A stretch of DNA of 64,000 bases from Syntrophaceae bacterium UBA2188 (GTDB lineage: Bacteria > Desulfobacterota > BSN033 > UBA1163). Where the stretch lies: positions 24,528-88,527 of the forward strand of contig DCVM01000181.1 of the NCBI GenBank assembly GCA_002327985.1. The letters run 5' to 3'. Numbering within the stretch: the stretch's first letter is position 1; every line of letters starts with the position of its first letter. Of the stretch, positions 1-64,000 are shown one piece after another. The notes under the pieces are model-generated. The model did not search any database. It saw only the letters and a program-made list of their open reading frames with translations, and had not been told where the DNA came from. The translations under genes were made by a program, and so were the position numbers.

Positions 1-73
1 AAAATCACAGCCGCTCCCGTATCGTCACAGGATGTCTCAATCGCTAAAACCCGCATCAAAATCTCCTAAAATC

Positions 74-583
74 TTAGAAGGTTATGGCAATGAAGCCCTT
101 GCCTACCGGCGGGCAGTTGTTTGGTTTAGGGTTAACAAAATGGGCCTCCTTCCCTAACCTCATGCCCGGATCTCCCTCGCTTCGAAACGATTTAAGAGGC
201 CATATTAGGCTTAAGATGAGGTAAATGACCCATAGCCAAATTAAGACAATGATGATTGCAGCGATCCAGTTTTTGGGTTTTTTATTTAAGAAATCAGACT
301 GTACCTTTGCTCTACATTCTTCCAATATATCTCCGGGAATGATTTTGATGAGAAGGACAATCCCTGTTGAAACAATGATGAGATCATCCAGATATCCTAC
401 AAGAGGTATAAAATCTGGAATGAGATCGATGGGGCTCAACGCATAACCGATAATGAGCGCTGCCAAGGCTTTTGCATACCAAGGTGTCCTGGGATGCTTG
501 GTGGCTAAATAAATAGCGCAACCCTCACTTTTTAATTGCTTTGATTTAGTTTTCCACAATTTAAAATCTATGTTCCAAGTCAT
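74..583 (-). CDS. DUF1232/YkvA-like small integral membrane protein
   Basis: 169 aa ORF; motif YLATKHPRTPWYAKALAALIIGYALSPIDLIPDFIPLVGYLDD typical of DUF1232; 3 predicted TM segments. Confidence 0.5.
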   Translation of the reverse strand: MTWNIDFKLWKTKSKQLKSEGCAIYLATKHPRTPWYAKALAALIIGYALSPIDLIPDFIPLVGYLDDLIIVSTGIVLLIKIIPGDILEECRAKVQSDFLNKKPKNWIAAIIIVLIWLWVIYLILSLIWPLKSFRSEGDPGMRLGKEAHFVNPKPNNCPPVGKGFIAITF

Positions 584-609
584 TCATAGAACCAAACAAA
601 TGGGCAGGT

Positions 610-1317
610 TTATTTTAAAAAAAGTATTGGGTCAAGTGCCTTATTGTTTTTTCGGATTTCAAAATGGAGGTGGGGGCCTGAAGTTCTTCCTGTCTGGCCC
701 ACCTTTCCGATGATCTGTCCCTTCTCTACCCATGTCCCCTCTTCTACCAGGTTTATCTGATTGTGCGCATAAACCGTAATGTATTCCTCGGAATGCCGAA
801 GGATGATTAAATTTCCATATCCCTTGATGGTATCATTGGCATAGATAACCCTCCCGGCGTTTGAAGCTTTAATCGGTGTCCCAATAGAAGAGGAGATATC
901 AATCCCCTGATGTCTTTTATCCTCCGCCTCTTCAAACACCTTGCTGACCGTTCCTTCCACTGGCCAGATGAAACCAAAATCTTTATAGGCGATCTTTTCT
1001 TTCTCCGCTGGTTCAACTAAGACATCCTCAATATAGATTTCTACTTTTAAAACCTTTTTTGCCCCTGGAATAAAAATTCGTTGACCGGTCTGAATTTTAC
1101 TTGGATCCGCAATCCCATTGAGCGTGGCCACCTTTTTGAGATCAACGTCATAGGTCTTACAAATACGATAGAGGGTTTGATGCCTCTCCACCACGTGATA
1201 AACCCCTTTCTTCTCGCGAGCGGAAGGGGTTTGCTCGAACGGGACCTTATGCTTTGCACATCCGCCAATGAGGAAAATGACCGAAAGGAATGCAAAACAT
1301 AGAATATTTTTTAACAT
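610..1317 (-). CDS. LysM + M23 peptidase lipoprotein (NlpD/LytM-like)
   Basis: Lipobox LIGGC after signal peptide; LysM segment (HQTLYRICKTYDVDLKKVATLNGI); M23 motifs GIDISSSIGTPIKASNAGRV and GPHLHFEIR. Confidence 0.8.
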   Translation of the reverse strand: MLKNILCFAFLSVIFLIGGCAKHKVPFEQTPSAREKKGVYHVVERHQTLYRICKTYDVDLKKVATLNGIADPSKIQTGQRIFIPGAKKVLKVEIYIEDVLVEPAEKEKIAYKDFGFIWPVEGTVSKVFEEAEDKRHQGIDISSSIGTPIKASNAGRVIYANDTIKGYGNLIILRHSEEYITVYAHNQINLVEEGTWVEKGQIIGKVGQTGRTSGPHLHFEIRKNNKALDPILFLK

Positions 1318-1449
1318 CCCACTTTAAAAAATGAAGTATTTTATCAGAAGTTAAAGTTAAAGTTAAAGCTACAGCTACTCAAAATCCTCTTCTAAAAAGA
1401 AACGACCTCTCATGCCATCCTTTGTTATTTATTGTTCATTGTTATTTAT

Positions 1450-2115
1450 TCACTCGTTTTCCCACCCATATTTCCCAATCAGTTTGACGAATCGGCAGCC
1501 GCCCAAGTCCTCTTTTTTTACACCCTTTTCTGTCTTGGTCACCCGGAATAAATCTTGAACAAAAGCATCCCCCACAGGAATAACCAACCTCCCGCCCATC
1601 GTCAATTGTTCGATCAGGGGTTGGGGAATCTCAGGAGACCCTGCCGTGACGATGATCGCATCGAACGGGCTTTCCTCCATCCATCCAAAGGTCCCATCGA
1701 AAATTTTGATTTCGACATTAAAATACCCCAATTCATAGAGTAACTTCCTCGCCCGGATGGCCAAGGAACGAATCCTTTCAATGGAAAAAACTTTCTCGGA
1801 CAATTCACCAAGGATAGCTGTCTGGTATCCGGAGCCGGTCCCGATCTCTAACACTTTTTCTTTTCCGGTGAGCAGCAGTGCCTCTGTCATCATGGCGACC
1901 ATATAGGGTTGGGAAATGGTTTGCTTCTCTCCAATAGGCAGGGGATGGTCGCTATAGGCTTGGTTTTGGAGGGCTTCCTCTACGAAAAGGTGGCGAGGAA
2001 TTTTCTTCATTGCAGAAATCAGTTTAGCGTCTTCAATTCCTCTGGAGGCAATCTGCTCTTCCACCATCTTCAACCTTGCCTTCGGAAAATCAATCATCCT
2101 CTTAAAACCCCACAT
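1450..2115 (-). CDS. pcm: protein-L-isoaspartate O-methyltransferase
   Basis: SAM-MTase motif [26 protein letters not shown]; length 221 aa (true start may be a few codons in). Confidence 0.8.
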
Positions 2116-2150
2116 TCGGATTGAAGATTGCGGATTGCGGATTGCGGATT
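2113..2150. repeat. tandem heptamer repeat (ATTGCGG)n, ~5 copies, intergenic pcm-mutS
   Basis: cattcgg attgaag attgcgg attgcgg attgcgg att read directly. Confidence 0.5.
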
Positions 2151-2163
2151 TGAAAAGAATCTT

Positions 2164-4770
2164 TCATTCTTCCTTCTCCGCTTTTTTCTTCAATTCATCC
2201 AGGATATTTAAAGCTTCAAGAGGGGTTATTTGATCGGTCCTGACCTTCTTCAACTCGGACCGTATCGAATCAGCCTGAGCAAAGAGAGAGGGCTGAAAAG
2301 GAGGCTTGGGCTTCAGGGTCTGTATCTTTGTGGTGGCGATCTTCGGCATCCCCATGGCATCCAACTCCCCCTTCTCCAGATTGGATAGAATTTCTTTGGC
2401 CCGATCAATCACCCTTTGCGGAAGGCCTGCCAATCGGGCCACTTGAATCCCATAGCTTCTATTGGTTCCCCCTTCGATGATCTTTCTCAGAAAGATAATT
2501 TCCCCGCCCCACTCTTTCACTGCCACATTGTAATTTTTCACCCTTTCTTTGGTGAGGGCTAATTCGGTCAATTCATGGTAGTGTGTCGCAAAAAGGGTCT
2601 TCGGCCTGAGCGAGGGATGATCGTGAAGATATTCCACCACGGCCCAGGCGATACTCAAGCCATCAAAGGTACTGGTCCCTCTCCCGATTTCATCTAAAAT
2701 GACGAGACTCTTCGAGGTGGCTTGGTTTAAAATGCGAGCCGTTTCAGTCATCTCCACCATGAAGGTGCTCTGTCCCCTCATGATATTATCCAGAGCGCCT
2801 ATCCGGGTGAAGATTCGATCCACCACTCCAATCGTTGCTTCGCTGGCTGGAACAAAACACCCCATTTGGGCCATCAAAATAATAAGGGCCACCTGTCTGA
2901 TATAGGTCGACTTGCCCGCCATATTCGGCCCGGTGATGATGAGAATCTGATGTCCTTGAGAATCCATTTGTGTGTCATTGGGAACAAATCTTTCTGAAAG
3001 TCCCATTCTCTCCAAAACGGGATGTCTCCCATCACGGAGGATGATCTCATCCCCTTCTTCCATAATGGGCCGGACGTAGTTATACCGATCAGCAATCTCC
3101 GCCATCGAACCCAAAATATCTATGACGGCAATGGCTGAAGCCGTTCTTTGGAGCCTCACCGTTTCTTCTGAAACCTTTTTCCGAATTTCTTCGAAAAGTC
3201 GATATTCGAGTTGACAGATTGCTTCTTCAGCCCCCAAAACTTTGGTTTCAAATTCCTTGAGTTCTGGGGTGATGAAACGCTCTGCATTGACCAAAGTCTG
3301 TTTTCTGATGTAATGGTCCGGGACGAGGGAAAGATGACCCTTGGTCACTTCAATATAATACCCGAAGACTTGATTATATCGAACTTTCAAAGAGGAAATC
3401 CCTGTCTTTTTCCTCTCCTCTGCTTCCAATTGGAGGATCCATCCCTTCCCCTCCCGGCCGATCTCTCTTAAGGCATCCAATTCCTGGTCATAGTTTTGTT
3501 TGATGATCCTTCCCTCTCTGATCGTCAAAGGCGGGTTATCCACGATTGAGGATTCAAGAAGCTGAAAAAGGTCGTCAAAATTCTCAATCTTTGATGCGAA
3601 CTCCTCGATCACAGGAACAGTGAAGGGCTGGAGCTTTGTTTTGAGAAGAGGCAAGTTTTGAAGTGAATTTTTTAATCCGACCAGGTCTCGAGCATTGGCA
3701 TGTCCAAGGAAAATTCGTGAAGTCAATCGTTCAATGTCCTGAATCCCTTTTAAGGCTTCTCTCAGTTGCTTCCTTTCGATCTTCTTCTCTTTCAGTTCAG
3801 AGACCCCTTCCAGACGGCAAAGGATCTCCTTGACATCGATCAGGGGATAATTTAACCACTGTTTCAATGTCCGACTTCCCATGAGGGTGATGGTCTCATC
3901 CAAAAGCCAAAAGAGAGACCCTCTCTTACCCTGCTCATAAAGGGATTGAGTCAACTCCAAATTTCTCTTCGTCACTTCATCGATGACCATAAAATCTTGG
4001 ACCTGATAAAACGAGAGGGGCCGGATGTGTGAGATCGGCTTTTTTTGGTTTTCCTCGGCATAGTGAAGAACCAGGGCTACGGCCTGGGCAGCCAAAGGTG
4101 CCTTCTGAAGGATTGGAATCCGTTCATGCTCATTGAAAGACGAAATGGCATCGAATGTTGGATCCTCTAAATAGGTGACCAAAGCATTCTCAAAATTCTT
4201 TTTATATCCTTCAAAACAGGGATGTTCCTGAAATCTCTTCAACGATAAGATTTCTTTGGGTTCATTTCGAAGGGCCTCATTGAGAAAGGGTTCAAACCCT
4301 GATACCTGGCAGGCTTTCAATTCACCTGTCGAGATATCTAAAAAGGCAAGCCCGAAGACCTCTCCCTCCGCGCAGAATCCCATTAAATAATTATTTTCTC
4401 CTGTTCCTAATGGAAGGATGTCCGTCACCAGACCTGGTGTAAAAACCCTGACCACCTCTCTCTTCACAATCCCCTTTGCAAGCTTTGGGTCTTCGACCTG
4501 ATCACAGAGAGCGACTTTATATCCTTTCTGTAATAGCCTGGAGATATATGTTTCAGCCGCAAAATAGGGAACCCCGCAAAGGGGGACACTGTCTTTCTGG
4601 CCTTTATCTCTTGAGGTTAATGCAATGTCCAGTTCTCGAGAACCGATACGGGCATCCTCAAAGAACATCTCATAGAAATCCCCCATCCGAAAGAAAAGAA
4701 TGGCATCCGGATATTGACTCTTGATCTGGAGATATTGTTGGATCATGGGGGTCAAAGGTTTTGCCGTCAT
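2164..4770 (-). CDS. mutS: DNA mismatch repair protein MutS
   Basis: 868 aa; N-term MIQQYLQIKSQYPDAILFFRMGDFYEMFFEDA; Walker A GPNMAGKST; C-term MutS domain V. Confidence 0.9.
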   Translation of the reverse strand: MTAKPLTPMIQQYLQIKSQYPDAILFFRMGDFYEMFFEDARIGSRELDIALTSRDKGQKDSVPLCGVPYFAAETYISRLLQKGYKVALCDQVEDPKLAKGIVKREVVRVFTPGLVTDILPLGTGENNYLMGFCAEGEVFGLAFLDISTGELKACQVSGFEPFLNEALRNEPKEILSLKRFQEHPCFEGYKKNFENALVTYLEDPTFDAISSFNEHERIPILQKAPLAAQAVALVLHYAEENQKKPISHIRPLSFYQVQDFMVIDEVTKRNLELTQSLYEQGKRGSLFWLLDETITLMGSRTLKQWLNYPLIDVKEILCRLEGVSELKEKKIERKQLREALKGIQDIERLTSRIFLGHANARDLVGLKNSLQNLPLLKTKLQPFTVPVIEEFASKIENFDDLFQLLESSIVDNPPLTIREGRIIKQNYDQELDALREIGREGKGWILQLEAEERKKTGISSLKVRYNQVFGYYIEVTKGHLSLVPDHYIRKQTLVNAERFITPELKEFETKVLGAEEAICQLEYRLFEEIRKKVSEETVRLQRTASAIAVIDILGSMAEIADRYNYVRPIMEEGDEIILRDGRHPVLERMGLSERFVPNDTQMDSQGHQILIITGPNMAGKSTYIRQVALIILMAQMGCFVPASEATIGVVDRIFTRIGALDNIMRGQSTFMVEMTETARILNQATSKSLVILDEIGRGTSTFDGLSIAWAVVEYLHDHPSLRPKTLFATHYHELTELALTKERVKNYNVAVKEWGGEIIFLRKIIEGGTNRSYGIQVARLAGLPQRVIDRAKEILSNLEKGELDAMGMPKIATTKIQTLKPKPPFQPSLFAQADSIRSELKKVRTDQITPLEALNILDELKKKAEKEE

Positions 4771-4895
4771 TTGGAAAATAATCTAACAGAATCTAAGAGG
4801 GATGTAAAATGGAAAGCGAAAAGTTTGGTGAAAGAAGGATCTCTTGTTTGAGGCTTTAAGATAGGGGTTGCTTTTGACGCGATGCGCCCTCCATC

Positions 4896-5936
4896 TTACG
4901 GAGCAAGCGGTGACAATTGGAGGCCCATGGTTTCAGGGTATCCTAACATAATATTCATATTTTGGACCGCCTCCCCCGATGCGCCTTTGACCAAATTATC
5001 GATGGCCGTCACGATGACCGCCCGGTCACCTTTCTCACTCACTGCCGCGCCGATATCACAAAAATTGGAACCCCTTACGTCCTTGGTATGAGGAAGCTTC
5101 CCTTTGGAATAAATCCGGATGAAAGGCTCTCCTTGGTAATGATCCTGAAAGGCATGGAGTAGTTCCTCGGTCTTCATTTTTTTCATAAGATGGACATAAA
5201 GGGTGGACAAAATTCCCCGGTCCATGGGAATGAGATGGGGAACAAAGGTCACTCTGATCTCCTTCTGGGCGATTTGGCTCAATTCCTGTTCGATCTCAGG
5301 GGTGTGCCGATGAGCAAAGATCTTGTAAGCCTTCACTCCCTCATTGACCTCGCAGAAGAGAGACTCCAGAACCACATCTCTGCCTGCACCGCTGACACCC
5401 GATTTCGAATCCACAACAATACCCTCAAGGGAGATAAGCCCTTTCTTCACCAAGGGAATTAAACCGATTAATGCCCCCGTAGGATAACAACCTGGATTTC
5501 CAACAATCTTCGCTTTTTGAATCTTTTCCCGGTACAGCTCAGGCAAACCATAAACCGATTCTGGCAGTAAATCGGCCGCGGTATGTTTCTGGTACCACTT
5601 TTCATAGATACCCGCATCTTTAAATCGAAAGTCTGCGCTCAGATCGATCACCCTCTTCCCTTGCCGATAAAATAATGGGACCGTCTCCATAGCGGTTTTA
5701 TGAGGAACTGCTGTGAAAATAAAATCTGTTTTTTTTGAAATTTTTTCCACATCCAGTTCTTCACACTTCAAAGGAAGATGTTTCATCAGAGATGGGAAGA
5801 CCTGATCAATAGGAACTCCAGCATATTTCTGTGAGGTTAATGCTGTAATTTCGACCTCAGGGTGACGGGCCAATAAACGGAGAAGTTCCAGCCCCGTATA
5901 CCCCGTTGCTCCAATGATTCCCACTTTCGTCTTCAT
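4896..5936 (-). CDS. argC: N-acetyl-gamma-glutamyl-phosphate reductase
   Basis: 346 aa; MKTKVGIIGATGYTGLELLRLL N-term; catalytic Cys region NPGCYPT. Confidence 0.85.
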   Translation of the reverse strand: MKTKVGIIGATGYTGLELLRLLARHPEVEITALTSQKYAGVPIDQVFPSLMKHLPLKCEELDVEKISKKTDFIFTAVPHKTAMETVPLFYRQGKRVIDLSADFRFKDAGIYEKWYQKHTAADLLPESVYGLPELYREKIQKAKIVGNPGCYPTGALIGLIPLVKKGLISLEGIVVDSKSGVSGAGRDVVLESLFCEVNEGVKAYKIFAHRHTPEIEQELSQIAQKEIRVTFVPHLIPMDRGILSTLYVHLMKKMKTEELLHAFQDHYQGEPFIRIYSKGKLPHTKDVRGSNFCDIGAAVSEKGDRAVIVTAIDNLVKGASGEAVQNMNIMLGYPETMGLQLSPLAP

Positions 5937-6037
5937 AAATCACCTCTTCACGGTTCCTTGAGTTCATGGGGTTTATGGAGTTCGTTGGGTTTACTCAGTT
6001 AACCCAAGAAACCCAATCACCCAATAAGCCGATTAAC

Positions 6038-6069
6038 AAAAAAAGGGAGGTACCATGACCTCCCTTTTT
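6038..6069 (-). terminator. rho-independent terminator downstream of rpsI (bidirectional hairpin)
   Basis: gggaggt-accatg-acctccc stem (7 bp) flanked by A-run upstream and T-run downstream on + strand, i.e. hairpin followed by T-run on the minus strand. Confidence 0.5.
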
Positions 6070-6093
6070 GCACCGATTCATTTGGTCATGGAA

Positions 6094-6483
6094 TTATCGC
6101 TTCGAGTATTGAGGTCTTCGTCTGGCTCCTCTTCTACCGTATTTCTTCCGCTCTTTGACTCTTGAATCCCTTGTGAGAAAACCAGCTTTTTTTAGAGCAT
6201 CCTTAAGATCAGGATTGTATTGAAGAAGGGCTTTTGCAATGCCGTGGCGAATGGCAACGGATTGCCCGGAAATCCCTCCTCCATGAACATTCACGGTCAC
6301 ATCAAATTGATTTCGGGTTCCTGTAATATCGAGGGGCTGAAGAATAACCATTTCGCAGGTTTCTCTCCCAAAATATTCTTTCAGGGCCCTCTCGTTGATC
6401 ACAAACTTTCCTTCTCCAGGCTCAAGCCAAACCCTTGCAATCGATGTCTTTCTTTTCCCTGTCGCATAAATGGGCTCTTTCAC
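6094..6483 (-). CDS. rpsI: 30S ribosomal protein S9
   Basis: 129 aa, [12 protein letters not shown] ... C-terminal [13 protein letters not shown]. Confidence 0.9.
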
Positions 6484-6502
6484 GTTCTTTCACTCCTTTT
6501 TC

Positions 6503-6550
6503 ACCCCCACCCTCGCCCTCCCCCCTTGAGGGGGAGGGTGGGGAGGGGGG
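6503..6550. repeat. GC-rich hairpin repeat element (family copy a), between rpsI and rplM
   Basis: ccctccccc-ttga-gggggaggg 9-bp stem plus extended G/C arms; shares YTTGAKGGRGAGGG core with copies at 37355, 59172, 59314. Confidence 0.5.
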
Positions 6551-6563
6551 CTATTATAATTTT

Positions 6564-6995
6564 TTATTTCGGTTCAAGCGGAATCGGCTTTTGAGCCTCG
6601 TGGGGGTGATTCGGACCTGGATAGACCTTTAGCTTTCGAAGCATTTGACGGCCCAAACTATTTTTAGGAAGCATCCCTCTCACCGCCATCCTGATCATCT
6701 CAGTGGGTTTTTTCGCCAAGAGCTTTTCGGCATTGATCTCTTTAATTCCACCGGGATGACCCGTATGATGGTAATAGACCTTATCCTTCATTTTTTTGCC
6801 AGTGAGGATCACCTTCCCTGCATTGACCAGAATGACAAAATCTCCTGTATCCATATGAGGGGTATAAGTGGGCTTGTTTTTCCCTTTCAATATTTTTGCC
6901 AACTCTGTGGCCAGTCTCCCCAAAACTTTCCCCTTGGCATCCACCAGATACCATTGAGGGTTTAATTCTTCTTTTTTAGCTTGATAGGTTTTCAT
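6564..6995 (-). CDS. rplM: 50S ribosomal protein L13
   Basis: 143 aa; [29 protein letters not shown] canonical L13 N-terminus. Confidence 0.9.
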
Positions 6996-7058
6996 ATTAT
7001 CCCGTCACAAAAGATTTAATATATTTCCTCGGGGGTTGTCAATAATCCCTCTCAACCA

Positions 7059-7970
7059 TCACCTTCTTCTTTTCAGGGTAATATGGTGATGCCATAATAG
7101 GACAGTTGGGCTGGCAATATAGATCGTTGAATAAGTGCCTGATATGAGTCCAATGATCATAGCCGTTGTAAAATCGTGAATGACCGGTCCTCCAAAAAAG
7201 AAAAGAATAAGGATCACCATCATGACCGTGCCTGAAGTTAATATCGTCCTTCCGAGAGTCTCGTTGATACTAACATTAAAGATCGTCTCTAATTTCTCTT
7301 TTCTCATCTTTTTGATATTCTCTCTGACCCGGTCAAAGATCACAATGGTATCGTTGATTGAGAAACCAATGATCGTCATGATCACAGCAAGAAGAGGCAA
7401 TGAGAACTCTAAATCGAAAATAGAAATGGCGCCAAACGTGACAATAATATCGTGGATTAAAGCCACAATCCCCCCGAGGCCATAAGAGAATTGTCGAAAC
7501 CGAAAACCAACATAAATCAACATCCCTAAGAAAGAAAGTCCCATCGCCCATATGGCTTTTGTCTTTAAATCCTTCCCCACTTTTGGACCGACCACTTCGG
7601 CTCTGCGAACTTCCAATATCTTGTCTTTAAATCTCCCCTGAAGGGAGGTTTGGATGGTCTTCGATATCTCTTCTAAATCCTCAGAGGCCTTTTCCACTCG
7701 AATCAAGAATTCGTTTTCCTCTCCAAAATTCTGAACCATGGCATCTTTCAAACCCATGGCTCCCAGGGTGTTTCGCACTTCAGAGATGTCTACCGTTTGA
7801 GAAAATTTAATCTGGAGTAGGATACCCCCCGCAAAATCGACTCCATATCTCAACCCGCCATGGAAAAAGATGGAACCGAGGCTGATAAGAATCGCTATCG
7901 CTGAAACCCAGACGGTAAATTTCCTCTTTCCAATAAAGTCGAAACGGGTATCCGGACGGATTAATTCCAT
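7059..7970 (-). CDS. secF: protein translocase subunit SecF
   Basis: 303 aa, six TM segments, SecD/SecF family motifs; immediately downstream of secD. Confidence 0.85.
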   Translation of the reverse strand: MELIRPDTRFDFIGKRKFTVWVSAIAILISLGSIFFHGGLRYGVDFAGGILLQIKFSQTVDISEVRNTLGAMGLKDAMVQNFGEENEFLIRVEKASEDLEEISKTIQTSLQGRFKDKILEVRRAEVVGPKVGKDLKTKAIWAMGLSFLGMLIYVGFRFRQFSYGLGGIVALIHDIIVTFGAISIFDLEFSLPLLAVIMTIIGFSINDTIVIFDRVRENIKKMRKEKLETIFNVSINETLGRTILTSGTVMMVILILFFFGGPVIHDFTTAMIIGLISGTYSTIYIASPTVLLWHHHITLKRRR

Positions 7971-7991
7971 AAAAAAGATTCACCTCTGCAG

Positions 7992-9590
7992 TTAAATGCT
8001 CAGTTGCTTCACCTTCACTTGAAGGGTTAGAAAATCGAAGACCCATCTCGTGATATAAACCGCCGTAAAAATGTTAGCCAAAATTCCAATGCACAGGGTG
8101 ACTGCAAACCCTCTCACAGGACCTGTTCCGAATTGATAAAGGAGGATTCCTGCAATCAACGTGGTCAAATTTGAATCAATAATGGTTATAAAAGCCCGAT
8201 GATAACCCTGATCAATAGCCGCTCGAATGGTTTTTCCCCATCTCAATTCCTCCTTAATCCTTTCGTGAATCAAAATGTTGGCATCCACAGCCATTCCAAC
8301 AGAAAGGACCAGGCCTGCAATGCCGGGAAGAGTGAGGGTGGCACGGAAAATAGCAAGGGCGGCTAAGATGAAAATGATATTAAGGAGGAGGGCCATATCG
8401 GCAATGACTCCTGCCGCGCGATAATAAAAAACCATGAAAAGGGCGACGAGGGCTGCGCTAATGAGTGTGGAGAGGATTCCCTTCCGGATAGAATCCTGTC
8501 CGAGGGAAGGCCCCACGGTCCTCTCCTCGATGATCTTTACCGGTGCGGGCAACGCTCCCGCCCTGAGGACAATCGCCAATTCATTGGCTTCATCCGTCGT
8601 AAAACGACCGGTGATTTGAGCCCTTCCCCCTGATATCCTTTCTTGGATGACCGGGGCGGAATAGACCGTATCATCCAAAATAATGGCCAATCTCTTTTTC
8701 ACATTGGCCCCTGTGATCTGCTCAAATAATTTCGCTCCAATGTCATCAAACTCTAAAGCGATGTACGGTTCATGAAATTGTGACTCGAGGGCCACTCGGG
8801 CATCCTTGAGGACCTCACCGGTCATCAGGGTCTTCTCTTTTAAAAGATGAGGAACCTTTCTCACTCCTCCCGTCTTGGGGTCCACAACCCGTTGATAGAG
8901 AATGATATCCCCCTCAGGAACATTCCCCTTTAAGGCGGCCTCAAGATCTCCTTCCTCGTCCCAGAGTTTAAACTCTAATAGAGCGGTTCGCCCTATTAAA
9001 CTTTTTGCTCTCTCTGGATCTTTGATCCCAGGGAGTTGAATCAGGATACGATCTGTGCCTTGAAGTGTAATCTCAGGTTCGGACACGCCAAATTGGTCGA
9101 TTCGATTCCGGATGGTCTCTAAGGCTTGATCAATAGCACTCTTTTTAATCTGGTCTGCTTGCTTGCTATCCAGGACAAGAATTATTCTCCATATGCCTCC
9201 GCCAATCTCTGAGGCAGAGAGTTCATGCATAGCAGAATACCGTTCACTTAGAAGTTTCTCCCATTTCCCCTTTTCTCCTGAGACTTCCAGGACAATCTGA
9301 TCCCCCTTCTCTCTCTCCACTTTTCCAGCAGGGATGCCCCGATCTCTTAAATCATCCTTCAGATTATTTTTTATCCTTTCGACATAACTCTCTACCGCCT
9401 TGTCTGCTTCCGCTTCAAGAATAAGGTGCATCCCCCCCTGTAAATCGAGTCCTAAGTGGATCTTATCGGCTGGAATAACTTTTGTATACCATGAAGGGAG
9501 TTGAGAAGTGATGGTCGGGAGTAACAGGAGAATCGCAAAAAGAGTGATCGCCGCATAAAGGATAAATTTCCATCTTAAACTCTTTAACAT
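7992..9590 (-). CDS. secD: protein translocase subunit SecD
   Basis: 532 aa; N-terminal TM, large periplasmic domain, C-terminal 5 TM bundle (LSVGMAVDANILIHERI). Confidence 0.85.
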   Translation of the reverse strand: MLKSLRWKFILYAAITLFAILLLLPTITSQLPSWYTKVIPADKIHLGLDLQGGMHLILEAEADKAVESYVERIKNNLKDDLRDRGIPAGKVEREKGDQIVLEVSGEKGKWEKLLSERYSAMHELSASEIGGGIWRIILVLDSKQADQIKKSAIDQALETIRNRIDQFGVSEPEITLQGTDRILIQLPGIKDPERAKSLIGRTALLEFKLWDEEGDLEAALKGNVPEGDIILYQRVVDPKTGGVRKVPHLLKEKTLMTGEVLKDARVALESQFHEPYIALEFDDIGAKLFEQITGANVKKRLAIILDDTVYSAPVIQERISGGRAQITGRFTTDEANELAIVLRAGALPAPVKIIEERTVGPSLGQDSIRKGILSTLISAALVALFMVFYYRAAGVIADMALLLNIIFILAALAIFRATLTLPGIAGLVLSVGMAVDANILIHERIKEELRWGKTIRAAIDQGYHRAFITIIDSNLTTLIAGILLYQFGTGPVRGFAVTLCIGILANIFTAVYITRWVFDFLTLQVKVKQLSI

Positions 9591-9698
9591 CGAATAACGC
9601 TCCTATTTCTTCCCCTTGACAAAATGAAACCAAGGGCCTTCCTGCACCCTTGGGTTTTTAAACATAGCCCATCAAGAAACATTTTGCAAGTAAAAATT

Positions 9699-9749
9699 AC
9701 CCCCCACCTTATTCCTCCCCCACCAGCGGGAGGAGGAAAGGAGGGGGGC
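9699..9749. repeat. GC-rich C-run/G-run hairpin element (family copy b, degenerate), between acyl-CoA synthetase and secD
   Basis: ccccccaccttattcctccccc ... gggaggaggaaaggagggggg; imperfect inverted C/G arms; lacks the TTGA core. Confidence 0.35.
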
Positions 9750-9776
9750 AAATTTTAAAGCTGAAATAAAGGACGG

Positions 9777-11354
9777 TTACTTCACATCACTCCATTTCCC
9801 ATATTTTTCTCTTAAAATGCGATGGAGAATTTTTCCAGTGGGGGTCATGGGCATCTCTTCGTCCTTGATGAAATCCACTGTTTTGGGGATTTTGTATCCT
9901 GCAATCTTTCCCCTGCAATGGTCAATAAGCTCCTTTTCGGTCGCTGTCTTTCCCTGATGAAGGGTCACAATCGCCTTTACAGACTCCCCCCATTTTTCAT
10001 GCGGAATCCCGATCACAGCCACATATTTTACCGCAGGATGGGATCCCAAAAGATTCTCTACTTCTGATGGGAAGATATTCTCGCCACCGCTAATGATCAT
10101 ATTCGCTTTTCTATCCACCAAGACATAGTATCCATCTGGATCCCGGCAAGCCATATCCCCTGCTGAGAACCACTCTCCTTGAAAAACGGACTTCGTTTTT
10201 TCCGGATCCTTCCAATATTCCTTAAACACATGGGGAGTCCGCGAATAAAGTTCTCCCACCTCCCCATCCGGTACCTCTTTACCATGTTCATCTAAAATCT
10301 TGATTCGATCGGATCCCCAGATCTCTCTACCAATGGAGCCCAACTTCTTAAATTGTTCTTCGGGTCTGAGGAGGGTTACAAGCCCTGCCTCGGTTGAACC
10401 GTAGGCTTCCCAGAGCTCTGCATTTTTGAAATAATCCATGATGGCCATTTTAGTATCTTTCCGGGCGGGTGCAGAAGAGATCAGGAGTTGTCGCATCGAA
10501 CTTACATCATATTTCTTTTTAATTTCATCGGGTTGAGAAAGAATCATGATGTAATGGGTGGGGACAAGGGAAGTAAAGGTAATCTTCTCCTTTTGAATCG
10601 TTTTCAATAGATCCTCTGGATCGAAGCTGACCATGTTGTAGACAAAAACCCTTGCACTACAATAGGTATAGGTAAATGAATAATAGATTGAATTGATGTG
10701 GCACATTGGCATGACGAGCATGACGCAGTCATCCGGCCGGATGCCCGTATTCATTGCATTGAGAACATATTGGGCAAGATTGTTTTCATGAGTCCGGACA
10801 ACCCCTTTGGGCTTGCCGGTAGTCCCTGAAGTATACATAAGATTCCAGACATCATCTCCATCGACCATTACATCGGGTTCATCGGGTGAGGCTTCTGCAA
10901 TAATTTTTTCATAAGACTGGTAGCCCTCAGGGGTCGGATCATCTCCCCAATAAACATAATTTTCCGGCGGGATGGAAGATAGTTTATTACGAAAGGAATT
11001 AACCGTTGGAACAAAATCTTTTGAGACTAAAAAAGCTTTACATTCTGCATGGTTCACAACATATTCCATTTCAGGAGCTGCAAGACGAAACATAATTGGG
11101 ACGGTGATAAGTCCAGCTTTTGCAGAGGCCGCATAAATCTCCATCCATTCGATACAATTGTATGCCAGGATAGCAAACCGATCTCCTTTTTTTAGTCCCA
11201 TTTTTGTAAAGGCATTGGCTAACCGGCAGCTCCTGTCGTTCCATTCCTTGAAGGTCATCTTCCTGAACTTATCCCCTGCCCCTGGTTTATCAGGATATTG
11301 CGTTGCCATCATCTTAAGAACTGTTCCCGCTGTAATCCATTTACTAATCGTCAT
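9777..11354 (-). CDS. AMP-dependent acyl-CoA synthetase / fatty-acid--CoA ligase
   Basis: 525 aa; AMP-binding signature MYTSGTTGKPKGV; A10 Lys region PKTVDFIKDEEMPMTPTGKI. Confidence 0.75.
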   Translation of the reverse strand: MTISKWITAGTVLKMMATQYPDKPGAGDKFRKMTFKEWNDRSCRLANAFTKMGLKKGDRFAILAYNCIEWMEIYAASAKAGLITVPIMFRLAAPEMEYVVNHAECKAFLVSKDFVPTVNSFRNKLSSIPPENYVYWGDDPTPEGYQSYEKIIAEASPDEPDVMVDGDDVWNLMYTSGTTGKPKGVVRTHENNLAQYVLNAMNTGIRPDDCVMLVMPMCHINSIYYSFTYTYCSARVFVYNMVSFDPEDLLKTIQKEKITFTSLVPTHYIMILSQPDEIKKKYDVSSMRQLLISSAPARKDTKMAIMDYFKNAELWEAYGSTEAGLVTLLRPEEQFKKLGSIGREIWGSDRIKILDEHGKEVPDGEVGELYSRTPHVFKEYWKDPEKTKSVFQGEWFSAGDMACRDPDGYYVLVDRKANMIISGGENIFPSEVENLLGSHPAVKYVAVIGIPHEKWGESVKAIVTLHQGKTATEKELIDHCRGKIAGYKIPKTVDFIKDEEMPMTPTGKILHRILREKYGKWSDVK

Positions 11355-11490
11355 AAATCCACCCCTTTCTTAATCCCAATTCTTCTTCCTAAAGAAAAGA
11401 AAACAGGGATTAATAATTTCTTTTTGTGATTTTTTTTACATTCATTATCATTACGAAATAATTTTGTCAAGGAGAAGTTTTAAAAAAGAC

Positions 11491-11519
11491 TTGTTATTCT
11501 ATGGCTTTTATAGTATATA
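11491..11519 (+). promoter_or_regulatory. candidate sigma70-type promoter for the gcvH-hdr-flx cluster
   Basis: TTGTTA -17 nt- TATATA, about 37 nt upstream of the gcvH-like ATG; RBS AAAGGAGG at 11538-11545. Confidence 0.35.
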
Positions 11520-11555
11520 GGTAGGCATTTAAAAAAGAAAGGAGGATTGGAAAAA

Positions 11556-11975
11556 ATGGAAATCGAAGGATATAACTTTCCAGACGATTTATATTATCAC
11601 AAAGAGCATTTTTGGGCTAAAGTTTCGGGCAATATTGTGATTATGGGCACAACTGATTTCGCCCAGAAATTAGCAGGTCAAATCGTATATATTGAATTAC
11701 CATCTCCAGGTAAAAAGCTTGAACAGGGGAAACCTTGTGGCTCCTTGGAATCCGGTAAATGGGTAGGTAGGGTTTATGCCCCTGTCTCTGGAAAAGTGGA
11801 ATCCACCAACCAAGAACTTGAAGAGACTCCTGAATTAATTAATGAAAACCCTTATGAAAAAGGTTGGATATGTAAAATTAGTCCTTCCAATCTTCAAGAA
11901 GAGCTTAAGAATTTGATGCAGGGAGAAAGTCTGGCGGAATTTATAAAGTCTGAAATCGTTCGAGTGAAAAAGTAA
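11556..11975 (+). CDS. glycine-cleavage H-protein-like lipoyl carrier protein (LbpA-like)
   Basis: 139 aa from the ATG (ORF-track start 11547 is TTG placed 1 nt after the RBS); H-protein motif SLESGKWVGRVYAPVSGKV aligns to ESVKAAS-DVYAPVSG with the lipoyl-Lys conserved. Confidence 0.75.
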   Translation: MEIEGYNFPDDLYYHKEHFWAKVSGNIVIMGTTDFAQKLAGQIVYIELPSPGKKLEQGKPCGSLESGKWVGRVYAPVSGKVESTNQELEETPELINENPYEKGWICKISPSNLQEELKNLMQGESLAEFIKSEIVRVKK

Positions 11976-12044
11976 GAGCAAAAAATAATCCTTCATTGAA
12001 AAATGATGATGCCTATCTTATAAATAATTATACGCTCATCAATC

Positions 12045-12542
12045 ATGATTGATTCTAAGACATTTGATCCCAATTTTAAATTCCTCATCGCCTCGGAACC
12101 AGGCGGAGAGAATATCAACAAATGTTTTTCTTGCGGCACCTGTACGGCAGGATGCCCTGTGAGGGAAGTCACCGACCGTTATAACCCAAGAAGAATTATC
12201 CGAATGGCGATCCTGGGAATGAAAAAAGAAGTCCTTTCAAGTGACTTTATCTGGTTATGTTCCTCTTGCTATACCTGTTACGAAAGATGTCCTCAAAATG
12301 TCAAAATTCCTGAACTGATGAACGCCATTAAAAATATTGCGGTGAAAGAAGGATATCTTCCTTCATCCATCAAGAGTCAATTGGATCTCCTCGCCTCCTT
12401 TGGCCGCCTCTTAGAGGTGACGGACTTTGAAAATGACAAAAGGAAGGATTCAGGTCTTCCACTCTTTCAAAGGCAGACCGAAGATGTGAAGAAGATCTTA
12501 ATCAACCTGGGTCTCTATCGTGAAGAACAGGACAGAGGATAG
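12045..12542 (+). CDS. hdrC: heterodisulfide reductase subunit C-like (2x[4Fe-4S])
   Basis: CFSCGTCTAGCPV and CSSCYTCYERCPQ ferredoxin motifs; 165 aa; followed by hdrB. Confidence 0.8.
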   Translation: MIDSKTFDPNFKFLIASEPGGENINKCFSCGTCTAGCPVREVTDRYNPRRIIRMAILGMKKEVLSSDFIWLCSSCYTCYERCPQNVKIPELMNAIKNIAVKEGYLPSSIKSQLDLLASFGRLLEVTDFENDKRKDSGLPLFQRQTEDVKKILINLGLYREEQDRG

Positions 12543-13440
12543 CCCACAACACGTTGAATATACTCTTTTCCTTGGATGTACGGTTCCTGTCAGAGCCTTG
12601 AATTATGAGATATCGGCGAGGAGGGTAGCTGAAAAACTCGGCCTTCAACTCTCTGATGATCCAGATTTCAGTTGCTGCGGTTACCCCATCAAATCCGTCC
12701 ACCGCTATGGCTATCTTCTTATGGCAGCCCGCAATCTGGCCCTTGCTGAAGAAAAGGGGCTTCCACTCTGTACCCTTTGCAGCGCTTGTTGTGGTTCTCT
12801 CACTGAAGCCAACCATGAGATCAAGGAGAATGAAAAATTACGGAAACAGATCAACGAAGACCTCTTCGAGTGGGTGGGGTTGCACTATGAGGGAGGAGTT
12901 CGAGTCACTCATTTTATTCGAGTCCTAGATCAAGAAGTTGGGAAAAAAAGAATTTCAGAGCAGATCCGAACTGATCTCTCTCCCCTTCGTGTAGCTCCCC
13001 ATTATGGTTGTCACTATACCAAACCCTCCACCATTTACAACAAGACAGAAGATCCAGAGGATCCAAAAAGTTTGGATGAACTGATTAAAGTGACAGGAGC
13101 CCAATCCGTTCAATATGAGGATAAACTCCAGTGTTGCGGGGGGGGGGTGTTGGCTATTGACGAGCAGGTCGCTCTCGCCATGGCTCATCGAAAATTGGAT
13201 CATCTCAAATCCCAGCAGGCAGATGCCATGATCCTCATCTGTCCTTTCTGCAATGTCATGTATGAAGGGAATCAACGTAAAATTGAAAAGTCCTATCAAA
13301 CAGAATATAAAATGCCCATTCTCTATTATCCTCAACTTTTGGGCTTAGCCTTAGGATTTGAACCCAATGATCTGGGGATGAAAATGAACCGCGTGAAAGC
13401 GAATGAGTTGGTGAAGAAGATTAACAGGAGTGCGGATTGA
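12520..13440 (+). CDS. hdrB: heterodisulfide reductase subunit B-like (two CCG domains)
   Basis: CCGYPIK ... CTLCSACCGS and HYGCHYT ... CCGGGV ... CPFCN; 306 aa; GTG start overlapping hdrC. Confidence 0.8.
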   Translation: MKNRTEDSPQHVEYTLFLGCTVPVRALNYEISARRVAEKLGLQLSDDPDFSCCGYPIKSVHRYGYLLMAARNLALAEEKGLPLCTLCSACCGSLTEANHEIKENEKLRKQINEDLFEWVGLHYEGGVRVTHFIRVLDQEVGKKRISEQIRTDLSPLRVAPHYGCHYTKPSTIYNKTEDPEDPKSLDELIKVTGAQSVQYEDKLQCCGGGVLAIDEQVALAMAHRKLDHLKSQQADAMILICPFCNVMYEGNQRKIEKSYQTEYKMPILYYPQLLGLALGFEPNDLGMKMNRVKANELVKKINRSAD

Positions 13441-13441
13441 G

Positions 13442-16400
13442 ATGAGCCAACCACCCAAGGACCCAATTGGAGCGGTATTGGTTGTTGGTGCAGGAATTGG
13501 AGGCATCCAGGCTTCCTTAGACCTGGCGGAGTCGGGGTTTAAAGTCTATCTTTTGGAAAAGAATTTGAGTATTGGCGGGACCATGGCGCAGTTAGATAAG
13601 ACCTTCCCGACCAATGACTGCTCCATGTGTATTATGTCTCCTAAATTGGTGGATGCGGGAAGACACAGGAATATTCAGATCCTCACCAATGCCAAGGTAG
13701 AAAAAGTCGACGGGGTTCCTGGTGATTTTAAAGTTCAAATTCATAAGAAGGCTCGCTATGTCACGATTGAAGACTGCAAGGCATGCGGAGATTGTGTCAA
13801 GGTCTGCCCTATTAAAATTCCCAATGATTACGAACAAGGACTGGTCACCCGCGCCGCCATTTATCAGCTGTTTGCTCAGGCCATGCCGAGTGCTTACGGG
13901 ATTGATAAGAGAGGAATCCCTCCTTGCCGCGCCACCTGCCCTATTCATGTCAATGCTCAAGGGTATATCGCTCTCATTTCAGTCGGTAAGTTTGAAGAGG
14001 CCTTGGCACTGATCAGACAAAAAAATCCATTCCCGGGCATCACGGGCCGGATATGTACCCACCCCTGTGAATCGGTCTGCCGAAGAAAAGACGTCGGTAC
14101 GACTCGAAACCGAGTGGAACGGCCCGTGGCCATTGATGCCCTGAAACGATTCGTCTCGGACTTTGAGAAAGAAGATAAAACTGACCTGACTGTTCCTGAG
14201 GAAAATGGAAAGAAGGTTGCCATCGTGGGTGCAGGTCCTGCAGGCTTGCTGGCTGCCTACGACCTAAGAAAAATGGGCTATGGCGTCACCCTCTTTGAGG
14301 CCCTGCCTGTGCCTGGAGGAATGCTCGCGGTTGGAATTCCAGAATATCGTCTGCCACGGACTGTCCTCAATGAGGAGATCGATTACCTTCTTCGAATGGG
14401 GGTTGAGCTCAAGCTCAATACTCCGATCGGCCCCCATTTTCCCCTTCAAGACCTCAAAGCCAAAGGATATGAGGCCATCTTTATTGCAACGGGTGCCCAC
14501 CAAAGCAGGAAACTTGGACTCGAGGGAGAAGAGTCAAAAGGCATCCTCCATGCTGTCGACTTCCTAAGAAGGGTTGCACTGAGAGAACCGGTCGAGATAG
14601 GTGAAAAAGTAGTGGTGGTGGGAGGCGGGAATGCAGCCATCGATGCCGGCCGAACAGCCTTCCGCCTTAAGGCAAAAGAAGTCACCATCGCCTATCGCCG
14701 AACCCGAGCCGAGATGCCAGCTCAAGAAGAAGAAATCGAAGAGGCAGAGCATGAAGGAATCAAAATCGAATACCTGACTGCCCCAACCCGATTGTTGATC
14801 GAGGGGGGTCAAATAATTGGAATGGAATGCATCCGAATGGCATTGGGTGAAATCGATGAATCGGGTCGGCCTCGGCCAGTTCCCATTTCTGGATCAGAAT
14901 TTAAAATTGAAGCGGATACGATTATCCCAGCCATTAGTCAATCCTCCGACCTGTCTTTCCTCAATCAAAAAGATATTATGAAGACGACTCGGTGGGGGGG
15001 AATTGAAGTAGATCCCCTGACCCTTGAGACCAGCGTGAAAGGTATTTTCGCTGGTGGTGATGTGGTCACCGGTCCCCAGACTTATATCGATGCCATGGGG
15101 GCTGGAAGAAAGGCAGCCATTTCCATTGACCGATATCTGAGAGGAGCAGACCTGAGAGTAGGTCGAGAGGAAGAAGGTCCACAGAAAGACTATATCAAGA
15201 TTGATATCGACGGTGTGGAGTATCGAGAAAGAGCCTCGATGACCGCCATCCCGTTGAATGAAAGAAGAAATTTTAATGAGGTGAACCTCGGGCTGAGAGA
15301 AGAGGATGTGATTCGGGAGGCAGAGCGCTGTCTTCAATGTGGAGGTTGTTCAGAGTGTTTAGAGTGTATCAAAGCCTGTGAGGCAAAGGCCATCGACCAT
15401 GGGATGAAGGATGAACAGTTGGAAATTGAAGTCGGCTCAATCATCCTCTCCCCGGGATTTGATGAGTTCGAACCTTCTTTGAAAAGCGAATACGGCTATG
15501 GACGATTTCCCAACGTCGTTTCAAGCATTGAATTCGAGCGATTCCTTTCAGCCTCTGGACCCTTCAAAGGCCAGGTTCTGAGACCTTCGGATCAGAAACA
15601 CCCCAAAAGTGTGGCATGGATTCAATGTGTGGGATCGAGAGACCCCCATATTGGAAAAGGTTACTGTTCTTCGGTCTGCTGTATGTACGCAACCAAAGAG
15701 GCGGTCATTGCTAAAGAGCATGCCTCGGAAATTGAACCGACGATCTTCTTCATGGATATGAGGGCATATGGAAAGGATTTTGATAAGTACATTGAGAGAG
15801 CAAAAAAGGAATATGGTGTTCGCTATATCCGATCCCGAGTCTCTCATGTCAAAGAGGACCCAAAAACGAATAATCTGACCATCCATTATGAAACCGAAGA
15901 GGGAGAGATGGTTTCTGAGGAGTTTGACCTCGTTGTCCTCTCCGTCGGCCTTGAGCCAACAAGAAGTCATCAGGAGATCGCAAATATTTTTGATATTGAT
16001 CTTAATTCATACGGGTTTGCCGAAACCTCTATCTTCTCCCCTCTTCAAACGTCGAAACCCGGGATCTTTGTTAGCGGCGTCTTTTCCGGCCCGAAAGACG
16101 TTCCTGAAACGGTCGCTCAGGCGAGTGCAGTGGCTGCAGAAGCCTCCTCCCTTCTCGCTAAATCAAAGGGAACATTGGTCGTCGAGAAAGAATATGCTCC
16201 AGAAAAAAATGTGAACTATCAAGGTCCCCGCATTGGTGCTTTCATCTGTCACTGTGGGATCAATATTGGAGGGGTGGTCAATGTCCCAGAGGTCGTCGAA
16301 TATGCACGAACACTCCCTAATGTGGTCCATGTCGAAGGCAACCTCTACACTTGTTCTCAGGACACTCAGGATCAGATGAAAAAGATGATCGAAGAACATC

Positions 16401-17941
16401 AATTGAACCGGGTCGTGGTCGCTTCGTGCACACCTCGAACCCACGAACCCCTGTTCCAGGATACCATCCGTGAGGCAGGGCTTAACCGTTATCTTTTTGA
16501 TATGGCCAATATTCGCGATCAATGTTCATGGGTTCACATGACCCAACCCAAAGAGGCAACAGAAAAAGCAAAGGATCTGGTCAGAATGGCCATCGCCAAA
16601 GCAGCCCTCCTGGACCCTCTTCCCACCCAGACGGTTCAGATGAATCAAAAGGCCCTGGTCATTGGCGGAGGATTGGCGGGAATGACCGCCGCTAAGAAGA
16701 TTGCCCAAGCTGGCTATGAGGTCTATCTGGTTGAAAAAAGATCTGAATTAGGTGGAAAAGCGAGAACGATATACTACACCCTCGATGGCAATAATGTTCA
16801 ATCCCATTTAGAACATCTGATACGAGACGTAGAGAAAAATCCACAAATTCATCTCATGACAAAAACGACCATCGAAAAGATCGATGGATTTGTTGGAAAT
16901 TTCAAAACCAAAGTCCGGAATGGAAACGAAGTGAAAGAACTCGACCACGGAGTCATCATTGTCGCCACTGGGGGAGAGGAATATCGCCCCAAAGAATTCC
17001 TCTATGGCCAAGATTCCCACGTGATCACTCAGAAGGAGTTGGAGGAATGGATTGTCTTCCATCCTAATAAATTAAAGGATCTAAAAAACGTAGCCATGAT
17101 TCAATGTATCGGATCGAGAAATGATGACAGACCTTACTGTAGTCGAATCTGCTGCTCCGAGGCGATCAAAAATGCCTTAAAACTAAAATCCATGAACCCG
17201 AAGCTGAATATTTATATTCTCTATCGTGACATCCGAACCTATGGGTTCAAAGAAGACTATTATGAGAAGGCTCGAGAGGCCGGGATTCTCTTCATCCGTT
17301 ACGAACCAGAGAAGGAACCCCGGCTGGAAGCAGGAGCAGAAGGCCTGGGTGTCGTCGTGCACGAACCCATCCTCCACGATGATCTGCTGATCCAGACCGA
17401 TCTTCTCGTGCTGAGTCCAGGAATCGTCCCCCCCGTCGAAAATGAAACCCTTTCAAAGATGTTGAAAGTTCCCCTCAATCAGGACGGCTTCTTCCTGGAA
17501 GCTCATATGAAACTCAGGCCGGTGGACTTTGCAACAGAGGGAATCTTCCTGGCCGGGCTCGCTCACAGTCCGAAATCGATTGAAGAGAGCATCTCGCAAG
17601 CCAATGCGGCCGTTGCCCGAGCTCTCACTTATCTTTCCAAAACAGAACTTGAGACGATCGGCATCACCTCCGAGGTAGATGAGAGAAAATGTATTGGCTG
17701 TGGTCTCTGCGAAAGTGTCTGCCCTTATCAAGCTATTGAAATCCTGACGAAAAGGACCATCGTAGGAGAAAAACAGGTGGCGCAAATTAACAAAGCTCTT
17801 TGCAAGGGATGCGGCGCTTGCACCGCTTCTTGCCGCTCGGGGTCTATCGATTTGAAAGGATTCACCAACGCAGAGGTGGTTGCCCAGATCACCGAACTGG
17901 CCATAGGATCAATCGGAGAGTCGATGACAGGACAACCATGA
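13442..17941 (+). CDS. hdrL: HdrL-type giant HdrA-like flavoprotein: tandem HdrA modules with an inserted GltD/NfnB-like FAD/NAD(P) domain
   Basis: 1499 aa from ATG 13442 (RBS AACAGGAG). Module 1: GAGIGGIQASLDLAESGFKVYLLEK, DCSMCIM, WIQCVGSRD, CCMYATKEA. Insert: CRATCPIHVNAQGYI, ICTHPCESVCRR, VAIVGAGPAGLLAAYDL. Module 2: LVIGGGLAGMTAAKKIAQAG, MIQCIGSRND, ICCSEAIKNA. C-terminal 2x[4Fe-4S]. Confidence 0.8.
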   Translation: MSQPPKDPIGAVLVVGAGIGGIQASLDLAESGFKVYLLEKNLSIGGTMAQLDKTFPTNDCSMCIMSPKLVDAGRHRNIQILTNAKVEKVDGVPGDFKVQIHKKARYVTIEDCKACGDCVKVCPIKIPNDYEQGLVTRAAIYQLFAQAMPSAYGIDKRGIPPCRATCPIHVNAQGYIALISVGKFEEALALIRQKNPFPGITGRICTHPCESVCRRKDVGTTRNRVERPVAIDALKRFVSDFEKEDKTDLTVPEENGKKVAIVGAGPAGLLAAYDLRKMGYGVTLFEALPVPGGMLAVGIPEYRLPRTVLNEEIDYLLRMGVELKLNTPIGPHFPLQDLKAKGYEAIFIATGAHQSRKLGLEGEESKGILHAVDFLRRVALREPVEIGEKVVVVGGGNAAIDAGRTAFRLKAKEVTIAYRRTRAEMPAQEEEIEEAEHEGIKIEYLTAPTRLLIEGGQIIGMECIRMALGEIDESGRPRPVPISGSEFKIEADTIIPAISQSSDLSFLNQKDIMKTTRWGGIEVDPLTLETSVKGIFAGGDVVTGPQTYIDAMGAGRKAAISIDRYLRGADLRVGREEEGPQKDYIKIDIDGVEYRERASMTAIPLNERRNFNEVNLGLREEDVIREAERCLQCGGCSECLECIKACEAKAIDHGMKDEQLEIEVGSIILSPGFDEFEPSLKSEYGYGRFPNVVSSIEFERFLSASGPFKGQVLRPSDQKHPKSVAWIQCVGSRDPHIGKGYCSSVCCMYATKEAVIAKEHASEIEPTIFFMDMRAYGKDFDKYIERAKKEYGVRYIRSRVSHVKEDPKTNNLTIHYETEEGEMVSEEFDLVVLSVGLEPTRSHQEIANIFDIDLNSYGFAETSIFSPLQTSKPGIFVSGVFSGPKDVPETVAQASAVAAEASSLLAKSKGTLVVEKEYAPEKNVNYQGPRIGAFICHCGINIGGVVNVPEVVEYARTLPNVVHVEGNLYTCSQDTQDQMKKMIEEHQLNRVVVASCTPRTHEPLFQDTIREAGLNRYLFDMANIRDQCSWVHMTQPKEATEKAKDLVRMAIAKAALLDPLPTQTVQMNQKALVIGGGLAGMTAAKKIAQAGYEVYLVEKRSELGGKARTIYYTLDGNNVQSHLEHLIRDVEKNPQIHLMTKTTIEKIDGFVGNFKTKVRNGNEVKELDHGVIIVATGGEEYRPKEFLYGQDSHVITQKELEEWIVFHPNKLKDLKNVAMIQCIGSRNDDRPYCSRICCSEAIKNALKLKSMNPKLNIYILYRDIRTYGFKEDYYEKAREAGILFIRYEPEKEPRLEAGAEGLGVVVHEPILHDDLLIQTDLLVLSPGIVPPVENETLSKMLKVPLNQDGFFLEAHMKLRPVDFATEGIFLAGLAHSPKSIEESISQANAAVARALTYLSKTELETIGITSEVDERKCIGCGLCESVCPYQAIEILTKRTIVGEKQVAQINKALCKGCGACTASCRSGSIDLKGFTNAEVVAQITELAIGSIGESMTGQP

Positions 17942-18426
17942 CCGATCAATGGGAACCCAAGATATTAGCCTTCCTTTGTAACTGGTGTTCTTATGCCGGG
18001 GCAGACCTCGCGGGAACAGCCCGGATTCAGTATCCACCGAACATTCGGGTCATCCGAGTGCCCTGCTCAGGGAGGATCAATCCTCTCTTTATCCTCAAGG
18101 CCCTTCAGAGCGGGATCGACGGAGTGCTGGTTTCTGGCTGTCATCCAGGAGACTGTCATTATCTCAGCGGAAACTATATAGGAAGGAGAAAGTCAGCAAC
18201 CCTGAAACGCTTTCTCGAATACCTCGGCTTCGAGGAGGGCCGGGTTCAGTTCTCCTGGGTCTCTGCCGCAGAAGGAGGTAAGTTTTCCCAGGTCGTGGGA
18301 GAGGTCGTGCAGGATATTAAAAAATTGGGACCCGCCCAGAGATTCGTCAAAAAAGAGGCTCAAGGGTCCCAGGGGTCAAGGGTTCAAGTGAACAGTATAA
18401 AAAAGCTGGGACCCTCGAATCCTTGA
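17938..18426 (+). CDS. mvhD: MvhD/FlxD-like [2Fe-2S] electron-transfer protein
   Basis: ATGA overlap with the hdrL stop; MTDQWEPKILAFLCNWCSYAGADLAG ... RVPCSGR ... GCHPGDCHY classical MvhD motifs. ORF-track start 17800 is rejected because it overlaps hdrL by 141 nt. Confidence 0.8.
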   Translation: MTDQWEPKILAFLCNWCSYAGADLAGTARIQYPPNIRVIRVPCSGRINPLFILKALQSGIDGVLVSGCHPGDCHYLSGNYIGRRKSATLKRFLEYLGFEEGRVQFSWVSAAEGGKFSQVVGEVVQDIKKLGPAQRFVKKEAQGSQGSRVQVNSIKKLGPSNP

Positions 18427-18465
18427 ACCCGTTAGATAATCTTGGAAAGAACATTCGTGTGGGTA

Positions 18466-19428
18466 ATGGAAGAGAGATCGAAGGCAATTCAAGACAGAAT
18501 TAGAGAAAAAGCCAGAGAGCTTCTATTAAACAAAACGGTGGATCTCATCATCGGTTTTGGTGAAGGTTCCTTTCCCCTTCGAACCACACCCAGATTCATT
18601 CGAGATCCTGAAAAAACGGACCGTTTGATCTGGAACTCTTTTTGCGAAAACAACCTGGCCACTTACCTTCATAAATTCAACAAGTTTAAGGTGGGGATCG
18701 TGGTGAAAGGATGTGATGCCCGTTCTGTCATTGCACTTTCTCTCGAAAAAAGGTTTAAACCTGATCAACTGTTTTTAATGGGAGTCCCTTGCCAGAGGAT
18801 GGTGGATCGAAGAAAGGTGAAGCGGGCGGTAAAAGGAGAAATCCTTCGGGCTTTTGAGCAAGGAGACCAGATCGTTGTGGAGGGAGAAGAGTTTAAAACC
18901 ATTTTGAAAAGGGATGACTTTTTTTATCCCTCCTGCCAGGTTTGCATTCATCGAAATCCTATTCAGGCGGACGTGTTAGTCGGAGATCCTGTAGAAGAAT
19001 CTCCTCTTATAGAAATACATCCCGAGATCCAAGAATTTGCAAAGAAATCCGCGGAAGAACGGTGGAAGTATTTTGAGAAAGAGTCCAGCCGTTGTATCCG
19101 TTGCTACGCTTGTCGAGAAGCCTGTCCCATGTGCTATTGCGCGGAATGTTTTGTGGACAGTTCTAACCCAAAGTGGATTGAAAAGAGCTTATCTCCTTCA
19201 GACCTTGAGTTCTATCACATCGTAAGGGCCTATCATCAAACAGGGAGGTGCACGGGTTGCGGTGCCTGTGAAAGAGCCTGTCCTATGGAGATTCGTCTCA
19301 CTTACCTCACGCAGAAATTGAATAGGGACGTAAAAGAACTTTTCAACTATGAAACAGGAATCGATACCAAGACGCTCCCTCCCCTGTCGACTTATGACAT
19401 GGAGGATAAACAGGATTTCATCAAATGA
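18466..19428 (+). CDS. flxC: FlxC-like Fe-S protein (sulfhydrogenase/F420-hydrogenase beta-like, 2x[4Fe-4S])
   Basis: CIRCYACREACPMCYC and CTGCGACERACPM. Start is uncertain: TTG at 18442 or ATG at 18466. Confidence 0.6.
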   Translation: MEERSKAIQDRIREKARELLLNKTVDLIIGFGEGSFPLRTTPRFIRDPEKTDRLIWNSFCENNLATYLHKFNKFKVGIVVKGCDARSVIALSLEKRFKPDQLFLMGVPCQRMVDRRKVKRAVKGEILRAFEQGDQIVVEGEEFKTILKRDDFFYPSCQVCIHRNPIQADVLVGDPVEESPLIEIHPEIQEFAKKSAEERWKYFEKESSRCIRCYACREACPMCYCAECFVDSSNPKWIEKSLSPSDLEFYHIVRAYHQTGRCTGCGACERACPMEIRLTYLTQKLNRDVKELFNYETGIDTKTLPPLSTYDMEDKQDFIK

Positions 19429-20486
19429 CATTGAAGCTGGACAAAAAAGATTTGAAGGCTTTTTTGGAAACCCTGATGGATGAATACGATCTCTTTGCGC
19501 CCGTGCAATTGGCCGAGGGAGTTTCCATATATAAAAAGATTGACCGCCCCGATGATGTGGACCTCTCAACCTCTAACCCTCAAAAACCTGCGAAGGAGGT
19601 ATTTTTCCCCCAATCTGAGACCATGTTTCGGTATGAAAAAGCCGGGAAACAACAACAGATGACTTCCACAGAAGGGGTAGAAAAAAAGAGGGTGATCCTG
19701 GGCGCCAGACCCTGCGATATCCAGGCGGTCTCCATCTTGGATGACGTCTTTTTAGGGAAAGAGTACAAGGATGTTTATTATGGGAATAAAAGAAATGGGA
19801 CAACCCTCATCGGCTTAGCCTGTAATCATCCCCTCTCCACTTGCTTCTGTCCCTCTGCGGGGGGAGGTCCTTTCCTTCGAAAGGGTTCGGACATTTTCCT
19901 CATCGATTTGGGCGAAACATTTATCGTTGAGCTTCTGACTGAAAAAGGAATGACTTTTCAAAAGAACAAATTCTTTAAAGAAGCGAATACAAAAGAGATC
20001 AGTTTGGCCCAAGAGATTGAGGAAAAAGCATCCAAAAAAGCTGATGCTTCCGTTCCGATTGAGGGAATTGATAGAAGATCGGACCTAATGATGGAGAGCC
20101 CATTCTGGGACCGGATGCATGAGAAATGTATAGGCTGTGGAGTGTGCACCTTTCTTTGCCCCACATGCCATTGTTTTGATATTGTCGATGAGGCCTTGAC
20201 GAACAAGGGGCAACGGGTGAGAAACTGGGATTCCTGCCTATTCCCTTTATATTCCCAGGAGACTTCTGGCCATAATCCACGACCCACAGGCCGTGAACGA
20301 ACTCGACAAAGATTAATGCACAAGTTTAATTATTTCCCGAAAAACTTTGGGCGGGTCGCTTGTGTGGGTTGCGGTCGATGTATCCTTTACTGCCCGGTTA
20401 ATTTTGATATCCGCCAGGCAATCAACTTGACGTCTGCTAAAGGCATAAGAAAAGTGAAGGATCAGGTGGACTTAACGAGGCGATGA
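19425..20486 (+). CDS. flxB: FlxB-like Fe-S protein (HydB/AsrA-like, 2x[4Fe-4S])
   Basis: CIGCGVCTFLCPTCHCFD and CVGCGRCILYCPV; 353 aa; ATGA overlaps with both neighbours. Confidence 0.6.
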   Translation: MTLKLDKKDLKAFLETLMDEYDLFAPVQLAEGVSIYKKIDRPDDVDLSTSNPQKPAKEVFFPQSETMFRYEKAGKQQQMTSTEGVEKKRVILGARPCDIQAVSILDDVFLGKEYKDVYYGNKRNGTTLIGLACNHPLSTCFCPSAGGGPFLRKGSDIFLIDLGETFIVELLTEKGMTFQKNKFFKEANTKEISLAQEIEEKASKKADASVPIEGIDRRSDLMMESPFWDRMHEKCIGCGVCTFLCPTCHCFDIVDEALTNKGQRVRNWDSCLFPLYSQETSGHNPRPTGRERTRQRLMHKFNYFPKNFGRVACVGCGRCILYCPVNFDIRQAINLTSAKGIRKVKDQVDLTRR

Positions 20487-21322
20487 AGAATCCATATTTC
20501 CCCATCCCCATGAAGGTTAAACAGGCCTATGTCGAAACCGTCGACCGAATGCTTCGGACGATTGAGTTGAGTTTCCTGAATGAAGAAGACGAAAGGGCTT
20601 TCCATTTCACCCCCGGTCAATTCTGCGAACTCTCTATCCTGGGGAAAGGCGAGGCATCTTTTGGGATTGCCTCCTCTCCGACAGAAAACAACTCTTTGAA
20701 ATTTACAATTAATAAGGCAGGGGTGGTAACCACCGCCCTTCATCACATCGAGGAAGGGACAGAGGTCGGTGTGCGAGGCCCCCTGGGGAACGGATATCCC
20801 ATCCCCCTTTTTGAAGGAAAAAATGTATTAGTGATTGGAGGAGGGTTTGCGTTCACCACTTTGCGATCCTTGATCACCTATTTCCTACACCCACAAAATC
20901 GATCCAAAGTGAATGAGATCACTGTCATTTATGGAGCACGGATGCCGGGCCTCCTCCTCTACAAGGCAGAATTGTTAGAGTGGGAGAAGAGAAGCGACAT
21001 CAAATTGGTGGTGACGGTTGATTGGGGAGATAAAGACTGGAAGGGGAAGGTTGGACTGGTCCCAAATGTATTGGAAGAGGTGGCACCCTCTTCAGAAAAT
21101 AGTTATGCCGTCATCTGTGGCCCTCCGATTATGATTAAATTCACCTTCCCAAAATTGATGGCCCTTCGATTCCCCAATGAACGCATTTATACCTCTCTGG
21201 AGAAAAGGATGAAATGTGGTATTGGGAAATGTGGCCGATGTAACATTGGTCACCTCTACGTATGTAAGGATGGCCCTGTCTTCAGTTACGCCGAGTTGGA
21301 AAAATTACCAAAGGACTATTGA
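20483..21322 (+). CDS. flxA: FlxA-like NAD(P)H:FAD oxidoreductase (PyrK/AsrB/HydG-like) with C-terminal [2Fe-2S]
   Basis: FNR-like FAD/NAD fold (FHFTPGQF, GPLGNGYP, VLVIGGGFAFTTLRSL); C-terminal CGIGKCGRCNIG. Confidence 0.65.
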   Translation: MKNPYFPIPMKVKQAYVETVDRMLRTIELSFLNEEDERAFHFTPGQFCELSILGKGEASFGIASSPTENNSLKFTINKAGVVTTALHHIEEGTEVGVRGPLGNGYPIPLFEGKNVLVIGGGFAFTTLRSLITYFLHPQNRSKVNEITVIYGARMPGLLLYKAELLEWEKRSDIKLVVTVDWGDKDWKGKVGLVPNVLEEVAPSSENSYAVICGPPIMIKFTFPKLMALRFPNERIYTSLEKRMKCGIGKCGRCNIGHLYVCKDGPVFSYAELEKLPKDY

Positions 21323-21325
21323 CCA

Positions 21326-21393
21326 TGGAATATTGGAAGAGTGGAAAAATGGAATAGTGGGTAACCCATTATTCCAACATTCCATTATTCCAG
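21326..21393. repeat. GGAAT-rich inverted-repeat element (family copy A)
   Basis: tggaatattggaagagtggaaaaatggaatagtgg ... ccattattccaacattccattattcca; the right arm is nearly identical to the reverse complement of the copy at 50781-50805. Confidence 0.45.
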
Positions 21394-21445
21394 GGGTGCA
21401 AAAAAGGGTGTAGAAACTCTAATACATTTAATATGGAGAGAGACA

Positions 21446-24025
21446 ATGGATTATACTAAAGATCTGATCCAAATTGTAGGTGAAAAAAATGTTAAGACCG
21501 ATGAAATCGAACGACTCTGTTACTCCAGGGATCTCTCGGTCCACGAGGCCGTTCCGGATGTCATTGTCTTCGCCAATACCACAGAAGAAGTTTCAAAAAT
21601 TATGTCTTTGGCCCATCATGGAAAAATTCCTGTGACCCCAAGAGGATCGGGGACAAGTGCTGTAGGGGGTGCTTTAGCCGCCAAAGGAGGCATTCTGCTT
21701 GATTTAAGCAGGATGAACCGTATTCTCGAGATAGACAAAGAGAATGGATATGCGGTGGTTGAACCTGGCGTCATATGCAACCAGCTTAATGCAGCCATTG
21801 CCCCAACCCATTTTTTTCCTCCCGATCCTGGAAGTGCGAATCTCGCCTCACTGGGAGGAATGGTCTCAACCAATGCCAGCGGAAATCGGGCTCTGAAGTA
21901 TGGGACAACGAAGAATTATGTCTTGGGGCTGGAAGTGGTACTGGCCGATGCTCGAATCATTAACACAGGGTCGGTCTTGGGCAAGACTTCCTCCGGATAC
22001 GACCTGACCCAGCTCTTCACCCAGGCCGAGGGGACGCTGGGGATTATCACAAAGGTCATTCTAAGAATTCTCCCCGTTCCCGAATATGTTGCTTTTGCAG
22101 AGGCCCGATTTCCCTCTACCCTGGATGCCGGAAAGGCCGTTCGGGAGATCTTGACCTCGGGGATCGCCCTCTCTTCCTGTGAGATTTTGGATAAAGTGAC
22201 GATCGATGTGGTAAATAAAGCGATGGGACTCAACATCCCCGATCAAGTGGGATGTCTCCTCTTCATTGAAATCGATGGGAATAAAAAAGCTGTTCAGGAA
22301 AACATAGAAAAAATTAATAAAATTTGTAAAACCAATAATGGGATTGAAAATAGATGGGAGGATGACCCTGCGAAACGTCTTAAGATGTGGGCCGCCCGTC
22401 AAGGGATTGTTGCCTCTTTGTCGAAAGTCAAGAGAGGATCAAGGATGCAATCCATTATGGATGACCCGGGAATACCTATCACCAAAATTCCGGAAGCCAT
22501 TATGGAAATCAAGAAAATCTCGGAGAAACATCATCTCCCCATCAATACTTTTGGCCATATCGGTGATGGGAATATTCATCCCATCATCATCTCGGACCCC
22601 AGAAACAAGGAGCAATGGAATACCATCAAAGAAGTAGCCAAAGACTTAATTGACCTCACGATCCGGCTCCGGGGAACGCTCACCGCAGAGCATGGAACGG
22701 GAATGGCCAAATCGCCTTATATTAAGAAGGAGCTCGGGGAAACCCTCAAAGTCATGAAGGAGATCAAAAAAGCCCTTGACCCCAACAATATACTCAATCC
22801 GGGAAAGATGGGATTCGATGACTCCATTCAAGACATTTATGAGAATTTTGCCTTTTTACCCCTTGTTCAAAGGACTAACGAGATTCAATCCTTCGGGGAG
22901 GCACTGGATAATGAGATCATGGCCTGTATCATGTGCGGATTCTGTCGAGCCGGGTGTCCCACTTATGGGGAAACTTTCCTCGAATCCATCAATGCGCGCG
23001 GAAGAGTAATATTGGCCTATCACCTCCTCACCGGGAGACTGAAACCCTCGAAAGAACTGGCGGAAAGATTTTATAAGTGCACCACATGCTTGAACTGCAA
23101 TGCCGTCTGCCCCGCAGGTGTCCAGGTTTCCGATATTGTCCAGGCTGCCCGCCTACGGCTGGTGGAGGCAGGATACCTTCCCCCCATCCACGGAACGCTC
23201 ATGCGATCCATTGAAGAAAAAGGAAATCCCTTCGGGGAAGCCACAGAAAAAAGGCAGGATATCTATCCCACAGAGTATAAGCCTAAAGAAAAAGCAACCA
23301 CCCTTCTTTTTTTCGGGTGTGTGGCTTCCTATCAAGATATCAATGTCATTCCAAGCACCTTGAAGATCATGGATAAGGCGAAGATTGACTATACGACGTT
23401 GGGGACGGAGGAGCAATGCTGTGGATATATCTCTTATCTGGTCGGGGATGAAAAAGAATTTGAGAGATGTATCAAGAATAATAAAAATCATTTTGAACGG
23501 ATGGGTTTCAAAGAAATGGTTACCACCTGCGCGGGGTGCTATCGAACCTTTAAAGATCTTTACCCAAAACATCATGGGTTTCTCAGCATTCAAGTTTATC
23601 ATACGGTAGAATATTTGGAAAAACTCATCACGGACGGCAAGCTCATTTTCAAGAATGGGGCTAAAATAAAAGTGGCTTATCACGATCCCTGTGATATCGG
23701 GCGGCATATGAATATCTATGATCCACCCCGAAATGTCATCAGGGCGATTCCGTCGTTAGAATTGATTGAATTTCCTCACAACAGGAACCTTGCCAAATGC
23801 TGTGGCGGGGGGGGGGGATTGAAGGCCTTCGATACTGACATGAGTTTAGAAATATCTTACAAGCGCGTTCAGCAGGTCTCCGGTATAGGAGTTGACCTAA
23901 TTGTTTCCGCCTGCCCCTCCTGTAAATCTAACTTACAGGTGGCTGCAGCCAGACTTCGAAAAGAGAAAAAAGGCCGCATCAAGGTGATGGACATTACGGA
24001 ATTAGTGGCGGAGGCCCTCGCCTAA
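21446..24025 (+). CDS. fused FAD-linked 2-hydroxyacid (D-lactate/glycolate) dehydrogenase with Fe-S/CCG oxidoreductase domain (GlcD+GlcF/GlpC/HdrD-like)
   Basis: 859 aa. N-terminal FAD_binding_4 and FAD-oxidase C domain (GlcD-like: RGSGTSAVGGALA, HIGDGNIHP). C-terminal CIMCGFCRAGCPTY, CTTCLNCNAVCPAG, then two CCG domains (CCGYISY; CCGGGGG ... ACPSC). Confidence 0.75.
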   Translation: MDYTKDLIQIVGEKNVKTDEIERLCYSRDLSVHEAVPDVIVFANTTEEVSKIMSLAHHGKIPVTPRGSGTSAVGGALAAKGGILLDLSRMNRILEIDKENGYAVVEPGVICNQLNAAIAPTHFFPPDPGSANLASLGGMVSTNASGNRALKYGTTKNYVLGLEVVLADARIINTGSVLGKTSSGYDLTQLFTQAEGTLGIITKVILRILPVPEYVAFAEARFPSTLDAGKAVREILTSGIALSSCEILDKVTIDVVNKAMGLNIPDQVGCLLFIEIDGNKKAVQENIEKINKICKTNNGIENRWEDDPAKRLKMWAARQGIVASLSKVKRGSRMQSIMDDPGIPITKIPEAIMEIKKISEKHHLPINTFGHIGDGNIHPIIISDPRNKEQWNTIKEVAKDLIDLTIRLRGTLTAEHGTGMAKSPYIKKELGETLKVMKEIKKALDPNNILNPGKMGFDDSIQDIYENFAFLPLVQRTNEIQSFGEALDNEIMACIMCGFCRAGCPTYGETFLESINARGRVILAYHLLTGRLKPSKELAERFYKCTTCLNCNAVCPAGVQVSDIVQAARLRLVEAGYLPPIHGTLMRSIEEKGNPFGEATEKRQDIYPTEYKPKEKATTLLFFGCVASYQDINVIPSTLKIMDKAKIDYTTLGTEEQCCGYISYLVGDEKEFERCIKNNKNHFERMGFKEMVTTCAGCYRTFKDLYPKHHGFLSIQVYHTVEYLEKLITDGKLIFKNGAKIKVAYHDPCDIGRHMNIYDPPRNVIRAIPSLELIEFPHNRNLAKCCGGGGGLKAFDTDMSLEISYKRVQQVSGIGVDLIVSACPSCKSNLQVAAARLRKEKKGRIKVMDITELVAEALA

Positions 24026-24116
24026 AGAAAGCATAAAGTATAGCACATAGGGTAATATCTTTAAAAAAGGCTTTTCCCCCTTCACTCTTTACTGCTTACT
24101 ACCTACTGCTTACTCT

Positions 24117-24647
24117 TTATTTAGTGAGGTAATCTTTCCATATTTCCTCGAACCGATCAAACATCTCTTTTATCTCATATAAAAAAGCCATATCCATGAG
24201 ATAATCTTCGAGCGAAGTGGCGACAGAACTCTCAATAAATCCTTTGCATTGAATTTTGGAGGGAGCCGGAGTGATTTCGCAACCAATCATCCAAGCTCGC
24301 CCTTTCCGAATAGGTAGATCGATATGGGGGGTTCCTCCCTCGTCAACATATCGCACATGCATACAACGCAAGCATTTGTTCTTCCTTACCTTAATCGCCT
24401 GGTCGATCTCTTCATCCACAGACTGACGGATAACCCTTTTGATCAGGGCATTTCTCTCTTTCGGTGCCATCCATCGGACTAATGAAATGATTTCCCTTTT
24501 GGCCTCTTGAATGGATCGAATGATCTCATCCATCACCATAGAAGGCGAATGGGTCTGTTCTAATTGAAGGACCCTGACCTCTTGGAGGATCAGGATTTTG
24601 ATGGTCAATCTGATGGCTTCCTTTAATTTTTTATCTTCTTCTTGCAT
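24117..24647 (-). CDS. hypothetical protein with a 4-Cys cluster
   Basis: 176 aa ORF; CLRC ... C ... C arrangement; no family recognised. Confidence 0.35.
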   Translation of the reverse strand: MQEEDKKLKEAIRLTIKILILQEVRVLQLEQTHSPSMVMDEIIRSIQEAKREIISLVRWMAPKERNALIKRVIRQSVDEEIDQAIKVRKNKCLRCMHVRYVDEGGTPHIDLPIRKGRAWMIGCEITPAPSKIQCKGFIESSVATSLEDYLMDMAFLYEIKEMFDRFEEIWKDYLTK

Positions 24648-24759
24648 AGACCTCTTTTATCAAAAAGATAGATTTTTAGCAAGTGGAATATCGGCGTTTC
24701 GGATAACCCCTTTGCGGGTTTTGATTGAAAATAAAGTGGAAAGATAATAAAATGTTTTA

Positions 24760-25647
24760 ATGGTGCAGTTCCCAACAACGGTCTTGGAGGGGAAAAAACT
24801 GCCGAGGCTGATTTTTTCTGCTCAGCCTCCCGTCTTTCGAGGTCATCGGGAAATCTATCCCCTCATGAAAAAAGTTTATGAAATGGGGACCTGGTGTCTT
24901 GATCTTCCCTCGCCAAAACATCTCGAATCTTTTAGGGAGTTAAAAAATTTAACTCTTGACGAAACCCTGACAGGCCTCTGCCATTTAGAGGTGGAAACAG
25001 GAGCCTCTTTCTTAGGGAAACCCCTTCATCAATTTGAAACGAAAGTCGTCTCAACCATTAAAAAAAACCTGAGCCTTCCCCAATCGATTCGAAATCTGCC
25101 ACCCATTCCGATTGGGTCTGAAGTGTTCACTCAGAAAGAGATCGACCGGATTGGTTTTGATCCCCAACGTTTTGAAAAAGCCCTCTCTTTTTTTCATCCC
25201 GGGGAATCCCCTTTCGTCTTGGTTGGAGGAAGATATGGAGATTGGTTATTGGCTTTAGGGAGAATTGATCTTCTCAAACAGATGATGGCCAAGGTGAGAG
25301 AGAAAGGATTCACCCCTGTCTATTCGGGTCAGTGGGCAACCTTCTGTCTTCCAAAGGCTAAATCCCTGGATGTGGTGGCCTATGCTATCCCCATCAACAG
25401 GAAGTGGAGCTTTTTCAATCTGGATCAGGCCTGCGTTCTGATTAAGAAATTTGATAGACCCGTGATCAGTCTGAATCCATTGGCGGATGGAACACTGTTA
25501 AAGAATTCAGAGGAGGCTTTTTCGTTTCTCTTTAAAGATTTGAAGATCACTCTGGCGATTGCAGAGATTCATTCGGAGCAGGAGGTTGAGATCCTATTGA
25601 GCGCGGTGGCGAAAATACCTTCTCTCATCCCCCCCCGAAAAACATGA
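24760..25647 (+). CDS. hypothetical protein
   Basis: 295 aa ORF (GTG start), coding-like composition, no recognisable motif. Confidence 0.35.
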   Translation: MVQFPTTVLEGKKLPRLIFSAQPPVFRGHREIYPLMKKVYEMGTWCLDLPSPKHLESFRELKNLTLDETLTGLCHLEVETGASFLGKPLHQFETKVVSTIKKNLSLPQSIRNLPPIPIGSEVFTQKEIDRIGFDPQRFEKALSFFHPGESPFVLVGGRYGDWLLALGRIDLLKQMMAKVREKGFTPVYSGQWATFCLPKAKSLDVVAYAIPINRKWSFFNLDQACVLIKKFDRPVISLNPLADGTLLKNSEEAFSFLFKDLKITLAIAEIHSEQEVEILLSAVAKIPSLIPPRKT

Positions 25648-26197
25648 TGCAGGCTGCGATAAGGGGGATTGAAACATTATCATCCACCCGAATGGGAAGC
25701 AGTTCGATGAGGGTGGCCCCTAAAGCCGCCAGACTTCCCCAGAATCGATTCAGATCAGGATAAAGCCAGACGATAAGGAGAGAAGAAAAAAAGAAAGCTA
25801 AACTTCCTTCCAGGGTCTTTCCGAAGATACGGATTTTTCCGATCCCCTTACCCACAAGAGCGGCTGCAGTATCCGAGAGAATCAGGATGAGGAGACTGAC
25901 CATCGCAATGGATTTCGGGAAGAAAAGAATAACCACGATGCTGGAGAAAAGAAAATAGGTCGCACCCATGAACGTATTTCTTTCCTCTTCTCTGAGAACA
26001 GTTCCAAGAAAATATTTCTGAAAAAGAGAGGCCATTCCAGAATGGTAGTGGCGGAGTAGATCAACCATGAGGAATCCCAGGAAAAGGGGGAGGAGGATGG
26101 CAATCACCGTCTCCTTGGTAAGCATTGCATATCCGATGGGAATGGAGAGGGTCGCCAGATGAACTATCTTTCTTCTAATCTCAACGCCGGTGATCAT
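25625..26197 (-). CDS. integral membrane protein, CTP-transferase (phosphatidate cytidylyltransferase / dolichol kinase-like) family
   Basis: 190 aa, ~6 TM segments; LSDTAAALVGKGIGK motif resembling the cytidylyltransferase-family C-terminal signature. Confidence 0.35.
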   Translation of the reverse strand: MITGVEIRRKIVHLATLSIPIGYAMLTKETVIAILLPLFLGFLMVDLLRHYHSGMASLFQKYFLGTVLREEERNTFMGATYFLFSSIVVILFFPKSIAMVSLLILILSDTAAALVGKGIGKIRIFGKTLEGSLAFFFSSLLIVWLYPDLNRFWGSLAALGATLIELLPIRVDDNVSIPLIAACIMFFGGG

Positions 26198-26276
26198 AAC
26201 ACAGTTTGGAGGTTAGAGTTCGGAGTAGAGAGCAATAAACATTAATCTAAAAAATCCGAATTCCTCAATCTTAACC

Positions 26277-27014
26277 TCAGTTTTTGCTTTTGGTCGCCTC
26301 TAACTTTCTTAGTTTCTCTATTTCGTCAGGGGTGAGCGACCGAAATTGCCCGAAAGGAAGATCTCCCAATTGAATCGGCCCGTATTCGACTCGCTTCAAC
26401 TTGAGAACGGGGTGGCCTATCGCTGAAAACATTCTCTTCACCAGATGGTTTCTCCCCTCTGTCACCACAATCCGAAGCCAGCTATTTTTCTCCTTTTGCC
26501 GGATAAGGCTGCAGGAAACGGCCTTCGCTTCCCCGTCCTCGAGGTACACTCCCCTCTTAAGTTGTATTAGTTTTTTCTCCTCCGGGACTCCTGCTACCTT
26601 CACAAAATAGGTCTTCCGAACGGAAAATCTGGGATGGGAGAGGTGGTGAGCGAGATCCCCATCATTGGTGAGGAGAAGAAGGCCTTCTGCGTCGAAATCG
26701 AGACGACCCACTGGATAAATTCTCGATTTCACATTTTTAAGAAAATCCAAAACGGTCGGCCTTCCCTGAGGGTCTTTGGCCGTGGAAAGATAACCCCTGG
26801 GTTTATTGAGGAGGAGAATAATTTTAGGTTCAAAATGTTTAAGTCTTTTTCCATCCACCTTGATATGATCCTTGAAGGGATCGGCTTTAACACCCAACCT
26901 CTCCACGACTTGACCATTGACAGACACCCTTCCCTCGGTCACCATCCTTTCAGCTTCTCTCCTCGAGGCGATCCCGGCCTTGGCTAAAATCTTTTGAATT
27001 CGTTCCAGTGCCAA
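26277..27014 (-). CDS. rluB: 23S rRNA pseudouridine synthase (RsuA/RluB family)
   Basis: S4 domain ILAKAGIASRREAERMVTEGRVSVNG followed by the catalytic motif PVGRLDFDAEGLLLLTNDG. Confidence 0.75.
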   Translation of the reverse strand: MALERIQKILAKAGIASRREAERMVTEGRVSVNGQVVERLGVKADPFKDHIKVDGKRLKHFEPKIILLLNKPRGYLSTAKDPQGRPTVLDFLKNVKSRIYPVGRLDFDAEGLLLLTNDGDLAHHLSHPRFSVRKTYFVKVAGVPEEKKLIQLKRGVYLEDGEAKAVSCSLIRQKEKNSWLRIVVTEGRNHLVKRMFSAIGHPVLKLKRVEYGPIQLGDLPFGQFRSLTPDEIEKLRKLEATKSKN

Positions 27015-27023
27015 TGGAATTTC

Positions 27024-27632
27024 TCACGTTTCTTTTTCCCCTTCACTCCATTCCTCTTCCCTGTGAGGAGAAGGGGAGAGTGAGGGGTTTTCTAACATCT
27101 TTTCGGGTGTGGGAGGAAGTTGAATTTCTTTAAGATTAGGAAGATCAGAGAGTGTATTGAGACTGAAGAGTTCAAGAAAGGCCTTCGTGGTTCCATAGAC
27201 CATGGGACGTCCGGGGAGGTCTTTACGGCCCATGATCTTGATCAATCCCTTTTCCAAAAGGGTATGAAGAACAGACCCTGAATCCACTCCTCGAATCTCC
27301 TCGACCGTTGGCCGAATGACGGGCTGACGGTAGGCAACGATGGCCAATGTCTCCAAGGCGGCTTGGCTCAGCTTGATCGCTTTCACTTTTTTCAACCGGC
27401 TGACCCAACCAGCCCAAATGGGCTTTGTTCGGAATTGATACCCGCTGGCTATCTCTGCCAGTTCGATTCCTTTAGAATGATCCTGATATTCTGCCTGGAT
27501 CTGACGAATCCCTTCCAAGATCGCTTCTTGGTTGGATTCGGGCAGAATCTCGACAAGGGCCTCAAGCCGGATCGGAGAATCTGAAATGAAAAAAAGACTT
27601 TCTAATATGGGTTTGATTTCAAAATGATCCAT
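27024..27632 (-). CDS. scpB: segregation and condensation protein B
   Basis: 202 aa; ScpB winged-helix motifs (LESLFFISDSPI, ELAEIASGYQFRTKP, AALETLAIVAYRQP). Confidence 0.75.
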   Translation of the reverse strand: MDHFEIKPILESLFFISDSPIRLEALVEILPESNQEAILEGIRQIQAEYQDHSKGIELAEIASGYQFRTKPIWAGWVSRLKKVKAIKLSQAALETLAIVAYRQPVIRPTVEEIRGVDSGSVLHTLLEKGLIKIMGRKDLPGRPMVYGTTKAFLELFSLNTLSDLPNLKEIQLPPTPEKMLENPSLSPSPHREEEWSEGEKET

Positions 27633-27641
27633 GGGACGATC

Positions 27642-27869
27642 CTATCTCGTTTCAAAAAATTCTAACTTTTCACCAGGGGAAATAGAACAGATGGCATGTT
27701 TATAGACCAGCTGATCCGTCTCGCCTCGGAGGATGATACAGAAATTATCAAAGCTGAGGATAACCCCTTCCATCTTATGGCCAGTAGTCAATTCGACCAC
27801 GACATGGTTTCGATCTCTCCGTATCCGATTGAGAAATTGATCCTGGATGTTTATCTGATTCTTGATCAT
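27642..27869 (-). CDS. hfq: RNA chaperone Hfq
   Basis: Sm1/Sm2 motifs: QDQFLNRIRRDRNHVVVELTTGHKMEGVILSFDNFCIILRGETDQLVYKHAICSISP. The ATG is at 27869, preceded by GGGGGAGGAAAGG, and overlaps the miaA stop as ATGA; ORF-track start 27893 is TTG. Confidence 0.85.
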   Translation of the reverse strand: MIKNQINIQDQFLNRIRRDRNHVVVELTTGHKMEGVILSFDNFCIILRGETDQLVYKHAICSISPGEKLEFFETR

Positions 27870-28822
27870 GCCTTTCCTCCCCCTCTTCCCCAAAACGATT
27901 TAATTTCGTGGAATATTTTTTGCCGATCCTTTGATGCATCCCACCAATGAACGTCTGGATCGGCCCTAAACCAGGTCCATTGTCGCTTGGCATAGTGACG
28001 GGTGTCTCTTTTCATCTGCCTAACGGCTTCCTCCCACCTGACCCTTTTTAAAAGAAATTGAACCATCTGTTTATAACCTAAACTCTGCATCGGCTTCAAT
28101 CCGGGGGCATAACCCATCTCCATCAGCCTTTCTACCTCTTGAAGAAATCCATTCTCTATCATCTGATCCGCTCTCTTTTCAATACGACGATAGAGGCTGT
28201 CCCGATCGACTTCCAGACCGATTTTTAAAGTCAGGTAGGGTCTCTCTCCAAAGCGATGCTGCCCTCGATAAAAAGAGATGGGGAGGCCGGTTGAATCATA
28301 GACCTCCAAGGCTCGTATTATTCGAAAGAGGTCATGAGGATGGAGATGAAAAGCCGTTTGGGAATCGGTTTTTTTTAAACGCTCATAAAGGGCACTCGAT
28401 CCTTTCTCCTTGGCTTCCTGTTTCAAACGCTCCCTGACTTGAGGATCAATTTTAGGACTGGAAAAGAGTCCTTGAGTGAGGGTCTTGATATAAAGCCCCG
28501 TTCCACCCACAATCCAAATAGGTTTCTTGTCCTGGTATAATTGATCAATCGTCCTTCGACCCAGCATTCGATAGAGGGCAGCGTCAAAAGGTTGATCAGG
28601 AGTCACGATGTCAATCAGGTGATGGCGGACTCTTTTTTGATCGTCGGGCGTGGGCTTGGCTGTCCCGATATCCATATACCGATAGACTTGCATGGAATCA
28701 GCATGGATGATTTCACCCCCTATTTCTTCCGCCCCTTCGAGTACCCATTTGGATTTCCCCGTTCCGGTTGGACCGAGGAGAATCACCACCGAAGGCCGGC
28801 CCATTTCAACTCTTTCGGCCAT
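27866..28822 (-). CDS. miaA: tRNA dimethylallyltransferase
   Basis: P-loop GPTGTGKS, ADSMQVYRYMDIGTAKPT; canonical miaA-hfq arrangement. Confidence 0.85.
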   Translation of the reverse strand: MAERVEMGRPSVVILLGPTGTGKSKWVLEGAEEIGGEIIHADSMQVYRYMDIGTAKPTPDDQKRVRHHLIDIVTPDQPFDAALYRMLGRRTIDQLYQDKKPIWIVGGTGLYIKTLTQGLFSSPKIDPQVRERLKQEAKEKGSSALYERLKKTDSQTAFHLHPHDLFRIIRALEVYDSTGLPISFYRGQHRFGERPYLTLKIGLEVDRDSLYRRIEKRADQMIENGFLQEVERLMEMGYAPGLKPMQSLGYKQMVQFLLKRVRWEEAVRQMKRDTRHYAKRQWTWFRADPDVHWWDASKDRQKIFHEIKSFWGRGGGKA

Positions 28823-29015
28823 ATGCCCTGGATTTTAATGAATTCATAATGAGACTTCAAGGGTAAAATAAAGGGAAATTCAATAAATTTCTCAATAAAT
28901 TTTTCTTGAAATTGGACTTCAATTTATATAGGATGAACCCTCGGGATTAAACCTCAGGTGTCCTGGTTGATCAAGACGATCGGTTCATTTGAATTTCAAG
29001 CCATAGGAGGCCAAT

Positions 29016-29828
29016 ATGCCTTCCACATTTTTCATCAACCCGCGGTCCAATCCGGAAATGAGGAGCTTAAACGAAATCATCCTGCTTCCTCAGCAGAACC
29101 GTCTCCAGGATTATTTTCTTGGAGTCATGGCAATTCTTTCGGATCACTTTTCAATCAGATATTCAGCTCTTTTCCTCAGAGACCCTCAAAAGGATTGGCT
29201 TCATTTGGAAGCTCTCTTTGGAATCGAAAATGAAATCCATCCTCTCTCTTGCCCCATCCATAAAGGGACGATAGGAAAAGTCCTGGAATCAAGGCGACCC
29301 ATGACGATCCAGAATTTAGGTCAAGAACCACTCTATGAAGAGATGATGAAGACCCAGAAACGGATGGAGAAGATCCAACCCCCTTTACTCTGTGTCCCTC
29401 TCACAACAGACAATGAGTCGTTGGGTGTTATTAATATGAATTCCCTCTATGGCCCCAGACATGAATTTATTGAGGATTTTCAGTTCCTCTCCATTCTCTC
29501 AGCCATCCTCTCTCCGGTGATTAAAAATTATCAAATGAAGAAGGTCGAACCTGTTTTAAAAGAAGGTAAACCCAAGGCAAAATCCCATCTATTGGATGAG
29601 ATCTTAGAACAGAAACTGGCCGAAGTTCTGAATAAAATTGATCCCTATGTGGAGACAAAGACTAAGATGGGTATTTTTGATGACATCATTAGAGTGGTGG
29701 AGAAAATTTTGATCCGGTCTGCCTTAGAGAGGGTAAACTATGTTCAAATGACGGCCTCCCAACTCTTAGGAATCAATCGAAACACCCTACGGAAGAAGAT
29801 GAAAGATCTAAAGATCAAACCGAAGTAG
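29016..29828 (+). CDS. GAF-domain transcriptional regulator with C-terminal Fis-type HTH
   Basis: 270 aa; C-terminal QMTASQLLGINRNTLRKKMKDLKI matches the Fis HTH; N-terminal GAF-like fold; no AAA+ sigma54 domain. Confidence 0.6.
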   Translation: MPSTFFINPRSNPEMRSLNEIILLPQQNRLQDYFLGVMAILSDHFSIRYSALFLRDPQKDWLHLEALFGIENEIHPLSCPIHKGTIGKVLESRRPMTIQNLGQEPLYEEMMKTQKRMEKIQPPLLCVPLTTDNESLGVINMNSLYGPRHEFIEDFQFLSILSAILSPVIKNYQMKKVEPVLKEGKPKAKSHLLDEILEQKLAEVLNKIDPYVETKTKMGIFDDIIRVVEKILIRSALERVNYVQMTASQLLGINRNTLRKKMKDLKIKPK

Positions 29829-29847
29829 CTAAATTGCGGATGGCGGA

Positions 29848-30621
29848 ATGGTGAGTGCGGAGCAAATTTCCGGAACCCGCATTCTCAATTCCGAAATCAG
29901 AATCCCCTTGCAATCCATCCTTTCAGAAGTCACAATTGAATCCATGACCGATCCCAAAGAAAACACAGAAAAGGTAAAAGCCTTATGCTATCAATGGGGA
30001 GCCTCTCTTTTTGGTGTGGCGGATCTTTCCACTTCCAAAAAAAAAGAAATTCTTCTTCCTCCTCTTTTCATCGATCAACTTCCCTACAGCATCTCGGTGG
30101 GATATCATCTTTCTGATGCCATCTTAGAAGAGATTCAAAATCATCCTACCCCCCTCTATTTTCACCACTATCAGAGGGTCAATATTCTTCTGGACACGAT
30201 CGGTTTGATCGTGACCTCAGCGATCCAACATCTTGGCTATCAAGCCATTCCCATCCCCGCCTCTCAAATCGTGGATTGGAAAACCCAACAGGGCCATCTC
30301 TCCCACAAACATATGGCGCAGGCTGCGGGATTGGGATGGATTGGCCGAAACAATCTTCTGGTCAATGAAACATTTGGATCCCGGATTCGACTGGTGACTA
30401 TCCTTACCGATCTCCCTCTTGTCACTGTCCTTCCCTCAATGAAAGACTGTGGTTCCTGTTACGATTGCCAGTCCGTTTGCCCTGTAGGGGCCATCCAGGA
30501 ACACCAGGAAGACTTCGATCATGTTCGATGTTACGAGCAATTGAGAACCTTTGCCAAAACCCTCCGTTTCAGCCATAATATCTGTGGTATCTGCGTAAAG
30601 GCCTGTAGAGGACAACATTAA
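29848..30621 (+). CDS. epoxyqueuosine reductase-like (QueG/DUF1730 family) 4Fe-4S protein, short form
   Basis: AAGLGWIGRNNLLVNETFGSRIRL ... CGSCYDCQSVCPVGAI matches the QueG core; lacks the C-terminal HEAT region (257 aa). Confidence 0.5.
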   Translation: MVSAEQISGTRILNSEIRIPLQSILSEVTIESMTDPKENTEKVKALCYQWGASLFGVADLSTSKKKEILLPPLFIDQLPYSISVGYHLSDAILEEIQNHPTPLYFHHYQRVNILLDTIGLIVTSAIQHLGYQAIPIPASQIVDWKTQQGHLSHKHMAQAAGLGWIGRNNLLVNETFGSRIRLVTILTDLPLVTVLPSMKDCGSCYDCQSVCPVGAIQEHQEDFDHVRCYEQLRTFAKTLRFSHNICGICVKACRGQH

Positions 30622-30625
30622 AATA

Positions 30626-30682
30626 GGATGGAATGTTGGAATATTGCCATTTCTATATTCCATTATTCCAATGTTCCAAATT
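30626..30682. repeat. GGAAT-rich inverted-repeat element (family copy B)
   Basis: ggatggaatgttggaatattgcc ... atattccattattccaatgttccaaat. Confidence 0.4.
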
Positions 30683-30713
30683 TCAGATACAAATACCATC
30701 CGAGTATAGTTCT

Positions 30714-32600
30714 ATGCGTCAATACTCCATTCAATTCCCGAGAGACTTCGATGTGATGGTGGTGGGCGGAGGGCATGCCGGAATTGAAGCCTCTCTGGCC
30801 TGTGCTCGAATGGGCCACCCTACCCTTCTCATCACTCAAAAAAAAGTACAGATAGGTTATATGTCCTGTAACCCCGCGGTGGGGGGGTTGGCCAAAGGCC
30901 ATCTGGTGAAGGAGATCGATGCAATGGGTGGAGAGATGGCAAAAGCCACGGACGAAACAGGAATCCAGTTCCGTCAATTGAATACCGGAAAAGGGCCTGC
31001 TGTCCGTTCCTCAAGAGCTCAGGTAGATCGCCAGGAATACCGACTTCGCATGAAAAGAACGGTTGAGAACCAGGAAAACCTTACCATTATGGAAGCGGCC
31101 GTTGAGGAAATTCTGGTAGAAGGAGATCAGATCATTGGTGTAAAAACAGACTCCAATGAAACCATGTACACAAAAGCTTTGATCCTTTCTCCCGGGACCT
31201 TTTTGAACGGCTTGATCCATATCGGTCTAACGCGCTTTTCTGCTGGCAGGATGGGGGATCCGCCCTCGGTCGGTTTATCCGAATCACTCCGAAGCCTGGG
31301 TTTTCGGATGGGAAGGCTCAAGACCGGAACCACTCCAAGACTCGATGGCAATACGATTGATTTCTCACAACTCACCCCCCAATACGGAGATGAGCCGCCT
31401 ATCCCTTTTTCTTTTTCAACCCCAAAGATCGATATCGCCCAAGTCCCCTGCTATATCACCTATACGAATCCTACCACTCATGAGATCATTAAAAGCGGTC
31501 TCGACCGATCCCCTCTTTACTGTGGCATCATTAAAGGGATTGGCCCACGATATTGTCCCTCCATCGAGGATAAGGTCGTCCGTTTCGAAGATAAAAAAAG
31601 ACACCAGATCTTTTTAGAACCGGATGGCCAAAATACCACTGAGGTTTATCCCAACGGGATCCCCACCAGCCTCCCTTTGGATATTCAGATGAGAATGCTG
31701 AGGTCGATCAAGGGCCTTGAAGAAGTGGAGATCCTCCGGCCGGGTTATGCCATCGAATACGATTTTGTCGACCCCACCGAACTCAAACCTTCCCTTGAAA
31801 CAAAAAAGATCAGGGGACTCTTCCACGCCGGACAGATTAACGGAACATCGGGTTATGAAGAGGCAGCCGCCCAGGGTTTAATGGCTGGGGTGAATGCCTC
31901 GCTGATGATTCGAGGGAAGGAACCTCTTATCTTGAAACGTTCCGATGCCTATATCGGAGTCTTGGTCGATGACTTGGTCACCAAAGGCACTGCTGAACCT
32001 TATCGAATGTTCACCTCCCGGGCCGAATACCGTCTCCATTTAAGAGAAGACAATGCAGACCTGAGATTGAGAGAGAAAGGATATAAAGTGGGATTAGTGA
32101 AAAAAGAGGATTTTCAAATCTTTCTGGAGAAAAAAGGGGCCATTGAAAAAGCCTTCTCTCGAATCACAGAGGTCAGAATCAATCCAACAAAGGAAAATAA
32201 CGAAATACTCCACCAATGGAAAAGTACTCCTTTGAAAAAAGATGCTTCCCTCCAAGAAATATTGAAGAGACCCGAAATTCATTTCAAACATCTCCTTGCC
32301 TTTGATCGAAATCTCAAAAGTCTTCCAGAAACCGTGCAGGATCAGATTGAAATTCAGGTAAAATATGAGGGTTATATCAAAAGGCAACTGGAGCAGATTA
32401 AACGGTTTAAAAGATTGGAAGAGGTAACCTTCCCGGAAGGATTTGATTTTGGCTCTGTGATCGGATTCTCCACAGAGGTGATGGAAAAACTGAAGAAAAT
32501 AAAACCTTACTCCCTGGGCCAGGCCTCGAGAATCTCTGGGGTCACTCCTGCCGCTATTTCCATCCTCATGGTCAACCTGAAGAAACAGGGTTATCTATAA
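30714..32600 (+). CDS. mnmG: tRNA uridine 5-carboxymethylaminomethyl modification enzyme MnmG (GidA)
   Basis: [23 protein letters not shown] dinucleotide-binding N-terminus, [11 protein letters not shown] motif. Start moved to ATG 30714, because ORF-track start 30633 reads through the repeat element. Confidence 0.9.
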
Positions 32601-32759
32601 AAATCTCACCTTGCTTTATCATCTGCTGTTTACGAGGTCGAGTCATAGGATTCTATTTTTTGGAAACCTAAATTCCTTATTGGATTGTTCCATCATTTTT
32701 CCCTTCACCTTCCAGACAAAGTGACGAACCATCAGATGGATTTCCACTTCTTGGATCTT

Positions 32760-33185
32760 CTATTTGATAGGCCATTCCCCTCTTTCTTTCAGGACATCCC
32801 GGTAAACATGAAGTGCCTCATTCACAGCAGGCATGCCTGCATAAGGAGCCAGTTGGAAAAAAATCTCAGCAATTTTTCTTGGGTCACAGCCGACATTCAA
32901 CGCTGCATTCACGTGGAGTTTCAATTCATCCGTGGCGCGTAGTGCTGAGAGTATGGCGCATGCCACCATCTGCCTTTCGGGGAGCGTCAATACCGTTCTG
33001 GAATAGAGCTTACCGGTAATAAACAGGGATAAATCGTTGGCCAGGTCTCTGTCAAATTCTTTCCACATCAAATAAGGGGGATCCATTTTGATTCCCTTGC
33101 CAAACAGTTGCTGGGCTGTCTCTTGAGTCTTTTTTCTTAATTCGTCATCCACGGGTGGAGTCCTCCTGTCATCATTCTTATCCAT
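32760..33185 (-). CDS. carboxymuconolactone decarboxylase (AhpD-like) family protein
   Basis: 141 aa; CMD-family motif FFQLAPYAGMPAVNEALHV. Confidence 0.65.
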   Translation of the reverse strand: MDKNDDRRTPPVDDELRKKTQETAQQLFGKGIKMDPPYLMWKEFDRDLANDLSLFITGKLYSRTVLTLPERQMVACAILSALRATDELKLHVNAALNVGCDPRKIAEIFFQLAPYAGMPAVNEALHVYRDVLKERGEWPIK

Positions 33186-33191
33186 CAGAGA

Positions 33192-34475
33192 TTAAAGTCT
33201 CTTAAAGGCGGCATCACAGGCTTCAATGGTTCTGTCTAAATCTTTCTGAGTATGAGCCAGGGAAATGAACCAGGCCTCGAACTGGGAGGGAGGAAGATAG
33301 ATCCCTTGTTTCATCATTTCGATGAAGAATTGGGCAAATCGTTTTGGATTACTCGTCTTGGCAGTTCGATAATCCCTGACCGGACCTTCTGTAAAGAATA
33401 GAGTAAACAATCCTGTCGCCTGATTGATGGTGAAAGGGAGACCCCTCTCTTCCGCACACTCGGCAATTTTCTCTGTTAAATATAAAGTCTTTTTTCCCAA
33501 ATCCTGATAAACCTTCTTTGCCCTTAAGAGCTCCAGCGTTGTAATCCCCGCAGTCATGGCCAGAGGATTCCCAGAAAGCGTCCCTGCCTGATAGACCCCC
33601 CCGAGAGGGGAAACTTTATCCATCATCGCTCTCTTCCCGCCATAGGCTCCTACTGGAAGACCGCCCCCGATGATCTTCCCGAGGCAAGTCATATCCGCTT
33701 TGATTTTGTAAATCTCTTGGGCACCTCCATAGGCGGTCCGGAATCCAGAAATGACCTCGTCAAAAATGAGAACGATTCCTCTCTCGTCGCAAATCTTTCT
33801 CAATCCTTCCAAAAATCCCCTTTCAGGGAGCACCACCCCCATATTCCCTGCAATGGGTTCTACAATAACGCAGGCAATCTGTTCTGGATATTGACTGACC
33901 AGAATTTTTACACTTTCCAGGTCATTATAGGTTGCGGTCTGGGTATGTTTCGCCAAATCCTCTGGAATGCCGAGGCTATCAGGGATACCGAAAGTGGTCG
34001 CACCCGAACCTGCCTTAACGAGCAAACTGTCCCCATGGCCATGATAGCATCCTTCAAATTTGATAACGTTAGGCCTTCCTGTGTAACCTCTGGCCACCCG
34101 AATCGCACTCATGACCGCTTCGGTGCCGGAGCTGACCATCCTCACTAATTCCATGGAAGGGAAAGCCTTCTTCACTTTGCTGGCAAGCTCCACTTCCAGA
34201 GGAGTGGGAGCACCATAACTCGTTCCTTTGGGAAGGGCCTTTTTGAGTGCTGCCACAATCTTCGGGTGGGCATGACCCAAGATCATCGGTCCCCATGACC
34301 CCACGTAATCGATATATTCATGACCATCTACATCGAATATTTTTGACCCTTTCGCCCGTTCAATAAAACTGGGGGGAACGCCAATGGCCTGAAAAGCCCT
34401 GACGGGGCTGTTGACTCCCCCCGGAATGACTTCCAATGCCCGATGATAGAGTCCAATCGATTTCTTTCTCCCCAT
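33192..34475 (-). CDS. hemL: glutamate-1-semialdehyde 2,1-aminomutase
   Basis: VIPGGVNSPVRAF, PLP-Lys region. Start set at MGRKKS (ATG 34475, RBS GAGGAG 6 nt upstream), because the track ORF is N-terminally over-extended. Confidence 0.85.
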   Translation of the reverse strand: MGRKKSIGLYHRALEVIPGGVNSPVRAFQAIGVPPSFIERAKGSKIFDVDGHEYIDYVGSWGPMILGHAHPKIVAALKKALPKGTSYGAPTPLEVELASKVKKAFPSMELVRMVSSGTEAVMSAIRVARGYTGRPNVIKFEGCYHGHGDSLLVKAGSGATTFGIPDSLGIPEDLAKHTQTATYNDLESVKILVSQYPEQIACVIVEPIAGNMGVVLPERGFLEGLRKICDERGIVLIFDEVISGFRTAYGGAQEIYKIKADMTCLGKIIGGGLPVGAYGGKRAMMDKVSPLGGVYQAGTLSGNPLAMTAGITTLELLRAKKVYQDLGKKTLYLTEKIAECAEERGLPFTINQATGLFTLFFTEGPVRDYRTAKTSNPKRFAQFFIEMMKQGIYLPPSQFEAWFISLAHTQKDLDRTIEACDAAFKRL

Positions 34476-34489
34476 CTCTAATCTCCTCA

Positions 34490-35251
34490 TCATTCCTCGG
34501 CGACCACATGATTGCTGAGAGATCCGATCCCTTCGATCACTACCTCGACCTGATCGCCAATGGCCATCGGACCGATTCCAGAAGGTGTTCCTGTAGCAAT
34601 CACATCTCCTGGCAGAAGCGTCATGACCCGTGAGATGAAGCTCACTAATTGATGGCAACCAAAAATGAGGTTCTTGGTATTCGAATGCTGGCGTTTTTCT
34701 CCATTCAGATAACTGGATATGTCTAAATGGTGGGGGTCAATATCTGTGACAATCCAGGGACCCATCGGTGAGAACGTATCGAATCCCTTCGACAATGTCC
34801 ACTGACCGTCCTTGGGTTGCAAATCTCTGGCGGTCACATCATTTAAACAGGTATATCCAAGGATATAATCCGTTGCCCTCTCCTCCGAAACTCCTTTTGC
34901 CAATTTTCCGATCACCACGGCCAACTCAGCTTCGTAATCAACCCTTTTCGACATCTTCGGATAAATAATGGCTTCTCCCGGTCCGATGACGGAGGTAGAC
35001 GGTTTGATAAAAAGAAGGGGTTTGTCAGGAATGGGCAATTTCACTTCTTCAGCATGGTCCCGATAATTTAATCCCAGGGCAACAATCTTTGAAGGAAGGC
35101 AGGGAGAGAGAAGTTTTCCCTCTCCTATTTTTTTCATCTTGGACGTCAGATGAAAATGCCCGAAGGGATCGTCCTCCATTTCACGAATGGAATCCCCCTC
35201 AATCACCCCATATTTAACCAATGACCCATCCTGATACCGAACGATCTTCAT
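34490..35251 (-). CDS. fumarylacetoacetate hydrolase (FAH) family protein
   Basis: KIVALGLNYRDHAEE ... DYEAELAVVIGK metal-binding motifs; start at MKIVRYQDG. Confidence 0.7.
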   Translation of the reverse strand: MKIVRYQDGSLVKYGVIEGDSIREMEDDPFGHFHLTSKMKKIGEGKLLSPCLPSKIVALGLNYRDHAEEVKLPIPDKPLLFIKPSTSVIGPGEAIIYPKMSKRVDYEAELAVVIGKLAKGVSEERATDYILGYTCLNDVTARDLQPKDGQWTLSKGFDTFSPMGPWIVTDIDPHHLDISSYLNGEKRQHSNTKNLIFGCHQLVSFISRVMTLLPGDVIATGTPSGIGPMAIGDQVEVVIEGIGSLSNHVVAEE

Positions 35252-35447
35252 TCTGTAGCTCCTCAAACTTCTTAAGAATAGAATCTTTTTGAATACCCAA
35301 TGACCAAATCCCAAGCTCCAGATAAATCTCAATTACCAATCTCCAAATAACCAAAAGGGAAATTTAAATTTAAGGGTCTCTCTTTCTCCACTTCGGTCAT
35401 TGGAACCTTGGTAATTATTTGATGATTGGTGCTTGGTTATTGGTAAT

Positions 35448-36257
35448 TCATCCCTTCTTCAACCCCAACACATCCTGCATATCGTAAAGACCATTGGGCT
35501 GGTTCACCACCCAGAGGGCTGCCCGAACTGCTCCCCGTGCAAAATTATCACGACTGTGCGCCCGGTGAATGATCTCCAATCGTTCGCCAATCCCCCCGAA
35601 GAGTACCGTGTGTTCTCCCACAATATCTCCAGCGCGGATCACCTGCATTCCGATCTCTTCTCTCGTCCTCTCACCGATCATCCCTTTCCGTCCATAGATT
35701 CCCACCTGACTAAAATCCCGACCGATGGCCTTGGCGACCAGTTCTCCCAATTTCGCCGCCGTGCCGCTTGGCGAATCTTTTTTCAGACGGTGATGGGCCT
35801 CAAAAATTTCTATGTCATATTCCGGGCCTAACACTTGAGCCACCTCCTGGACAATCCTGAACATGACATTCACCCCGACACTCATATTGGGTGAGAAAAC
35901 ACATCGAATGCTTTTTGATAGATCCTTGATCTTCTCCACCTGCTCCGGACTCAAACCCGTCGTTCCGATGACAATGGCCGAACCTGTCTCTTTGGCAAAC
36001 TCCAGATTCTCCAGGGAGGTTTTTGGATTGGTAAAGTTGATGAGGACATCCCCCCCGGTTTGCTTCAATTCTCCTTCCAATGGAAGGTTCATCCTTCCCA
36101 GTCCAACGACTTCTCCAATATCTTTTCCAATGGATGGATGATCGGGTCTCTCAATGGCTCGGTAAAGGGAAATCGAAGGGGTTTCATGAATGACATGAAT
36201 AATGCGACTTCCCATTTTCCCAGCGGCTCCTACGACAACAGCCTTGATCTCTTTCAT
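35448..36257 (-). CDS. dapB: 4-hydroxy-tetrahydrodipicolinate reductase
   Basis: MKEIKAVVVGAAGKMGSRI N-terminus with RBS GGGAGGAGG 7 nt upstream; EAHHRLKKDSPSGTA active-site motif. Confidence 0.85.
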   Translation of the reverse strand: MKEIKAVVVGAAGKMGSRIIHVIHETPSISLYRAIERPDHPSIGKDIGEVVGLGRMNLPLEGELKQTGGDVLINFTNPKTSLENLEFAKETGSAIVIGTTGLSPEQVEKIKDLSKSIRCVFSPNMSVGVNVMFRIVQEVAQVLGPEYDIEIFEAHHRLKKDSPSGTAAKLGELVAKAIGRDFSQVGIYGRKGMIGERTREEIGMQVIRAGDIVGEHTVLFGGIGERLEIIHRAHSRDNFARGAVRAALWVVNQPNGLYDMQDVLGLKKG

Positions 36258-37075
36258 TGATAAGCCTCCTCCCACATCTCAGCTTCATAAATGATGTGGA
36301 CATCTCCTTCAAAAAAAACTTTTTTGACTTCCCTCCCTTCAATTTCATAATACACGTTTAAAACCTCACCCCCCCTTGTCCGGACGGATACCGGAGAATT
36401 GACCCGTCCCTTGAAGGCGGCCACTAACGCCGAAGCCACTGCCCCTGTCCCGCAGGCTAAGGTCTCATCCTCCACGCCACGTTCGTAGGTTCGGATGGAT
36501 AATTCGGAATCCCGGTCAAGCCTAACGAAATTGGCATTCGTTCCATGAGGTGAAAAATGAGAATGAAATCGAATGGCCCTTCCGATTGGGATGATATCCA
36601 ATCCTTCAAGGTCTTCCACAAAGAGAACGGCATGGGGGACGCCTGTATTAATGCTTGAGATAATTTTTTGCTCCTCTTCGACGAAAATCGTTTTGTCAAG
36701 TTTCAGACCAAAAGGTTTGGTCATCTCAAGTTTCACCCTTTTCCCATCCACCTGGGCAGAGAGGATTCCGGCAAGGGTCTCAAATTTCAGGGAAGAACCT
36801 GCGATCCCCTTTAAGCAGGCAAAGCGGGCGACACATCGGCCTCCGTTACCGCACATCTCTGCTTCGCTTCCATCCGCATTAAAGAAGCGCCATTTGAAAT
36901 CGGCCTTCTCTGATGGCTCGATCAGGATGAGACCATCCGCACCCACAGAGATCCTTCGACGACAGACCTTCCGAATGAAGTCTTTTAAATGACCCTCTTT
37001 CAGAAAGGGTTCTCGATGATCGATGAGGATGAAGTCGTTTCCGCTCCCGCTCATCTTCATAAAAGAAATCTTCAT
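36254..37075 (-). CDS. dapF: diaminopimelate epimerase
   Basis: FMKMSGSGNDFILID, catalytic Cys motifs EMCGNGGRC and ACGTGAVAS. Confidence 0.85.
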   Translation of the reverse strand: MKISFMKMSGSGNDFILIDHREPFLKEGHLKDFIRKVCRRRISVGADGLILIEPSEKADFKWRFFNADGSEAEMCGNGGRCVARFACLKGIAGSSLKFETLAGILSAQVDGKRVKLEMTKPFGLKLDKTIFVEEEQKIISSINTGVPHAVLFVEDLEGLDIIPIGRAIRFHSHFSPHGTNANFVRLDRDSELSIRTYERGVEDETLACGTGAVASALVAAFKGRVNSPVSVRTRGGEVLNVYYEIEGREVKKVFFEGDVHIIYEAEMWEEAYQ

Positions 37076-37236
37076 CGTGCTTCTAATTCTCCAATCACAA
37101 AGTATTTCCCTCCCCCTTTGGAGACTGTGTCATCATTGTAAGCAAAGAGGGAGAGGCAGTCAGGTTCCAAAGATTTAGAACGCGGGTCTTTTAGATGATG
37201 GGAAATCGTGGCTTTTATCAAATCGAATGTTTTCAT
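37072..37236 (-). CDS. candidate 54-aa ORF translationally coupled to dapF
   Basis: ATG ... TGA with ATGA overlap onto the dapF start; translation MKTFDLIKATISHHLKDPRSKSLEPDCLSLFAYNDDTVSKGGGKYFVIGELEAR; below the ORF-track size cutoff. Confidence 0.3.
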   Translation of the reverse strand: MKTFDLIKATISHHLKDPRSKSLEPDCLSLFAYNDDTVSKGGGKYFVIGELEAR

Positions 37237-37354
37237 ACGGTTGGCACGCCTGAGTCCGAACGCTTAAAGGTTACCGCTCTAAATCTTTTTCACCCGATTA
37301 CCTCTCCCTCTCTTCAAAGGGTCGGTTTATTTATATTACGACATAGTCTCTTGA

Positions 37355-37432
37355 TGGGGGAGGGTTAGGGAGGGGGTGATTAGGTCCCCCCCTCCCCTTC
37401 ATCCCCTCCCGCCAGGGGAGGGGAAATTTTTT
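37355..37432. repeat. GC-rich hairpin repeat element (family copy c), with terminator-like hairpin on + strand
   Basis: ttgatgggggagggttagggaggggg ... cccccctcccc ... cccctccc-gcca-ggggaggg then aaatttttt. Confidence 0.45.
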
Positions 37433-37517
37433 GCTGACATGAGAATTTTAGTTGTTTGTAATATTTGTATTTTGGCCATTTACCCTTACTTCGAATTTCG
37501 TGCTTCGAATTTAAAAA

Positions 37518-38780
37518 TTATTTTTTGATTAAAAACTCCGGAATGACTTCTCCCCGGATGAGATCTTCATAACCTTCTCTTTGGCGGATCACAAACATCT
37601 GGTCATTCCGAACAAGAACTTCAGCCACTCTGGGTCTGGAATTATAGTTGGTGGACATGGAAAACCCGTAAGCCCCAGCACTCATCACGGCAATCAGTTC
37701 CCCAGCACCGAGGTTTTGAATCTTTCGGCCTTTGGCTAAAAAGTCGCTCGACTCGCAGATGGGCCCCACCACATCAGCCAAAATCTCCTCCCGAATTTCT
37801 TCCTTGACAGGAAGAATCTGATGATAGGACCCGTAATAGCTGGGCCGAACCAAATCGTTCATGCCCGCATCCACAATCATGAATCGCTTTTCTTCATTCT
37901 CTTTCGTATAGAGAACTTTTGAAACTAAGACTCCTGCATTTCCGACGATCACACGGCCTGGTTCTAAAATGAGCGTGCAACCGAATCCCCGAACCTCCTC
38001 AAGGATGGTGGAGGCATATTCTATGGGATGGGGAGGCTCTTCATCCTCATAAGTAATCCCAAGGCCACCCCCCAAATCCAAATATTGAATCTCCATCTCT
38101 TCCTTTCTCAACCTTTCCACCAACTCCTTCAGTTTTCTCAGTGCCTGGATAATCGGCTCAACCTCAACCAGTTGGGATCCAATATGGCAATCTATTCCTA
38201 TAATCTTTAGGTTGGGCAATTGAGAGGCAAGACGGTAAGCCATGGGTGCCCGAAGGATATCAATCCCAAATTTATTCTGCTTCAACCCCGTTGAGATATA
38301 GGGGTGTGTCTTGGGATCAATATCAGGGTTGACACGGATAGAGATAGGAGCTTTTTTGCCAATTCGGCCCGCTACCTCATTGATCGTCTGAAGCTCCTGA
38401 GAAGATTCTACATTGAACATAAGAATCCCCGCTCTCAGGGCATCCCCAATCTCATCTTCTCTTTTCCCAACTCCTGAAAATACAATTTTTTGTGGATCCG
38501 CTCCACCTCTGAGGGCCCGGTAGAGTTCGCCTCCGGAAACCACGTCCACCCCTCCCCCCAAGTTGACGAAGAGACGGAGAAGGGCAAGATTGGAATTGGC
38601 CTTAACTGAATAACAGATGAGATGAGGGATTCCTTTGAAAGCCTCATCGAACACGGTGAAATGTCTGACCAGGGTATGATAGCTGTATAGATAGAAGGGG
38701 GTGCCCACTTTTTTAGCAATCTCTTGAATAGGGATCCCCTCACAGTGAAGTTGACGATTCTTATACTCAAAAAAATGCAT
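37518..38780 (-). CDS. lysA: diaminopimelate decarboxylase
   Basis: 420 aa; PLP fold type III motifs (YSVKANSNLALL, EPGR, CESSD). Confidence 0.85.
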   Translation of the reverse strand: MHFFEYKNRQLHCEGIPIQEIAKKVGTPFYLYSYHTLVRHFTVFDEAFKGIPHLICYSVKANSNLALLRLFVNLGGGVDVVSGGELYRALRGGADPQKIVFSGVGKREDEIGDALRAGILMFNVESSQELQTINEVAGRIGKKAPISIRVNPDIDPKTHPYISTGLKQNKFGIDILRAPMAYRLASQLPNLKIIGIDCHIGSQLVEVEPIIQALRKLKELVERLRKEEMEIQYLDLGGGLGITYEDEEPPHPIEYASTILEEVRGFGCTLILEPGRVIVGNAGVLVSKVLYTKENEEKRFMIVDAGMNDLVRPSYYGSYHQILPVKEEIREEILADVVGPICESSDFLAKGRKIQNLGAGELIAVMSAGAYGFSMSTNYNSRPRVAEVLVRNDQMFVIRQREGYEDLIRGEVIPEFLIKK

Positions 38781-38840
38781 CTTTCCTCTCTTTCAGCTCA
38801 AAATAATGAATTCGCAACCCAAAACTTTGAACTCCAAACT

Positions 38841-39977
38841 TTAGTACAGATATTTCACCCTGACTTCCTCAGAAAGGGAACTTTCATTCTTGAGAACAGA
38901 ATAATCCACCGCTGTGATGGCATACTCATATTCTTGCTTAAAAACAACATCTTTATCAAGATAGGTCTCCTTCGTCAAAGGACTCTCGTTCAACCTTCTA
39001 AACTCTTTTTCCCCAGGTTTTCTTCGATAGATATAATATCCCAGAAAGTCGGGCTCACGATTCCTTCTCCAATTCAGTTCCATCCCATCTTTAAGGGGGA
39101 TCGCCACCAGACCCACAGGAGAAACGGGTGCGGTGAGGTCTGTGGGGGTGACCGAAACCTCCAAGGATCCCTTCCCTTCTACATCCGTTTTGACCACTCT
39201 TCTCACGGCTCTCACTGAATAGATATATTTCTTTTCGTTCTCCACATTCAAGTCTGAATAATAAGTCGTTGTCACCGGATCCCGGTTCAAGGGCCGGTTA
39301 GAAAATACGTCCTCCTCTCCTCTTCGATAAACATGATAGCCTGTTGCCCCTTCCACAGGGTCCCAGAAGAGTTCTACTCTTTTATCTCCCCTCTCTCCAT
39401 TCACCCTCCTTGGCGCAGGGGGGGCGTCATCCCAGTAGACGGTGACTGGATTCGAAGGAGCACTCAGGTATCCTCTCCGATTGATTGAAATCACCTGATA
39501 GACATAAACTTTTCTTGCCTCTTGGTCTTCAAATAAGATCGCCATTCTTTTTTTTCTGCTCTCTTCCTTTCCACCCTCCTGACCTTTTTCCTTGCTCACC
39601 TTCTTACCCTTTTCCTTGCTATCTCTCTTTCCCTCTTCCTTGCTCTCCACCTTCCCCTCATAGACCACCCTGGCTTTCGTTCCGCATCCCTTACATTCTT
39701 CTCCAATAAGAATTCCTTCGGATCTTAAAACCTGAAAGCCTTCCAAATCGGTGAGAGGCGACTTATCTGTATTTTCTTTGGGGAAGGTCCATTCTAAAAG
39801 GAGACGGCTCTCTCGGCAGGTCGCCTCGAGATCAACGATTCTTTTGGGAACGATGGAATCCCAGGGCACAGGGGGACCCTTCTTGGCGCAACCAATGGCT
39901 AGGAGTAGAATGGTAAAAATCAATATAATTGTTTTCATGTTAAACACCTTGAAGTCTTTGTTACCTTCCTGTCTCAC
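38841..39977 (-). CDS. lipoprotein with Lys/Glu-rich tandem repeats and FN3-like domains
   Basis: Lipobox LAIGC; low-complexity KE repeats SKEEGKRDSKEKGKKVSKEKGQEGGKEE encoded by ttccttgct repeats at 39540-39665; FN3-like segments (VELFWDPVEGATGYHVYRR; MELNWRRNREPDFLGYYIYRR). Confidence 0.5.
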   Translation of the reverse strand: MRQEGNKDFKVFNMKTIILIFTILLLAIGCAKKGPPVPWDSIVPKRIVDLEATCRESRLLLEWTFPKENTDKSPLTDLEGFQVLRSEGILIGEECKGCGTKARVVYEGKVESKEEGKRDSKEKGKKVSKEKGQEGGKEESRKKRMAILFEDQEARKVYVYQVISINRRGYLSAPSNPVTVYWDDAPPAPRRVNGERGDKRVELFWDPVEGATGYHVYRRGEEDVFSNRPLNRDPVTTTYYSDLNVENEKKYIYSVRAVRRVVKTDVEGKGSLEVSVTPTDLTAPVSPVGLVAIPLKDGMELNWRRNREPDFLGYYIYRRKPGEKEFRRLNESPLTKETYLDKDVVFKQEYEYAITAVDYSVLKNESSLSEEVRVKYLY

Positions 39978-40020
39978 GCAAACTCCTAGTGTAGTGTCTC
40001 AGTAATCACTTTACAATGAT

Positions 40021-40085
40021 TCCAAGAGTTGTCATTCCTGTGAAAGCAGGAATCCAGAATGAAAACACTGGATTCCGGATCAAGT
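40021..40085. other. intergenic structured element with nested or alternative hairpins built from GGAATCC/GGATTCC motifs
   Basis: gtcattcctg-tgaaag-caggaatccag-aatgaaaacact-ggattccgga-tcaagt-ccggaatgac; three mutually exclusive or nested stems. Confidence 0.4.
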
Positions 40086-40221
40086 CCGGAATGACAGAAT
40101 GTGTAAAGTTTTTTCTGAAACAGGACACTAGCGGACCGCTACGCTTAAGGCAAATTTCGAATCCTACCCTTTCGCCTCAAGTACCGCTTTGCAGGACGCT
40201 CCTCCAGCCTCCATCGTTTTC

Positions 40222-40902
40222 TCATTTTCTTGGTCCAAAGATGGCTGTCCCCACACGAACGAAGGTGGCCCCTTCCTCAATGGCAATCTCAAAATCATTC
40301 GACATTCCCATGGAGAGTTCCTTCATCAGAACCCCTTCTTTGATCATCTTCTCTTTTAATTCTCTAAGCGCAATATAATATGGCCGACTCAATTCCGGCG
40401 AATCGAAATAGGGGGGCATGGTCATCAGTCCTTCTAAGGAAAGATGACTAAGATTTTGAATCCCTTTAGCAAGATTCAACACCCTCTCTTCATCGATTCC
40501 AAACTTGGTGGTCTCCTGAGAGAGATTGACTTCAATCATTACTTGGATTACTTGATTCGCCTGTTCGGCCCTACGATTCAATTCCTCGGCCAGAGGAAGG
40601 CTATCTAAGGAGTGTACCATATCGAAGAGGCGAACGGCATATTTTGCTTTATTCGACTGAAGGTGTCCGATAAAGTGCCAGGATACGCGTTTCCCAATCT
40701 CGTCGATCTTTTTTTGCGCCTCCTGAATATAATTTTCGCCCAGGATAGAGACCCCTGCTTGAATCGCTTCGTTGATTCGGGCAACCTCTACGGTTTTGGA
40801 AACCGCAACCAACTTAATCTCGTGGGGATCTCTCCCTGCTCTTTGAGCCGCCTTTTCTATTCTCTGCTTCACTCCTAATAAGTTTTTTTTAATTTCTGAC
40901 AT
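40222..40902 (-). CDS. yggS: PLP homeostasis protein YggS family (alanine racemase N-domain fold)
   Basis: LVAVSKTVEVARINEAIQAGVSILGENYIQE ... WHFIGHLQSNKAKY. Confidence 0.8.
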   Translation of the reverse strand: MSEIKKNLLGVKQRIEKAAQRAGRDPHEIKLVAVSKTVEVARINEAIQAGVSILGENYIQEAQKKIDEIGKRVSWHFIGHLQSNKAKYAVRLFDMVHSLDSLPLAEELNRRAEQANQVIQVMIEVNLSQETTKFGIDEERVLNLAKGIQNLSHLSLEGLMTMPPYFDSPELSRPYYIALRELKEKMIKEGVLMKELSMGMSNDFEIAIEEGATFVRVGTAIFGPRK

Positions 40903-40906
40903 CTCT

Positions 40907-41512
40907 TCAATCTATGATCTGTAATCCAAATTCCGAAATGGTAATGGCTCCCAAACGATGGAGCATCTGAATAACCTCACACAGGGGAAGCCCTACGACA
41001 TTGGTATAGGATCCTTGGATCGATTCAATCATAAAGGAACCGATTCCTTGAATAGCATATCCTCCTGCCTTGTCAAAGGGTTCGCCCGTCTGCACATACC
41101 ACTTCATCTCTTCGTGAGTCAAGGTTTTCACCCTGACTGCTGTTTGAACGGCCCCGTGATCGCTCTTCCGTTTTCCTAAATGGTAAATCGAAAACCCCGT
41201 CAAGACCCGATGCTCCTGCCCATTTAAGCGGCATAGCATTTCCATGGCTTCATCCCGGTTCTTTGGTTTGCCTAAAATGAAGCCATTAATAGTCACAATG
41301 GTATCTGCAGCAATCACCCAACGATCCGGATATTCGCTCGCTACCTCTCTCGCTTTGGCTTCAGCTAATCGACAGACATGCTCTTGAGGAGATTCAGCTC
41401 GGACAATATCCTCTACCACCCTGCTTGGAACCACCTCAATATCAAGACCCAATTGTTTGAGCAATTCATATCGCCGAGGAGACTTGGAGGCTAAAATGAG
41501 CCAGGCATTCAT
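40907..41512 (-). CDS. maf: Maf-like nucleoside triphosphate pyrophosphatase
   Basis: LILASKSPRRYELLKQLGLD ... GKPKNRDEA ... GLPL Maf motifs. Confidence 0.8.
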   Translation of the reverse strand: MNAWLILASKSPRRYELLKQLGLDIEVVPSRVVEDIVRAESPQEHVCRLAEAKAREVASEYPDRWVIAADTIVTINGFILGKPKNRDEAMEMLCRLNGQEHRVLTGFSIYHLGKRKSDHGAVQTAVRVKTLTHEEMKWYVQTGEPFDKAGGYAIQGIGSFMIESIQGSYTNVVGLPLCEVIQMLHRLGAITISEFGLQIID

Positions 41513-41622
41513 TTCTTAAAAACTAAAGGAATTCAATAGGTTTGTCAAGTTTGAAATGGGAAATTTCTTCTTTTTGAAAATTGAAAGGATCTTTGGGATC
41601 GGTCCACCCTAAAAAGCTTAAT

Positions 41623-41648
41623 TAAAAAAAAGCGCCCTTACGGGCGCT
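41623..41648 (-). terminator. rho-independent terminator downstream of hsp20
   Basis: On the minus strand, gagcgcccgtaagggcgct is followed by TTTTTTTT. Confidence 0.6.
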
Positions 41649-41682
41649 CGTGGTTTCAATCAATAAACCCTTTATTTAAATT

Positions 41683-42141
41683 TCATTCAACCTTGATTTT
41701 GATCTCTTTCTTCTTGGCTTCTTCGGATTTAGGAAGGGTGACTTTCAAAACCCCATTTTTAAAAGAAGCCGCAATCTTCTCGCTCTGCACCTCTTTAGGA
41801 AGTCGAATCGAACGGGTAAAGGACCCATAACTTCTCTCTATCATATGGTAATTTTCTTCTTTTTCTTCTTTTTCTTCTTTCTCATGCTTTTTCTCGCCCT
41901 TGATCGTTAGAAGGTCATGGGTCATAGAGATATCAATATCTTTAGGGTCCAAACCCGGGAGTTCGGCCTTGATGACGATGTCAGTCTTTGTCTCTGAGAC
42001 ATCAATAGAAGGAAGCCATTCCCTCATCTCTTCACCCCTCCTCATGGGCCTCCCTTCCAAAAAGGAATCCCAAAGCCGGTCCATCTCCCTTCTTATCCTA
42101 TCAAATTCAAAAGGTCTCCAAGGTGTAAGTTCCCATACCAT
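41683..42141 (-). CDS. Hsp20/alpha-crystallin family small heat shock protein
   Basis: 152 aa; alpha-crystallin domain (DIVIKAELPGLDPKDIDISMTHDLLTIKGEKK ... GVLKVTLPK). Confidence 0.8.
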   Translation of the reverse strand: MVWELTPWRPFEFDRIRREMDRLWDSFLEGRPMRRGEEMREWLPSIDVSETKTDIVIKAELPGLDPKDIDISMTHDLLTIKGEKKHEKEEKEEKEENYHMIERSYGSFTRSIRLPKEVQSEKIAASFKNGVLKVTLPKSEEAKKKEIKIKVE

Positions 42142-42228
42142 AAACCATTCCTCCTTTCTACTTATCTCAAACCTCTTCCCAAAAAATAATCACTCTTTTA
42201 AATTTGTCAAGCCCCCTGTTTGCCTGCC

Positions 42229-42849
42229 TCATTGTGAAAAGAGATTTGCCCATTCCATGATCCCTGTTCGAATAACCATCACAGCAAAAGCGGCCAATAG
42301 TAGGGAAAAGACTTTCCCAATGCCTTTCGCTCCTCCCTCTTTAAGGATTCTCATAATCCATTGAGATTGGGTGAAAACAAACCAGACGACCAATAGATTG
42401 AGGATCAGACAGAAAATGGTTGACCCGTATCCATGGGTATTCACGGCCATTAAAAGCAAGGTGAGGACGGCTGGTCCCACAATCAATGGAATGCCAATGG
42501 GGACCACCCCCAAACTTTCCTTTGGAAAGGTTCGAGTCTTTTCTGGAAAGATTAAATCGACCACGGCAAGGATAAAAAGAAGAACACCACCTGCCACCTT
42601 AAAATCAGAAACCGATATCCCTAACAAGGCCAAAACAGTTTTACCCACTGCCAAAAATCCAAGGCTTACTAAAAAGGCGGTCAGGATAGATTGCCGCACC
42701 ACCCTCTTACGCTCAGGAGGGGCCATGTCTCCGGTGAGTGAAACAAAAATAGGAAGAATCCCAAGAACATCAATGGCCACAAAGAACGGGATAAAGGGTA
42801 AAAACAGTTTGGCGGAGAGCAGTGGTTTTAAAAATGTAAGCCAATCCAT
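42229..42849 (-). CDS. MarC family (UPF0056) integral membrane protein
   Basis: 206 aa, 6 TM segments; N-terminal LFLPFIPFFVAIDVLGILPIFVSLT typical of MarC. Confidence 0.7.
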   Translation of the reverse strand: MDWLTFLKPLLSAKLFLPFIPFFVAIDVLGILPIFVSLTGDMAPPERKRVVRQSILTAFLVSLGFLAVGKTVLALLGISVSDFKVAGGVLLFILAVVDLIFPEKTRTFPKESLGVVPIGIPLIVGPAVLTLLLMAVNTHGYGSTIFCLILNLLVVWFVFTQSQWIMRILKEGGAKGIGKVFSLLLAAFAVMVIRTGIMEWANLFSQ

Positions 42850-42978
42850 ATCAATCCCCTTGTTCTCTTTGTACTCAAATGATCATACTTTCTTGGGTGG
42901 TTGTCAATCCCGTTCAAGTGAGAGTCGAAGGGTTGACTCTCTACTTCAAATCTGATACTTAAATAGAAAAGGCACCGG

Positions 42979-43467
42979 ATGAAACAAAAAATTAAATCGA
43001 GAAAAGAACTTCTCAAAATCATCAAAAACCTCAAGGCAAAAGGAAAGCGAATCGTCTTTACAAACGGTTGTTTTGATCTTCTTCACATTGGCCATATCCG
43101 TTATCTTGAAAAAGCCAAGGCCCTCGGAGACGTCTTGGTGATCGGGGTCAACAGCGATCATTCCGTCCGAAGGCTGAAAGGACCTGGAAGACCTATCCTC
43201 CCTGAAACAGAAAGAAGTGAAGTTCTTTCCGCCCTTGGATGCGTAGATTATGTTACCCTTTTTGATGAAATCGATCCATTGACACTCATCACTGCTCTTG
43301 AGCCCCATGTTCTGGTTAAGGGAGGAGATTGGAAAAAAGAACAGATCGTAGGGAGGGAAGTGGTTCAAAGGACGGGAGGGAAAGTGGTGATCATTCCTTT
43401 TGTCCAAAGGGCTTCCACCTCAAATCTCATCAAAACCATTTTGGAACGTTATGAAAAAAGGAACTGA
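42979..43467 (+). CDS. D-glycero-beta-D-manno-heptose 1-phosphate adenylyltransferase (RfaE domain II-like cytidylyltransferase)
   Basis: [35 protein letters not shown] (HxGH nucleotidyltransferase motif); 162 aa. Confidence 0.7.
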
Positions 43468-45832
43468 AAAAGATCTGCTCTCCCTTCCGGAAACACTTCC
43501 CCTGCTTCCTGTCAGGGATATCGTCGTCTTTCCCTATATGGTTCTTCCGCTTTTTGTCAGTCGTGAAAAGTCAATCAAATCGTTAGAAGAAGCCCTTTCT
43601 AAGGACCGACTGATCTTCCTGGTAGCTCAGAAAAAACTGTCAGAGGAAGACCCCTCCCCCAAAGACCTCTATCGTATGGGAACGGTGGCAATCGTGATGA
43701 AAATGCTTAAACTTCCCGATGGGAAGGTTAAGATCCTCGTCCAGGGACTGTCCAAGGCATCCATCAAAGAAACAATCCAAACCTCGCCTTGTCTCCTGGT
43801 GAGAGTTGAGAATATCAAAGACCCTTTTATCACGGAGATTACCCTTGAGACAGAAGCCCTGATGAGAAATGTCAGGGAACAATTGGAGAGGATTGTCTCT
43901 TACGGTAAACTTCTCTCGCCTGACCTGATGTTCGTCCTCGAAAGCGTGGATGACCCAGGAAGGTTAGCGGACTTAGTGGCTTCCAACTTGGACCTCACGG
44001 TTGAAAAAGCCCAGGAGATTTTAGAAATCCTCGACCCGCTCCAAAGATTGAAGGCATTGAACGAGCTCCTTGGAAAAGAAGTTCAGGTCCTCACCATGCA
44101 GGCCAAGATTCAATCTCAGGCCAAGGAAGAAATGACCAAAACCCAGAGGGAATATTTTCTTCGAGAACAGATGAGGGCGATCCGAAGCGAACTGGGCGAA
44201 ATGGACGAGCACAACGATGAAATCAAGACCCTCCGCCAGAATATTAAGAAGGCAAAGATGCCCAAAGAGGTTGAGAAGGAGGCTCGGCGAGAATTGGAAC
44301 GACTGGAGCAGATGCATCCTGATGCCGCAGAGGCCTCCATGGTTCGTACTTATCTTGACTGGTTGATCGATATGCCCTGGTCCCATGCAACCGCTGATAA
44401 CCTCGATCTGACTAAGGCAAAAAAAGTTTTAGACGAAGATCACTATAACTTAGAAAAAGTGAAAGAGCGGATTTTGGAATACTTGAGTGTCCATAAGTTG
44501 AAAAAAAAGATGAAGGGGCCTATCCTTTGCTTCATCGGACCCCCTGGGGTCGGAAAAACCTCTTTGGGCAAATCAATTGCTCGGGCCCTGAGGAGAAAAT
44601 TTGTCAGGATTTCCTTGGGAGGAATAAGAGACGAGGCTGAGATTCGTGGCCACCGTCGGACCTACGTTGGTGCTTTACCAGGCCGGGTCATCCAATCCAT
44701 CAAACAAGCCGGAAGTCGTAATCCAGTTTTCATGATGGATGAAGTAGATAAAATTGGCATCGACTTCCGAGGAGATCCCGCCTCTGCTCTTTTAGAGGTC
44801 CTCGATCCAGAACAGAACAATGCCTTTAGCGATCACTATCTCAATGTTCCCTTCGACCTCTCCCAAGTGATGTTCATCACCACTGGAAACTTGACCGATC
44901 CCATCCCCTCCGCCCTCAAGGATCGGATGGAGGTGATTAATCTTCCTGGATACACCGACCTAGAAAAAATGAAGATTGCACGAACCTTTCTTCTCCCCCG
45001 TCAGATGGAGGAAAATGGGATTAACCCGAAGATGCTTGAGATTTCTGACAAAGCGATCCTCCAGATCATCTCGCAATACACTCAAGAGGCAGGTCTCCGG
45101 AACCTTGAAAGGGAATTGGCCTCCATCTGCAGAAAAGTTGCTCGGAAAGTGGCCGAAGGCCTGCCTACCTCTCGCTCGGCAGGGACTGGGGCCAGGAAGC
45201 AGGAAAAAACCAAAATCAATGTAAAGAACCTCCACCAATTTTTAGGCTCTCCCCCCTACCTGCCAGATGAGGAACAAAAACGTAATGAGGTGGGTGTGGC
45301 AACAGGTCTGGCTTGGACAGAAACAGGAGGAGAAATTCTCCATGTGGAGGCCTCCACCACCCCTGGAAAAGGCTCGCTCATCCTGACCGGTCATCTTGGA
45401 GATGTCATGAAAGAGTCAGCCCAGGCCGCGCTCACCTATGCCCGATCCAAAGGAAAATCTTATCGGATTCATCCCAATGCCCTGAACAATAAAGAGATTC
45501 ATATTCATGTGCCTGCAGGCGCCATCCCAAAGGATGGACCCTCTGCCGGCATTACCATGGCGACTGCTATCTTCTCAACTCTCACCGGTATTCCTGTCAG
45601 GAAGGATGTCGCCATGACGGGCGAGATCACGCTGAGAGGAAGAGTTCTACCGGTTGGAGGTCTGAAGGAGAAGGTCCTTGCCGCCCTCCGAAATAAAATT
45701 AAAGAGGTGATCATCCCTTACCTAAACAAAAAGGATTTCATCGATCTTCCCCTATATGTACGAAAAAAAATCAACTTCATTCCTGTCAAACATATGGATG
45801 AAGTATTGAAGATCGCCTTGGTCAAAAAATAA
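43451..45832 (+). CDS. lon: ATP-dependent Lon protease
   Basis: [22 protein letters not shown]-domain; Walker [10 protein letters not shown]; catalytic [15 protein letters not shown]. Start at ATG 43451; the track start at 43400 over-extends into rfaE. Confidence 0.9.
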
Positions 45833-45954
45833 CATGACCGTGCCCCGTACCGCATCAGGGTGACGAAACGAGTTTCCTTATCTACGGTGGGAAGGACAGG
45901 CAGGATAGTCCTGATCGCTTGACATGACTGCTTTGGTAACACCTTGAAGGGATC

Positions 45955-46959
45955 TTGATGAAAGTGTACATCAGTGAAATCAAAGAGAATGATAGTATTG
46001 ATTCCTTTTTTCTGGTCAAAGAGAAATCTTCCGGGGTCACCAAAACGGGGAATACCTACTTGAAATTGAAACTGGTGGATCGCTCTGGAGAAATTGAAGG
46101 CAGGATTTGGACATCCGTGCAAAACCTTGACGAATCCTTTGAGAAGGATGATTTTGTCCATGTGGTGGGAAGGGCTGTTTCCTTCCAGGAACATCTTCAA
46201 TTGAATATTACTCAAATTCAAAGGGTGGGGGAAGAAGAAATTCTTTTTTCAGACTTCCTCCCGACAGCCGAAAAAGATATTGAGGAAATGTTCCATTCCC
46301 TTGTTGAAATCAGCCAACAAATAAAAGATCATCACCTCTATTCACTCTTACAACTCTTCTGGGAGGACGAATCTTTTACCCAGCGTTTTAAATTGGCCCC
46401 CGCTTCAAAGTGGCTCCATCATAATTATTTAGGGGGACTCTTAGACCACACGCTTTCTTTAGTCCAGTTGGTATTAAAAAATGCCAGCCATTACAGTGGG
46501 CTGAACTTGGACCTCCTCCTCACCGCCTCGATCCTTCATGATCTCGGTAAGATCGATGAACTCTCTTACCATCGATCTTTTGACTATTCAGACGAGGGGA
46601 GGCTTCTGGGTCATATCCTCCTCGGGATAGAACGAGTGGAAAGTAAAATCCGCCAGCTCCCTGATTTTCCAAAAGACCTTTCTATCCTGCTAAAACACCT
46701 TCTCCTTAGCCACCACGGTCAATACATTTGGGGATCACCCAAGAGGCCGATGACTCTTGAAGCAATAATGCTCCATTATCTTGATGACATGGATGCAAAA
46801 ATGAGTGGAATTCAGCAATTTCTAAAAAAACAGGCCTCTGAGGGATCGAGGTGGAGTGGCTACCACCGTTTATTTGAACAATATTTTTATATGCCAACTC
46901 TTTTGGAAAAGATGGAACTACCTGATAAGATTGTGAAAAATGGACTGGAAGAGGAATAA
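45955..46959 (+). CDS. YhaM-like 3'-5' exoribonuclease (OB-fold + HD domain)
   Basis: N-terminal OB fold; HD-domain motifs HHNYLGGLLDHTL, ILHDLGK, LSHHGQ, HYLDDMDAK. Confidence 0.6.
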   Translation: MMKVYISEIKENDSIDSFFLVKEKSSGVTKTGNTYLKLKLVDRSGEIEGRIWTSVQNLDESFEKDDFVHVVGRAVSFQEHLQLNITQIQRVGEEEILFSDFLPTAEKDIEEMFHSLVEISQQIKDHHLYSLLQLFWEDESFTQRFKLAPASKWLHHNYLGGLLDHTLSLVQLVLKNASHYSGLNLDLLLTASILHDLGKIDELSYHRSFDYSDEGRLLGHILLGIERVESKIRQLPDFPKDLSILLKHLLLSHHGQYIWGSPKRPMTLEAIMLHYLDDMDAKMSGIQQFLKKQASEGSRWSGYHRLFEQYFYMPTLLEKMELPDKIVKNGLEEE

Positions 46960-47077
46960 TTAAATCTTCCATTTTCTTGACAAACCGACCCTCCATAATT
47001 ATCTTTGAAGGACCAAATAAATATTATTTTAGGCACTTAGTTCTGTATTGTTTGGGTTTCAAGAGGAGAAGGGTCAG

Positions 47078-48121
47078 ATGAGTTTTGCCGTTTCTGAGAG
47101 AATGAGACGGGTTTTAGAGATGGTGATTGAGGATTATATCCGCTGGGCAGAACCAGTGGGTTCAAAGACCATTTCTAAAAAATCCAATCTCAACCTAAGC
47201 CCTGCTACCATCCGAAATATTATGTCCGACTTGGAAGATTTGGAATTACTTTCTCAACCCTATACCTCGGCAGGAAGGATCCCTACAGAGAAGGGACTTC
47301 GGTTCTACATTGATTCGATTCTCAACGTTCATGAACTCAGTGACCAGGAGCAACAGGAGATCCGATCCAGATATCTCAGTCATCTTATGGAGGGACCGGA
47401 CCTCTTCAGGGAAACGTCTCGCATCCTTTCCTTATCCTCTCATTATTTAGGAATTGTATGGGCACCCCGGATGAGTTCGGTTGTCCTTCAACATATAGAG
47501 TTTGTGAAATTAAGAAAATATTTGGTTCTGGCCATTGTCGTCAGCACCACCGGTTCCATTCATAACCGAATCATTGAAATAGAGGAAATTTTCTCGCAAT
47601 CTGAATTAGATCATCTTTCAGATTATTTAAATAGTTTCCTCACCGGCCTCACCCTTTCCCAGGTGAGAGAGAAACTTCTGGAGCAGATGAGGGTGACCAA
47701 GAACGCCTATGACCGCTTGCTTGAACAGGCACTCAAATTGGGTGAGAAGGCCTTTTCCTCCATGGATGACACGGATGTCTTTATCGAGGGAAAGACCAAT
47801 ATTTTGAATGAACCTGAATTCAGTAACGTTTCAAGAATGACCGATCTGTTTCGAACCTTTGAGGAAAAAGCCACGATGGTGAAACTTTTGGATAAATTTT
47901 TGGACCCCAGAAGGGTTCAAATTGCAATTGGCTCTGAGAGCCAGGTCCAAGAAATGGAAACATGCAGCCTCGTGACATCCACCTATGGGTGTGCAGGGCA
48001 GGTCTGGGGAGCGTTGGGCGTCATCGGACCTCGTAGGATGAATTATTCGAAAATCATCCCCTTGGTGGATTACTCTGCAAAATTGCTGACAGAGATCTTA
48101 GAGAAGGATTACCACTCATAA
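47078..48121 (+). CDS. hrcA: heat-inducible transcription repressor HrcA
   Basis: MSFAVSERMRRVLEMVIEDYIRWAEPVGSKTI; start at ATG 47078 with RBS GGAGAAGGG; hrcA-grpE-dnaK order. Confidence 0.85.
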   Translation: MSFAVSERMRRVLEMVIEDYIRWAEPVGSKTISKKSNLNLSPATIRNIMSDLEDLELLSQPYTSAGRIPTEKGLRFYIDSILNVHELSDQEQQEIRSRYLSHLMEGPDLFRETSRILSLSSHYLGIVWAPRMSSVVLQHIEFVKLRKYLVLAIVVSTTGSIHNRIIEIEEIFSQSELDHLSDYLNSFLTGLTLSQVREKLLEQMRVTKNAYDRLLEQALKLGEKAFSSMDDTDVFIEGKTNILNEPEFSNVSRMTDLFRTFEEKATMVKLLDKFLDPRRVQIAIGSESQVQEMETCSLVTSTYGCAGQVWGALGVIGPRRMNYSKIIPLVDYSAKLLTEILEKDYHS

Positions 48122-48136
48122 TGAGGAGCCATTAGG

Positions 48137-48760
48137 ATGGAAAGATCGGAAAAAAAGAAGATCCCCGTAACCTCAGAAAGATCACTGGAAGGAAATGGAG
48201 AAATCCTATCACCAAGTGTGACCGAAGAGGACTCCCCAAAAAATAAGAAGAAAAAAGAGGACAAAGAAATCGGGGAACTGAAAAAGAAACTGGAGGAAAA
48301 AGAGAAAGAATCAAAAGAGACTTACGATCGTCTGCTGAGATCGGCAGCCGATTTTGAAAATTATAAAAAGAGAGCGGCTAAAGAAAAAGAGGAATGGACC
48401 AAATTTGCCAATGAGGATTTAATCAAAGGGGTTCTTCCATTTATTGATAATTTGGAGAGGGCAGTCAGCCACGCTCAAAAGGTCAATGACGCTGGGGTTT
48501 TAATTGAGGGAGTTCGATTAACCCTTCAACAACTTCTCCAGGTCCTTAATAAGTTGGGACTGTCTGCTTTTGAATCGGTTGGAAAACCTTTTGATCCAGC
48601 CGTGCATGAAGCCATGTTGGTCGTGGAAACGGATCAATTTGAACCGAATCAGGTGATCGAGGAGTTTCAAAAGGGTTACCGCTTGAATGACCGGCTCTTG
48701 AGGCCGGCAACCGTTTCCGTGTCGAAGCCTCAAGAAAAAGAGGTACAGACATCGAAATGA
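48137..48760 (+). CDS. grpE: nucleotide exchange factor GrpE
   Basis: RSAADFENYKKRAAKEKEE, GVLPFIDNLERA; between hrcA and dnaK. Confidence 0.85.
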   Translation: MERSEKKKIPVTSERSLEGNGEILSPSVTEEDSPKNKKKKEDKEIGELKKKLEEKEKESKETYDRLLRSAADFENYKKRAAKEKEEWTKFANEDLIKGVLPFIDNLERAVSHAQKVNDAGVLIEGVRLTLQQLLQVLNKLGLSAFESVGKPFDPAVHEAMLVVETDQFEPNQVIEEFQKGYRLNDRLLRPATVSVSKPQEKEVQTSK

Positions 48761-48792
48761 TTTTGAATAAACTTTAAGGAGGGGAAATTAAA

Positions 48793-50709
48793 ATGGCTAA
48801 GACAATAGGCATTGATTTAGGAACCACCAACTCAGTGGTAGCAATCATGGAAGGAGGGGATCCCATCGTGATTGCCAATCCCGAAGGGAGCCGAACCACT
48901 CCTTCTGTTGTGGCCTTTACAGATAAAGGAGAACGGGTAGTCGGACAGATTGCGAAACGTCAAGCGATCACGAACTCTGAAAATACCATTTTCTCCATTA
49001 AACGGCTGATGGGAAGAAAATTTTCGGATCATGAAGTTCAGAAAGATCTAAAAATCCTTCCCTATAAAATTGTTGAAAATAAAAATGGAGATGCTTGGGT
49101 CAGGGCCAGGGATAAAGATTACAGCCCACCTGAAATCTCTGCATTCGTACTCCAGAAAATGAAGGAAACTGCAGAGGCCTATCTCGGTGAGAAGGTGACC
49201 GATGCGGTCATTACGGTCCCTGCTTATTTCAATGATAGTCAGCGCCAGGCCACGAAGGATGCGGGAAGAATAGCAGGTTTGAATGTCATTCGAATCATTA
49301 ATGAACCGACAGCCGCTTCACTCGCCTACGGCCTCGAAAAGAAGAAAGATGAAAAGATCGCTGTCTTCGACCTGGGGGGAGGAACATTTGATATCTCCAT
49401 TCTCGAGTTGGGCGAAGGTGTCTTCGAGGTCAAATCAACCAATGGGAATACCCATCTGGGTGGAGATGACTTTGACCAACGGGTTATCGACTATTTAGCC
49501 GATGAATTCAAAAAAGATCAGGGGATTGATCTGAGAAAAGACCGAATGGCCCTCCAAAGACTGAAGGAGGCTGGGGAAAAGGCAAAGATTGAACTTTCTA
49601 ACATGATGGAAACAGATATCAATCTGCCCTTTATCACGGCCGACGCTTCAGGACCAAAACATCTGAACATGAAATTAACCCGGGCCAAATTGGAAAAACT
49701 GACAGAGGATCTCATTGAAATGGTTGAAGGACCATGCCGCCAGGCTCTCTCCGACTCTGGCCTTTCAGCCAGGGATATTAATGAGGTGATCCTGGTGGGC
49801 GGCATGACCCGGATGCCAAAAGTTCAGGAGAAAGTGAAGCAAATCTTTGGGAAAGAGCCCAACAAGAGCGTTAACCCTGATGAGGCGGTGGGAATTGGTG
49901 CGGCGATTCAGGCGGGGGTTCTGAAGGGTGAGGTGAAGGATGTCCTCCTCCTCGACGTCACCCCGCTCTCCCTTGGAATTGAAACACTCGGCGGTGTCTT
50001 TACGAAACTGATTGAAAGAAATACCACCATTCCAACGAAAAAGAGCCAAATCTTCTCGACGGCGTCAGATAATCAACCTGCCGTAACGATTCATGTGCTT
50101 CAGGGCGAAAGGGAGATGGCTGCTGACAATAAAACACTCGGCCAATTTGAATTGGTAGGAATTCCACCCGCTCCACGAGGTATTCCTCAGATTGAGGTCA
50201 CGTTTGATATTGATGCCAATGGAATTGTTCATGTGGCAGCGAAAGATCTTGGAACGGGCAAAGAGCAATCTATAAAAATTACTGCGTCCAGCGGTCTCCA
50301 CGAAGAGGATATCAAAAAGATGGTGAAAGATGCTGAGGCCCATGCAGCGGATGATAAGAAGAGGCGGGAACTGGCCGAAGCGAGAAATCATCTCGATACG
50401 CTCATCTACACGACAGAGAAATCCTTGAAGGAATATGGAGAGAAGGTCGATTCTGGAGAAAAACAGAATATTGAGGATGCCATCACCAAGGCCAAAAAGG
50501 CGATGGAGTTAAACGACCTGACCGCCATCAAATCTGCCCAAGAGGAACTGACCCGTTCCTCCCATAAATTGGCAGAGGCAATGTATGCAAAGGCTTCTCA
50601 AAAGGGAGCTGCCGGACCCGGTCCAGAGACCGGCGCCCAGGAAGGTCCTCAACAAAAGGCAAAGGAAGATGTCGTCGATGCCGATTTTGAGGATGTCAGC
50701 AAAAAATAA
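48793..50709 (+). CDS. dnaK: molecular chaperone DnaK (Hsp70)
   Basis: [42 protein letters not shown]; 638 aa. Confidence 0.95.
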
Positions 50710-50733
50710 ATGCTTCTTGATTCTTCTCTAAAA

Positions 50734-50760
50734 GGGCGAGGTGAAACCCTCGCTCTTTTT
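50734..50760 (+). terminator. rho-independent terminator after dnaK
   Basis: gggcgagg-tgaaac-cctcgctc (8-bp stem with one G.U) followed by ttttt. Confidence 0.6.
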
Positions 50761-50771
50761 GTATGGGCTCC

Positions 50772-50858
50772 CATTCATTTGGAATAATGGAATGATGGAA
50801 TAATGTGAAAGAATATTTTTTCTTTAACCCAATATTTCAGTATTCCGTCGTTCCATTT
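50772..50858. repeat. GGAAT-rich inverted-repeat element (family copy C)
   Basis: ggaataatggaatgatggaataatg ... cagtattccgtcgttccatt; the left arm is the reverse complement of the copy A right arm, with 2 mismatches. Confidence 0.4.
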
Positions 50859-50875
50859 TTCCTCAGGGAGGAGGC

Positions 50876-51793
50876 ATGTGGAAGTTTTTTGAAAAATTAA
50901 AAAAGGGTCTTTCAAAAACCCATCAGGGTTTTGTCGAAAAAATTGACCAGCTCTTTCTCGGAAAGAAGACGATCGATCAAGAGCTCCTGGATGAATTGGA
51001 AGCCCTTCTTTTCGAAGCCGATTTGGGGGTGAAAACCTCCCATCAACTCATCGAAGGGGTCAATCAGGGGCTTAAAAGGGGGGAACTTCAGGATCCTGAA
51101 AAAGTAAAAGAGTTTATAAAACAAGAGATCCTTCGAATCCTAAAGTCAGGGGAGAAGCCTCTCTCCATTGACTTCTTTCAGACAAAACCATTTGTCTTCA
51201 TGGTGATTGGAGTCAATGGGGGTGGTAAGACGACTACCATCGGAAAGATTGCCCACCAATATTCATCGCAAGGGAAGAAGGTTCTGGTCGGGGCGGCGGA
51301 TACCTTTCGGGCTGCGGCGGTGGAACAACTTGAGATCTGGGCCAATCGGGTCGGGGCGGATCTGATCAAACAATCCAAAGGATCGGACCCTTCTGCGGTA
51401 GCCTTTGACTCCATCCACGCTGCCAAGGCTAGAGATATGGATCTGGTCTTCATTGACACAGCGGGAAGGCTCCATACCAAAGTCAACCTGATGGAAGAGT
51501 TAAAAAAGGTGAAACGGATTATCGGACGAGAATATCCAGGGGCCCCTCATGAGATTCTCCTTGTCCTCGATGCCACGACAGGCCAAAATGCTATCTCTCA
51601 AGCAAAACTTTTCAACGAAGTCATTGGGGTAACCGGCATCGCTCTGACCAAATTGGACGGAACAGCCAAGGGAGGAATCATTGTAGGCATTACAGAAGAG
51701 CTGAATATTCCAATTCGATATATTGGGGTGGGAGAGGGGATCGACGACCTGAGGGAATTTAACGCCGTGGAATTTGTCCAGGCCTTGTTTTGA
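50876..51793 (+). CDS. ftsY: signal recognition particle receptor FtsY (short form, NG domain)
   Basis: [39 protein letters not shown]-GTPase motifs; 305 aa. Confidence 0.85.
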
Positions 51794-51856
51794 GTCAATT
51801 GAAATGGACCGGTTTTTTCTTTTCCATAAGTCAATGGAGTAAAATCGAGAACAGAC

Positions 51857-52528
51857 ATGAATAGGAATCTAAAACTCAAGATTTCATTGATTCTCCTTCT
51901 GATGTCTTGGCTCACTCCCCTCATCGTATTTGCAGAATCCGGCCAAATTGGCCAAGCCAACTACCTTTCACCTTTAGAAAAGGAAGTGGTTCAAGAGGTA
52001 AACCTGGCCAGGACATCTCCCAAAAGCTATGCCTCTTTTCTTGAGCAACTTAAAACGTATTACAAAGGAAAAATCCTGAACCTTCCCGGCGAGACTCCCG
52101 TCCTCACTCAGGAGGGAGTGGTGGCAGTGACGGAGGCAATCGGTTTCCTTCGGTCTTTGAATCCAATTTCCCCACTCGACCCATCCAAGGGCATGTCTTT
52201 AGGAGCAAAGGACCACGTGAGAGACTTGAAGTGGTCGGGGAATTCCCAACACCGGGGAAGTGACAAGAGTCAACCTTGGGAAAGAGTGAATCGCTATGGA
52301 ACCTGGCAGAAAGGAATCGGCGAAAATATCGCTTTTGGAAATGACAAAGCTCGAAATATAGTGATGGCCCTGATCATCGATGATGGGGTTCCCCACCGAG
52401 GACACCGAAAGAATATTTTCAATTCAAATTTTCGAGTGATGGGAGTGGCCTGCGGTGAACACCCCCATTATCAGACGGTTTGTGTCATCACCTTTGCTGG
52501 GGGGTATATAGAAAGAGAAAAAAGATAG
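51857..52528 (+). CDS. secreted CAP/SCP/PR1-like domain protein
   Basis: Signal peptide; CAP-domain motifs ([14 protein letters not shown] ... [17 protein letters not shown]). Confidence 0.6.
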
Positions 52529-52719
52529 AACTTGTCCCTCTGGAAATCATCCTGTAGGGAGGTTCAATAACCCTGTCCTATAGGGGTACAGCAATAAGAG
52601 CAAGATAACCCCACTTTCCTCCAACACATCCCGAATCAATCTTATTTAAAACAGGTTCACTATACCCTACACTCATTTGTTTTTACAGAAAATTTATGAC
52701 TTCGCCATGGAGCAAAAAT

Positions 52720-52739
52720 TTTTGTCAGTTTTGACAAAA
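52720..52739. promoter_or_regulatory. perfect 8-bp inverted repeat TTTTGTCA-N4-TGACAAAA (candidate operator)
   Basis: Read directly; 55 nt upstream of the 52795 ORF start. Confidence 0.3.
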
Positions 52740-52794
52740 TGTATCTTCTGCTGACTTAAACTTTTCGATATCAGACCTCTTACTAAAAATTAAA

Positions 52795-54252
52795 ATGCCT
52801 TTAGGAATCAGAAAGTTATTCCTCATTACCTTTAAAATGAATCTTTGGCACCTGTTATGCATTCATTGTTTGGCATCTATGAAGATAAACTCCTCCTCCC
52901 TTTGCTCCAATCGGAACTGCTATCCCCTTTTTGTTTTCTTTCTGATTATCCTTATTTCCAATCCCTGTTTCAGCCAGATGCCCAGCGAATCCCCTGATCA
53001 AATCTGGAAAGTCGGGGATCACCGTTGGACGGCTGAAGAAGAGGATCGGTTTGGTAAATGGGTCGATGAGACGATTACGGAAGATTTTTTCATGCGTTAT
53101 AAAATCCCCACGGATTGTGCTGATGTCCCTTATGCGGTCAGATGGATATATGCCCGGATCGCACATCTTCCCGCTGCCGCTACGACCAAGGACGGCAAAC
53201 TGATCGGCCACTGGTCTAAGAACTGGAAACATCTTCCAACCCATTCGGAATGGCACGAGGATAAACGATTTCGTGCCGCCCTTCTCTTTCTCATTTCAGA
53301 GACGTGGACAGGAACCCTCCCCCGCGACACATATCCCATTCGCATTTCCCCTGATTCGGTCACGCCAGGAACCCTGCTTGCGATGGATAAATCCCATGTC
53401 GCCATCATCGGCCACGTCTGCTTCAACGGAAGCCAGTCCCATCCCATTCAGACCTGGGAATCAATGCTTCCGGTGAAGATTCGAAAACTGATTTTAAGGG
53501 AATTTTTTTCTCCCAAACCGGAATCTACACACCCTTTAGGTCTGGTGAAATTCCGATGGCCGATTTTTGAAAAGGGGGAATGGAAGTATCTTGCTTCCAA
53601 AGAACACCCCTTCTATTCTGAAGAGCAATACCACCCAACTTTTTATAAGAGGTATGCAGATTTTGTTGCGGCAGTAGCCAAAAGGATCGATCCAACAGAA
53701 TATGAACCCATGGAGAAGGTGGCAAAGGTGATTGAAACAACGACCCGCTTTCTTAAAGATCGAGTTCCCATTGTTCTGTCAGGACACCAGCAGTGTATCA
53801 GGAGGGGATGCACAGAAGGTTCGGATCTATGGGAAATCTACAATACCCTGAGCCATGACGGAATGATCATCCTCTTGATGGATCATCTTTCGCGTATTAT
53901 TGAATCCAGCTATCTTGACAAAGAAATGATTAAAGAGATCATGGAGTCGATTTCGATCAACATCGCAAAAAATCGTTCGGTCACATTCTATGAGGTCTAT
54001 CAGAACTGTTCCTGGTTTTCCCCTCACCCGAATGACTCGATAGAAGCCCGCTGGGGATTAAAAAAGTGTGAGAGGATCCTTTCAGAAATCCAGACCGCCA
54101 AAGACTGCATTGCTTTTATTGAAAGAATTTATGGGAAAAAAGACCCTAAGTATGCTGACTTCTCGATCCGGCAACAGCAGCAAATCGTCCGGAGACTCCA
54201 TGAGGAGTTGATGAAATCCGAATGTCATCTCGCCGCTACAGTTCATCGGTAG
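52795..54252 (+). CDS. hypothetical secreted protein, possible transglutaminase-like Cys-His fold
   Basis: Hydrophobic N-terminus (the start may be the MKINSS Met at 52879); PTDCADVPYAVRWIYARIAHLPA resembles the transglutaminase-core G-C-x-x-A ... R ... IPAR region, followed by SHVAIIGH. Confidence 0.3.
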   Translation: MPLGIRKLFLITFKMNLWHLLCIHCLASMKINSSSLCSNRNCYPLFVFFLIILISNPCFSQMPSESPDQIWKVGDHRWTAEEEDRFGKWVDETITEDFFMRYKIPTDCADVPYAVRWIYARIAHLPAAATTKDGKLIGHWSKNWKHLPTHSEWHEDKRFRAALLFLISETWTGTLPRDTYPIRISPDSVTPGTLLAMDKSHVAIIGHVCFNGSQSHPIQTWESMLPVKIRKLILREFFSPKPESTHPLGLVKFRWPIFEKGEWKYLASKEHPFYSEEQYHPTFYKRYADFVAAVAKRIDPTEYEPMEKVAKVIETTTRFLKDRVPIVLSGHQQCIRRGCTEGSDLWEIYNTLSHDGMIILLMDHLSRIIESSYLDKEMIKEIMESISINIAKNRSVTFYEVYQNCSWFSPHPNDSIEARWGLKKCERILSEIQTAKDCIAFIERIYGKKDPKYADFSIRQQQQIVRRLHEELMKSECHLAATVHR

Positions 54253-54397
54253 GAAACAAACTTCGACCTCCCGTCTGCTTAAAACAAAATGTCAAAATGA
54301 ATCAAAATCTTGTAGGTTCATGGCCACGGGTGGACCCTTTCAATAAAGGGCATCTTCCATTGAAATGGAAGGACATCAAGAGTGAATAGAAATAGGA

Positions 54398-55072
54398 TTA
54401 TGGAAAAACCATCTTTTCGAGGGCTTTGACTCGAGCTTCCAAGGCATTCATTTTTTTCTCCAAATCGGCATAAGAGAATTTGATCATCGCACCCAATTCC
54501 TCTTTGACCTCATTCAACCCTCCTTTCACTATTCCATTGAGTGCCTTGACCTCTTCAACCGCTTTTCCAATACGCTCATCCAGTCTTTCTAATCCTGTCC
54601 TCACCCCATCCATATCCGCTTTTATTTCGTCTCTTGAATGGGCAAGTTTGGATAATCCTTCCTCCTTCATCACCAGAAAATTTGAATGCATCTCCTGTTT
54701 TGATTGAATGACGGCTGCACAAGTCTCTTCTTTGATCTTCTGGAGGGATGACTCCAATATTTGGATAGGTTGATAGGAAGAGGACTGTATCTCCTGTTTC
54801 AATTTTTCGATTCCATCCTTAAAATCATCTTGGAGGGGACCGATTTCCTCCTTTGTCTCTCTTCTCAATTTTTCCAACTCCTCTTTGATCTCCCCTATTC
54901 CTCCGAGGATCTGATTTCTATTTTCTTCTTTTAATTGACGAAAGTTCGACTTCATCTCCTGTCTCAATTTCTCTATATCCTCTTTCGAAGCCAATCCCAA
55001 TAATCTCTTATCCAACATTTCTTGGTCCATTGAGTTTTTTACCCCCTTCAGAAAGTAGCCTTTGAATATCAT
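54398..55072 (-). CDS. coiled-coil protein of unknown function
   Basis: 224 aa, repeated heptad-rich EEL/KEE segments (IEKLRQEMKSNFRQLKEE, IKEELEKLRRETKEE, IEKLKQEIQ). Confidence 0.4.
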   Translation of the reverse strand: MIFKGYFLKGVKNSMDQEMLDKRLLGLASKEDIEKLRQEMKSNFRQLKEENRNQILGGIGEIKEELEKLRRETKEEIGPLQDDFKDGIEKLKQEIQSSSYQPIQILESSLQKIKEETCAAVIQSKQEMHSNFLVMKEEGLSKLAHSRDEIKADMDGVRTGLERLDERIGKAVEEVKALNGIVKGGLNEVKEELGAMIKFSYADLEKKMNALEARVKALEKMVFP

Positions 55073-55375
55073 AGACGTTTTTAAATATCAATCTTTTTTT
55101 ATTCCTTTCTAATGCTTTATTTTTATTAGCATTATGGGTTACCTTCGACGATATCCTTAGCGTTCATTTTTCCCTTGACAAAAAAATATTATGTGTTATC
55201 TTTCACAAGACTTAATTTACCATGCTCTCTATCTACTTAAATTCTAAATTAATTTTGCAGATCTATTGGGAATGGGCCATTAGAAAAATTTAATGGGTAA
55301 TTGATTTTCCCTGTATCCAAATAGAAAGGGGGTGAATTTGACTCTCATTTTAAAAATTTTAAGAAAGGAAGGTGA

Positions 55376-58300
55376 ATGACATCTATGAAAATTACCCGAA
55401 GAACATTTTTGAAAGTTTCGGGAGCGACAGCCGCCGGGACAATAATGGGTGGCCTGGGGTTCGATCTGTCTCCGGCTGAAGTTTATGCCCAGGAACTTAG
55501 AATCAAAGGGGCGAAGGAAACAACCTCCATCTGCTGTTACTGTTCGGTGGGCTGCGGGATTATCGTCCATACTGATGCCAAAGGAAAAGTAATCAACGCC
55601 GAGGGAGACCCTGATCATCCTATCAGCGAAGGGGCTCTCTGTGCAAAAGGGGCATCGAGTTACCAGATTGCGGTTAACCCACATCGACTTCAAAAAGTAC
55701 TTTACAGGGCCCCCTACAGCAGCACCTGGAAAGAGGTAAAATGGGAATGGGCCTTAGAGAAAATCGCAGCGAATATTAAGAAGAGTAGAGATGCCAGCTT
55801 CATGGAGAAAAATGCAGCAGGTCAGGTGGTCAACCGAACCAACGGCATTGCGTCCGTGGGAAGTGCGGCCATGGATAATGAGGAATGCTGGCTCTACTCC
55901 AAAATGTTGAGGGCCTTAGGGCTCATTTATGTTGAGCACCAGGCCCGTATCTGACACAGCGCCACGGTAGCGGCTCTGGCAGAGTCGTTCGGACGCGGTG
56001 CAATGACCAATCATTATATCGATTTTAGAAATGCCGATGTAATTTTAAACATGGGCAGTAATGTCGCCGAAAACCACCCTGTCTCCTTTAAATGGATCCA
56101 GGCAGCCAAGGACAAAGGGGCGCTCTTCATTCATGTGGATCCAAGATTTACCCGCACCTCGACAAAAGCCGATATATTCGTAAGGCTTCGTTCAGGAACA
56201 GATATTGCCTTCCTGGGTGGCATGATCAAATATCTCATTGACAACAACATGTATGATGAATTCTACGTCAAGAACTATACCAATGCCTCCTTTATCGTAA
56301 ATCCAAAATATGGCTTCAATGACGGTCTTTTCTCAGGCTACGACTCAACCAAACGGAGTTATGATAAATCAACCTGGGCATTGGAAAAAGATGAGCAGGG
56401 AATTCCGAAAAGGGACATGACCCTCCAAGATCCACGCTGTGTCTTCCAGCTTCTGAAGAATCATTATTCCCGATATGCATTGGATAAAGTTTCTCAGATC
56501 ACTGGAACCCCCACAGCAGATCTTGAAAAAGTCTATAAAGCCTATGGCTCAACCTATGCCCCTGACAAAGCAGGGACTGTATTATATGCCATGGGGTGGA
56601 CGCAGCATACCGTAGGGGTTCAGAACATTCGAACCATGGCTATCATTCAAGATCTTCTCGGTAATATGGGAATTGCCGGGGGTGGAATCAATGCTTTGCG
56701 TGGGGAATCAAATGTTCAGGGTTCAACCGATGCGGGTCTTCTGTACCACATTTGGCCAGCTTATTTACCTACTCCGCGGTCTCCTTGGGCAACTCTTGCG
56801 GATTATAATAAGAACAACACTCCGGTTTCAAAGGATCCTCGAAGTGTCAACTGGTGGAAAAACCGTCCTAAATATGTTGCCAGCTTTTTGAAATCGATGT
56901 TCGGAGAGAAGGCAACCAAAGAGAATGATTTTGGATATGCTTGGATGCCCAAGCTCGAACCAGGCCAGGATGCTTCCTGGTTGAATCTCTTTGACGAAAT
57001 GTATAAGGGGGCCTTCACGGGTTTCTTTGCATGGGGAATGAATCCTGCTTGTTCAAGTGCCCATGCCGGAAAAGTTCGCCAGGCATTGACAAAACTTGAC
57101 TGGATGGTCAATGTCAATGTCTTTGACAGCGAAACAGGTTCTTTCTGGAAGGGCCCTGGCATGAACCCAAAGAAGATCAAGACAGAGGTCTTCCAATTGC
57201 CCTGTGCAGCCTTCTTGGAAAAAGAAGGAAGCATCAGCAATAGTGGCCGATGGATGCAGTGGCGATATAAAGCGGCCAATCCTCCTGGAGTGGCCCTCCC
57301 CGATGGCGATATTATATATGAACTGTTTAAAAAGGTTCGAGCCCTTTATGAGAAGGATAAGGGAACCTTGCCAGAACCGATTTTAAACTTAAAGTGGGAT
57401 TATGAAACCGGTGGCCATTTTGATATCCATAAGGTAGCCAAAGAGATCAATGGCTATGATCTCACCACCGGCAAATTGATGGCCAATTTTGTTGGCTTGA
57501 AGGATGACGGAACCACCTCTTGCGGCAACTGGCTCTATTCTGCCAGTTATACCGAAGCGGGTAACATGGCTGCACGCAGAAAGAAGACCGATCCAACTGG
57601 ACTGGGCCTCTATCCGGAATGGTCATGGTGCTGGCCACTGAATCGAAGGATCATCTATAACCGAGCCTCTGTTGATTTGGATGGCAAACCTCGTGATCCA
57701 AAACGACCACTTCTTAAATGGGATGCCGAGGGAAAGAAATGGATAGGGGATGTGCCTGACAATGCTGTTCCACCTATGGGAACAACTGGAGCCTACCCAT
57801 TTATTATGAAGCCAGACGGAGTGTCTTCACTCTTCGGCCCGGGCTTAAATGATGGACCCTTCCCCGAGCACTATGAGCCTCTGGAATGTCCGATCGAAAA
57901 GAATCTGATGTCCGGTCAGAGGATTAACCCGGCCATCAAAGTCTTCGAAGGAGGGCTTGATGCGTTTGCCACCTGTGATCCGAAGTATCCTTTTGTTTGC
58001 AGTACCTATCGGGTTACGGAACACTGGCAGACAGGAGTTCTCACTCGATGGCTGCCATGGCTCATTGAGGCCGAGCCACAGATGTTTTGTGAGATAAGCA
58101 TTGAGCTTGCCAAATTAAGAGGAATTAAAAACGGTGATAGGGTGATCGTTCAGACCCAACGAGGCAAATTAGAAGCGGTGGCCATTGTCACCTTCCGTTT
58201 AAAACCTTTTAATGTCGCTGGCCAAACGATTCATCAAATAGGAATACCATGGCATTTTGGCTGGCTCCATCCAAAGGATGGTGGAGAAAGTGCAAATTTA

Positions 58301-58420
58301 CTGACACCGACCGTTGGCGATCCCAATACCATGATCCCTGAATCAAAGGCTTTCATGGCCAACGTCAGTAAACTGACTAAACAACCAGCCCAACCAGCCA
58401 AAAAAACAACAAAAAGTTAA
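55376..58420 (+). CDS. fdnG: formate dehydrogenase catalytic subunit, selenocysteine-containing, Tat-exported
   Basis: Tat signal RRTFLKVSGATAAG. The two track ORFs 55376-55954 and 56003-58420 are in the same frame and are joined by TGA 55952-55954. The junction reads EHQARI-U-HSATVAALAESFGRGAMTN, the canonical Sec site of molybdopterin formate dehydrogenases; 1014 aa total. Confidence 0.9.
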
Positions 58421-58434
58421 AGGAGGTGACATAA

Positions 58435-59169
58435 ATGGCAGATAAATCCTTTTTCATAGATACAACAAAATGTACGGCTTGTCGGGGGTGCCAGATTGCC
58501 TGCAAGCAGTGGAATAAAAACCCTGGGACGAAAACCCTGCAGCAAGGAAATCACCAGAATCCCGCTGATCTTTCGGCCTCAACATTTAAATTGGTGAGGT
58601 TTAATGAGGTGGAGGTGCCAGGAGGAGAACCCCAATGGTTTTTCTTTCCTGATCAGTGCAGGCACTGTATGTCTCCTCCCTGTAAAGAAGTGGCGGATGA
58701 AAAAGCCAAAGGAGCGATAATCCACGATGAAAAGACCGGGGCGGTTATCTTTAACCCAAAAGTAAAGATAAAACCGGGGGATTTTAAAGAAGTCCGTGAA
58801 GCCTGTCCCTATGATATCCCAAGAATCTCTGGTGCGGGAATCATGGCAAAATGCACCATGTGTTTTGATCGCATCAATGAAGGGATGCTTCCCGCCTGTG
58901 TGAAGACTTGCCCAACTGGAGCCATGAATTTCGGAGATCGAAAAGAGATCCTGGAGAAGGCCAACAAAAGACTTGAAGAGGTAAAAGGAACCTATAAAGA
59001 CGCGATGTTGGCGAACACCGATGATGTTAGGGTGATTTTCCTTATTGTGGATGATCCCAAAAAGTATCACAAATTTGCAGTAGCAGATAATACGATTGGG
59101 ATCACGAGAAAAATGGCGCTAAAGCGTCTTTTTCAACCTCTTACCAGTTTGCGTCATATGATCGGATAA
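58435..59169 (+). CDS. fdnH: formate dehydrogenase Fe-S subunit (4x[4Fe-4S] ferredoxin-like), without a C-terminal TM anchor
   Basis: CTACRGCQIACKQWN, CRHCMSPPC, CPYDIP, CTMCFDRINEGMLPACVKTCPTGA. Confidence 0.8.
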   Translation: MADKSFFIDTTKCTACRGCQIACKQWNKNPGTKTLQQGNHQNPADLSASTFKLVRFNEVEVPGGEPQWFFFPDQCRHCMSPPCKEVADEKAKGAIIHDEKTGAVIFNPKVKIKPGDFKEVREACPYDIPRISGAGIMAKCTMCFDRINEGMLPACVKTCPTGAMNFGDRKEILEKANKRLEEVKGTYKDAMLANTDDVRVIFLIVDDPKKYHKFAVADNTIGITRKMALKRLFQPLTSLRHMIG

Positions 59170-59171
59170 AA

Positions 59172-59217
59172 CCCCCTCTCATCTCCCTCCTCTTTGATGG
59201 ACGAGGGAAGGTGGGGG
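59172..59217. repeat. GC-rich hairpin repeat element (family copy d1)
   Basis: ccccctctcatctccctcctc-tttgatgga-cgagggaaggtggggg. Confidence 0.4.
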
Positions 59218-59245
59218 TAAAATAGGATCAGGGGGGTGTTTTTTA

Positions 59246-59288
59246 GGGCTTGTTTCGGATGGGAGTCTCGAAACAAGCCCGTTTTTTT
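59246..59288 (+). terminator. rho-independent terminator after fdnGH
   Basis: gggcttgtttcg-gatgggagtct-cgaaacaagccc (12-bp perfect stem) followed by gttttttt. Confidence 0.65.
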
Positions 59289-59313
59289 CCTTTCCATCCC
59301 TCATCAACAAGTA

Positions 59314-59360
59314 TCTCCCTCTCCCTTGATGGGAGAGGGGCGGGTTGAGGGTGGGTAAAA
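59314..59360. repeat. GC-rich hairpin repeat element (family copy d2)
   Basis: atctccctctccc-ttgat-gggagagggg-cgggttgagggtggg; 9-bp stem ccctctccc/gggagaggg. Confidence 0.45.
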
Positions 59361-59382
59361 CTTTAACTCACAGGAGAACTCC

Positions 59383-60234
59383 TTGGAAAAGCTAAAAAGA
59401 AGAATTCAACGGATTAAAAAGAAAAGACCCGGCTATGGAGAGATTTTGGATTTCTACCAGAGGGTCAAAGAGGCACAGGAAAAAATAAAAGTTTCTTTAA
59501 AAATGGGTCCCATAAAACTCAAAAGAGAATGGAAGGAGCTCCTGGCCAAAGAAGGTTTTTCATTGATCCAAAAAGAAGATTTCCCATTGGATAGGGAGGC
59601 CTCCATCAAACTCTTTGAAACCCTCTGCCAGATTGGAAAAAATGCAAATCCCCATATGGCAAAGCAAGTGAGAAAAATTGAAGAGGCTATCAGAAATAAA
59701 AAAATAGACCTGAAGGAAATATTAAAATCGGGAGTCAAGGAACAAAAAATTGTTCAGTTTGCTGACGAATTTAAATTGGATAAAAAAGTGTTCTTATTTT
59801 TAATTCAGAACAGTACAAAGCCTTCTGTGGAGGCCGGAATGGAACAACTCCGTAGTGAACTGGACCCTGAAACCTGGCTGAAGGGCTATTGCCCTGTCTG
59901 CAGCTCCCTCCCACATCTCAGTCTGTTAAGGGAAGAAGTTGGAAGAAGATATATGCTCTGTTCCTTTTGTGGATACTCATGGAGAATGGATCGATTAATT
60001 TGCGCATTTTGCAATAATACAGAGCAACCCTCTCTGCAGTATTTTTGTGGTGAGGGAGAGGAGGCCTATCGTATTGACCTGTGCGATAAATGTCACCAGT
60101 ATATCAAGACCATTGACCTTAGAACCCTTGGAGAATCTGACCCCCTCTTGGAGGATCTCGCCACCTTCCACCTCGATCTGATCGCCTCCGAAAAAGGCTA
60201 TAAAAGACCAGTTCCCAACCCCTGGATGACCTAA
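59383..60234 (+). CDS. fdhE: formate dehydrogenase accessory protein FdhE
   Basis: C-terminal Cys pairs CPVCSS ... CSFCGYSW ... CAFCNN ... CDKCHQY, the FdhE rubredoxin-like architecture; 283 aa. Confidence 0.75.
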   Translation: MEKLKRRIQRIKKKRPGYGEILDFYQRVKEAQEKIKVSLKMGPIKLKREWKELLAKEGFSLIQKEDFPLDREASIKLFETLCQIGKNANPHMAKQVRKIEEAIRNKKIDLKEILKSGVKEQKIVQFADEFKLDKKVFLFLIQNSTKPSVEAGMEQLRSELDPETWLKGYCPVCSSLPHLSLLREEVGRRYMLCSFCGYSWRMDRLICAFCNNTEQPSLQYFCGEGEEAYRIDLCDKCHQYIKTIDLRTLGESDPLLEDLATFHLDLIASEKGYKRPVPNPWMT

Positions 60235-60263
60235 AAATCATTGGTGTTGGGGATTAAGAATCA

Positions 60264-60382
60264 TTCGCCCTTGTTTTCAGATGGCAGATAAGGTATAAAT
60301 ACTTGATAGTGTTCGTAAATGGTGATTGTGGAAAATGTATTTCACTAACACTATTTGGTATCAGTAAACACCGAAGGGCGAA
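60264..60382 (+). promoter_or_regulatory. 5' leader with a long-range inverted repeat that can sequester the RBS of the downstream candidate selenoprotein gene
   Basis: ttcgcccttg (60264-60273) is complementary to cgaagggcgaa (60372-60382), which contains the GAAGGG Shine-Dalgarno placed 7 nt before ATG 60386; about 98 nt of AT-rich sequence lies between. Confidence 0.3.
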
Positions 60383-60385
60383 GAC

Positions 60386-61522
60386 ATGAAAGTAAAAGGT
60401 TTGATACTAGGCATTTTGTCTCTGGGATTTTTCTTGCACGTCTGGGCTTTTCCCTCCCCTGCCCAACAATGGCCAAAGACCCTTACCCTTCTCTATAGCA
60501 ATAATATCAATGGTGAAATTGAGCCCTGTCCCACCTGAGGGGAAAAGAATCGAATTGGCGGTCTGGCCAGGAGAGGAGCATGGGTGAAGGATCTTCATGA
60601 GAGTGAAAAAGGGATACTTATTTTGGATTCAGGTGATCTCCTTTTTAAAAAATATCTTAATCCCCTTTCCGAAAATGAATTAAAGGGAGTGAGGGAGAAG
60701 GCCCATCTGATTATCGAGGGTTTCAATTTAACGGGTTATGATGCCATAGGCATTGGCGACGATGATTTAACCCTGGGAAAAGAATTTCTATTGGAAAATT
60801 TAAAAAAGGCTAATTTCCCATTTCTATCGTCCAATCTCCTTGACGAGGGGTCTGGGAATATTCTTTTTCAATCCTCTTTGATCAAAGAAATCAATGGGTT
60901 TCGAATCGGAATTTTTAGTCTTCTCTCGCCCGACTTATTTACAGGTCCTTCTGATCCCCGTAGGAAGGGATTGATTGTCCGGTCACCGATCGAAACAGCC
61001 CAGGCCATGATCAAAGAATTAAAGCCCAAAACCGATCTGATCATCCTCTTGAGCCATCTTGGCTATGCCAAGGATATCGATCTGGCCCAGACGGTCCAAG
61101 GAATTAATATTATCATCGGGGGCCATAACGGAGTCCATTTCGTCATTCCTCCTGTTATCAAGGATACCCTCATTCTTCAAATGGCTTCTCGAGGGATGTT
61201 CGGAGGAAGGCTTACCCTTATCTTCTATAATAATGAACCCATCTTTTACAATTCAGCAATCAAACTATCCTTGGAAAACAATCTTAACAATTTTAACCAA
61301 CGCTTAAAGGCCAAGGACACAACAGAGGCTGAAAAGGCTCAGTGGCGAAAAGCAAAAGAAGAGACCGAACGAACCCTGAACCAACTTCATGGGAAGAACA
61401 ATTTTATAAATCATATCATCCCATTGCAAGAACAGATGAAAGAGCACCCGGATATTAAAAGGCTTGTCGAAAACTTCAAGGGTCAATTTCCAGGAGCAAA
61501 AACGATCTCTTCTCCACAATAA
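60386..61522 (+). CDS. candidate selenoprotein: secreted 5'-nucleotidase-like (metallophosphoesterase-fold) protein with a CxxU motif and an in-frame TGA at 60536-60538
   Basis: ATG with RBS and signal peptide MKVKGLILGILSLGFFLHVWAFPSPAQQ. Same frame as track ORF 60584-61522. Read-through gives ... LTLLYSNNINGEIEPCPT-U-GEKNRIGGLARRGAWVKDLHESEKGILILDSGDLLF ... GIGDDDL ... LSHLG ... GGHNG. Both sides of the TGA align to one 5'-nucleotidase N-domain (LTILHTNDHHG ... GGxARLA ... LLLDAGD ... GNHEFD ... SHxG ... GGHSH). Confidence 0.5.
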
Positions 61523-61527
61523 TAAAG

Positions 61528-63312
61528 ATGACAAATATTGATCTCATTCTTCTTCATCCCCCTACCCTATATGACTTCAGGAATCGGCCTGGGATCCATG
61601 GCCCGATCAGCGATGTTGTTCCCTCCACCCCGATCTTTGAAATGTATCCCATTGGGTTTGCCAGCCTCTCAGAATATTTAGAGCGGCACGGTCTCAAAGT
61701 CAGGATCATCAATGTGGCCATGAAGATGCTCAAGGATGAGAAATTCGATGTGGAGCGGCTCATCCAGAAAAATAAGCCTATTGCTTACGGGATCGATCTC
61801 CACTGGATGGCCCACGTTCAAGGGGCCTTAGCGCTTGCTGAGATCATTAAGCGGTTTCATCCAGAAATCCCTGTCATCTTGGGTGGGTTTTCAGCGTCCT
61901 ATTACCATGAGGAGATTCTCCGTCAATATCCTTTTATCGATTTTGTAGTGAGAGGAGATTCGACAGAGAAGCCGCTGCTTCAACTTCTTCAGACGATCAA
62001 AAAAGGGGGAGATTTTAAAAATATCCCTAATCTGACCTATCGGAATGAAAAGAATGAAATTCAGGTCAATGCCCTCACCCACGTGCCGGAAAACCTAAAT
62101 GAGATGACGATCGATTACCGTCACATCATGAAGAAGGTGGTGAGGTATGCGGACCCCACAGGTTACCAACCTTTTATGGATTGGTACACCTATCCTGTGA
62201 CAGCTGTCTTCACCTGCCGCGGATGTCTCTATTCCTGTAAGACTTGCGGAGGATCCGCACAGACCTTTCGAACGATGGCGAATCGCAGGAAACCGGCCTA
62301 TCGGGATCCCAAATTATTGGCCCAGGATGTCTTCAACATCTCGGATCACCTCCACGCACCGGTGATGATCATCGGCGATATCTTTCAACCTGGGGAAGAA
62401 TATGGGTACACCTTTCTTCAGGAATTGAAGAAGCGACCGATCACCAACCATATTGCTTTTGAATTTTTTGTTCCTCCTTCCAGGGATCAACTTAAAAGGA
62501 TTGCTCAGTCGATTTCCAACTTCAATATCGAGATTTCCCCCGAATCACACGACGAAGAAGTCCGTAAAGCCTTTGGAAGGCCTTACAACAATCAATCATT
62601 GGAGAGGATGATCGAAGAGGCCATTGATCTCGGCTCGAAGCGGGTCGATCTCTTCTTCATGACCGGTCTCCCGAAGCAAACCTATCAATCCGTCCTGGAT
62701 ACAGTAGAATATTGTCGGACTCTTTTAGAACGATTTCGTTCCTACCCTAAACTCTTCCCCTTCATCTCGCCTCTCGCCCCCTTCTTGGATCCGGGGAGTA
62801 TAGTTTTTGAAGCACCAGAAAAATATGGATACCGCTTACTTTATCGGACCGTGGAGGAACATCGTCAAGCCTTGCTGGCCCCCAGTTGGAAATACATCCT
62901 CAACTACGAAACAGAATGGATGAACCGGGACGAGATCGTCTATAGCACCTATGAAGCGGGAAAGAGGCTCAATCGTTTGAAAGCCGAATTCGGGCTGATC
63001 GATCCGAAGACGGCAGAATCGGTTGAGATCCGTCTTGAAGGGGCTCTAAAGGTGATGAAAGAGATTGACCGAATCATGGTCCTTCCAGACCCAAAGGAGA
63101 GGGAAAAGGCGTTGGAGTCCATTTCAAGTGGCCTTCTCTCCCTCCATCACTACAGCATGTCTACGATTTGCGAGAAAAAAGAACTGGAATGGCCTACTCG
63201 ATTTATTCGAATGAATTTCATCAAGATTCTTAAAACACTCCTGATGAGGAGGAAGCCCAATGTCTCTATCCCTTCGTCAACAGGTGCTCCGCAAAATACC
63301 CAGTGTGGATGA
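61528..63312 (+). CDS. B12-binding domain / radical SAM protein
   Basis: N-terminal B12-binding-like domain; radical SAM cluster motif CLYSCKTC within FTCRGCLYSCKTCGG; 594 aa; 5 nt after the previous gene. Confidence 0.75.
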   Translation: MTNIDLILLHPPTLYDFRNRPGIHGPISDVVPSTPIFEMYPIGFASLSEYLERHGLKVRIINVAMKMLKDEKFDVERLIQKNKPIAYGIDLHWMAHVQGALALAEIIKRFHPEIPVILGGFSASYYHEEILRQYPFIDFVVRGDSTEKPLLQLLQTIKKGGDFKNIPNLTYRNEKNEIQVNALTHVPENLNEMTIDYRHIMKKVVRYADPTGYQPFMDWYTYPVTAVFTCRGCLYSCKTCGGSAQTFRTMANRRKPAYRDPKLLAQDVFNISDHLHAPVMIIGDIFQPGEEYGYTFLQELKKRPITNHIAFEFFVPPSRDQLKRIAQSISNFNIEISPESHDEEVRKAFGRPYNNQSLERMIEEAIDLGSKRVDLFFMTGLPKQTYQSVLDTVEYCRTLLERFRSYPKLFPFISPLAPFLDPGSIVFEAPEKYGYRLLYRTVEEHRQALLAPSWKYILNYETEWMNRDEIVYSTYEAGKRLNRLKAEFGLIDPKTAESVEIRLEGALKVMKEIDRIMVLPDPKEREKALESISSGLLSLHHYSMSTICEKKELEWPTRFIRMNFIKILKTLLMRRKPNVSIPSSTGAPQNTQCG

Positions 63313-64000
63313 AATTCTTTCAAGACCAGAAATCGCTGAACTCTTAAAGGTCCATCCCCGTAACGTTGTGGTCGAGGCCATTCGAAAGGGAATAGGAAGA
63401 CTGCGCCAAGAAATCCTCCAAAAAGAGGAAGGGCCTCAATCAGGGGATGACCTCTTTTCTTTTGAGCACTTGGTTCCCCTTTTCCAGAAAGAGATTGACC
63501 TTCAGATTCAACCTCGACTCCGCCGCGTTATCAATGCAACCGGAGTGATCATTCACACCAACCTGGGAAGAGCCCCGCTCCATCCTTCTGCGATTCAACA
63601 CCTCGTCGAGGTTTCCAAAACTTATTCCAACTTAGAATATGACATTGAATTAGGTGAACGGGGAAACCGATATGCGCATGTGGAAGAGATCCTCTGCCGC
63701 CTATCCGGTGCAGAATCAGCCTTGGTGGTAAACAATAATGCGGGGGCCGTCTTGCTTGTCATCAATACCCTTGCAGAAGGCAAGGAGGTGATCGTCTCAA
63801 GAGGAGAACTGGTCGAGATAGGAGGAGCTTTCCGGATCCCTGATGTGATGAGGCGTAGCGGTGCCTTGCTCAGAGAGGTCGGAACAACCAACCGTACCCA
63901 CCTCAATGATTATCAGAAGGCGATTGGTCCTCAGACCGGCCTATTGCTCAAGGTTCACACCAGTAACTTCAGAGTGATGGGATTTTCCTCAGAAGTCTCT
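63260..64000 (+). CDS. selA: L-seryl-tRNA(Sec) selenium transferase, N-terminal part (continues beyond window)
   Basis: MSLSLRQQVLRKIPSVDEIL ... RRVINATGVIIHTNLGRAPL ... canonical SelA N-domain; overlaps the rSAM 3' end by 53 nt in another frame. Confidence 0.8.
   Translation, partial: MSLSLRQQVLRKIPSVDEILSRPEIAELLKVHPRNVVVEAIRKGIGRLRQEILQKEEGPQSGDDLFSFEHLVPLFQKEIDLQIQPRLRRVINATGVIIHTNLGRAPLHPSAIQHLVEVSKTYSNLEYDIELGERGNRYAHVEEILCRLSGAESALVVNNNAGAVLLVINTLAEGKEVIVSRGELVEIGGAFRIPDVMRRSGALLREVGTTNRTHLNDYQKAIGPQTGLLLKVHTSNFRVMGFSSEVS

Follow-up and report, generated by a model that had tools for sequence, protein, structure and literature searches.

The GOS selenoproteome paper of Zhang and Gladyshev from 2008 (PMC2398784) lists UshA-like selenoproteins with a CxU motif, assigned to COG0737, and a 2026 review (PMC13188914) includes both the 'UshA-like (seleno)protein' family NF041198 and a 'family 2', NF049981, with a CxxU motif and annotated in GenBank. 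The members of NF041198 are secreted and contain a 5'-nucleotidase N-domain in which the DxH motif is degenerate. Their PCGU motif (C-x-U) puts a pair of residues, Cys and then Sec (or a second Cys), on the loop behind strand 1. GGLARR comes next, and LDxGD, SH and GGH are retained. These proteins also possess a C-terminal tetraheme cytochrome c-554-like domain (Cytochrome_C554), with four CxxCH motifs in P0134, P0165, P0171, P0209 and P0131, while NF049981 has no heme domain. To our knowledge, none of the UshA-like selenoproteins has a known function; a literature search for a nucleotidase or multiheme selenoprotein found no paper.

Here we describe a candidate selenoprotein gene in a 64-kb stretch of DNA (the window, in all that follows), the product of which belongs to this already-described superfamily. 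The earlier note on this DNA had proposed an undescribed family; this claim fails because UshA-like selenoproteins have been listed since 2008 and are curated in NCBIfam. The novelty is thus narrower, and consists of a clade that lies below the cut-offs of both models, has no heme domain and exists in the public records only in truncated form, as a hypothetical protein. Taking the explanation as a whole, we consider it highly probable that UGA-51 of this gene specifies selenocysteine in a protein of UshA-like lineage, in which a redox or chalcogen site would have replaced the phosphoesterase site.

Reading frame and in-frame TGA

The frame read from the sequence opens at ATG 60386, meets an in-frame TGA at 60536-60538 in the context EPCPT-TGA-GEK, continues through GTG 60584 and ends at TAA 61520-61522 (Table 1). 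This agrees with the earlier description of an ATG with a Shine-Dalgarno sequence and a signal peptide, followed by a TGA and by a frame open into a 312-aa ORF. The full-length frame is kept in 14 orthologues, and the identical gene is present on 12 independently assembled contigs. The predicted signal peptide, MKVKGLILGILSLGFFLHVWAFPSPA, was assigned by inspection, with cleavage before QQ; the orthologues begin with a comparable hydrophobic leader that closes with x-A-Q, and the pN/pS of 0.60 measured in this segment is a plausible value for a leader peptide.

Table 1. Coordinates of the features of the locus and of its neighbours in the window
Feature	Position	Strand	Basis or remark
fdnG-type formate dehydrogenase alpha subunit	55376..58420	+	Sec TGA 55952-55954
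fdhB	58435-59169	+	upstream neighbour
fdhE	59383-60234	+	upstream neighbour of the selenoprotein gene
Shine-Dalgarno-like GAAGGG	60373..60378	+	7 nt 5' of ATG; read from sequence
Full predicted selenoprotein CDS	60386..61522	+	378 residues, Sec at residue 51, then TAA; translation
Predicted Sec-type signal peptide, residues 1-26, cleavage SPA/QQ	60386..60463	+	n-h-c layout by inspection
Degenerate motif I, N39-N40-I41-N42 for N-D-x-H	60500..60511	+	profile alignment to PDB 3ivd, 2z1a
C48-P49-T50-U51	60527..60538	+	Cys codon TGT 60527-60529; Sec codon TGA 60536-60538
Putative bacterial SECIS hairpin, stem UUGGC/GCCAG, loop GGUCUG	60555..60570	+	frozen synonymous sites, fdhF likeness
GTG, start of the deposited 312-aa annotation, in fact internal Val67	60584..60586	+	codon variable among orthologues
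Motif II, D81-S-G83-D84, bridging Asp kept	60626..60637	+	profile alignment
G124-D125-D126-D127 for G-N-H-E	60755..60766	+	ligand Asn to Asp; catalytic His lost
S223-H224-L-G, metal-site-2 His kept	61052..61063	+	profile alignment
G245-G246-H247, metal-site-2 His kept	61118..61126	+	profile alignment
C-terminal helical hairpin, about residues 290-334	61253..61387	+	model secondary structure; no CxxCH
B12-binding radical SAM gene, TIGR04190 family	61528..63312	+	668 bits vs cut-off 500
selA (L-seryl-tRNA(Sec) selenium transferase), incomplete at window end	63260..64000	+	TIGR00474, 341.6 bits vs cut-off 267.9

That the TGA encodes selenocysteine, so that the locus would give one secreted protein of 378 residues, is well supported by comparison with related loci. 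Across 95 homologous loci (46-80% identity), all of which have the motif P-C-P-[TSG]-U (CxxU), the Sec column holds TGA in 93 and never TAA or TAG, a consistency well outside what chance would produce. The remaining two carry TTA (Leu) and both come from one low-coverage sample. Two apparent full-length homologues with neither Sec nor Cys were discarded: the 'L' of P0003 is a TTA seen in a single sample at ~4x coverage, with TGA in its nearest relative, and the 'W' of P0080 is actually a TGA translated under another code. A global reassignment of TGA (code 4 or 25) is ruled out, and the genetic code is standard, since 9 of the 24 long ORFs of the window end in TGA. Cysteine-containing relatives with C-P-T-C at this position had been expected, and indeed relatives with C-P-[ST]-C (CPSC, CPTC) and also CETC align their second Cys with the TGA (P0123, P0167, P0152, P0184, P0200 and P0137). 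Both columns are Cys in 38 of 150 superfamily representatives, and no Cys orthologue was found inside the clade of the window protein itself.

Could the TGA nevertheless be a real stop? The locus would then encode a 50-residue secreted peptide and, from GTG 60584 onwards, an independent cytoplasmic protein of 312 residues, or would be a pseudogene. Gene callers in the public records give exactly such a split, the locus standing there as a truncated 312-aa hypothetical protein, and the fold of the single sequence downstream of the TGA is not distinctive (see below). However, codons 52-66, which precede this GTG, are conserved as protein, with GGLARRG-W invariant, and the GTG itself is replaced by GTC, ATA, ATT or GTA in 9 of the 14 orthologues. 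Strand 1 and motif I precede the TGA, so that neither half makes up a complete domain; the TGA joins two parts of one 5'-nucleotidase-type domain, as had been noticed from the sequence. Moreover, the segment 5' of the TGA is coding and under strong purifying selection, with a pN/pS of 0.20 compared to 0.29 in the core domain downstream. Together with the conservation of the TGA itself and the Cys aligned to it in relatives, these results make termination at this codon extremely unlikely.

A putative SECIS hairpin

A bacterial SECIS is sought, following the bSECISearch criteria, as a stem-loop directly downstream of the UGA whose apical loop contains a G and lies some 16-37 nt beyond that codon. 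The hairpin found here, composed of TTGGC (60555-60559), GGTCTG (60560-60565) and GCCAG (60566-60570), has its loop 21 nt after the UGA, within this range. A GGUC-containing stem had been placed 18 nt downstream; the hairpin does exist, but its stem begins 16 nt after the TGA.

Evidence in its favor comes from synonymous sites. The entropy of the hairpin codons is 0.46 bits, compared to 1.57 bits for other invariant codons, and none of 100,000 permutations gave a value as low; pS is likewise lowered to 0.41 in codons 52-66. Cys-form relatives that also encode GGLAR use other codons and do not form the hairpin. As in the SECIS of E. coli fdhF, the apical-loop GGUCU comes from in-frame GGU and CUG codons, and a C-G pair at the top of a G/C-rich stem closes the loop. 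The loop motif begins at nt 25 in the window gene and at nt 22 in fdhF, hence one codon further from the UGA in the former. The two differ in that GGUCU occupies loop positions 1-5 here and 2-6 in fdhF, and in that the window stem has only 5-6 bp, with neither the bulged U nor an obvious lower helix. Based on these features, it is plausible that the hairpin is the SECIS. SelB would then recognize UUGGC-GGUCUG-GCCAG and direct the decoding of UGA-51 as selenocysteine.

The hairpin is present in the sequence, as the earlier note stated, but the single-sequence fold of 60536-60600 is unremarkable (z = 0.13) and gives it no thermodynamic support; for a hairpin so short this value is uninformative either way. 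The analysis of covariation (RNAalifold and explicit pair counts on 71 unique sequences) gave no useful signal because the stem is invariant. An apparent exchange between C-G and U-A at the base of the stem (columns 19/36) was considered as covariation and rejected, as the columns pair in only 15 of the 71 sequences and do not beat the controls. An Rfam scan of 55000-64000 gave no match at the candidate hairpin.

Relationship to the curated UshA-like families

The best NCBIfam match of the window protein is NF041198 (E = 8e-70), with which it shares the N-domain traits given above, from the degenerate DxH and the position of the pair to the GGLARR and the three retained motifs. The spacing of the pair differs, being C-x-x-U here. 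The score is 235.8 bits, and those of two orthologues are 244.8 and 257.2, all below the cut-off of 275, whereas true members of the family reach 372 and 467 bits. Furthermore, the match ends at about position 377 of 519, so that the cytochrome part of the model (~380-519) is missing, and the protein contains no CxxCH. The resemblance to NF049981 lies in the CxxU motif, the lack of a heme domain and a similar N-terminal stretch of 90 residues. In contrast, only profile positions 1-89 of 262 are matched, with 69 bits (59 and 79 bits for two orthologues) against a cut-off of 140, and the window protein extends to 378 residues with its C-terminal helical hairpin.

One may argue that the cut-offs are simply conservative and that the protein truly belongs to NF041198 (or to NF049981) as a divergent member, with nothing new at the family level. 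NF041198 is clearly the best model, its scores of 236-257 bits across the clade come near to the cut-off, and the N-terminal match and CxxU spacing are common to the window protein and NF049981. On the other hand, every clade member tested is below both cut-offs, and the truncated NF041198 match, the CxxU motif in place of PCGU and the partial coverage of NF049981 all speak against it; we hold this possibility to be unlikely. On these scores and motifs, the protein thus represents a separate heme-less CxxU lineage, nearest to NF041198 and outside both curated families.

The curated models miss the clade, which justifies a third NCBIfam model or a lowered cut-off. Public records split this gene, like hundreds of metagenomic orthologues, into a truncated entry of 312 residues, named 'hypothetical protein' or "5'-nucleotidase", and a stray ORF of 50 residues; re-annotation is called for, with one selenoprotein per locus.

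Fold and remodelled active site

Pfam gave no match at all to the full-length protein, Metallophos and PF02872 (5_nucleotid_C) included. A profile search against PDB matched it to the structure 3ivd at 4e-28. The AlphaFold model of the orthologue P0080 (pLDDT 93.6) is predicted to consist of a single domain plus a helical hairpin, with no C-terminal nucleotide-binding domain. In Foldseek this model retrieved UshA, c4898 and CD73 with E ~1e-24 and TM ~0.67, which points to the same fold. The hairpin stands where relatives have the linker to a nucleotide-binding or a cytochrome domain. Like E. coli UshA and the 5'-nucleotidases (PDB 1ush, 3ivd; CD73) and like SoxB, the window protein has the N-terminal alpha/beta-sandwich metallophosphatase fold, a periplasmic location, to which the Sec pathway would export it, and motifs II, IV and V. 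Unlike them, it has no DxH, no catalytic His in GNH(E/D) and no C-terminal substrate-binding domain, and it possesses a Cys-x-x-Sec.

The ligand replacements proposed from the sequence, NNIN for NDxH and GDDD for GNHE with LDSGD, SHLG and GGH kept, were recovered in the profile alignment. Both site-1 ligands of motif I, Asp and His, have become Asn, and NNIN is invariant among the orthologues. The complete set of dimetal ligands with the catalytic His (DxH...GD...GNH[ED]...H...GxH) is absent from the protein. This remodelling extends to the superfamily, in which 52 domains have the Cys/Sec pair, 33 have DxH, two have both and three have neither. Members with the pair have lost the catalytic His (UshA H117), for which the window protein has Asp and others have Gln, Lys, Thr or Arg; the residues equivalent to D84, H217 and H252 are retained for the most part. 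In this superfamily, the Cys-x(1,2)-Cys/Sec pair after strand 1 takes the place of the site-1 DxH ligands.

Having lost the catalytic His and the site-1 ligands, the enzyme is presumably not a phosphoesterase, and it would keep a site-2-like centre (D84, D125, H224, H247). Such systematic remodelling favors the non-phosphatase reading already advanced in the earlier note, and the site is probably redox-linked. We propose that C48 and U51 form a selenol-thiol pair next to this centre and carry out redox or chalcogen/metal-transfer chemistry in the periplasm. The electrons might then go to a separate partner, for which the equivalent in NF041198 would be the fused tetraheme cytochrome c; the window protein has no heme or Fe-S motif of its own. 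This mechanism is suggested by ligand patterns and by the domain fusions of relatives. The redox link also draws on the Cys-form relative P0137, whose coding sequence overlaps that of an FeS protein (PF04060).

A genuine selenoprotein could, however, still hydrolyse a phosphate or sulfate ester in the manner of UshA or SoxB, with the role of the Cys/Sec pair, as a (selenenyl)sulfide, confined to structure or regulation. The fold persists along with three of the five motifs, and the sequence matches include SoxB, which hydrolyses a sulfur substrate, through the structure 2wdc and the model TIGR04486 (84.6 bits, E = 5e-24, below the cut-off of 550). Against this stand the replacement of the catalytic His by such different residues, the loss of both site-1 ligands and of the substrate-binding C-terminal domain, and the fusion of relatives to tetraheme cytochromes, which a plain hydrolase would not need. 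In addition, Sec is strictly retained in the clade, which suggests a catalytic role. We therefore judge hydrolysis to be quite improbable, and favor the redox-linked site. For the superfamily, the nearly exclusive distribution of the Cys/Sec pair and DxH, the loss of the catalytic His and the tetraheme fusions of true members lead to the testable hypothesis of a remodelled periplasmic redox site that combines a single metal with a selenol-thiol pair. The heme-less and strictly Sec-dependent clade described here offers a simpler experimental entry to it than the cytochrome fusions.

Neighboring genes

Selenocysteine decoding is presumably active in this genome, since the fdnG-type gene carries a Sec codon; the TGA is present as previously noted, but 4.6 kb upstream and not 4.4 kb. 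Its SECIS gives a sub-threshold match to Rfam SECIS_3 and folds into a stem-loop. The selA gene announced downstream was recovered with TIGR00474 and starts at ATG 63260; its presence beside the gene likewise favors Sec decoding. A search of the 64-kb window found no tRNA, and the window contains none of tRNA-Sec, selB and selD.

The radical SAM gene begins 5 nt downstream of the selenoprotein gene and overlaps selA by 53 nt, the three lying in the same predicted operon. Between 60150 and 63400, no promoter or terminator prediction exceeded the level expected from shuffled sequence. The radical SAM gene adjoins the selenoprotein gene in every locus long enough, and the order selenoprotein-TIGR04190 radical SAM-selA is kept in every locus examined. 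The upstream neighbors vary, with fdhB/fdhE present in most orthologous loci, not all.

Does this order reflect a function? The clade might be a third UshA-like selenoprotein family, obligately Sec-dependent and heme-less, that works as a three-gene module with the B12-binding radical SAM protein and SelA. Possible versions are a periplasmic selenium/chalcogen-handling step coupled to Sec synthesis, or a feedback device in which translation of UGA-51 ties the expression of the downstream selA to the supply of Sec-tRNA. Synteny inherited within one lineage fits the kept order equally well. The search for radical SAM homologues brought up nothing but orthologues at 85% identity or above; neither gene adjoins those of the Cys-form relatives P0123 and P0137, and the contigs of NF041198 members are too short to show gene context. 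We therefore treat the linkage as clade-specific. The reading as a whole, a third family working in such a module, is very unlikely.

Probable selenocysteine insertion at the in-frame TGA

We propose with high confidence that the protein is a selenoprotein, the TGA being read as a selenocysteine codon. The observation made in the earlier note stands: the frame opens at an ATG with a leader that reads as typical Sec-type (MKVKGLILGILSLGFFLHVWAFPSPA, followed by QQ), meets the TGA and stays open beyond it, across GTG 60584, the annotated start of a 312-residue ORF, up to TAA 61520-61522.

Features of the selenoprotein gene, its neighbours and a Cys-form relative
Feature	Position	Strand	Remarks
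fdnG-type formate dehydrogenase	55376-58420	+	Sec TGA 55952-55954, HQARI-U-HS; this TGA 4.6 kb upstream
Shine-Dalgarno-like GAAGGG	60373-60378	+	upstream of ATG 60386, read from sequence
Start codon ATG	60386	+	opens frame encoding Sec-type leader
In-frame TGA	60536-60538	+	context EIEPCPT-TGA-GEKNRIGGLARRGAW
Hairpin	TTGGC 60555-60559, GGTCTG 60560-60565, GCCAG 60566-60570	+	16 nt after TGA
B12-binding radical-SAM gene	61528-63312	+	TIGR04190, 668 bits; 5 nt after selenoprotein gene
selA	63260-64000	+	TIGR00474, 341.6 bits; ATG 63260; 53-nt overlap with end of radical-SAM gene
Cys-form P0137 / PF04060 FeS gene neighbourhood	L096:703-1260, L097:370-1569

The comparison covered the window and its homologues in 11 species-representative genomes, 80 metagenomic contigs and 3 contigs each encoding an apparently full-length database protein, 95 loci in all, with products 46% to 80% identical to the window protein. 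The Sec column holds TGA in 93 loci and Cys in none. The two others, L012 (6133-6135) and L013, come from one sample at about 4x coverage and carry TTA (Leu); both retain the hairpin 3′ of the codon, their closest relative (L063) has TGA, and the TTA reflects an error of sequencing or else a mutation that inactivated the gene recently. The Trp of orthologue P0080 is a TGA in the DNA (L014:588-590), translated under an alternative genetic code by the gene caller, and the same mistranslation is presumed for P0175 (CPTW). Such Trp-bearing entries can pass for homologues with neither Sec nor Cys.

An assembly error at the TGA is excluded, because the window gene is identical on 12 independently assembled contigs, and the genetic code is standard, since TGA ends 9 of the 24 long ORFs of the window. 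The segment before the TGA is under strong purifying selection: pN/pS is 0.20 in codons 29-50 (the mature N-terminal segment), lower than the 0.29 of the core domain. Furthermore, the 15 codons from the TGA to the annotated GTG are conserved at the protein level, and 9 of 14 orthologues have GTC, ATA, ATT or GTA in place of this GTG. Taken with the TGA column, these results make it untenable that two separate genes are split at the TGA. The selenoprotein interpretation of the earlier note is supported by the conserved TGA, by coding sequence on both sides, by the hairpin and by the existence of Cys-form relatives.

A putative SECIS hairpin

The hairpin noted earlier as a weak stem at a SECIS-like position is present, 16 rather than 18 nt after the TGA. 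It corresponds to codons 58-61 (GGC GGU CUG GCC; peptide G-G-L-A), whose mean entropy is 0.46 bits as against 1.57 bits for 31 other invariant codons of four-fold or higher degeneracy, a value as low being reached in none of 100,000 permutations. pS drops to 0.41 in codons 52-66, compared with 0.67-0.70 elsewhere in the gene. Free variation inside the hairpin is restricted to the final loop base (CUG, CUA, CUU or CUC), and the base of the stem is U·G in 38 sequences and C-G in 32. The GGU-CUG loop codons are shared with the E. coli fdhF SECIS (actual sequence UGA-CACGGCCCAUC-GGUUGC-AGGUCU-GCACC), where the loop motif begins at nt 22 after the UGA, versus nt 25 in the window gene; in the orthologue on L010, one codon shorter, it begins at nt 22 as in fdhF, and the fdnG SECIS of the genome that the window comes from has an apical loop with GG at nt 27-28. 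In Cys-form relatives the hairpin is absent, and different codons (GGA GGG TTG GCC; GGA GGA CTG GCG) specify GGLAR. However, the hairpin folded alone is thermodynamically unremarkable (z = 0.13), RNAalifold found three pairs only and no covariation in the region, pair counting gave no excess over controls because the stem never varies, and no Rfam family matched.

Family placement

No Pfam family matched the full-length protein. The top NCBIfam match was NF041198, UshA-like (seleno)protein (235.8 bits, cut-off 275; profile positions 12-377 of 519); NF049981, UshA-like (seleno)protein family 2, gave 69 bits (cut-off 140), and SoxB and nucleotidase families matched far under their cut-offs. Two further clade members likewise fell short of both cut-offs (NF041198, 245 and 257 bits; NF049981, 59 and 79 bits), whereas the true NF041198 members P0134 and P0165 score 372 and 467 bits. 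The latter have about 520-540 residues, a CxC motif and, C-terminal to the UshA-like domain, four CxxCH and a Cytochrome_C554 domain; the window protein has CxxU, lacks CxxCH and stops where that domain would start. The 5′-nucleotidase fold claimed earlier is borne out: the clade profile matched the 5′-nucleotidase 3ivd (4e-28), then 2z1a, UshA, CD73 and SoxB, and the AlphaFold model of P0080 (pLDDT 93.6, pTM 0.89) matched UshA, c4898 and CD73 at E ~1e-24. This model predicts one domain with a C-terminal helical hairpin and without the nucleotide-binding domain.

The earlier note put the family forward as a candidate undescribed one. At that level the novelty claim fails, because UshA-like selenoproteins are already catalogued: the 2008 GOS selenoproteome includes CxU selenoproteins under 'COG0737, UshA-like' (76 Sec and 92 Cys forms; PMC2398784), and a 2022 review lists them again (PMC9312934). 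The Cys-containing relatives that the note expected exist, but outside the clade: the closest found, P0123 (CPSC), is 48% identical to P0080 and lies in a different genomic context. The clade is a new lineage of a known selenoprotein kind without characterised function, now mis-annotated as 312-residue hypothetical proteins (e.g. PIV20225.1).

Active-site remodelling

We surveyed the ligands of 90 domains, from 150 superfamily representatives clustered at 50% identity. Presence of the Cys pair almost excludes DxH, and vice versa: 52 domains have the pair, 33 have DxH, 2 both and 3 neither. Domains with the Cys pair have Asp or Glu where UshA has the ligand Asn (N116), and Gln, Lys, Thr, Arg or Asp where it has the catalytic His (H117); residues equivalent to D84, H217 and H252 are for the most part kept. 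To judge from these alignments, this is coordinated remodelling, not random decay, and argues against phosphoesterase chemistry, in favour of the non-phosphatase function suggested earlier. The ligand pattern also favours a site-2-like metal centre beside the thiol/selenol pair. In NF041198 members a tetraheme cytochrome is fused to the UshA-like domain. The gene of the Cys-form relative P0137 (CETC) overlaps one or two small PF04060 'FeS' protein genes by 8 nt, which suggests a dedicated iron-sulfur partner. By analogy, cytochrome fusions and PF04060 neighbour may point to electron transfer; a periplasmic location fits the Sec-type leader, as in the c-type cytochrome fusions. We infer this whole mechanistic picture from ligand patterns and the partner proteins of relatives.

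Genomic context and related architectures

The order selenoprotein gene, radical-SAM gene, selA is kept in all 12 loci long enough to show it, and the downstream selA of the earlier note is confirmed. The radical-SAM and SelA proteins are 72-91% identical across loci (radical-SAM 75-91%), versus 46-79% for the selenoprotein; the trio reflects either a functional unit or inherited synteny. Upstream, fdnGH-fdhE adjoin in some loci, while in others MarR/DUF4398/OmpA-type genes are interposed or a patatin-like gene is found. The genes 3′ of selA are housekeeping genes, with no selB among them. The fdnG Sec codon noted previously is confirmed, at 4.6 rather than 4.4 kb; it breaks the frame into two ORFs, and its SECIS, which scores 28.5 bits on Rfam SECIS_3 (threshold 63), forms a stem-loop whose apical loop contains GG. 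A 485-residue ORF (52795-54252, +) that precedes the fdh genes has no Pfam or NCBIfam match. On a contig labelled Syntrophorhabdus, the selenoprotein gene is preceded at a distance of about 1.7 kb by an ORF with the NiFeSe-hydrogenase large-subunit domain PF00374 (L009:2933-4279).

Among the relatives, P0134, P0165, P0171, P0209 and P0131 are NF041198-type phosphoesterase-fold/tetraheme-cytochrome fusions, with four CxxCH and a C-terminal Cytochrome_C554; P0131 begins directly after the Sec column and is for that reason probably a truncated Sec form. P0130, P0140 and P0160 (1188-1207 aa) carry a tandem pair of Cys-pair UshA-like domains and four C-terminal CxxCH. In P0152 (780 aa, CPTC), a Cys-pair UshA-like domain precedes residues 322-415, which match NF041425, OS_HP2 family (seleno)protein (47.8 bits, under the cut-off of 100; E = 1.4e-12), a sign that two selenoprotein-type modules may be linked.

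Follow-up and report, generated by a model that had tools for sequence, protein, structure and literature searches.

A UshA-like selenoprotein gene, a B12-binding radical SAM gene and selA in a probable lineage-specific transcription unit of uncultured Thermodesulfobacteriota

Gene content of the locus

We analysed a stretch of 64,000 nt (the window) from Syntrophaceae bacterium UBA2188 (GCA_002327985.1, contig DCVM01000181.1, positions 24,528–88,527, forward strand). Positions 60386–64000 of the window carry three genes on the same (+) strand, encoding a UshA-like selenoprotein, a B12-binding radical SAM enzyme (rSAM) and SelA. The features of the region are as follows:

55376–58420, + strand: fdnG, with a Tat signal and a Sec TGA at 55952–55954; upstream neighbour outside the unit
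58435–59169, + strand: fdnH, from translation and family match; upstream neighbour outside the unit
59383–60234, + strand: fdhE, from translation and family match; upstream neighbour outside the unit
60270–60299, + strand: conserved promoter/operator-like element CTTGTTTT-N16-TATAAA, about 90 nt before the UshA-like start codon
60271–60276 and 60294–60299, + strand: -35-like TTGTTT and -10-like TATAAA of this element, separated by a 17-nt spacer
60386–61522, + strand: UshA-like selenoprotein gene, 378 aa, from read-through translation and family match
60536–60538, + strand: in-frame Sec codon TGA in the motif PCPTU; TGA at the homologous position in 29/29 GTDB loci covering the site
60555–60570, + strand: SECIS-like apical hairpin UUGGC-GGUCUG-GCCAG, beginning 16 nt past the UGA, from nucleotide conservation
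61528–63312, + strand: B12-rSAM gene, 594 aa, starting 5 nt past the UshA-like stop; TIGR04190 match
63246–63254, + strand: selA Shine-Dalgarno sequence GAGGAGGAA, inside the 3' end of the rSAM gene
63260–64000, + strand: selA, running beyond the window edge, with its N-terminal 247 codons inside; TIGR00474 match

The coordinates agree with the original prediction, which described a same-strand trio with one 5-nt and one overlapping junction; the overlap of selA with the rSAM gene measures 53 nt.

The first gene encodes a predicted exported selenoprotein

The first gene product had been predicted to be an exported CxxU selenoprotein, and related genomes bear this out. In the 29 GTDB loci the TGA has conserved coding sequence before and after it, and the motif reads P-C-P-T/S/G-U throughout (C48-P-T-U51 in the window protein). 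No Cys variant occurs at the Sec position among these loci; in one metagenomic variant, TTA replaces the TGA. The hairpin, which spans nucleotides 16–34 past the UGA, is almost invariant in 26 aligned loci, wobble positions included, and nowhere in the gene is synonymous-codon entropy lower than at its four codons, GGLA (0.36 bits; the mean for 153 conserved columns is 1.08 bits). Its folding energy by itself is not significant (z −0.04 to −1.07). Its GGUCU loop resembles that of the E. coli fdhF SECIS. The gene thus combines the marks of a bacterial selenoprotein gene, namely a conserved in-frame UGA, flanking coding conservation and a downstream stem-loop with a G/U-containing apical loop, and judging from this comparative evidence we regard its product as a genuine exported selenoprotein.

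To which family does this protein belong? From its sequence it is predicted to begin with a Sec-type signal peptide and to end in a helical tail, and its metallophosphoesterase site is degenerate. Neither a 5'-nucleotidase C domain nor a heme domain is present in the window protein, which also lacks a CxxCH motif and any match to Pfam Metallophos. It has 1114 database homologs, the top ones almost all called as 312-aa truncations that begin after the TGA. The best-scoring model, NF041198, aligns across the U as a single stretch, but the window protein (235.8 bits) and five other clade members (239–262 bits) all stay below its cut-off of 275; the control L037, a bona fide member, scores 353 bits. 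The second candidate family, NF049981, gives 69–77 bits for the clade (69 for the window protein) against a cut-off of 140. The protein can thus be placed, by sequence, as a heme-less CxxU sister subfamily of these two catalogued families of UshA-like selenoproteins, and the original description of a novel Sec-protein no longer holds.

The best PDB match is the 5'-nucleotidase 2z1a (E=1e-21), and in this alignment the metal/catalytic motifs are altered (D to N, H to N and NHE to DDD): N40 and N42 stand for D41 and H43, and D125, D126 and T129 for N116, H117 and D120. The metal and catalytic roles of the replaced residues are those known from UshA structures. Together with the lack of a C-terminal substrate-binding domain, the replacements make canonical phosphoesterase chemistry unlikely. 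An AlphaFold model of the selenoprotein (pLDDT 50) was too poor for use. A Sec-containing paralog at another locus (L022) has DsbA-like and DsbD-like genes as neighbours.

Promoter-like element and translation signals

The element CTTGTTTT-N16-TATAAA occurs once in the window, against 0 expected from shuffled sequences, and once per related locus, just 5' of the UshA-like gene regardless of what lies farther upstream (23 exact and 4 near matches among the GTDB loci). It is absent before the L022 paralog. A generic sigma-70 scan missed it because its -35 matches at only 3/6 positions. We infer from its conservation that the element acts as a promoter.

The gap between the UshA-like and rSAM genes measures at most 10 nt in 25/28 loci (mostly 2–5 nt), and no Shine-Dalgarno-like sequence precedes the rSAM ATG in any clade locus. 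An rSAM start of this kind points to translational coupling, probably by termination-reinitiation of ribosomes leaving the selenoprotein gene. The selA gene overlaps the rSAM gene in 23/27 loci and lies 112–346 nt beyond it in the other 4; wherever the two overlap, GAGGAGGAA or a one-base variant precedes the selA ATG by 5–6 nt. A scan of the window sequence found no terminator-like site at the UshA-like/rSAM or rSAM/selA junction.

Conservation of the trio and of the genes downstream

The order UshA-like, rSAM, selA recurs in 28/29 testable species-level MAGs (GTDB representatives), all from one Thermodesulfobacteriota lineage, and the rSAM gene directly follows the UshA-like gene in 28/28 primary copies. 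The neighbourhood check proposed with the original prediction thus came out positive, and the predicted operon structure agrees with what the relatives show: shared strand, tight junctions, conserved order, no internal terminator-like site and a promoter-like element, the last recognised from conservation. Read in this way, the sequences point to a real, lineage-specific co-expression unit.

The 247 in-window residues of SelA score 345 bits against TIGR00474 (cut-off 267.9) and contain the Pfam Se-cys_synth_N and SelA domains; on the full contig (L001) the protein has 477 aa. The proposed check for selB and selC behind selA came out negative: neither adjoins selA on L001, where rluD-like, yfiH, PF1765-like, tatA and HPPK genes come next instead of a sel gene cluster, and the 64-kb window holds no tRNA gene. 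No terminator-like site follows selA, and as little as 5 nt separates selA from rluD. The rluD-yfiH-PF1765-tatA-HPPK block is syntenic in all related loci. Since these downstream genes are as syntenic as the trio itself, conservation of the trio largely reflects shared ancestry.

The radical SAM enzyme belongs to a widespread family

The rSAM matches TIGR04190 over its full length (668 bits, cut-off 500), with an N-terminal Pfam B12-binding domain (PF02310) and a Radical_SAM domain (PF04055). Its CX3CX2C motif, C-LYS-C-KT-C, aligns to Cys columns that are invariant in the family. A PDB search by sequence returned no relative. Family members fall into 499 clusters (50% identity, E<1e-30). Identity is 74–91% inside the clade and 48–55% to members from Latescibacterota, Actinomycetota, Nitrososphaerales and Hydrothermarchaeota, the relatives sampled including none in the 55–74% range. 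As the TIGR04190 model is typed as an equivalog, such identity across bacteria and archaea suggests one conserved function. The family's namesake is Ta0216 of Thermoplasma acidophilum, and a literature search found no published function for the family.

What do these enzymes accompany elsewhere? In nine contexts sampled outside the clade, the neighbours include MenA twice (above the TIGR00751 cut-off), three long-chain polyprenyl-PP synthases, three geranylgeranyl-reductase-family genes (one of them beside an archaeal member) and two UbiE fusions; other neighbours are TatA/TatC or MoxR/DUF58. A menaquinone or isoprenoid assignment draws on these nine sampled contexts and four singleton fusions. 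None of the nine has a UshA-like, metallophosphoesterase or selA gene beside TIGR04190. Because TIGR04190 is widespread and is found elsewhere with menaquinone/isoprenoid genes, the rSAM is unlikely to be a helper dedicated to the UshA-like selenoprotein.

Discussion

We propose that 60270–64000 forms the 5' part of a transcription unit specific to one uncultured clade of Thermodesulfobacteriota, and that the genes of this unit are co-expressed and most likely do not serve one pathway (probability roughly 0.55). The conserved promoter-like element would drive the unit. UGA-51 of the Sec-exported, UshA/5'-nucleotidase-fold protein would be decoded with the help of the small SECIS hairpin that begins 16 nt past this codon; the rSAM, having no ribosome-binding site of its own, would be made by reinitiation, and selA would be translated from its own strong Shine-Dalgarno sequence. 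The unit probably continues outside the window into rluD-yfiH and further genes. In this scheme SelA would supply Sec-tRNA for both the UshA-like protein and FdnG. In the periplasm the selenoprotein itself, with its remodelled dimetal site, probably has a thiol/selenol redox or metal-binding role and is not a phosphoesterase. The rSAM, to judge by the neighbours of its relatives, is probably isofunctional with the TIGR04190 family and may act on a polyprenyl quinone or lipid.

Some observations run against this proposal. The UshA-like/rSAM adjacency has no exception among primary copies, and apparent translational coupling is a link often seen between functional partners. The loci L044 and L052 show the same kind of coupling, there between the rSAM and a small rSAM partner.

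Does the rSAM nevertheless work on the selenoprotein? The original prediction had read its position between a Sec-protein gene and selA as a sign of co-function, with the rSAM maturing or modifying the exported protein or its cofactor. By analogy with anaerobic sulfatase-maturating rSAM enzymes and exported sulfatases, it could act on the pre-protein ahead of Sec export, for instance methylating a residue near Cys-x-x-Sec, or make the protein's cofactor. Protein-methylating B12-rSAMs such as Mmp10 and the MCR glutamine methyltransferase are known. The invariant adjacency in the clade, mostly 2–5 nt past the stop and with no Shine-Dalgarno sequence for the rSAM, would fit such a role, as would the ORF P0246, in which a transmembrane linker joins a TIGR04190 rSAM to a PGA_cap domain; PGA_cap belongs to the metallophosphoesterase superfamily. 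However, this fusion is one sequence, and by synteny the trio does not stand out from the equally conserved downstream housekeeping block. Co-occurrence in unrelated lineages, which a maturase would be expected to show, was not found: the UshA-like gene stands beside TIGR04190 in 0/9 non-clade contexts, and neither the Sec paralog L022 nor the family member L037 has an adjoining rSAM. The apparent single function of TIGR04190 across bacteria and archaea argues in the same direction. Thus, the adjacency on which the original argument rested is real within the clade, but co-function does not follow from it; we consider a maturation or cofactor role unlikely, and a biochemical pathway common to the trio is likewise unlikely.

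Alternatively, the layout could form a selenium-gated switch, in which synthesis of the coupled rSAM requires Sec insertion at UGA-51 and polarity could also touch part of selA and the downstream genes. The UGA comes early (codon 51 of 378), the rSAM start lies 2–5 nt past the stop without a Shine-Dalgarno sequence in nearly all species, and the strongly conserved promoter/operator-like element points to regulation. There is also a precedent, SECIS-linked control of selAB in E. coli, which Thanbichler and Bock reportedly described in 2002. Yet tight junctions are common in operons without regulatory meaning, selA has a strong Shine-Dalgarno sequence of its own and is detached from the rSAM gene in 4 loci, and a variant with Leu instead of Sec (L004) retains the layout. 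Such gating seems to us rather improbable; it is compatible with the co-expression unit proposed above and does not exclude it.

A combination of both ideas is still more doubtful: the TIGR04190 rSAM may have been recruited in this lineage as a true partner of the UshA-like protein, either modifying the pre-protein or supplying a modified quinone or lipid that the selenoprotein uses, under the gate of Sec insertion. If it were true, selenium supply would turn on selA and, along with it, a B12-dependent radical modification.

Placement behind the formate dehydrogenase genes had been taken as a hint that the UshA-like protein serves FdnGH as a redox partner in the periplasm or in an accessory role. 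In the window fdnGH-fdhE lies immediately upstream, a full-length fdhE precedes the UshA-like gene in 14 related loci, and both proteins carry periplasmic signals (Tat for FdnG, Sec for the UshA-like protein). However, the promoter-like element intervenes between fdhE and the UshA-like gene, and no more than about half of the loci have fdnGH-fdhE upstream. In 3 loci just a fragment of fdhE remains and in 9 there is no fdhE, 4 of these having 10 kb of upstream sequence with no fdh gene in it; in 4 loci, insertions of 1.5–4 kb lie between fdhE and the UshA-like gene. CxxU is the protein's one electron-transfer motif; heme and Fe-S motifs are absent. The hint therefore lost its footing, and a partnership with FdnGH is very unlikely.

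Finally, the reading that there is no selenoprotein at all, with 60386–60538 (50 codons) and 60584–61522 (312 codons) as separate ORFs or the first as non-coding, agrees with the 50-aa and 312-aa products of public gene callers and with the mostly 312-aa database homologs but can practically be discounted, given the uninterrupted frame across the TGA in 29/29 species, the highly conserved TGA-to-GTG residues GEKNRxGGLARRGAW, NCBIfam and PDB alignments that cross the Sec site as single stretches, the synonymous constraint on the hairpin, and the presence of both selA and a Sec-containing fdnG.

Relation to known systems

The closest relative of the window protein is NF041198, the COG0737 'UshA-like' CxU selenoprotein of Zhang and Gladyshev 2008 (PMC2398784), also listed in PMC13188914. 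The two share a signal peptide, an N-terminal UshA/5'-nucleotidase-like domain, an in-frame UGA with downstream SECIS, a Cys and Sec in the loop behind a degenerate 'NDxHG' motif, and GGLARR after the Sec. They differ in the motif, which is C-G-U (CxU; PCG-U in L037) in NF041198 and C-P-T-U (CxxU) here, so that the window protein lacks P-C-G-U. They also differ in architecture: the NF041198 profile has 519 positions, the clade match ends at about 377–383, and the architecture of positions ~380–519 is missing. Clade proteins end at about 378–438 aa with a helical tail, whereas L037 has a C-terminal cytochrome c554 multiheme domain (Pfam Cytochrome_C554).

NF049981 (UshA-like selenoprotein family 2, listed as 'GenBank annotated' in PMC13188914) has the motif CxxU and thus the spacing of the window protein, together with a UshA-like N-terminus. 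Its first ~90 profile positions align; the profile has only 262 positions, and in most clade members just its N-terminal third matches. With UshA, SoxB and the 5'-nucleotidases (2z1a, 1ush, 2wdc) the protein shares a homologous N-terminal domain (85–101 bits with the SoxB model) and the equivalents of D84, H217 and H252. Unlike them, it has N, N, D, D and T for D41, H43, N116, H117 and D120, and it lacks the C-terminal substrate-binding domain.

The window rSAM resembles other TIGR04190 members in domain order and in the CX3CX2C motif, but a preceding UshA-like selenoprotein gene and a following selA occur only in this clade among the contexts sampled. In the anaerobic sulfatase system, too, a cytoplasmic rSAM gene adjoins a gene for an exported hydrolase-fold protein with a reactive Cys-type residue. 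However, anSMEs are SPASM-domain rSAMs and are not known to bind B12, and the pairing was not seen for TIGR04190 outside the clade in the contexts sampled. Class and neighbours offer another lead, no further than a likeness, to the archaeal lipid B12-rSAMs, class-B radical SAM enzymes that act on isoprenoid chains: the GDGT ring synthase Grs, the methylases Gmm/Cgm/Pgm and the desaturase Ted (PMC11214058, bioRxiv 10.1101/2025.10.20.683597).

Anatomy of the locus

The original prediction had the coordinates and junctions of the three genes right (ORF calls, 60386-64000). With their upstream neighbours they are arranged as follows:

upstream of the trio: fdnG (Tat signal; own selenocysteine TGA at 55952-55954), fdnH and fdhE
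60386-61522: UshA-like gene; the ORF 60386-60538 closes with TGA and the same frame is open to TAA at 61520-61522
[quoted passage not shown]
63260 onward: selA; ATG at 63260, 53 nt overlap with the rSAM ORF; continues past the window edge

Gene 1 matches NCBIfam NF041198 ("UshA-like (seleno)protein", 235.8 bits) and NF049981 ("UshA-like (seleno)protein family 2", 69 bits) and has no Pfam match. Gene 2 carries Pfam B12-binding and Radical_SAM domains and reaches 668 bits against the TIGR04190 model (cut-off 500), and gene 3 is selA (TIGR00474, 345 bits from the 247 residues inside the window). A terminator scan found no terminator-like site at either trio junction, and the counts of a generic sigma-70/terminator scan were inside shuffle expectation. 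Homologs of selB, selD, MenA, UbiE, GGR (geranylgeranyl reductase family) or ArsA were not found in the window (large ORFs and tblastn), ARAGORN found no tRNA and no selC there, and Rfam models gave no match anywhere in the window at gathering threshold, the fdnG SECIS included. A stable SECIS hairpin follows the fdnG Sec codon (55952-56000, z = -2.3), with a loop unlike that of the UshA-like gene.

Elsewhere in the window, the interval from a CAP-domain gene to fdnG holds two ORFs without a recorded Pfam match, one of 485 aa (52795-54252, +), present in a single related locus (L010), and one of 224 aa (54398-55072, -), charged and coiled-coil-like. At 13430-17941 lies a GltD/HdrA-style fused oxidoreductase of 1503 aa, with several FAD/NAD(P)-binding domains plus 4Fe-4S domains.

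Selenocysteine decoding of the UshA-like gene

A homolog scan with one genome per GTDB species gave 30 loci, all in Thermodesulfobacteriota MAGs, whose UshA-like proteins are 47-77% identical. In each of the 29 loci whose sequence spans the site, TGA directly follows P-C-P-(T/S/G); none has a Cys form, and both flanks of the Sec codon are conserved across them (LLYSNNINGEIxPCPxU...GGLARRGxW). Conservation extends to the RNA: the 16 nt UUGGC-GGUCUG-GCCAG, beginning 16 nt past the UGA, are near-invariant, wobble positions too, and synonymous-codon entropy falls to its lowest value in the gene at the G-G-L-A codons (0.36 versus a mean of 1.08 bits, over 153 conserved columns of the 30-sequence codon alignment). 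Single-sequence folding downstream of the UGA was no better than for shuffles and RNAalifold returned only 3 invariant pairs with zero covariation; thus, the SECIS call rests on the synonymous-site constraint. On this sequence evidence, gene 1 is a genuine selenoprotein of a known kind. One metagenomic variant reads TTA (Leu) in place of the TGA (L004 10133-10135, L005 724-726) yet keeps an intact SECIS-like hairpin and operon; Sec may have been lost recently, the gene may be dying, or the change may be a sequencing variant.

The trio and its junctions are conserved

Of the 30 loci, 28 have the rSAM gene next after the UshA-like gene. The two exceptions are L025, where the contig ends, and L022, an intact second Sec paralog whose MAG has the trio as well (L030). 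In 25 of 28 loci no more than 10 nt separate the UshA-like stop from the rSAM start, most often 5 or 2 nt. selA follows in every locus reaching that far (27/27), overlapping the rSAM gene in 23 and lying 112-346 nt downstream in 4. No species of the clade has a Shine-Dalgarno-like sequence before the rSAM ATG, whereas selA is always preceded by GAGGAGGAA or a one-base variant, which suggests that translation of the rSAM gene is coupled to the selenoprotein gene and that selA initiates independently.

Several copies depart from this pattern. The L022 paralog (3426-4553), a CxxU selenoprotein without the conserved promoter motif and without an rSAM gene, lies directly behind DsbA-like, DUF1684 and DsbD-like genes, neighbours that hint at a thiol-disulfide redox context for the UshA-like family. 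L014 carries, 8.8 kb downstream of its intact copy, a decayed partial duplicate (18900-19604) that lacks the N-terminus and is frameshifted past ~190 aa. In L002, the GCA_002402385.1 copy of the window locus, the rSAM gene is broken into 163-aa and 402-aa products (10945-12730) and fdnG aligns as two pieces with a frame shift near its Sec codon; since the rSAM gene is intact in the window, ENA and Logan copies, these breaks are probably assembly errors.

Where does the unit begin and end? Alignment of the upstream regions revealed a single near-identity island, CTTGTTTT-N16-TATAAA (window 60270-60299), between unalignable flanks. The pattern occurs once in the window (0 expected) and in one copy per locus, always just 5' of the UshA-like gene, so the unit would begin at this island and not at fdnG. 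We infer that it is a strongly conserved promoter/operator-like element, which the generic sigma-70 scan missed because its -35 matches at only 3 of 6 positions. At the other end, there is no terminator-like site after selA, and the spacer to rluD measures 5 to 466 nt across loci. The transcription unit probably reaches past selA and so comprises more than three genes. GC-rich hairpin-forming insertions resembling REP elements (e.g. CCCCTCCC...GGGAGGGG) widen the selA-rluD spacer, up to its 466-nt maximum, in L011, L015-L017, L019, L026, L029 and L036. The operon-like anatomy originally proposed is thus confirmed, and sharpened by the SECIS, the promoter-like element, the coupling evidence and the downstream genes; the trio order, whose conservation had been put forward as a check, is also kept in related genomes.

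Conservation of the trio does not show co-function

On the full contig, selA is followed by an rluD-like pseudouridine synthase gene, yfiH, a PF1765-like gene, tatA, HPPK and a YHS protein gene, an order shared by every related locus that is long enough. selB and selC, which the original prediction proposed to look for behind selA, are absent there. Synteny in the clade thus extends over more than 8 kb of DNA whose housekeeping genes are plainly unrelated, and conservation of the trio is what shared ancestry alone would produce. We therefore rejected it as a mark of selection on the unit, and the proposed co-function gains no support from it, the block from rluD onward being equally syntenic.

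Members of the TIGR04190 family outside the clade

An exhaustive search for relatives of the window rSAM gave 499 clusters at 50% identity (E<1e-30), of which the nearest representative is only 53% identical to it. A profile search added members in Latescibacterota, Zixibacteria, Anaerolineae, Actinomycetota, Nitrososphaerales and Hydrothermarchaeota, which share 48-55% identity with the window protein along its full length. A metagenome scan with the nearest outgroup gave 3 loci only. We sampled nine contexts and four fused ORFs outside the clade, and none of these contexts contained an UshA-like gene or selA.

Gene contexts and fusions of TIGR04190 rSAMs outside the clade
L052, 2968-8913: FdnH-like, NrfD, FdhE, MobA, MenA, long-chain polyprenyl-PP synthase, TatA, small rSAM, TIGR04190, TatA, TatC
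L054 (Actinomycetota), 1381-6774: GGR-like, polyprenyl synthase, hypothetical, rSAM, polyprenyl synthase
L045 (Nitrososphaerales archaeon), 5717-9650: GGR, rSAM, ArsA-like ATPase
L049 (bacterial metagenome contig), 5812-10493: GGR, ArsA, rSAM-TatC fusion
L047, 5258-8791: MenA near rSAM
L044: small rSAM overlapping the TIGR04190 rSAM start
L046, L053: MoxR, rSAM, DUF58
L048: uninformative
rSAM fusions: UbiE/MenG (two), TatC (one), PGA_cap (one); all singletons

These neighbours are most simply read as pointing to a polyprenyl quinone or lipid as the substrate of TIGR04190 enzymes. If so, the window copy would be an orthologue that lies by chance between a lineage-specific selenoprotein gene and selA. 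The B12-rSAM had been proposed as a co-functioning partner; its family is a known one, uncharacterised, and its menaquinone/isoprenoid neighbours point to a different role. We found no sequence relative of the window rSAM in the PDB, no publication on TIGR04190 in a literature search, and nothing useful there on Ta0216 or menaquinone-linked B12-rSAMs. The family now has a menaquinone/isoprenoid and Tat gene context, and the archaeal lipid B12-rSAMs Grs, Gmm, Cgm and Ted offer a lead as a candidate link.

Two further associations were observed. The ArsA-like ATPases of L045 (8703-9650) and L049 (6925-7863) are 61% identical between archaeon and bacterial contig, suggesting that a GGR-ArsA-rSAM module is shared by the two domains or has been transferred between them. 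A small PTO1314-like rSAM of ~305 aa overlaps the TIGR04190 start on two unrelated contigs, L044 (6091-7014) and L052 (5094-6008), and is 69% identical between the two; it may be a conserved partner of TIGR04190 and is absent from the window's clade.

A probable co-expressed unit

What joins the three genes? We favour, with a probability of roughly 55%, a co-expressed unit without a shared pathway. A single promoter would drive an exported CxxU selenoprotein of redox or metal-binding type, then a translationally coupled B12-rSAM of the quinone/isoprenoid type, then selA and probably rluD-yfiH too, the functions of both proteins being those that we infer. Alternatively, the rSAM could mature the selenoprotein or its cofactor, as the exceptionless UshA-like/rSAM adjacency, their translational coupling and the one rSAM-PGA_cap fusion would allow; set against the family's contexts outside the clade, we consider this unlikely. 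Sec decoding as a gate on rSAM and selA expression is a rather improbable addition, compatible with co-expression. selA has an unusual placement, without selB/selC neighbours and behind a selenoprotein gene and a coupled rSAM gene, and its position under a strongly conserved promoter/operator-like element makes this a concrete locus in which to test selenium-dependent regulation; selenium-gated coupling is possible, and part of the remaining interest.

A role of the selenoprotein as a partner of FdnGH is very doubtful. The formate dehydrogenase link had been drawn from the genes upstream, yet that side is variable: fdhE is full-length in 14 related loci, 4 of which carry insertions of 1.5-4 kb, a fragment in 3 and absent in 9, and the unit would start after fdnG. 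That there is no selenoprotein at all is scarcely credible beside the invariant TGA. Thus, the earlier interpretation stands for the anatomy and, as to novelty, for a subfamily only; its fdh and selB/selC expectations fail, and the rSAM has a different likely role. None of these findings yields a new principle.

A heme-less subfamily of UshA-like selenoproteins

Also of remaining interest is an under-annotated, common environmental selenoprotein. Public gene calls break the UshA-like gene into 50-aa and 312-aa products, and members are routinely labelled as a 312-aa "5'-nucleotidase" fragment. The subfamily has more than 1000 database homologs, in Thermodesulfobacteriota of peat, soil, sediment and groundwater. 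AlphaFold2 gave only a poor model for P0003, a full-length homolog (mean pLDDT 50, and under 50 throughout the N-terminal 125 residues). When aligned to the 5'-nucleotidase 2z1a (E=1e-21), the equivalents of D41, H43, N116, H117 and D120, metal and catalytic residues of UshA, are N, N, D, D and T, and just those of D84, H217 and H252 are kept. With these residues replaced, canonical phosphoesterase chemistry seems unlikely.

UshA-like selenoproteins entered the catalogues in 2008 (COG0737, CxU; PMC2398784), and both NF041198 (CxU) and NF049981 (CxxU) appear in the list of a 2026 review (PMC13188914), so that what was called a novel Sec-protein is of a known kind, with only its subfamily new. 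On NF041198 (cut-off 275), six clade members reach 236-262 bits, and on NF049981 (cut-off 140) 69-77 bits; the region matching the C-terminal part of the first profile is missing from them. In contrast, L037, a true PCGU (CxU) member from the same scan (1362-2735), reaches 353 bits on NF041198 and has a C-terminal cytochrome c554-type multiheme domain with several CxxCH motifs, which wires the UshA-like module of the sister family to hemes. The window selenoprotein thus represents a new subfamily within a known family, a heme-less CxxU sister that is widespread, obligately Sec-containing and falls just under both NCBIfam cut-offs.
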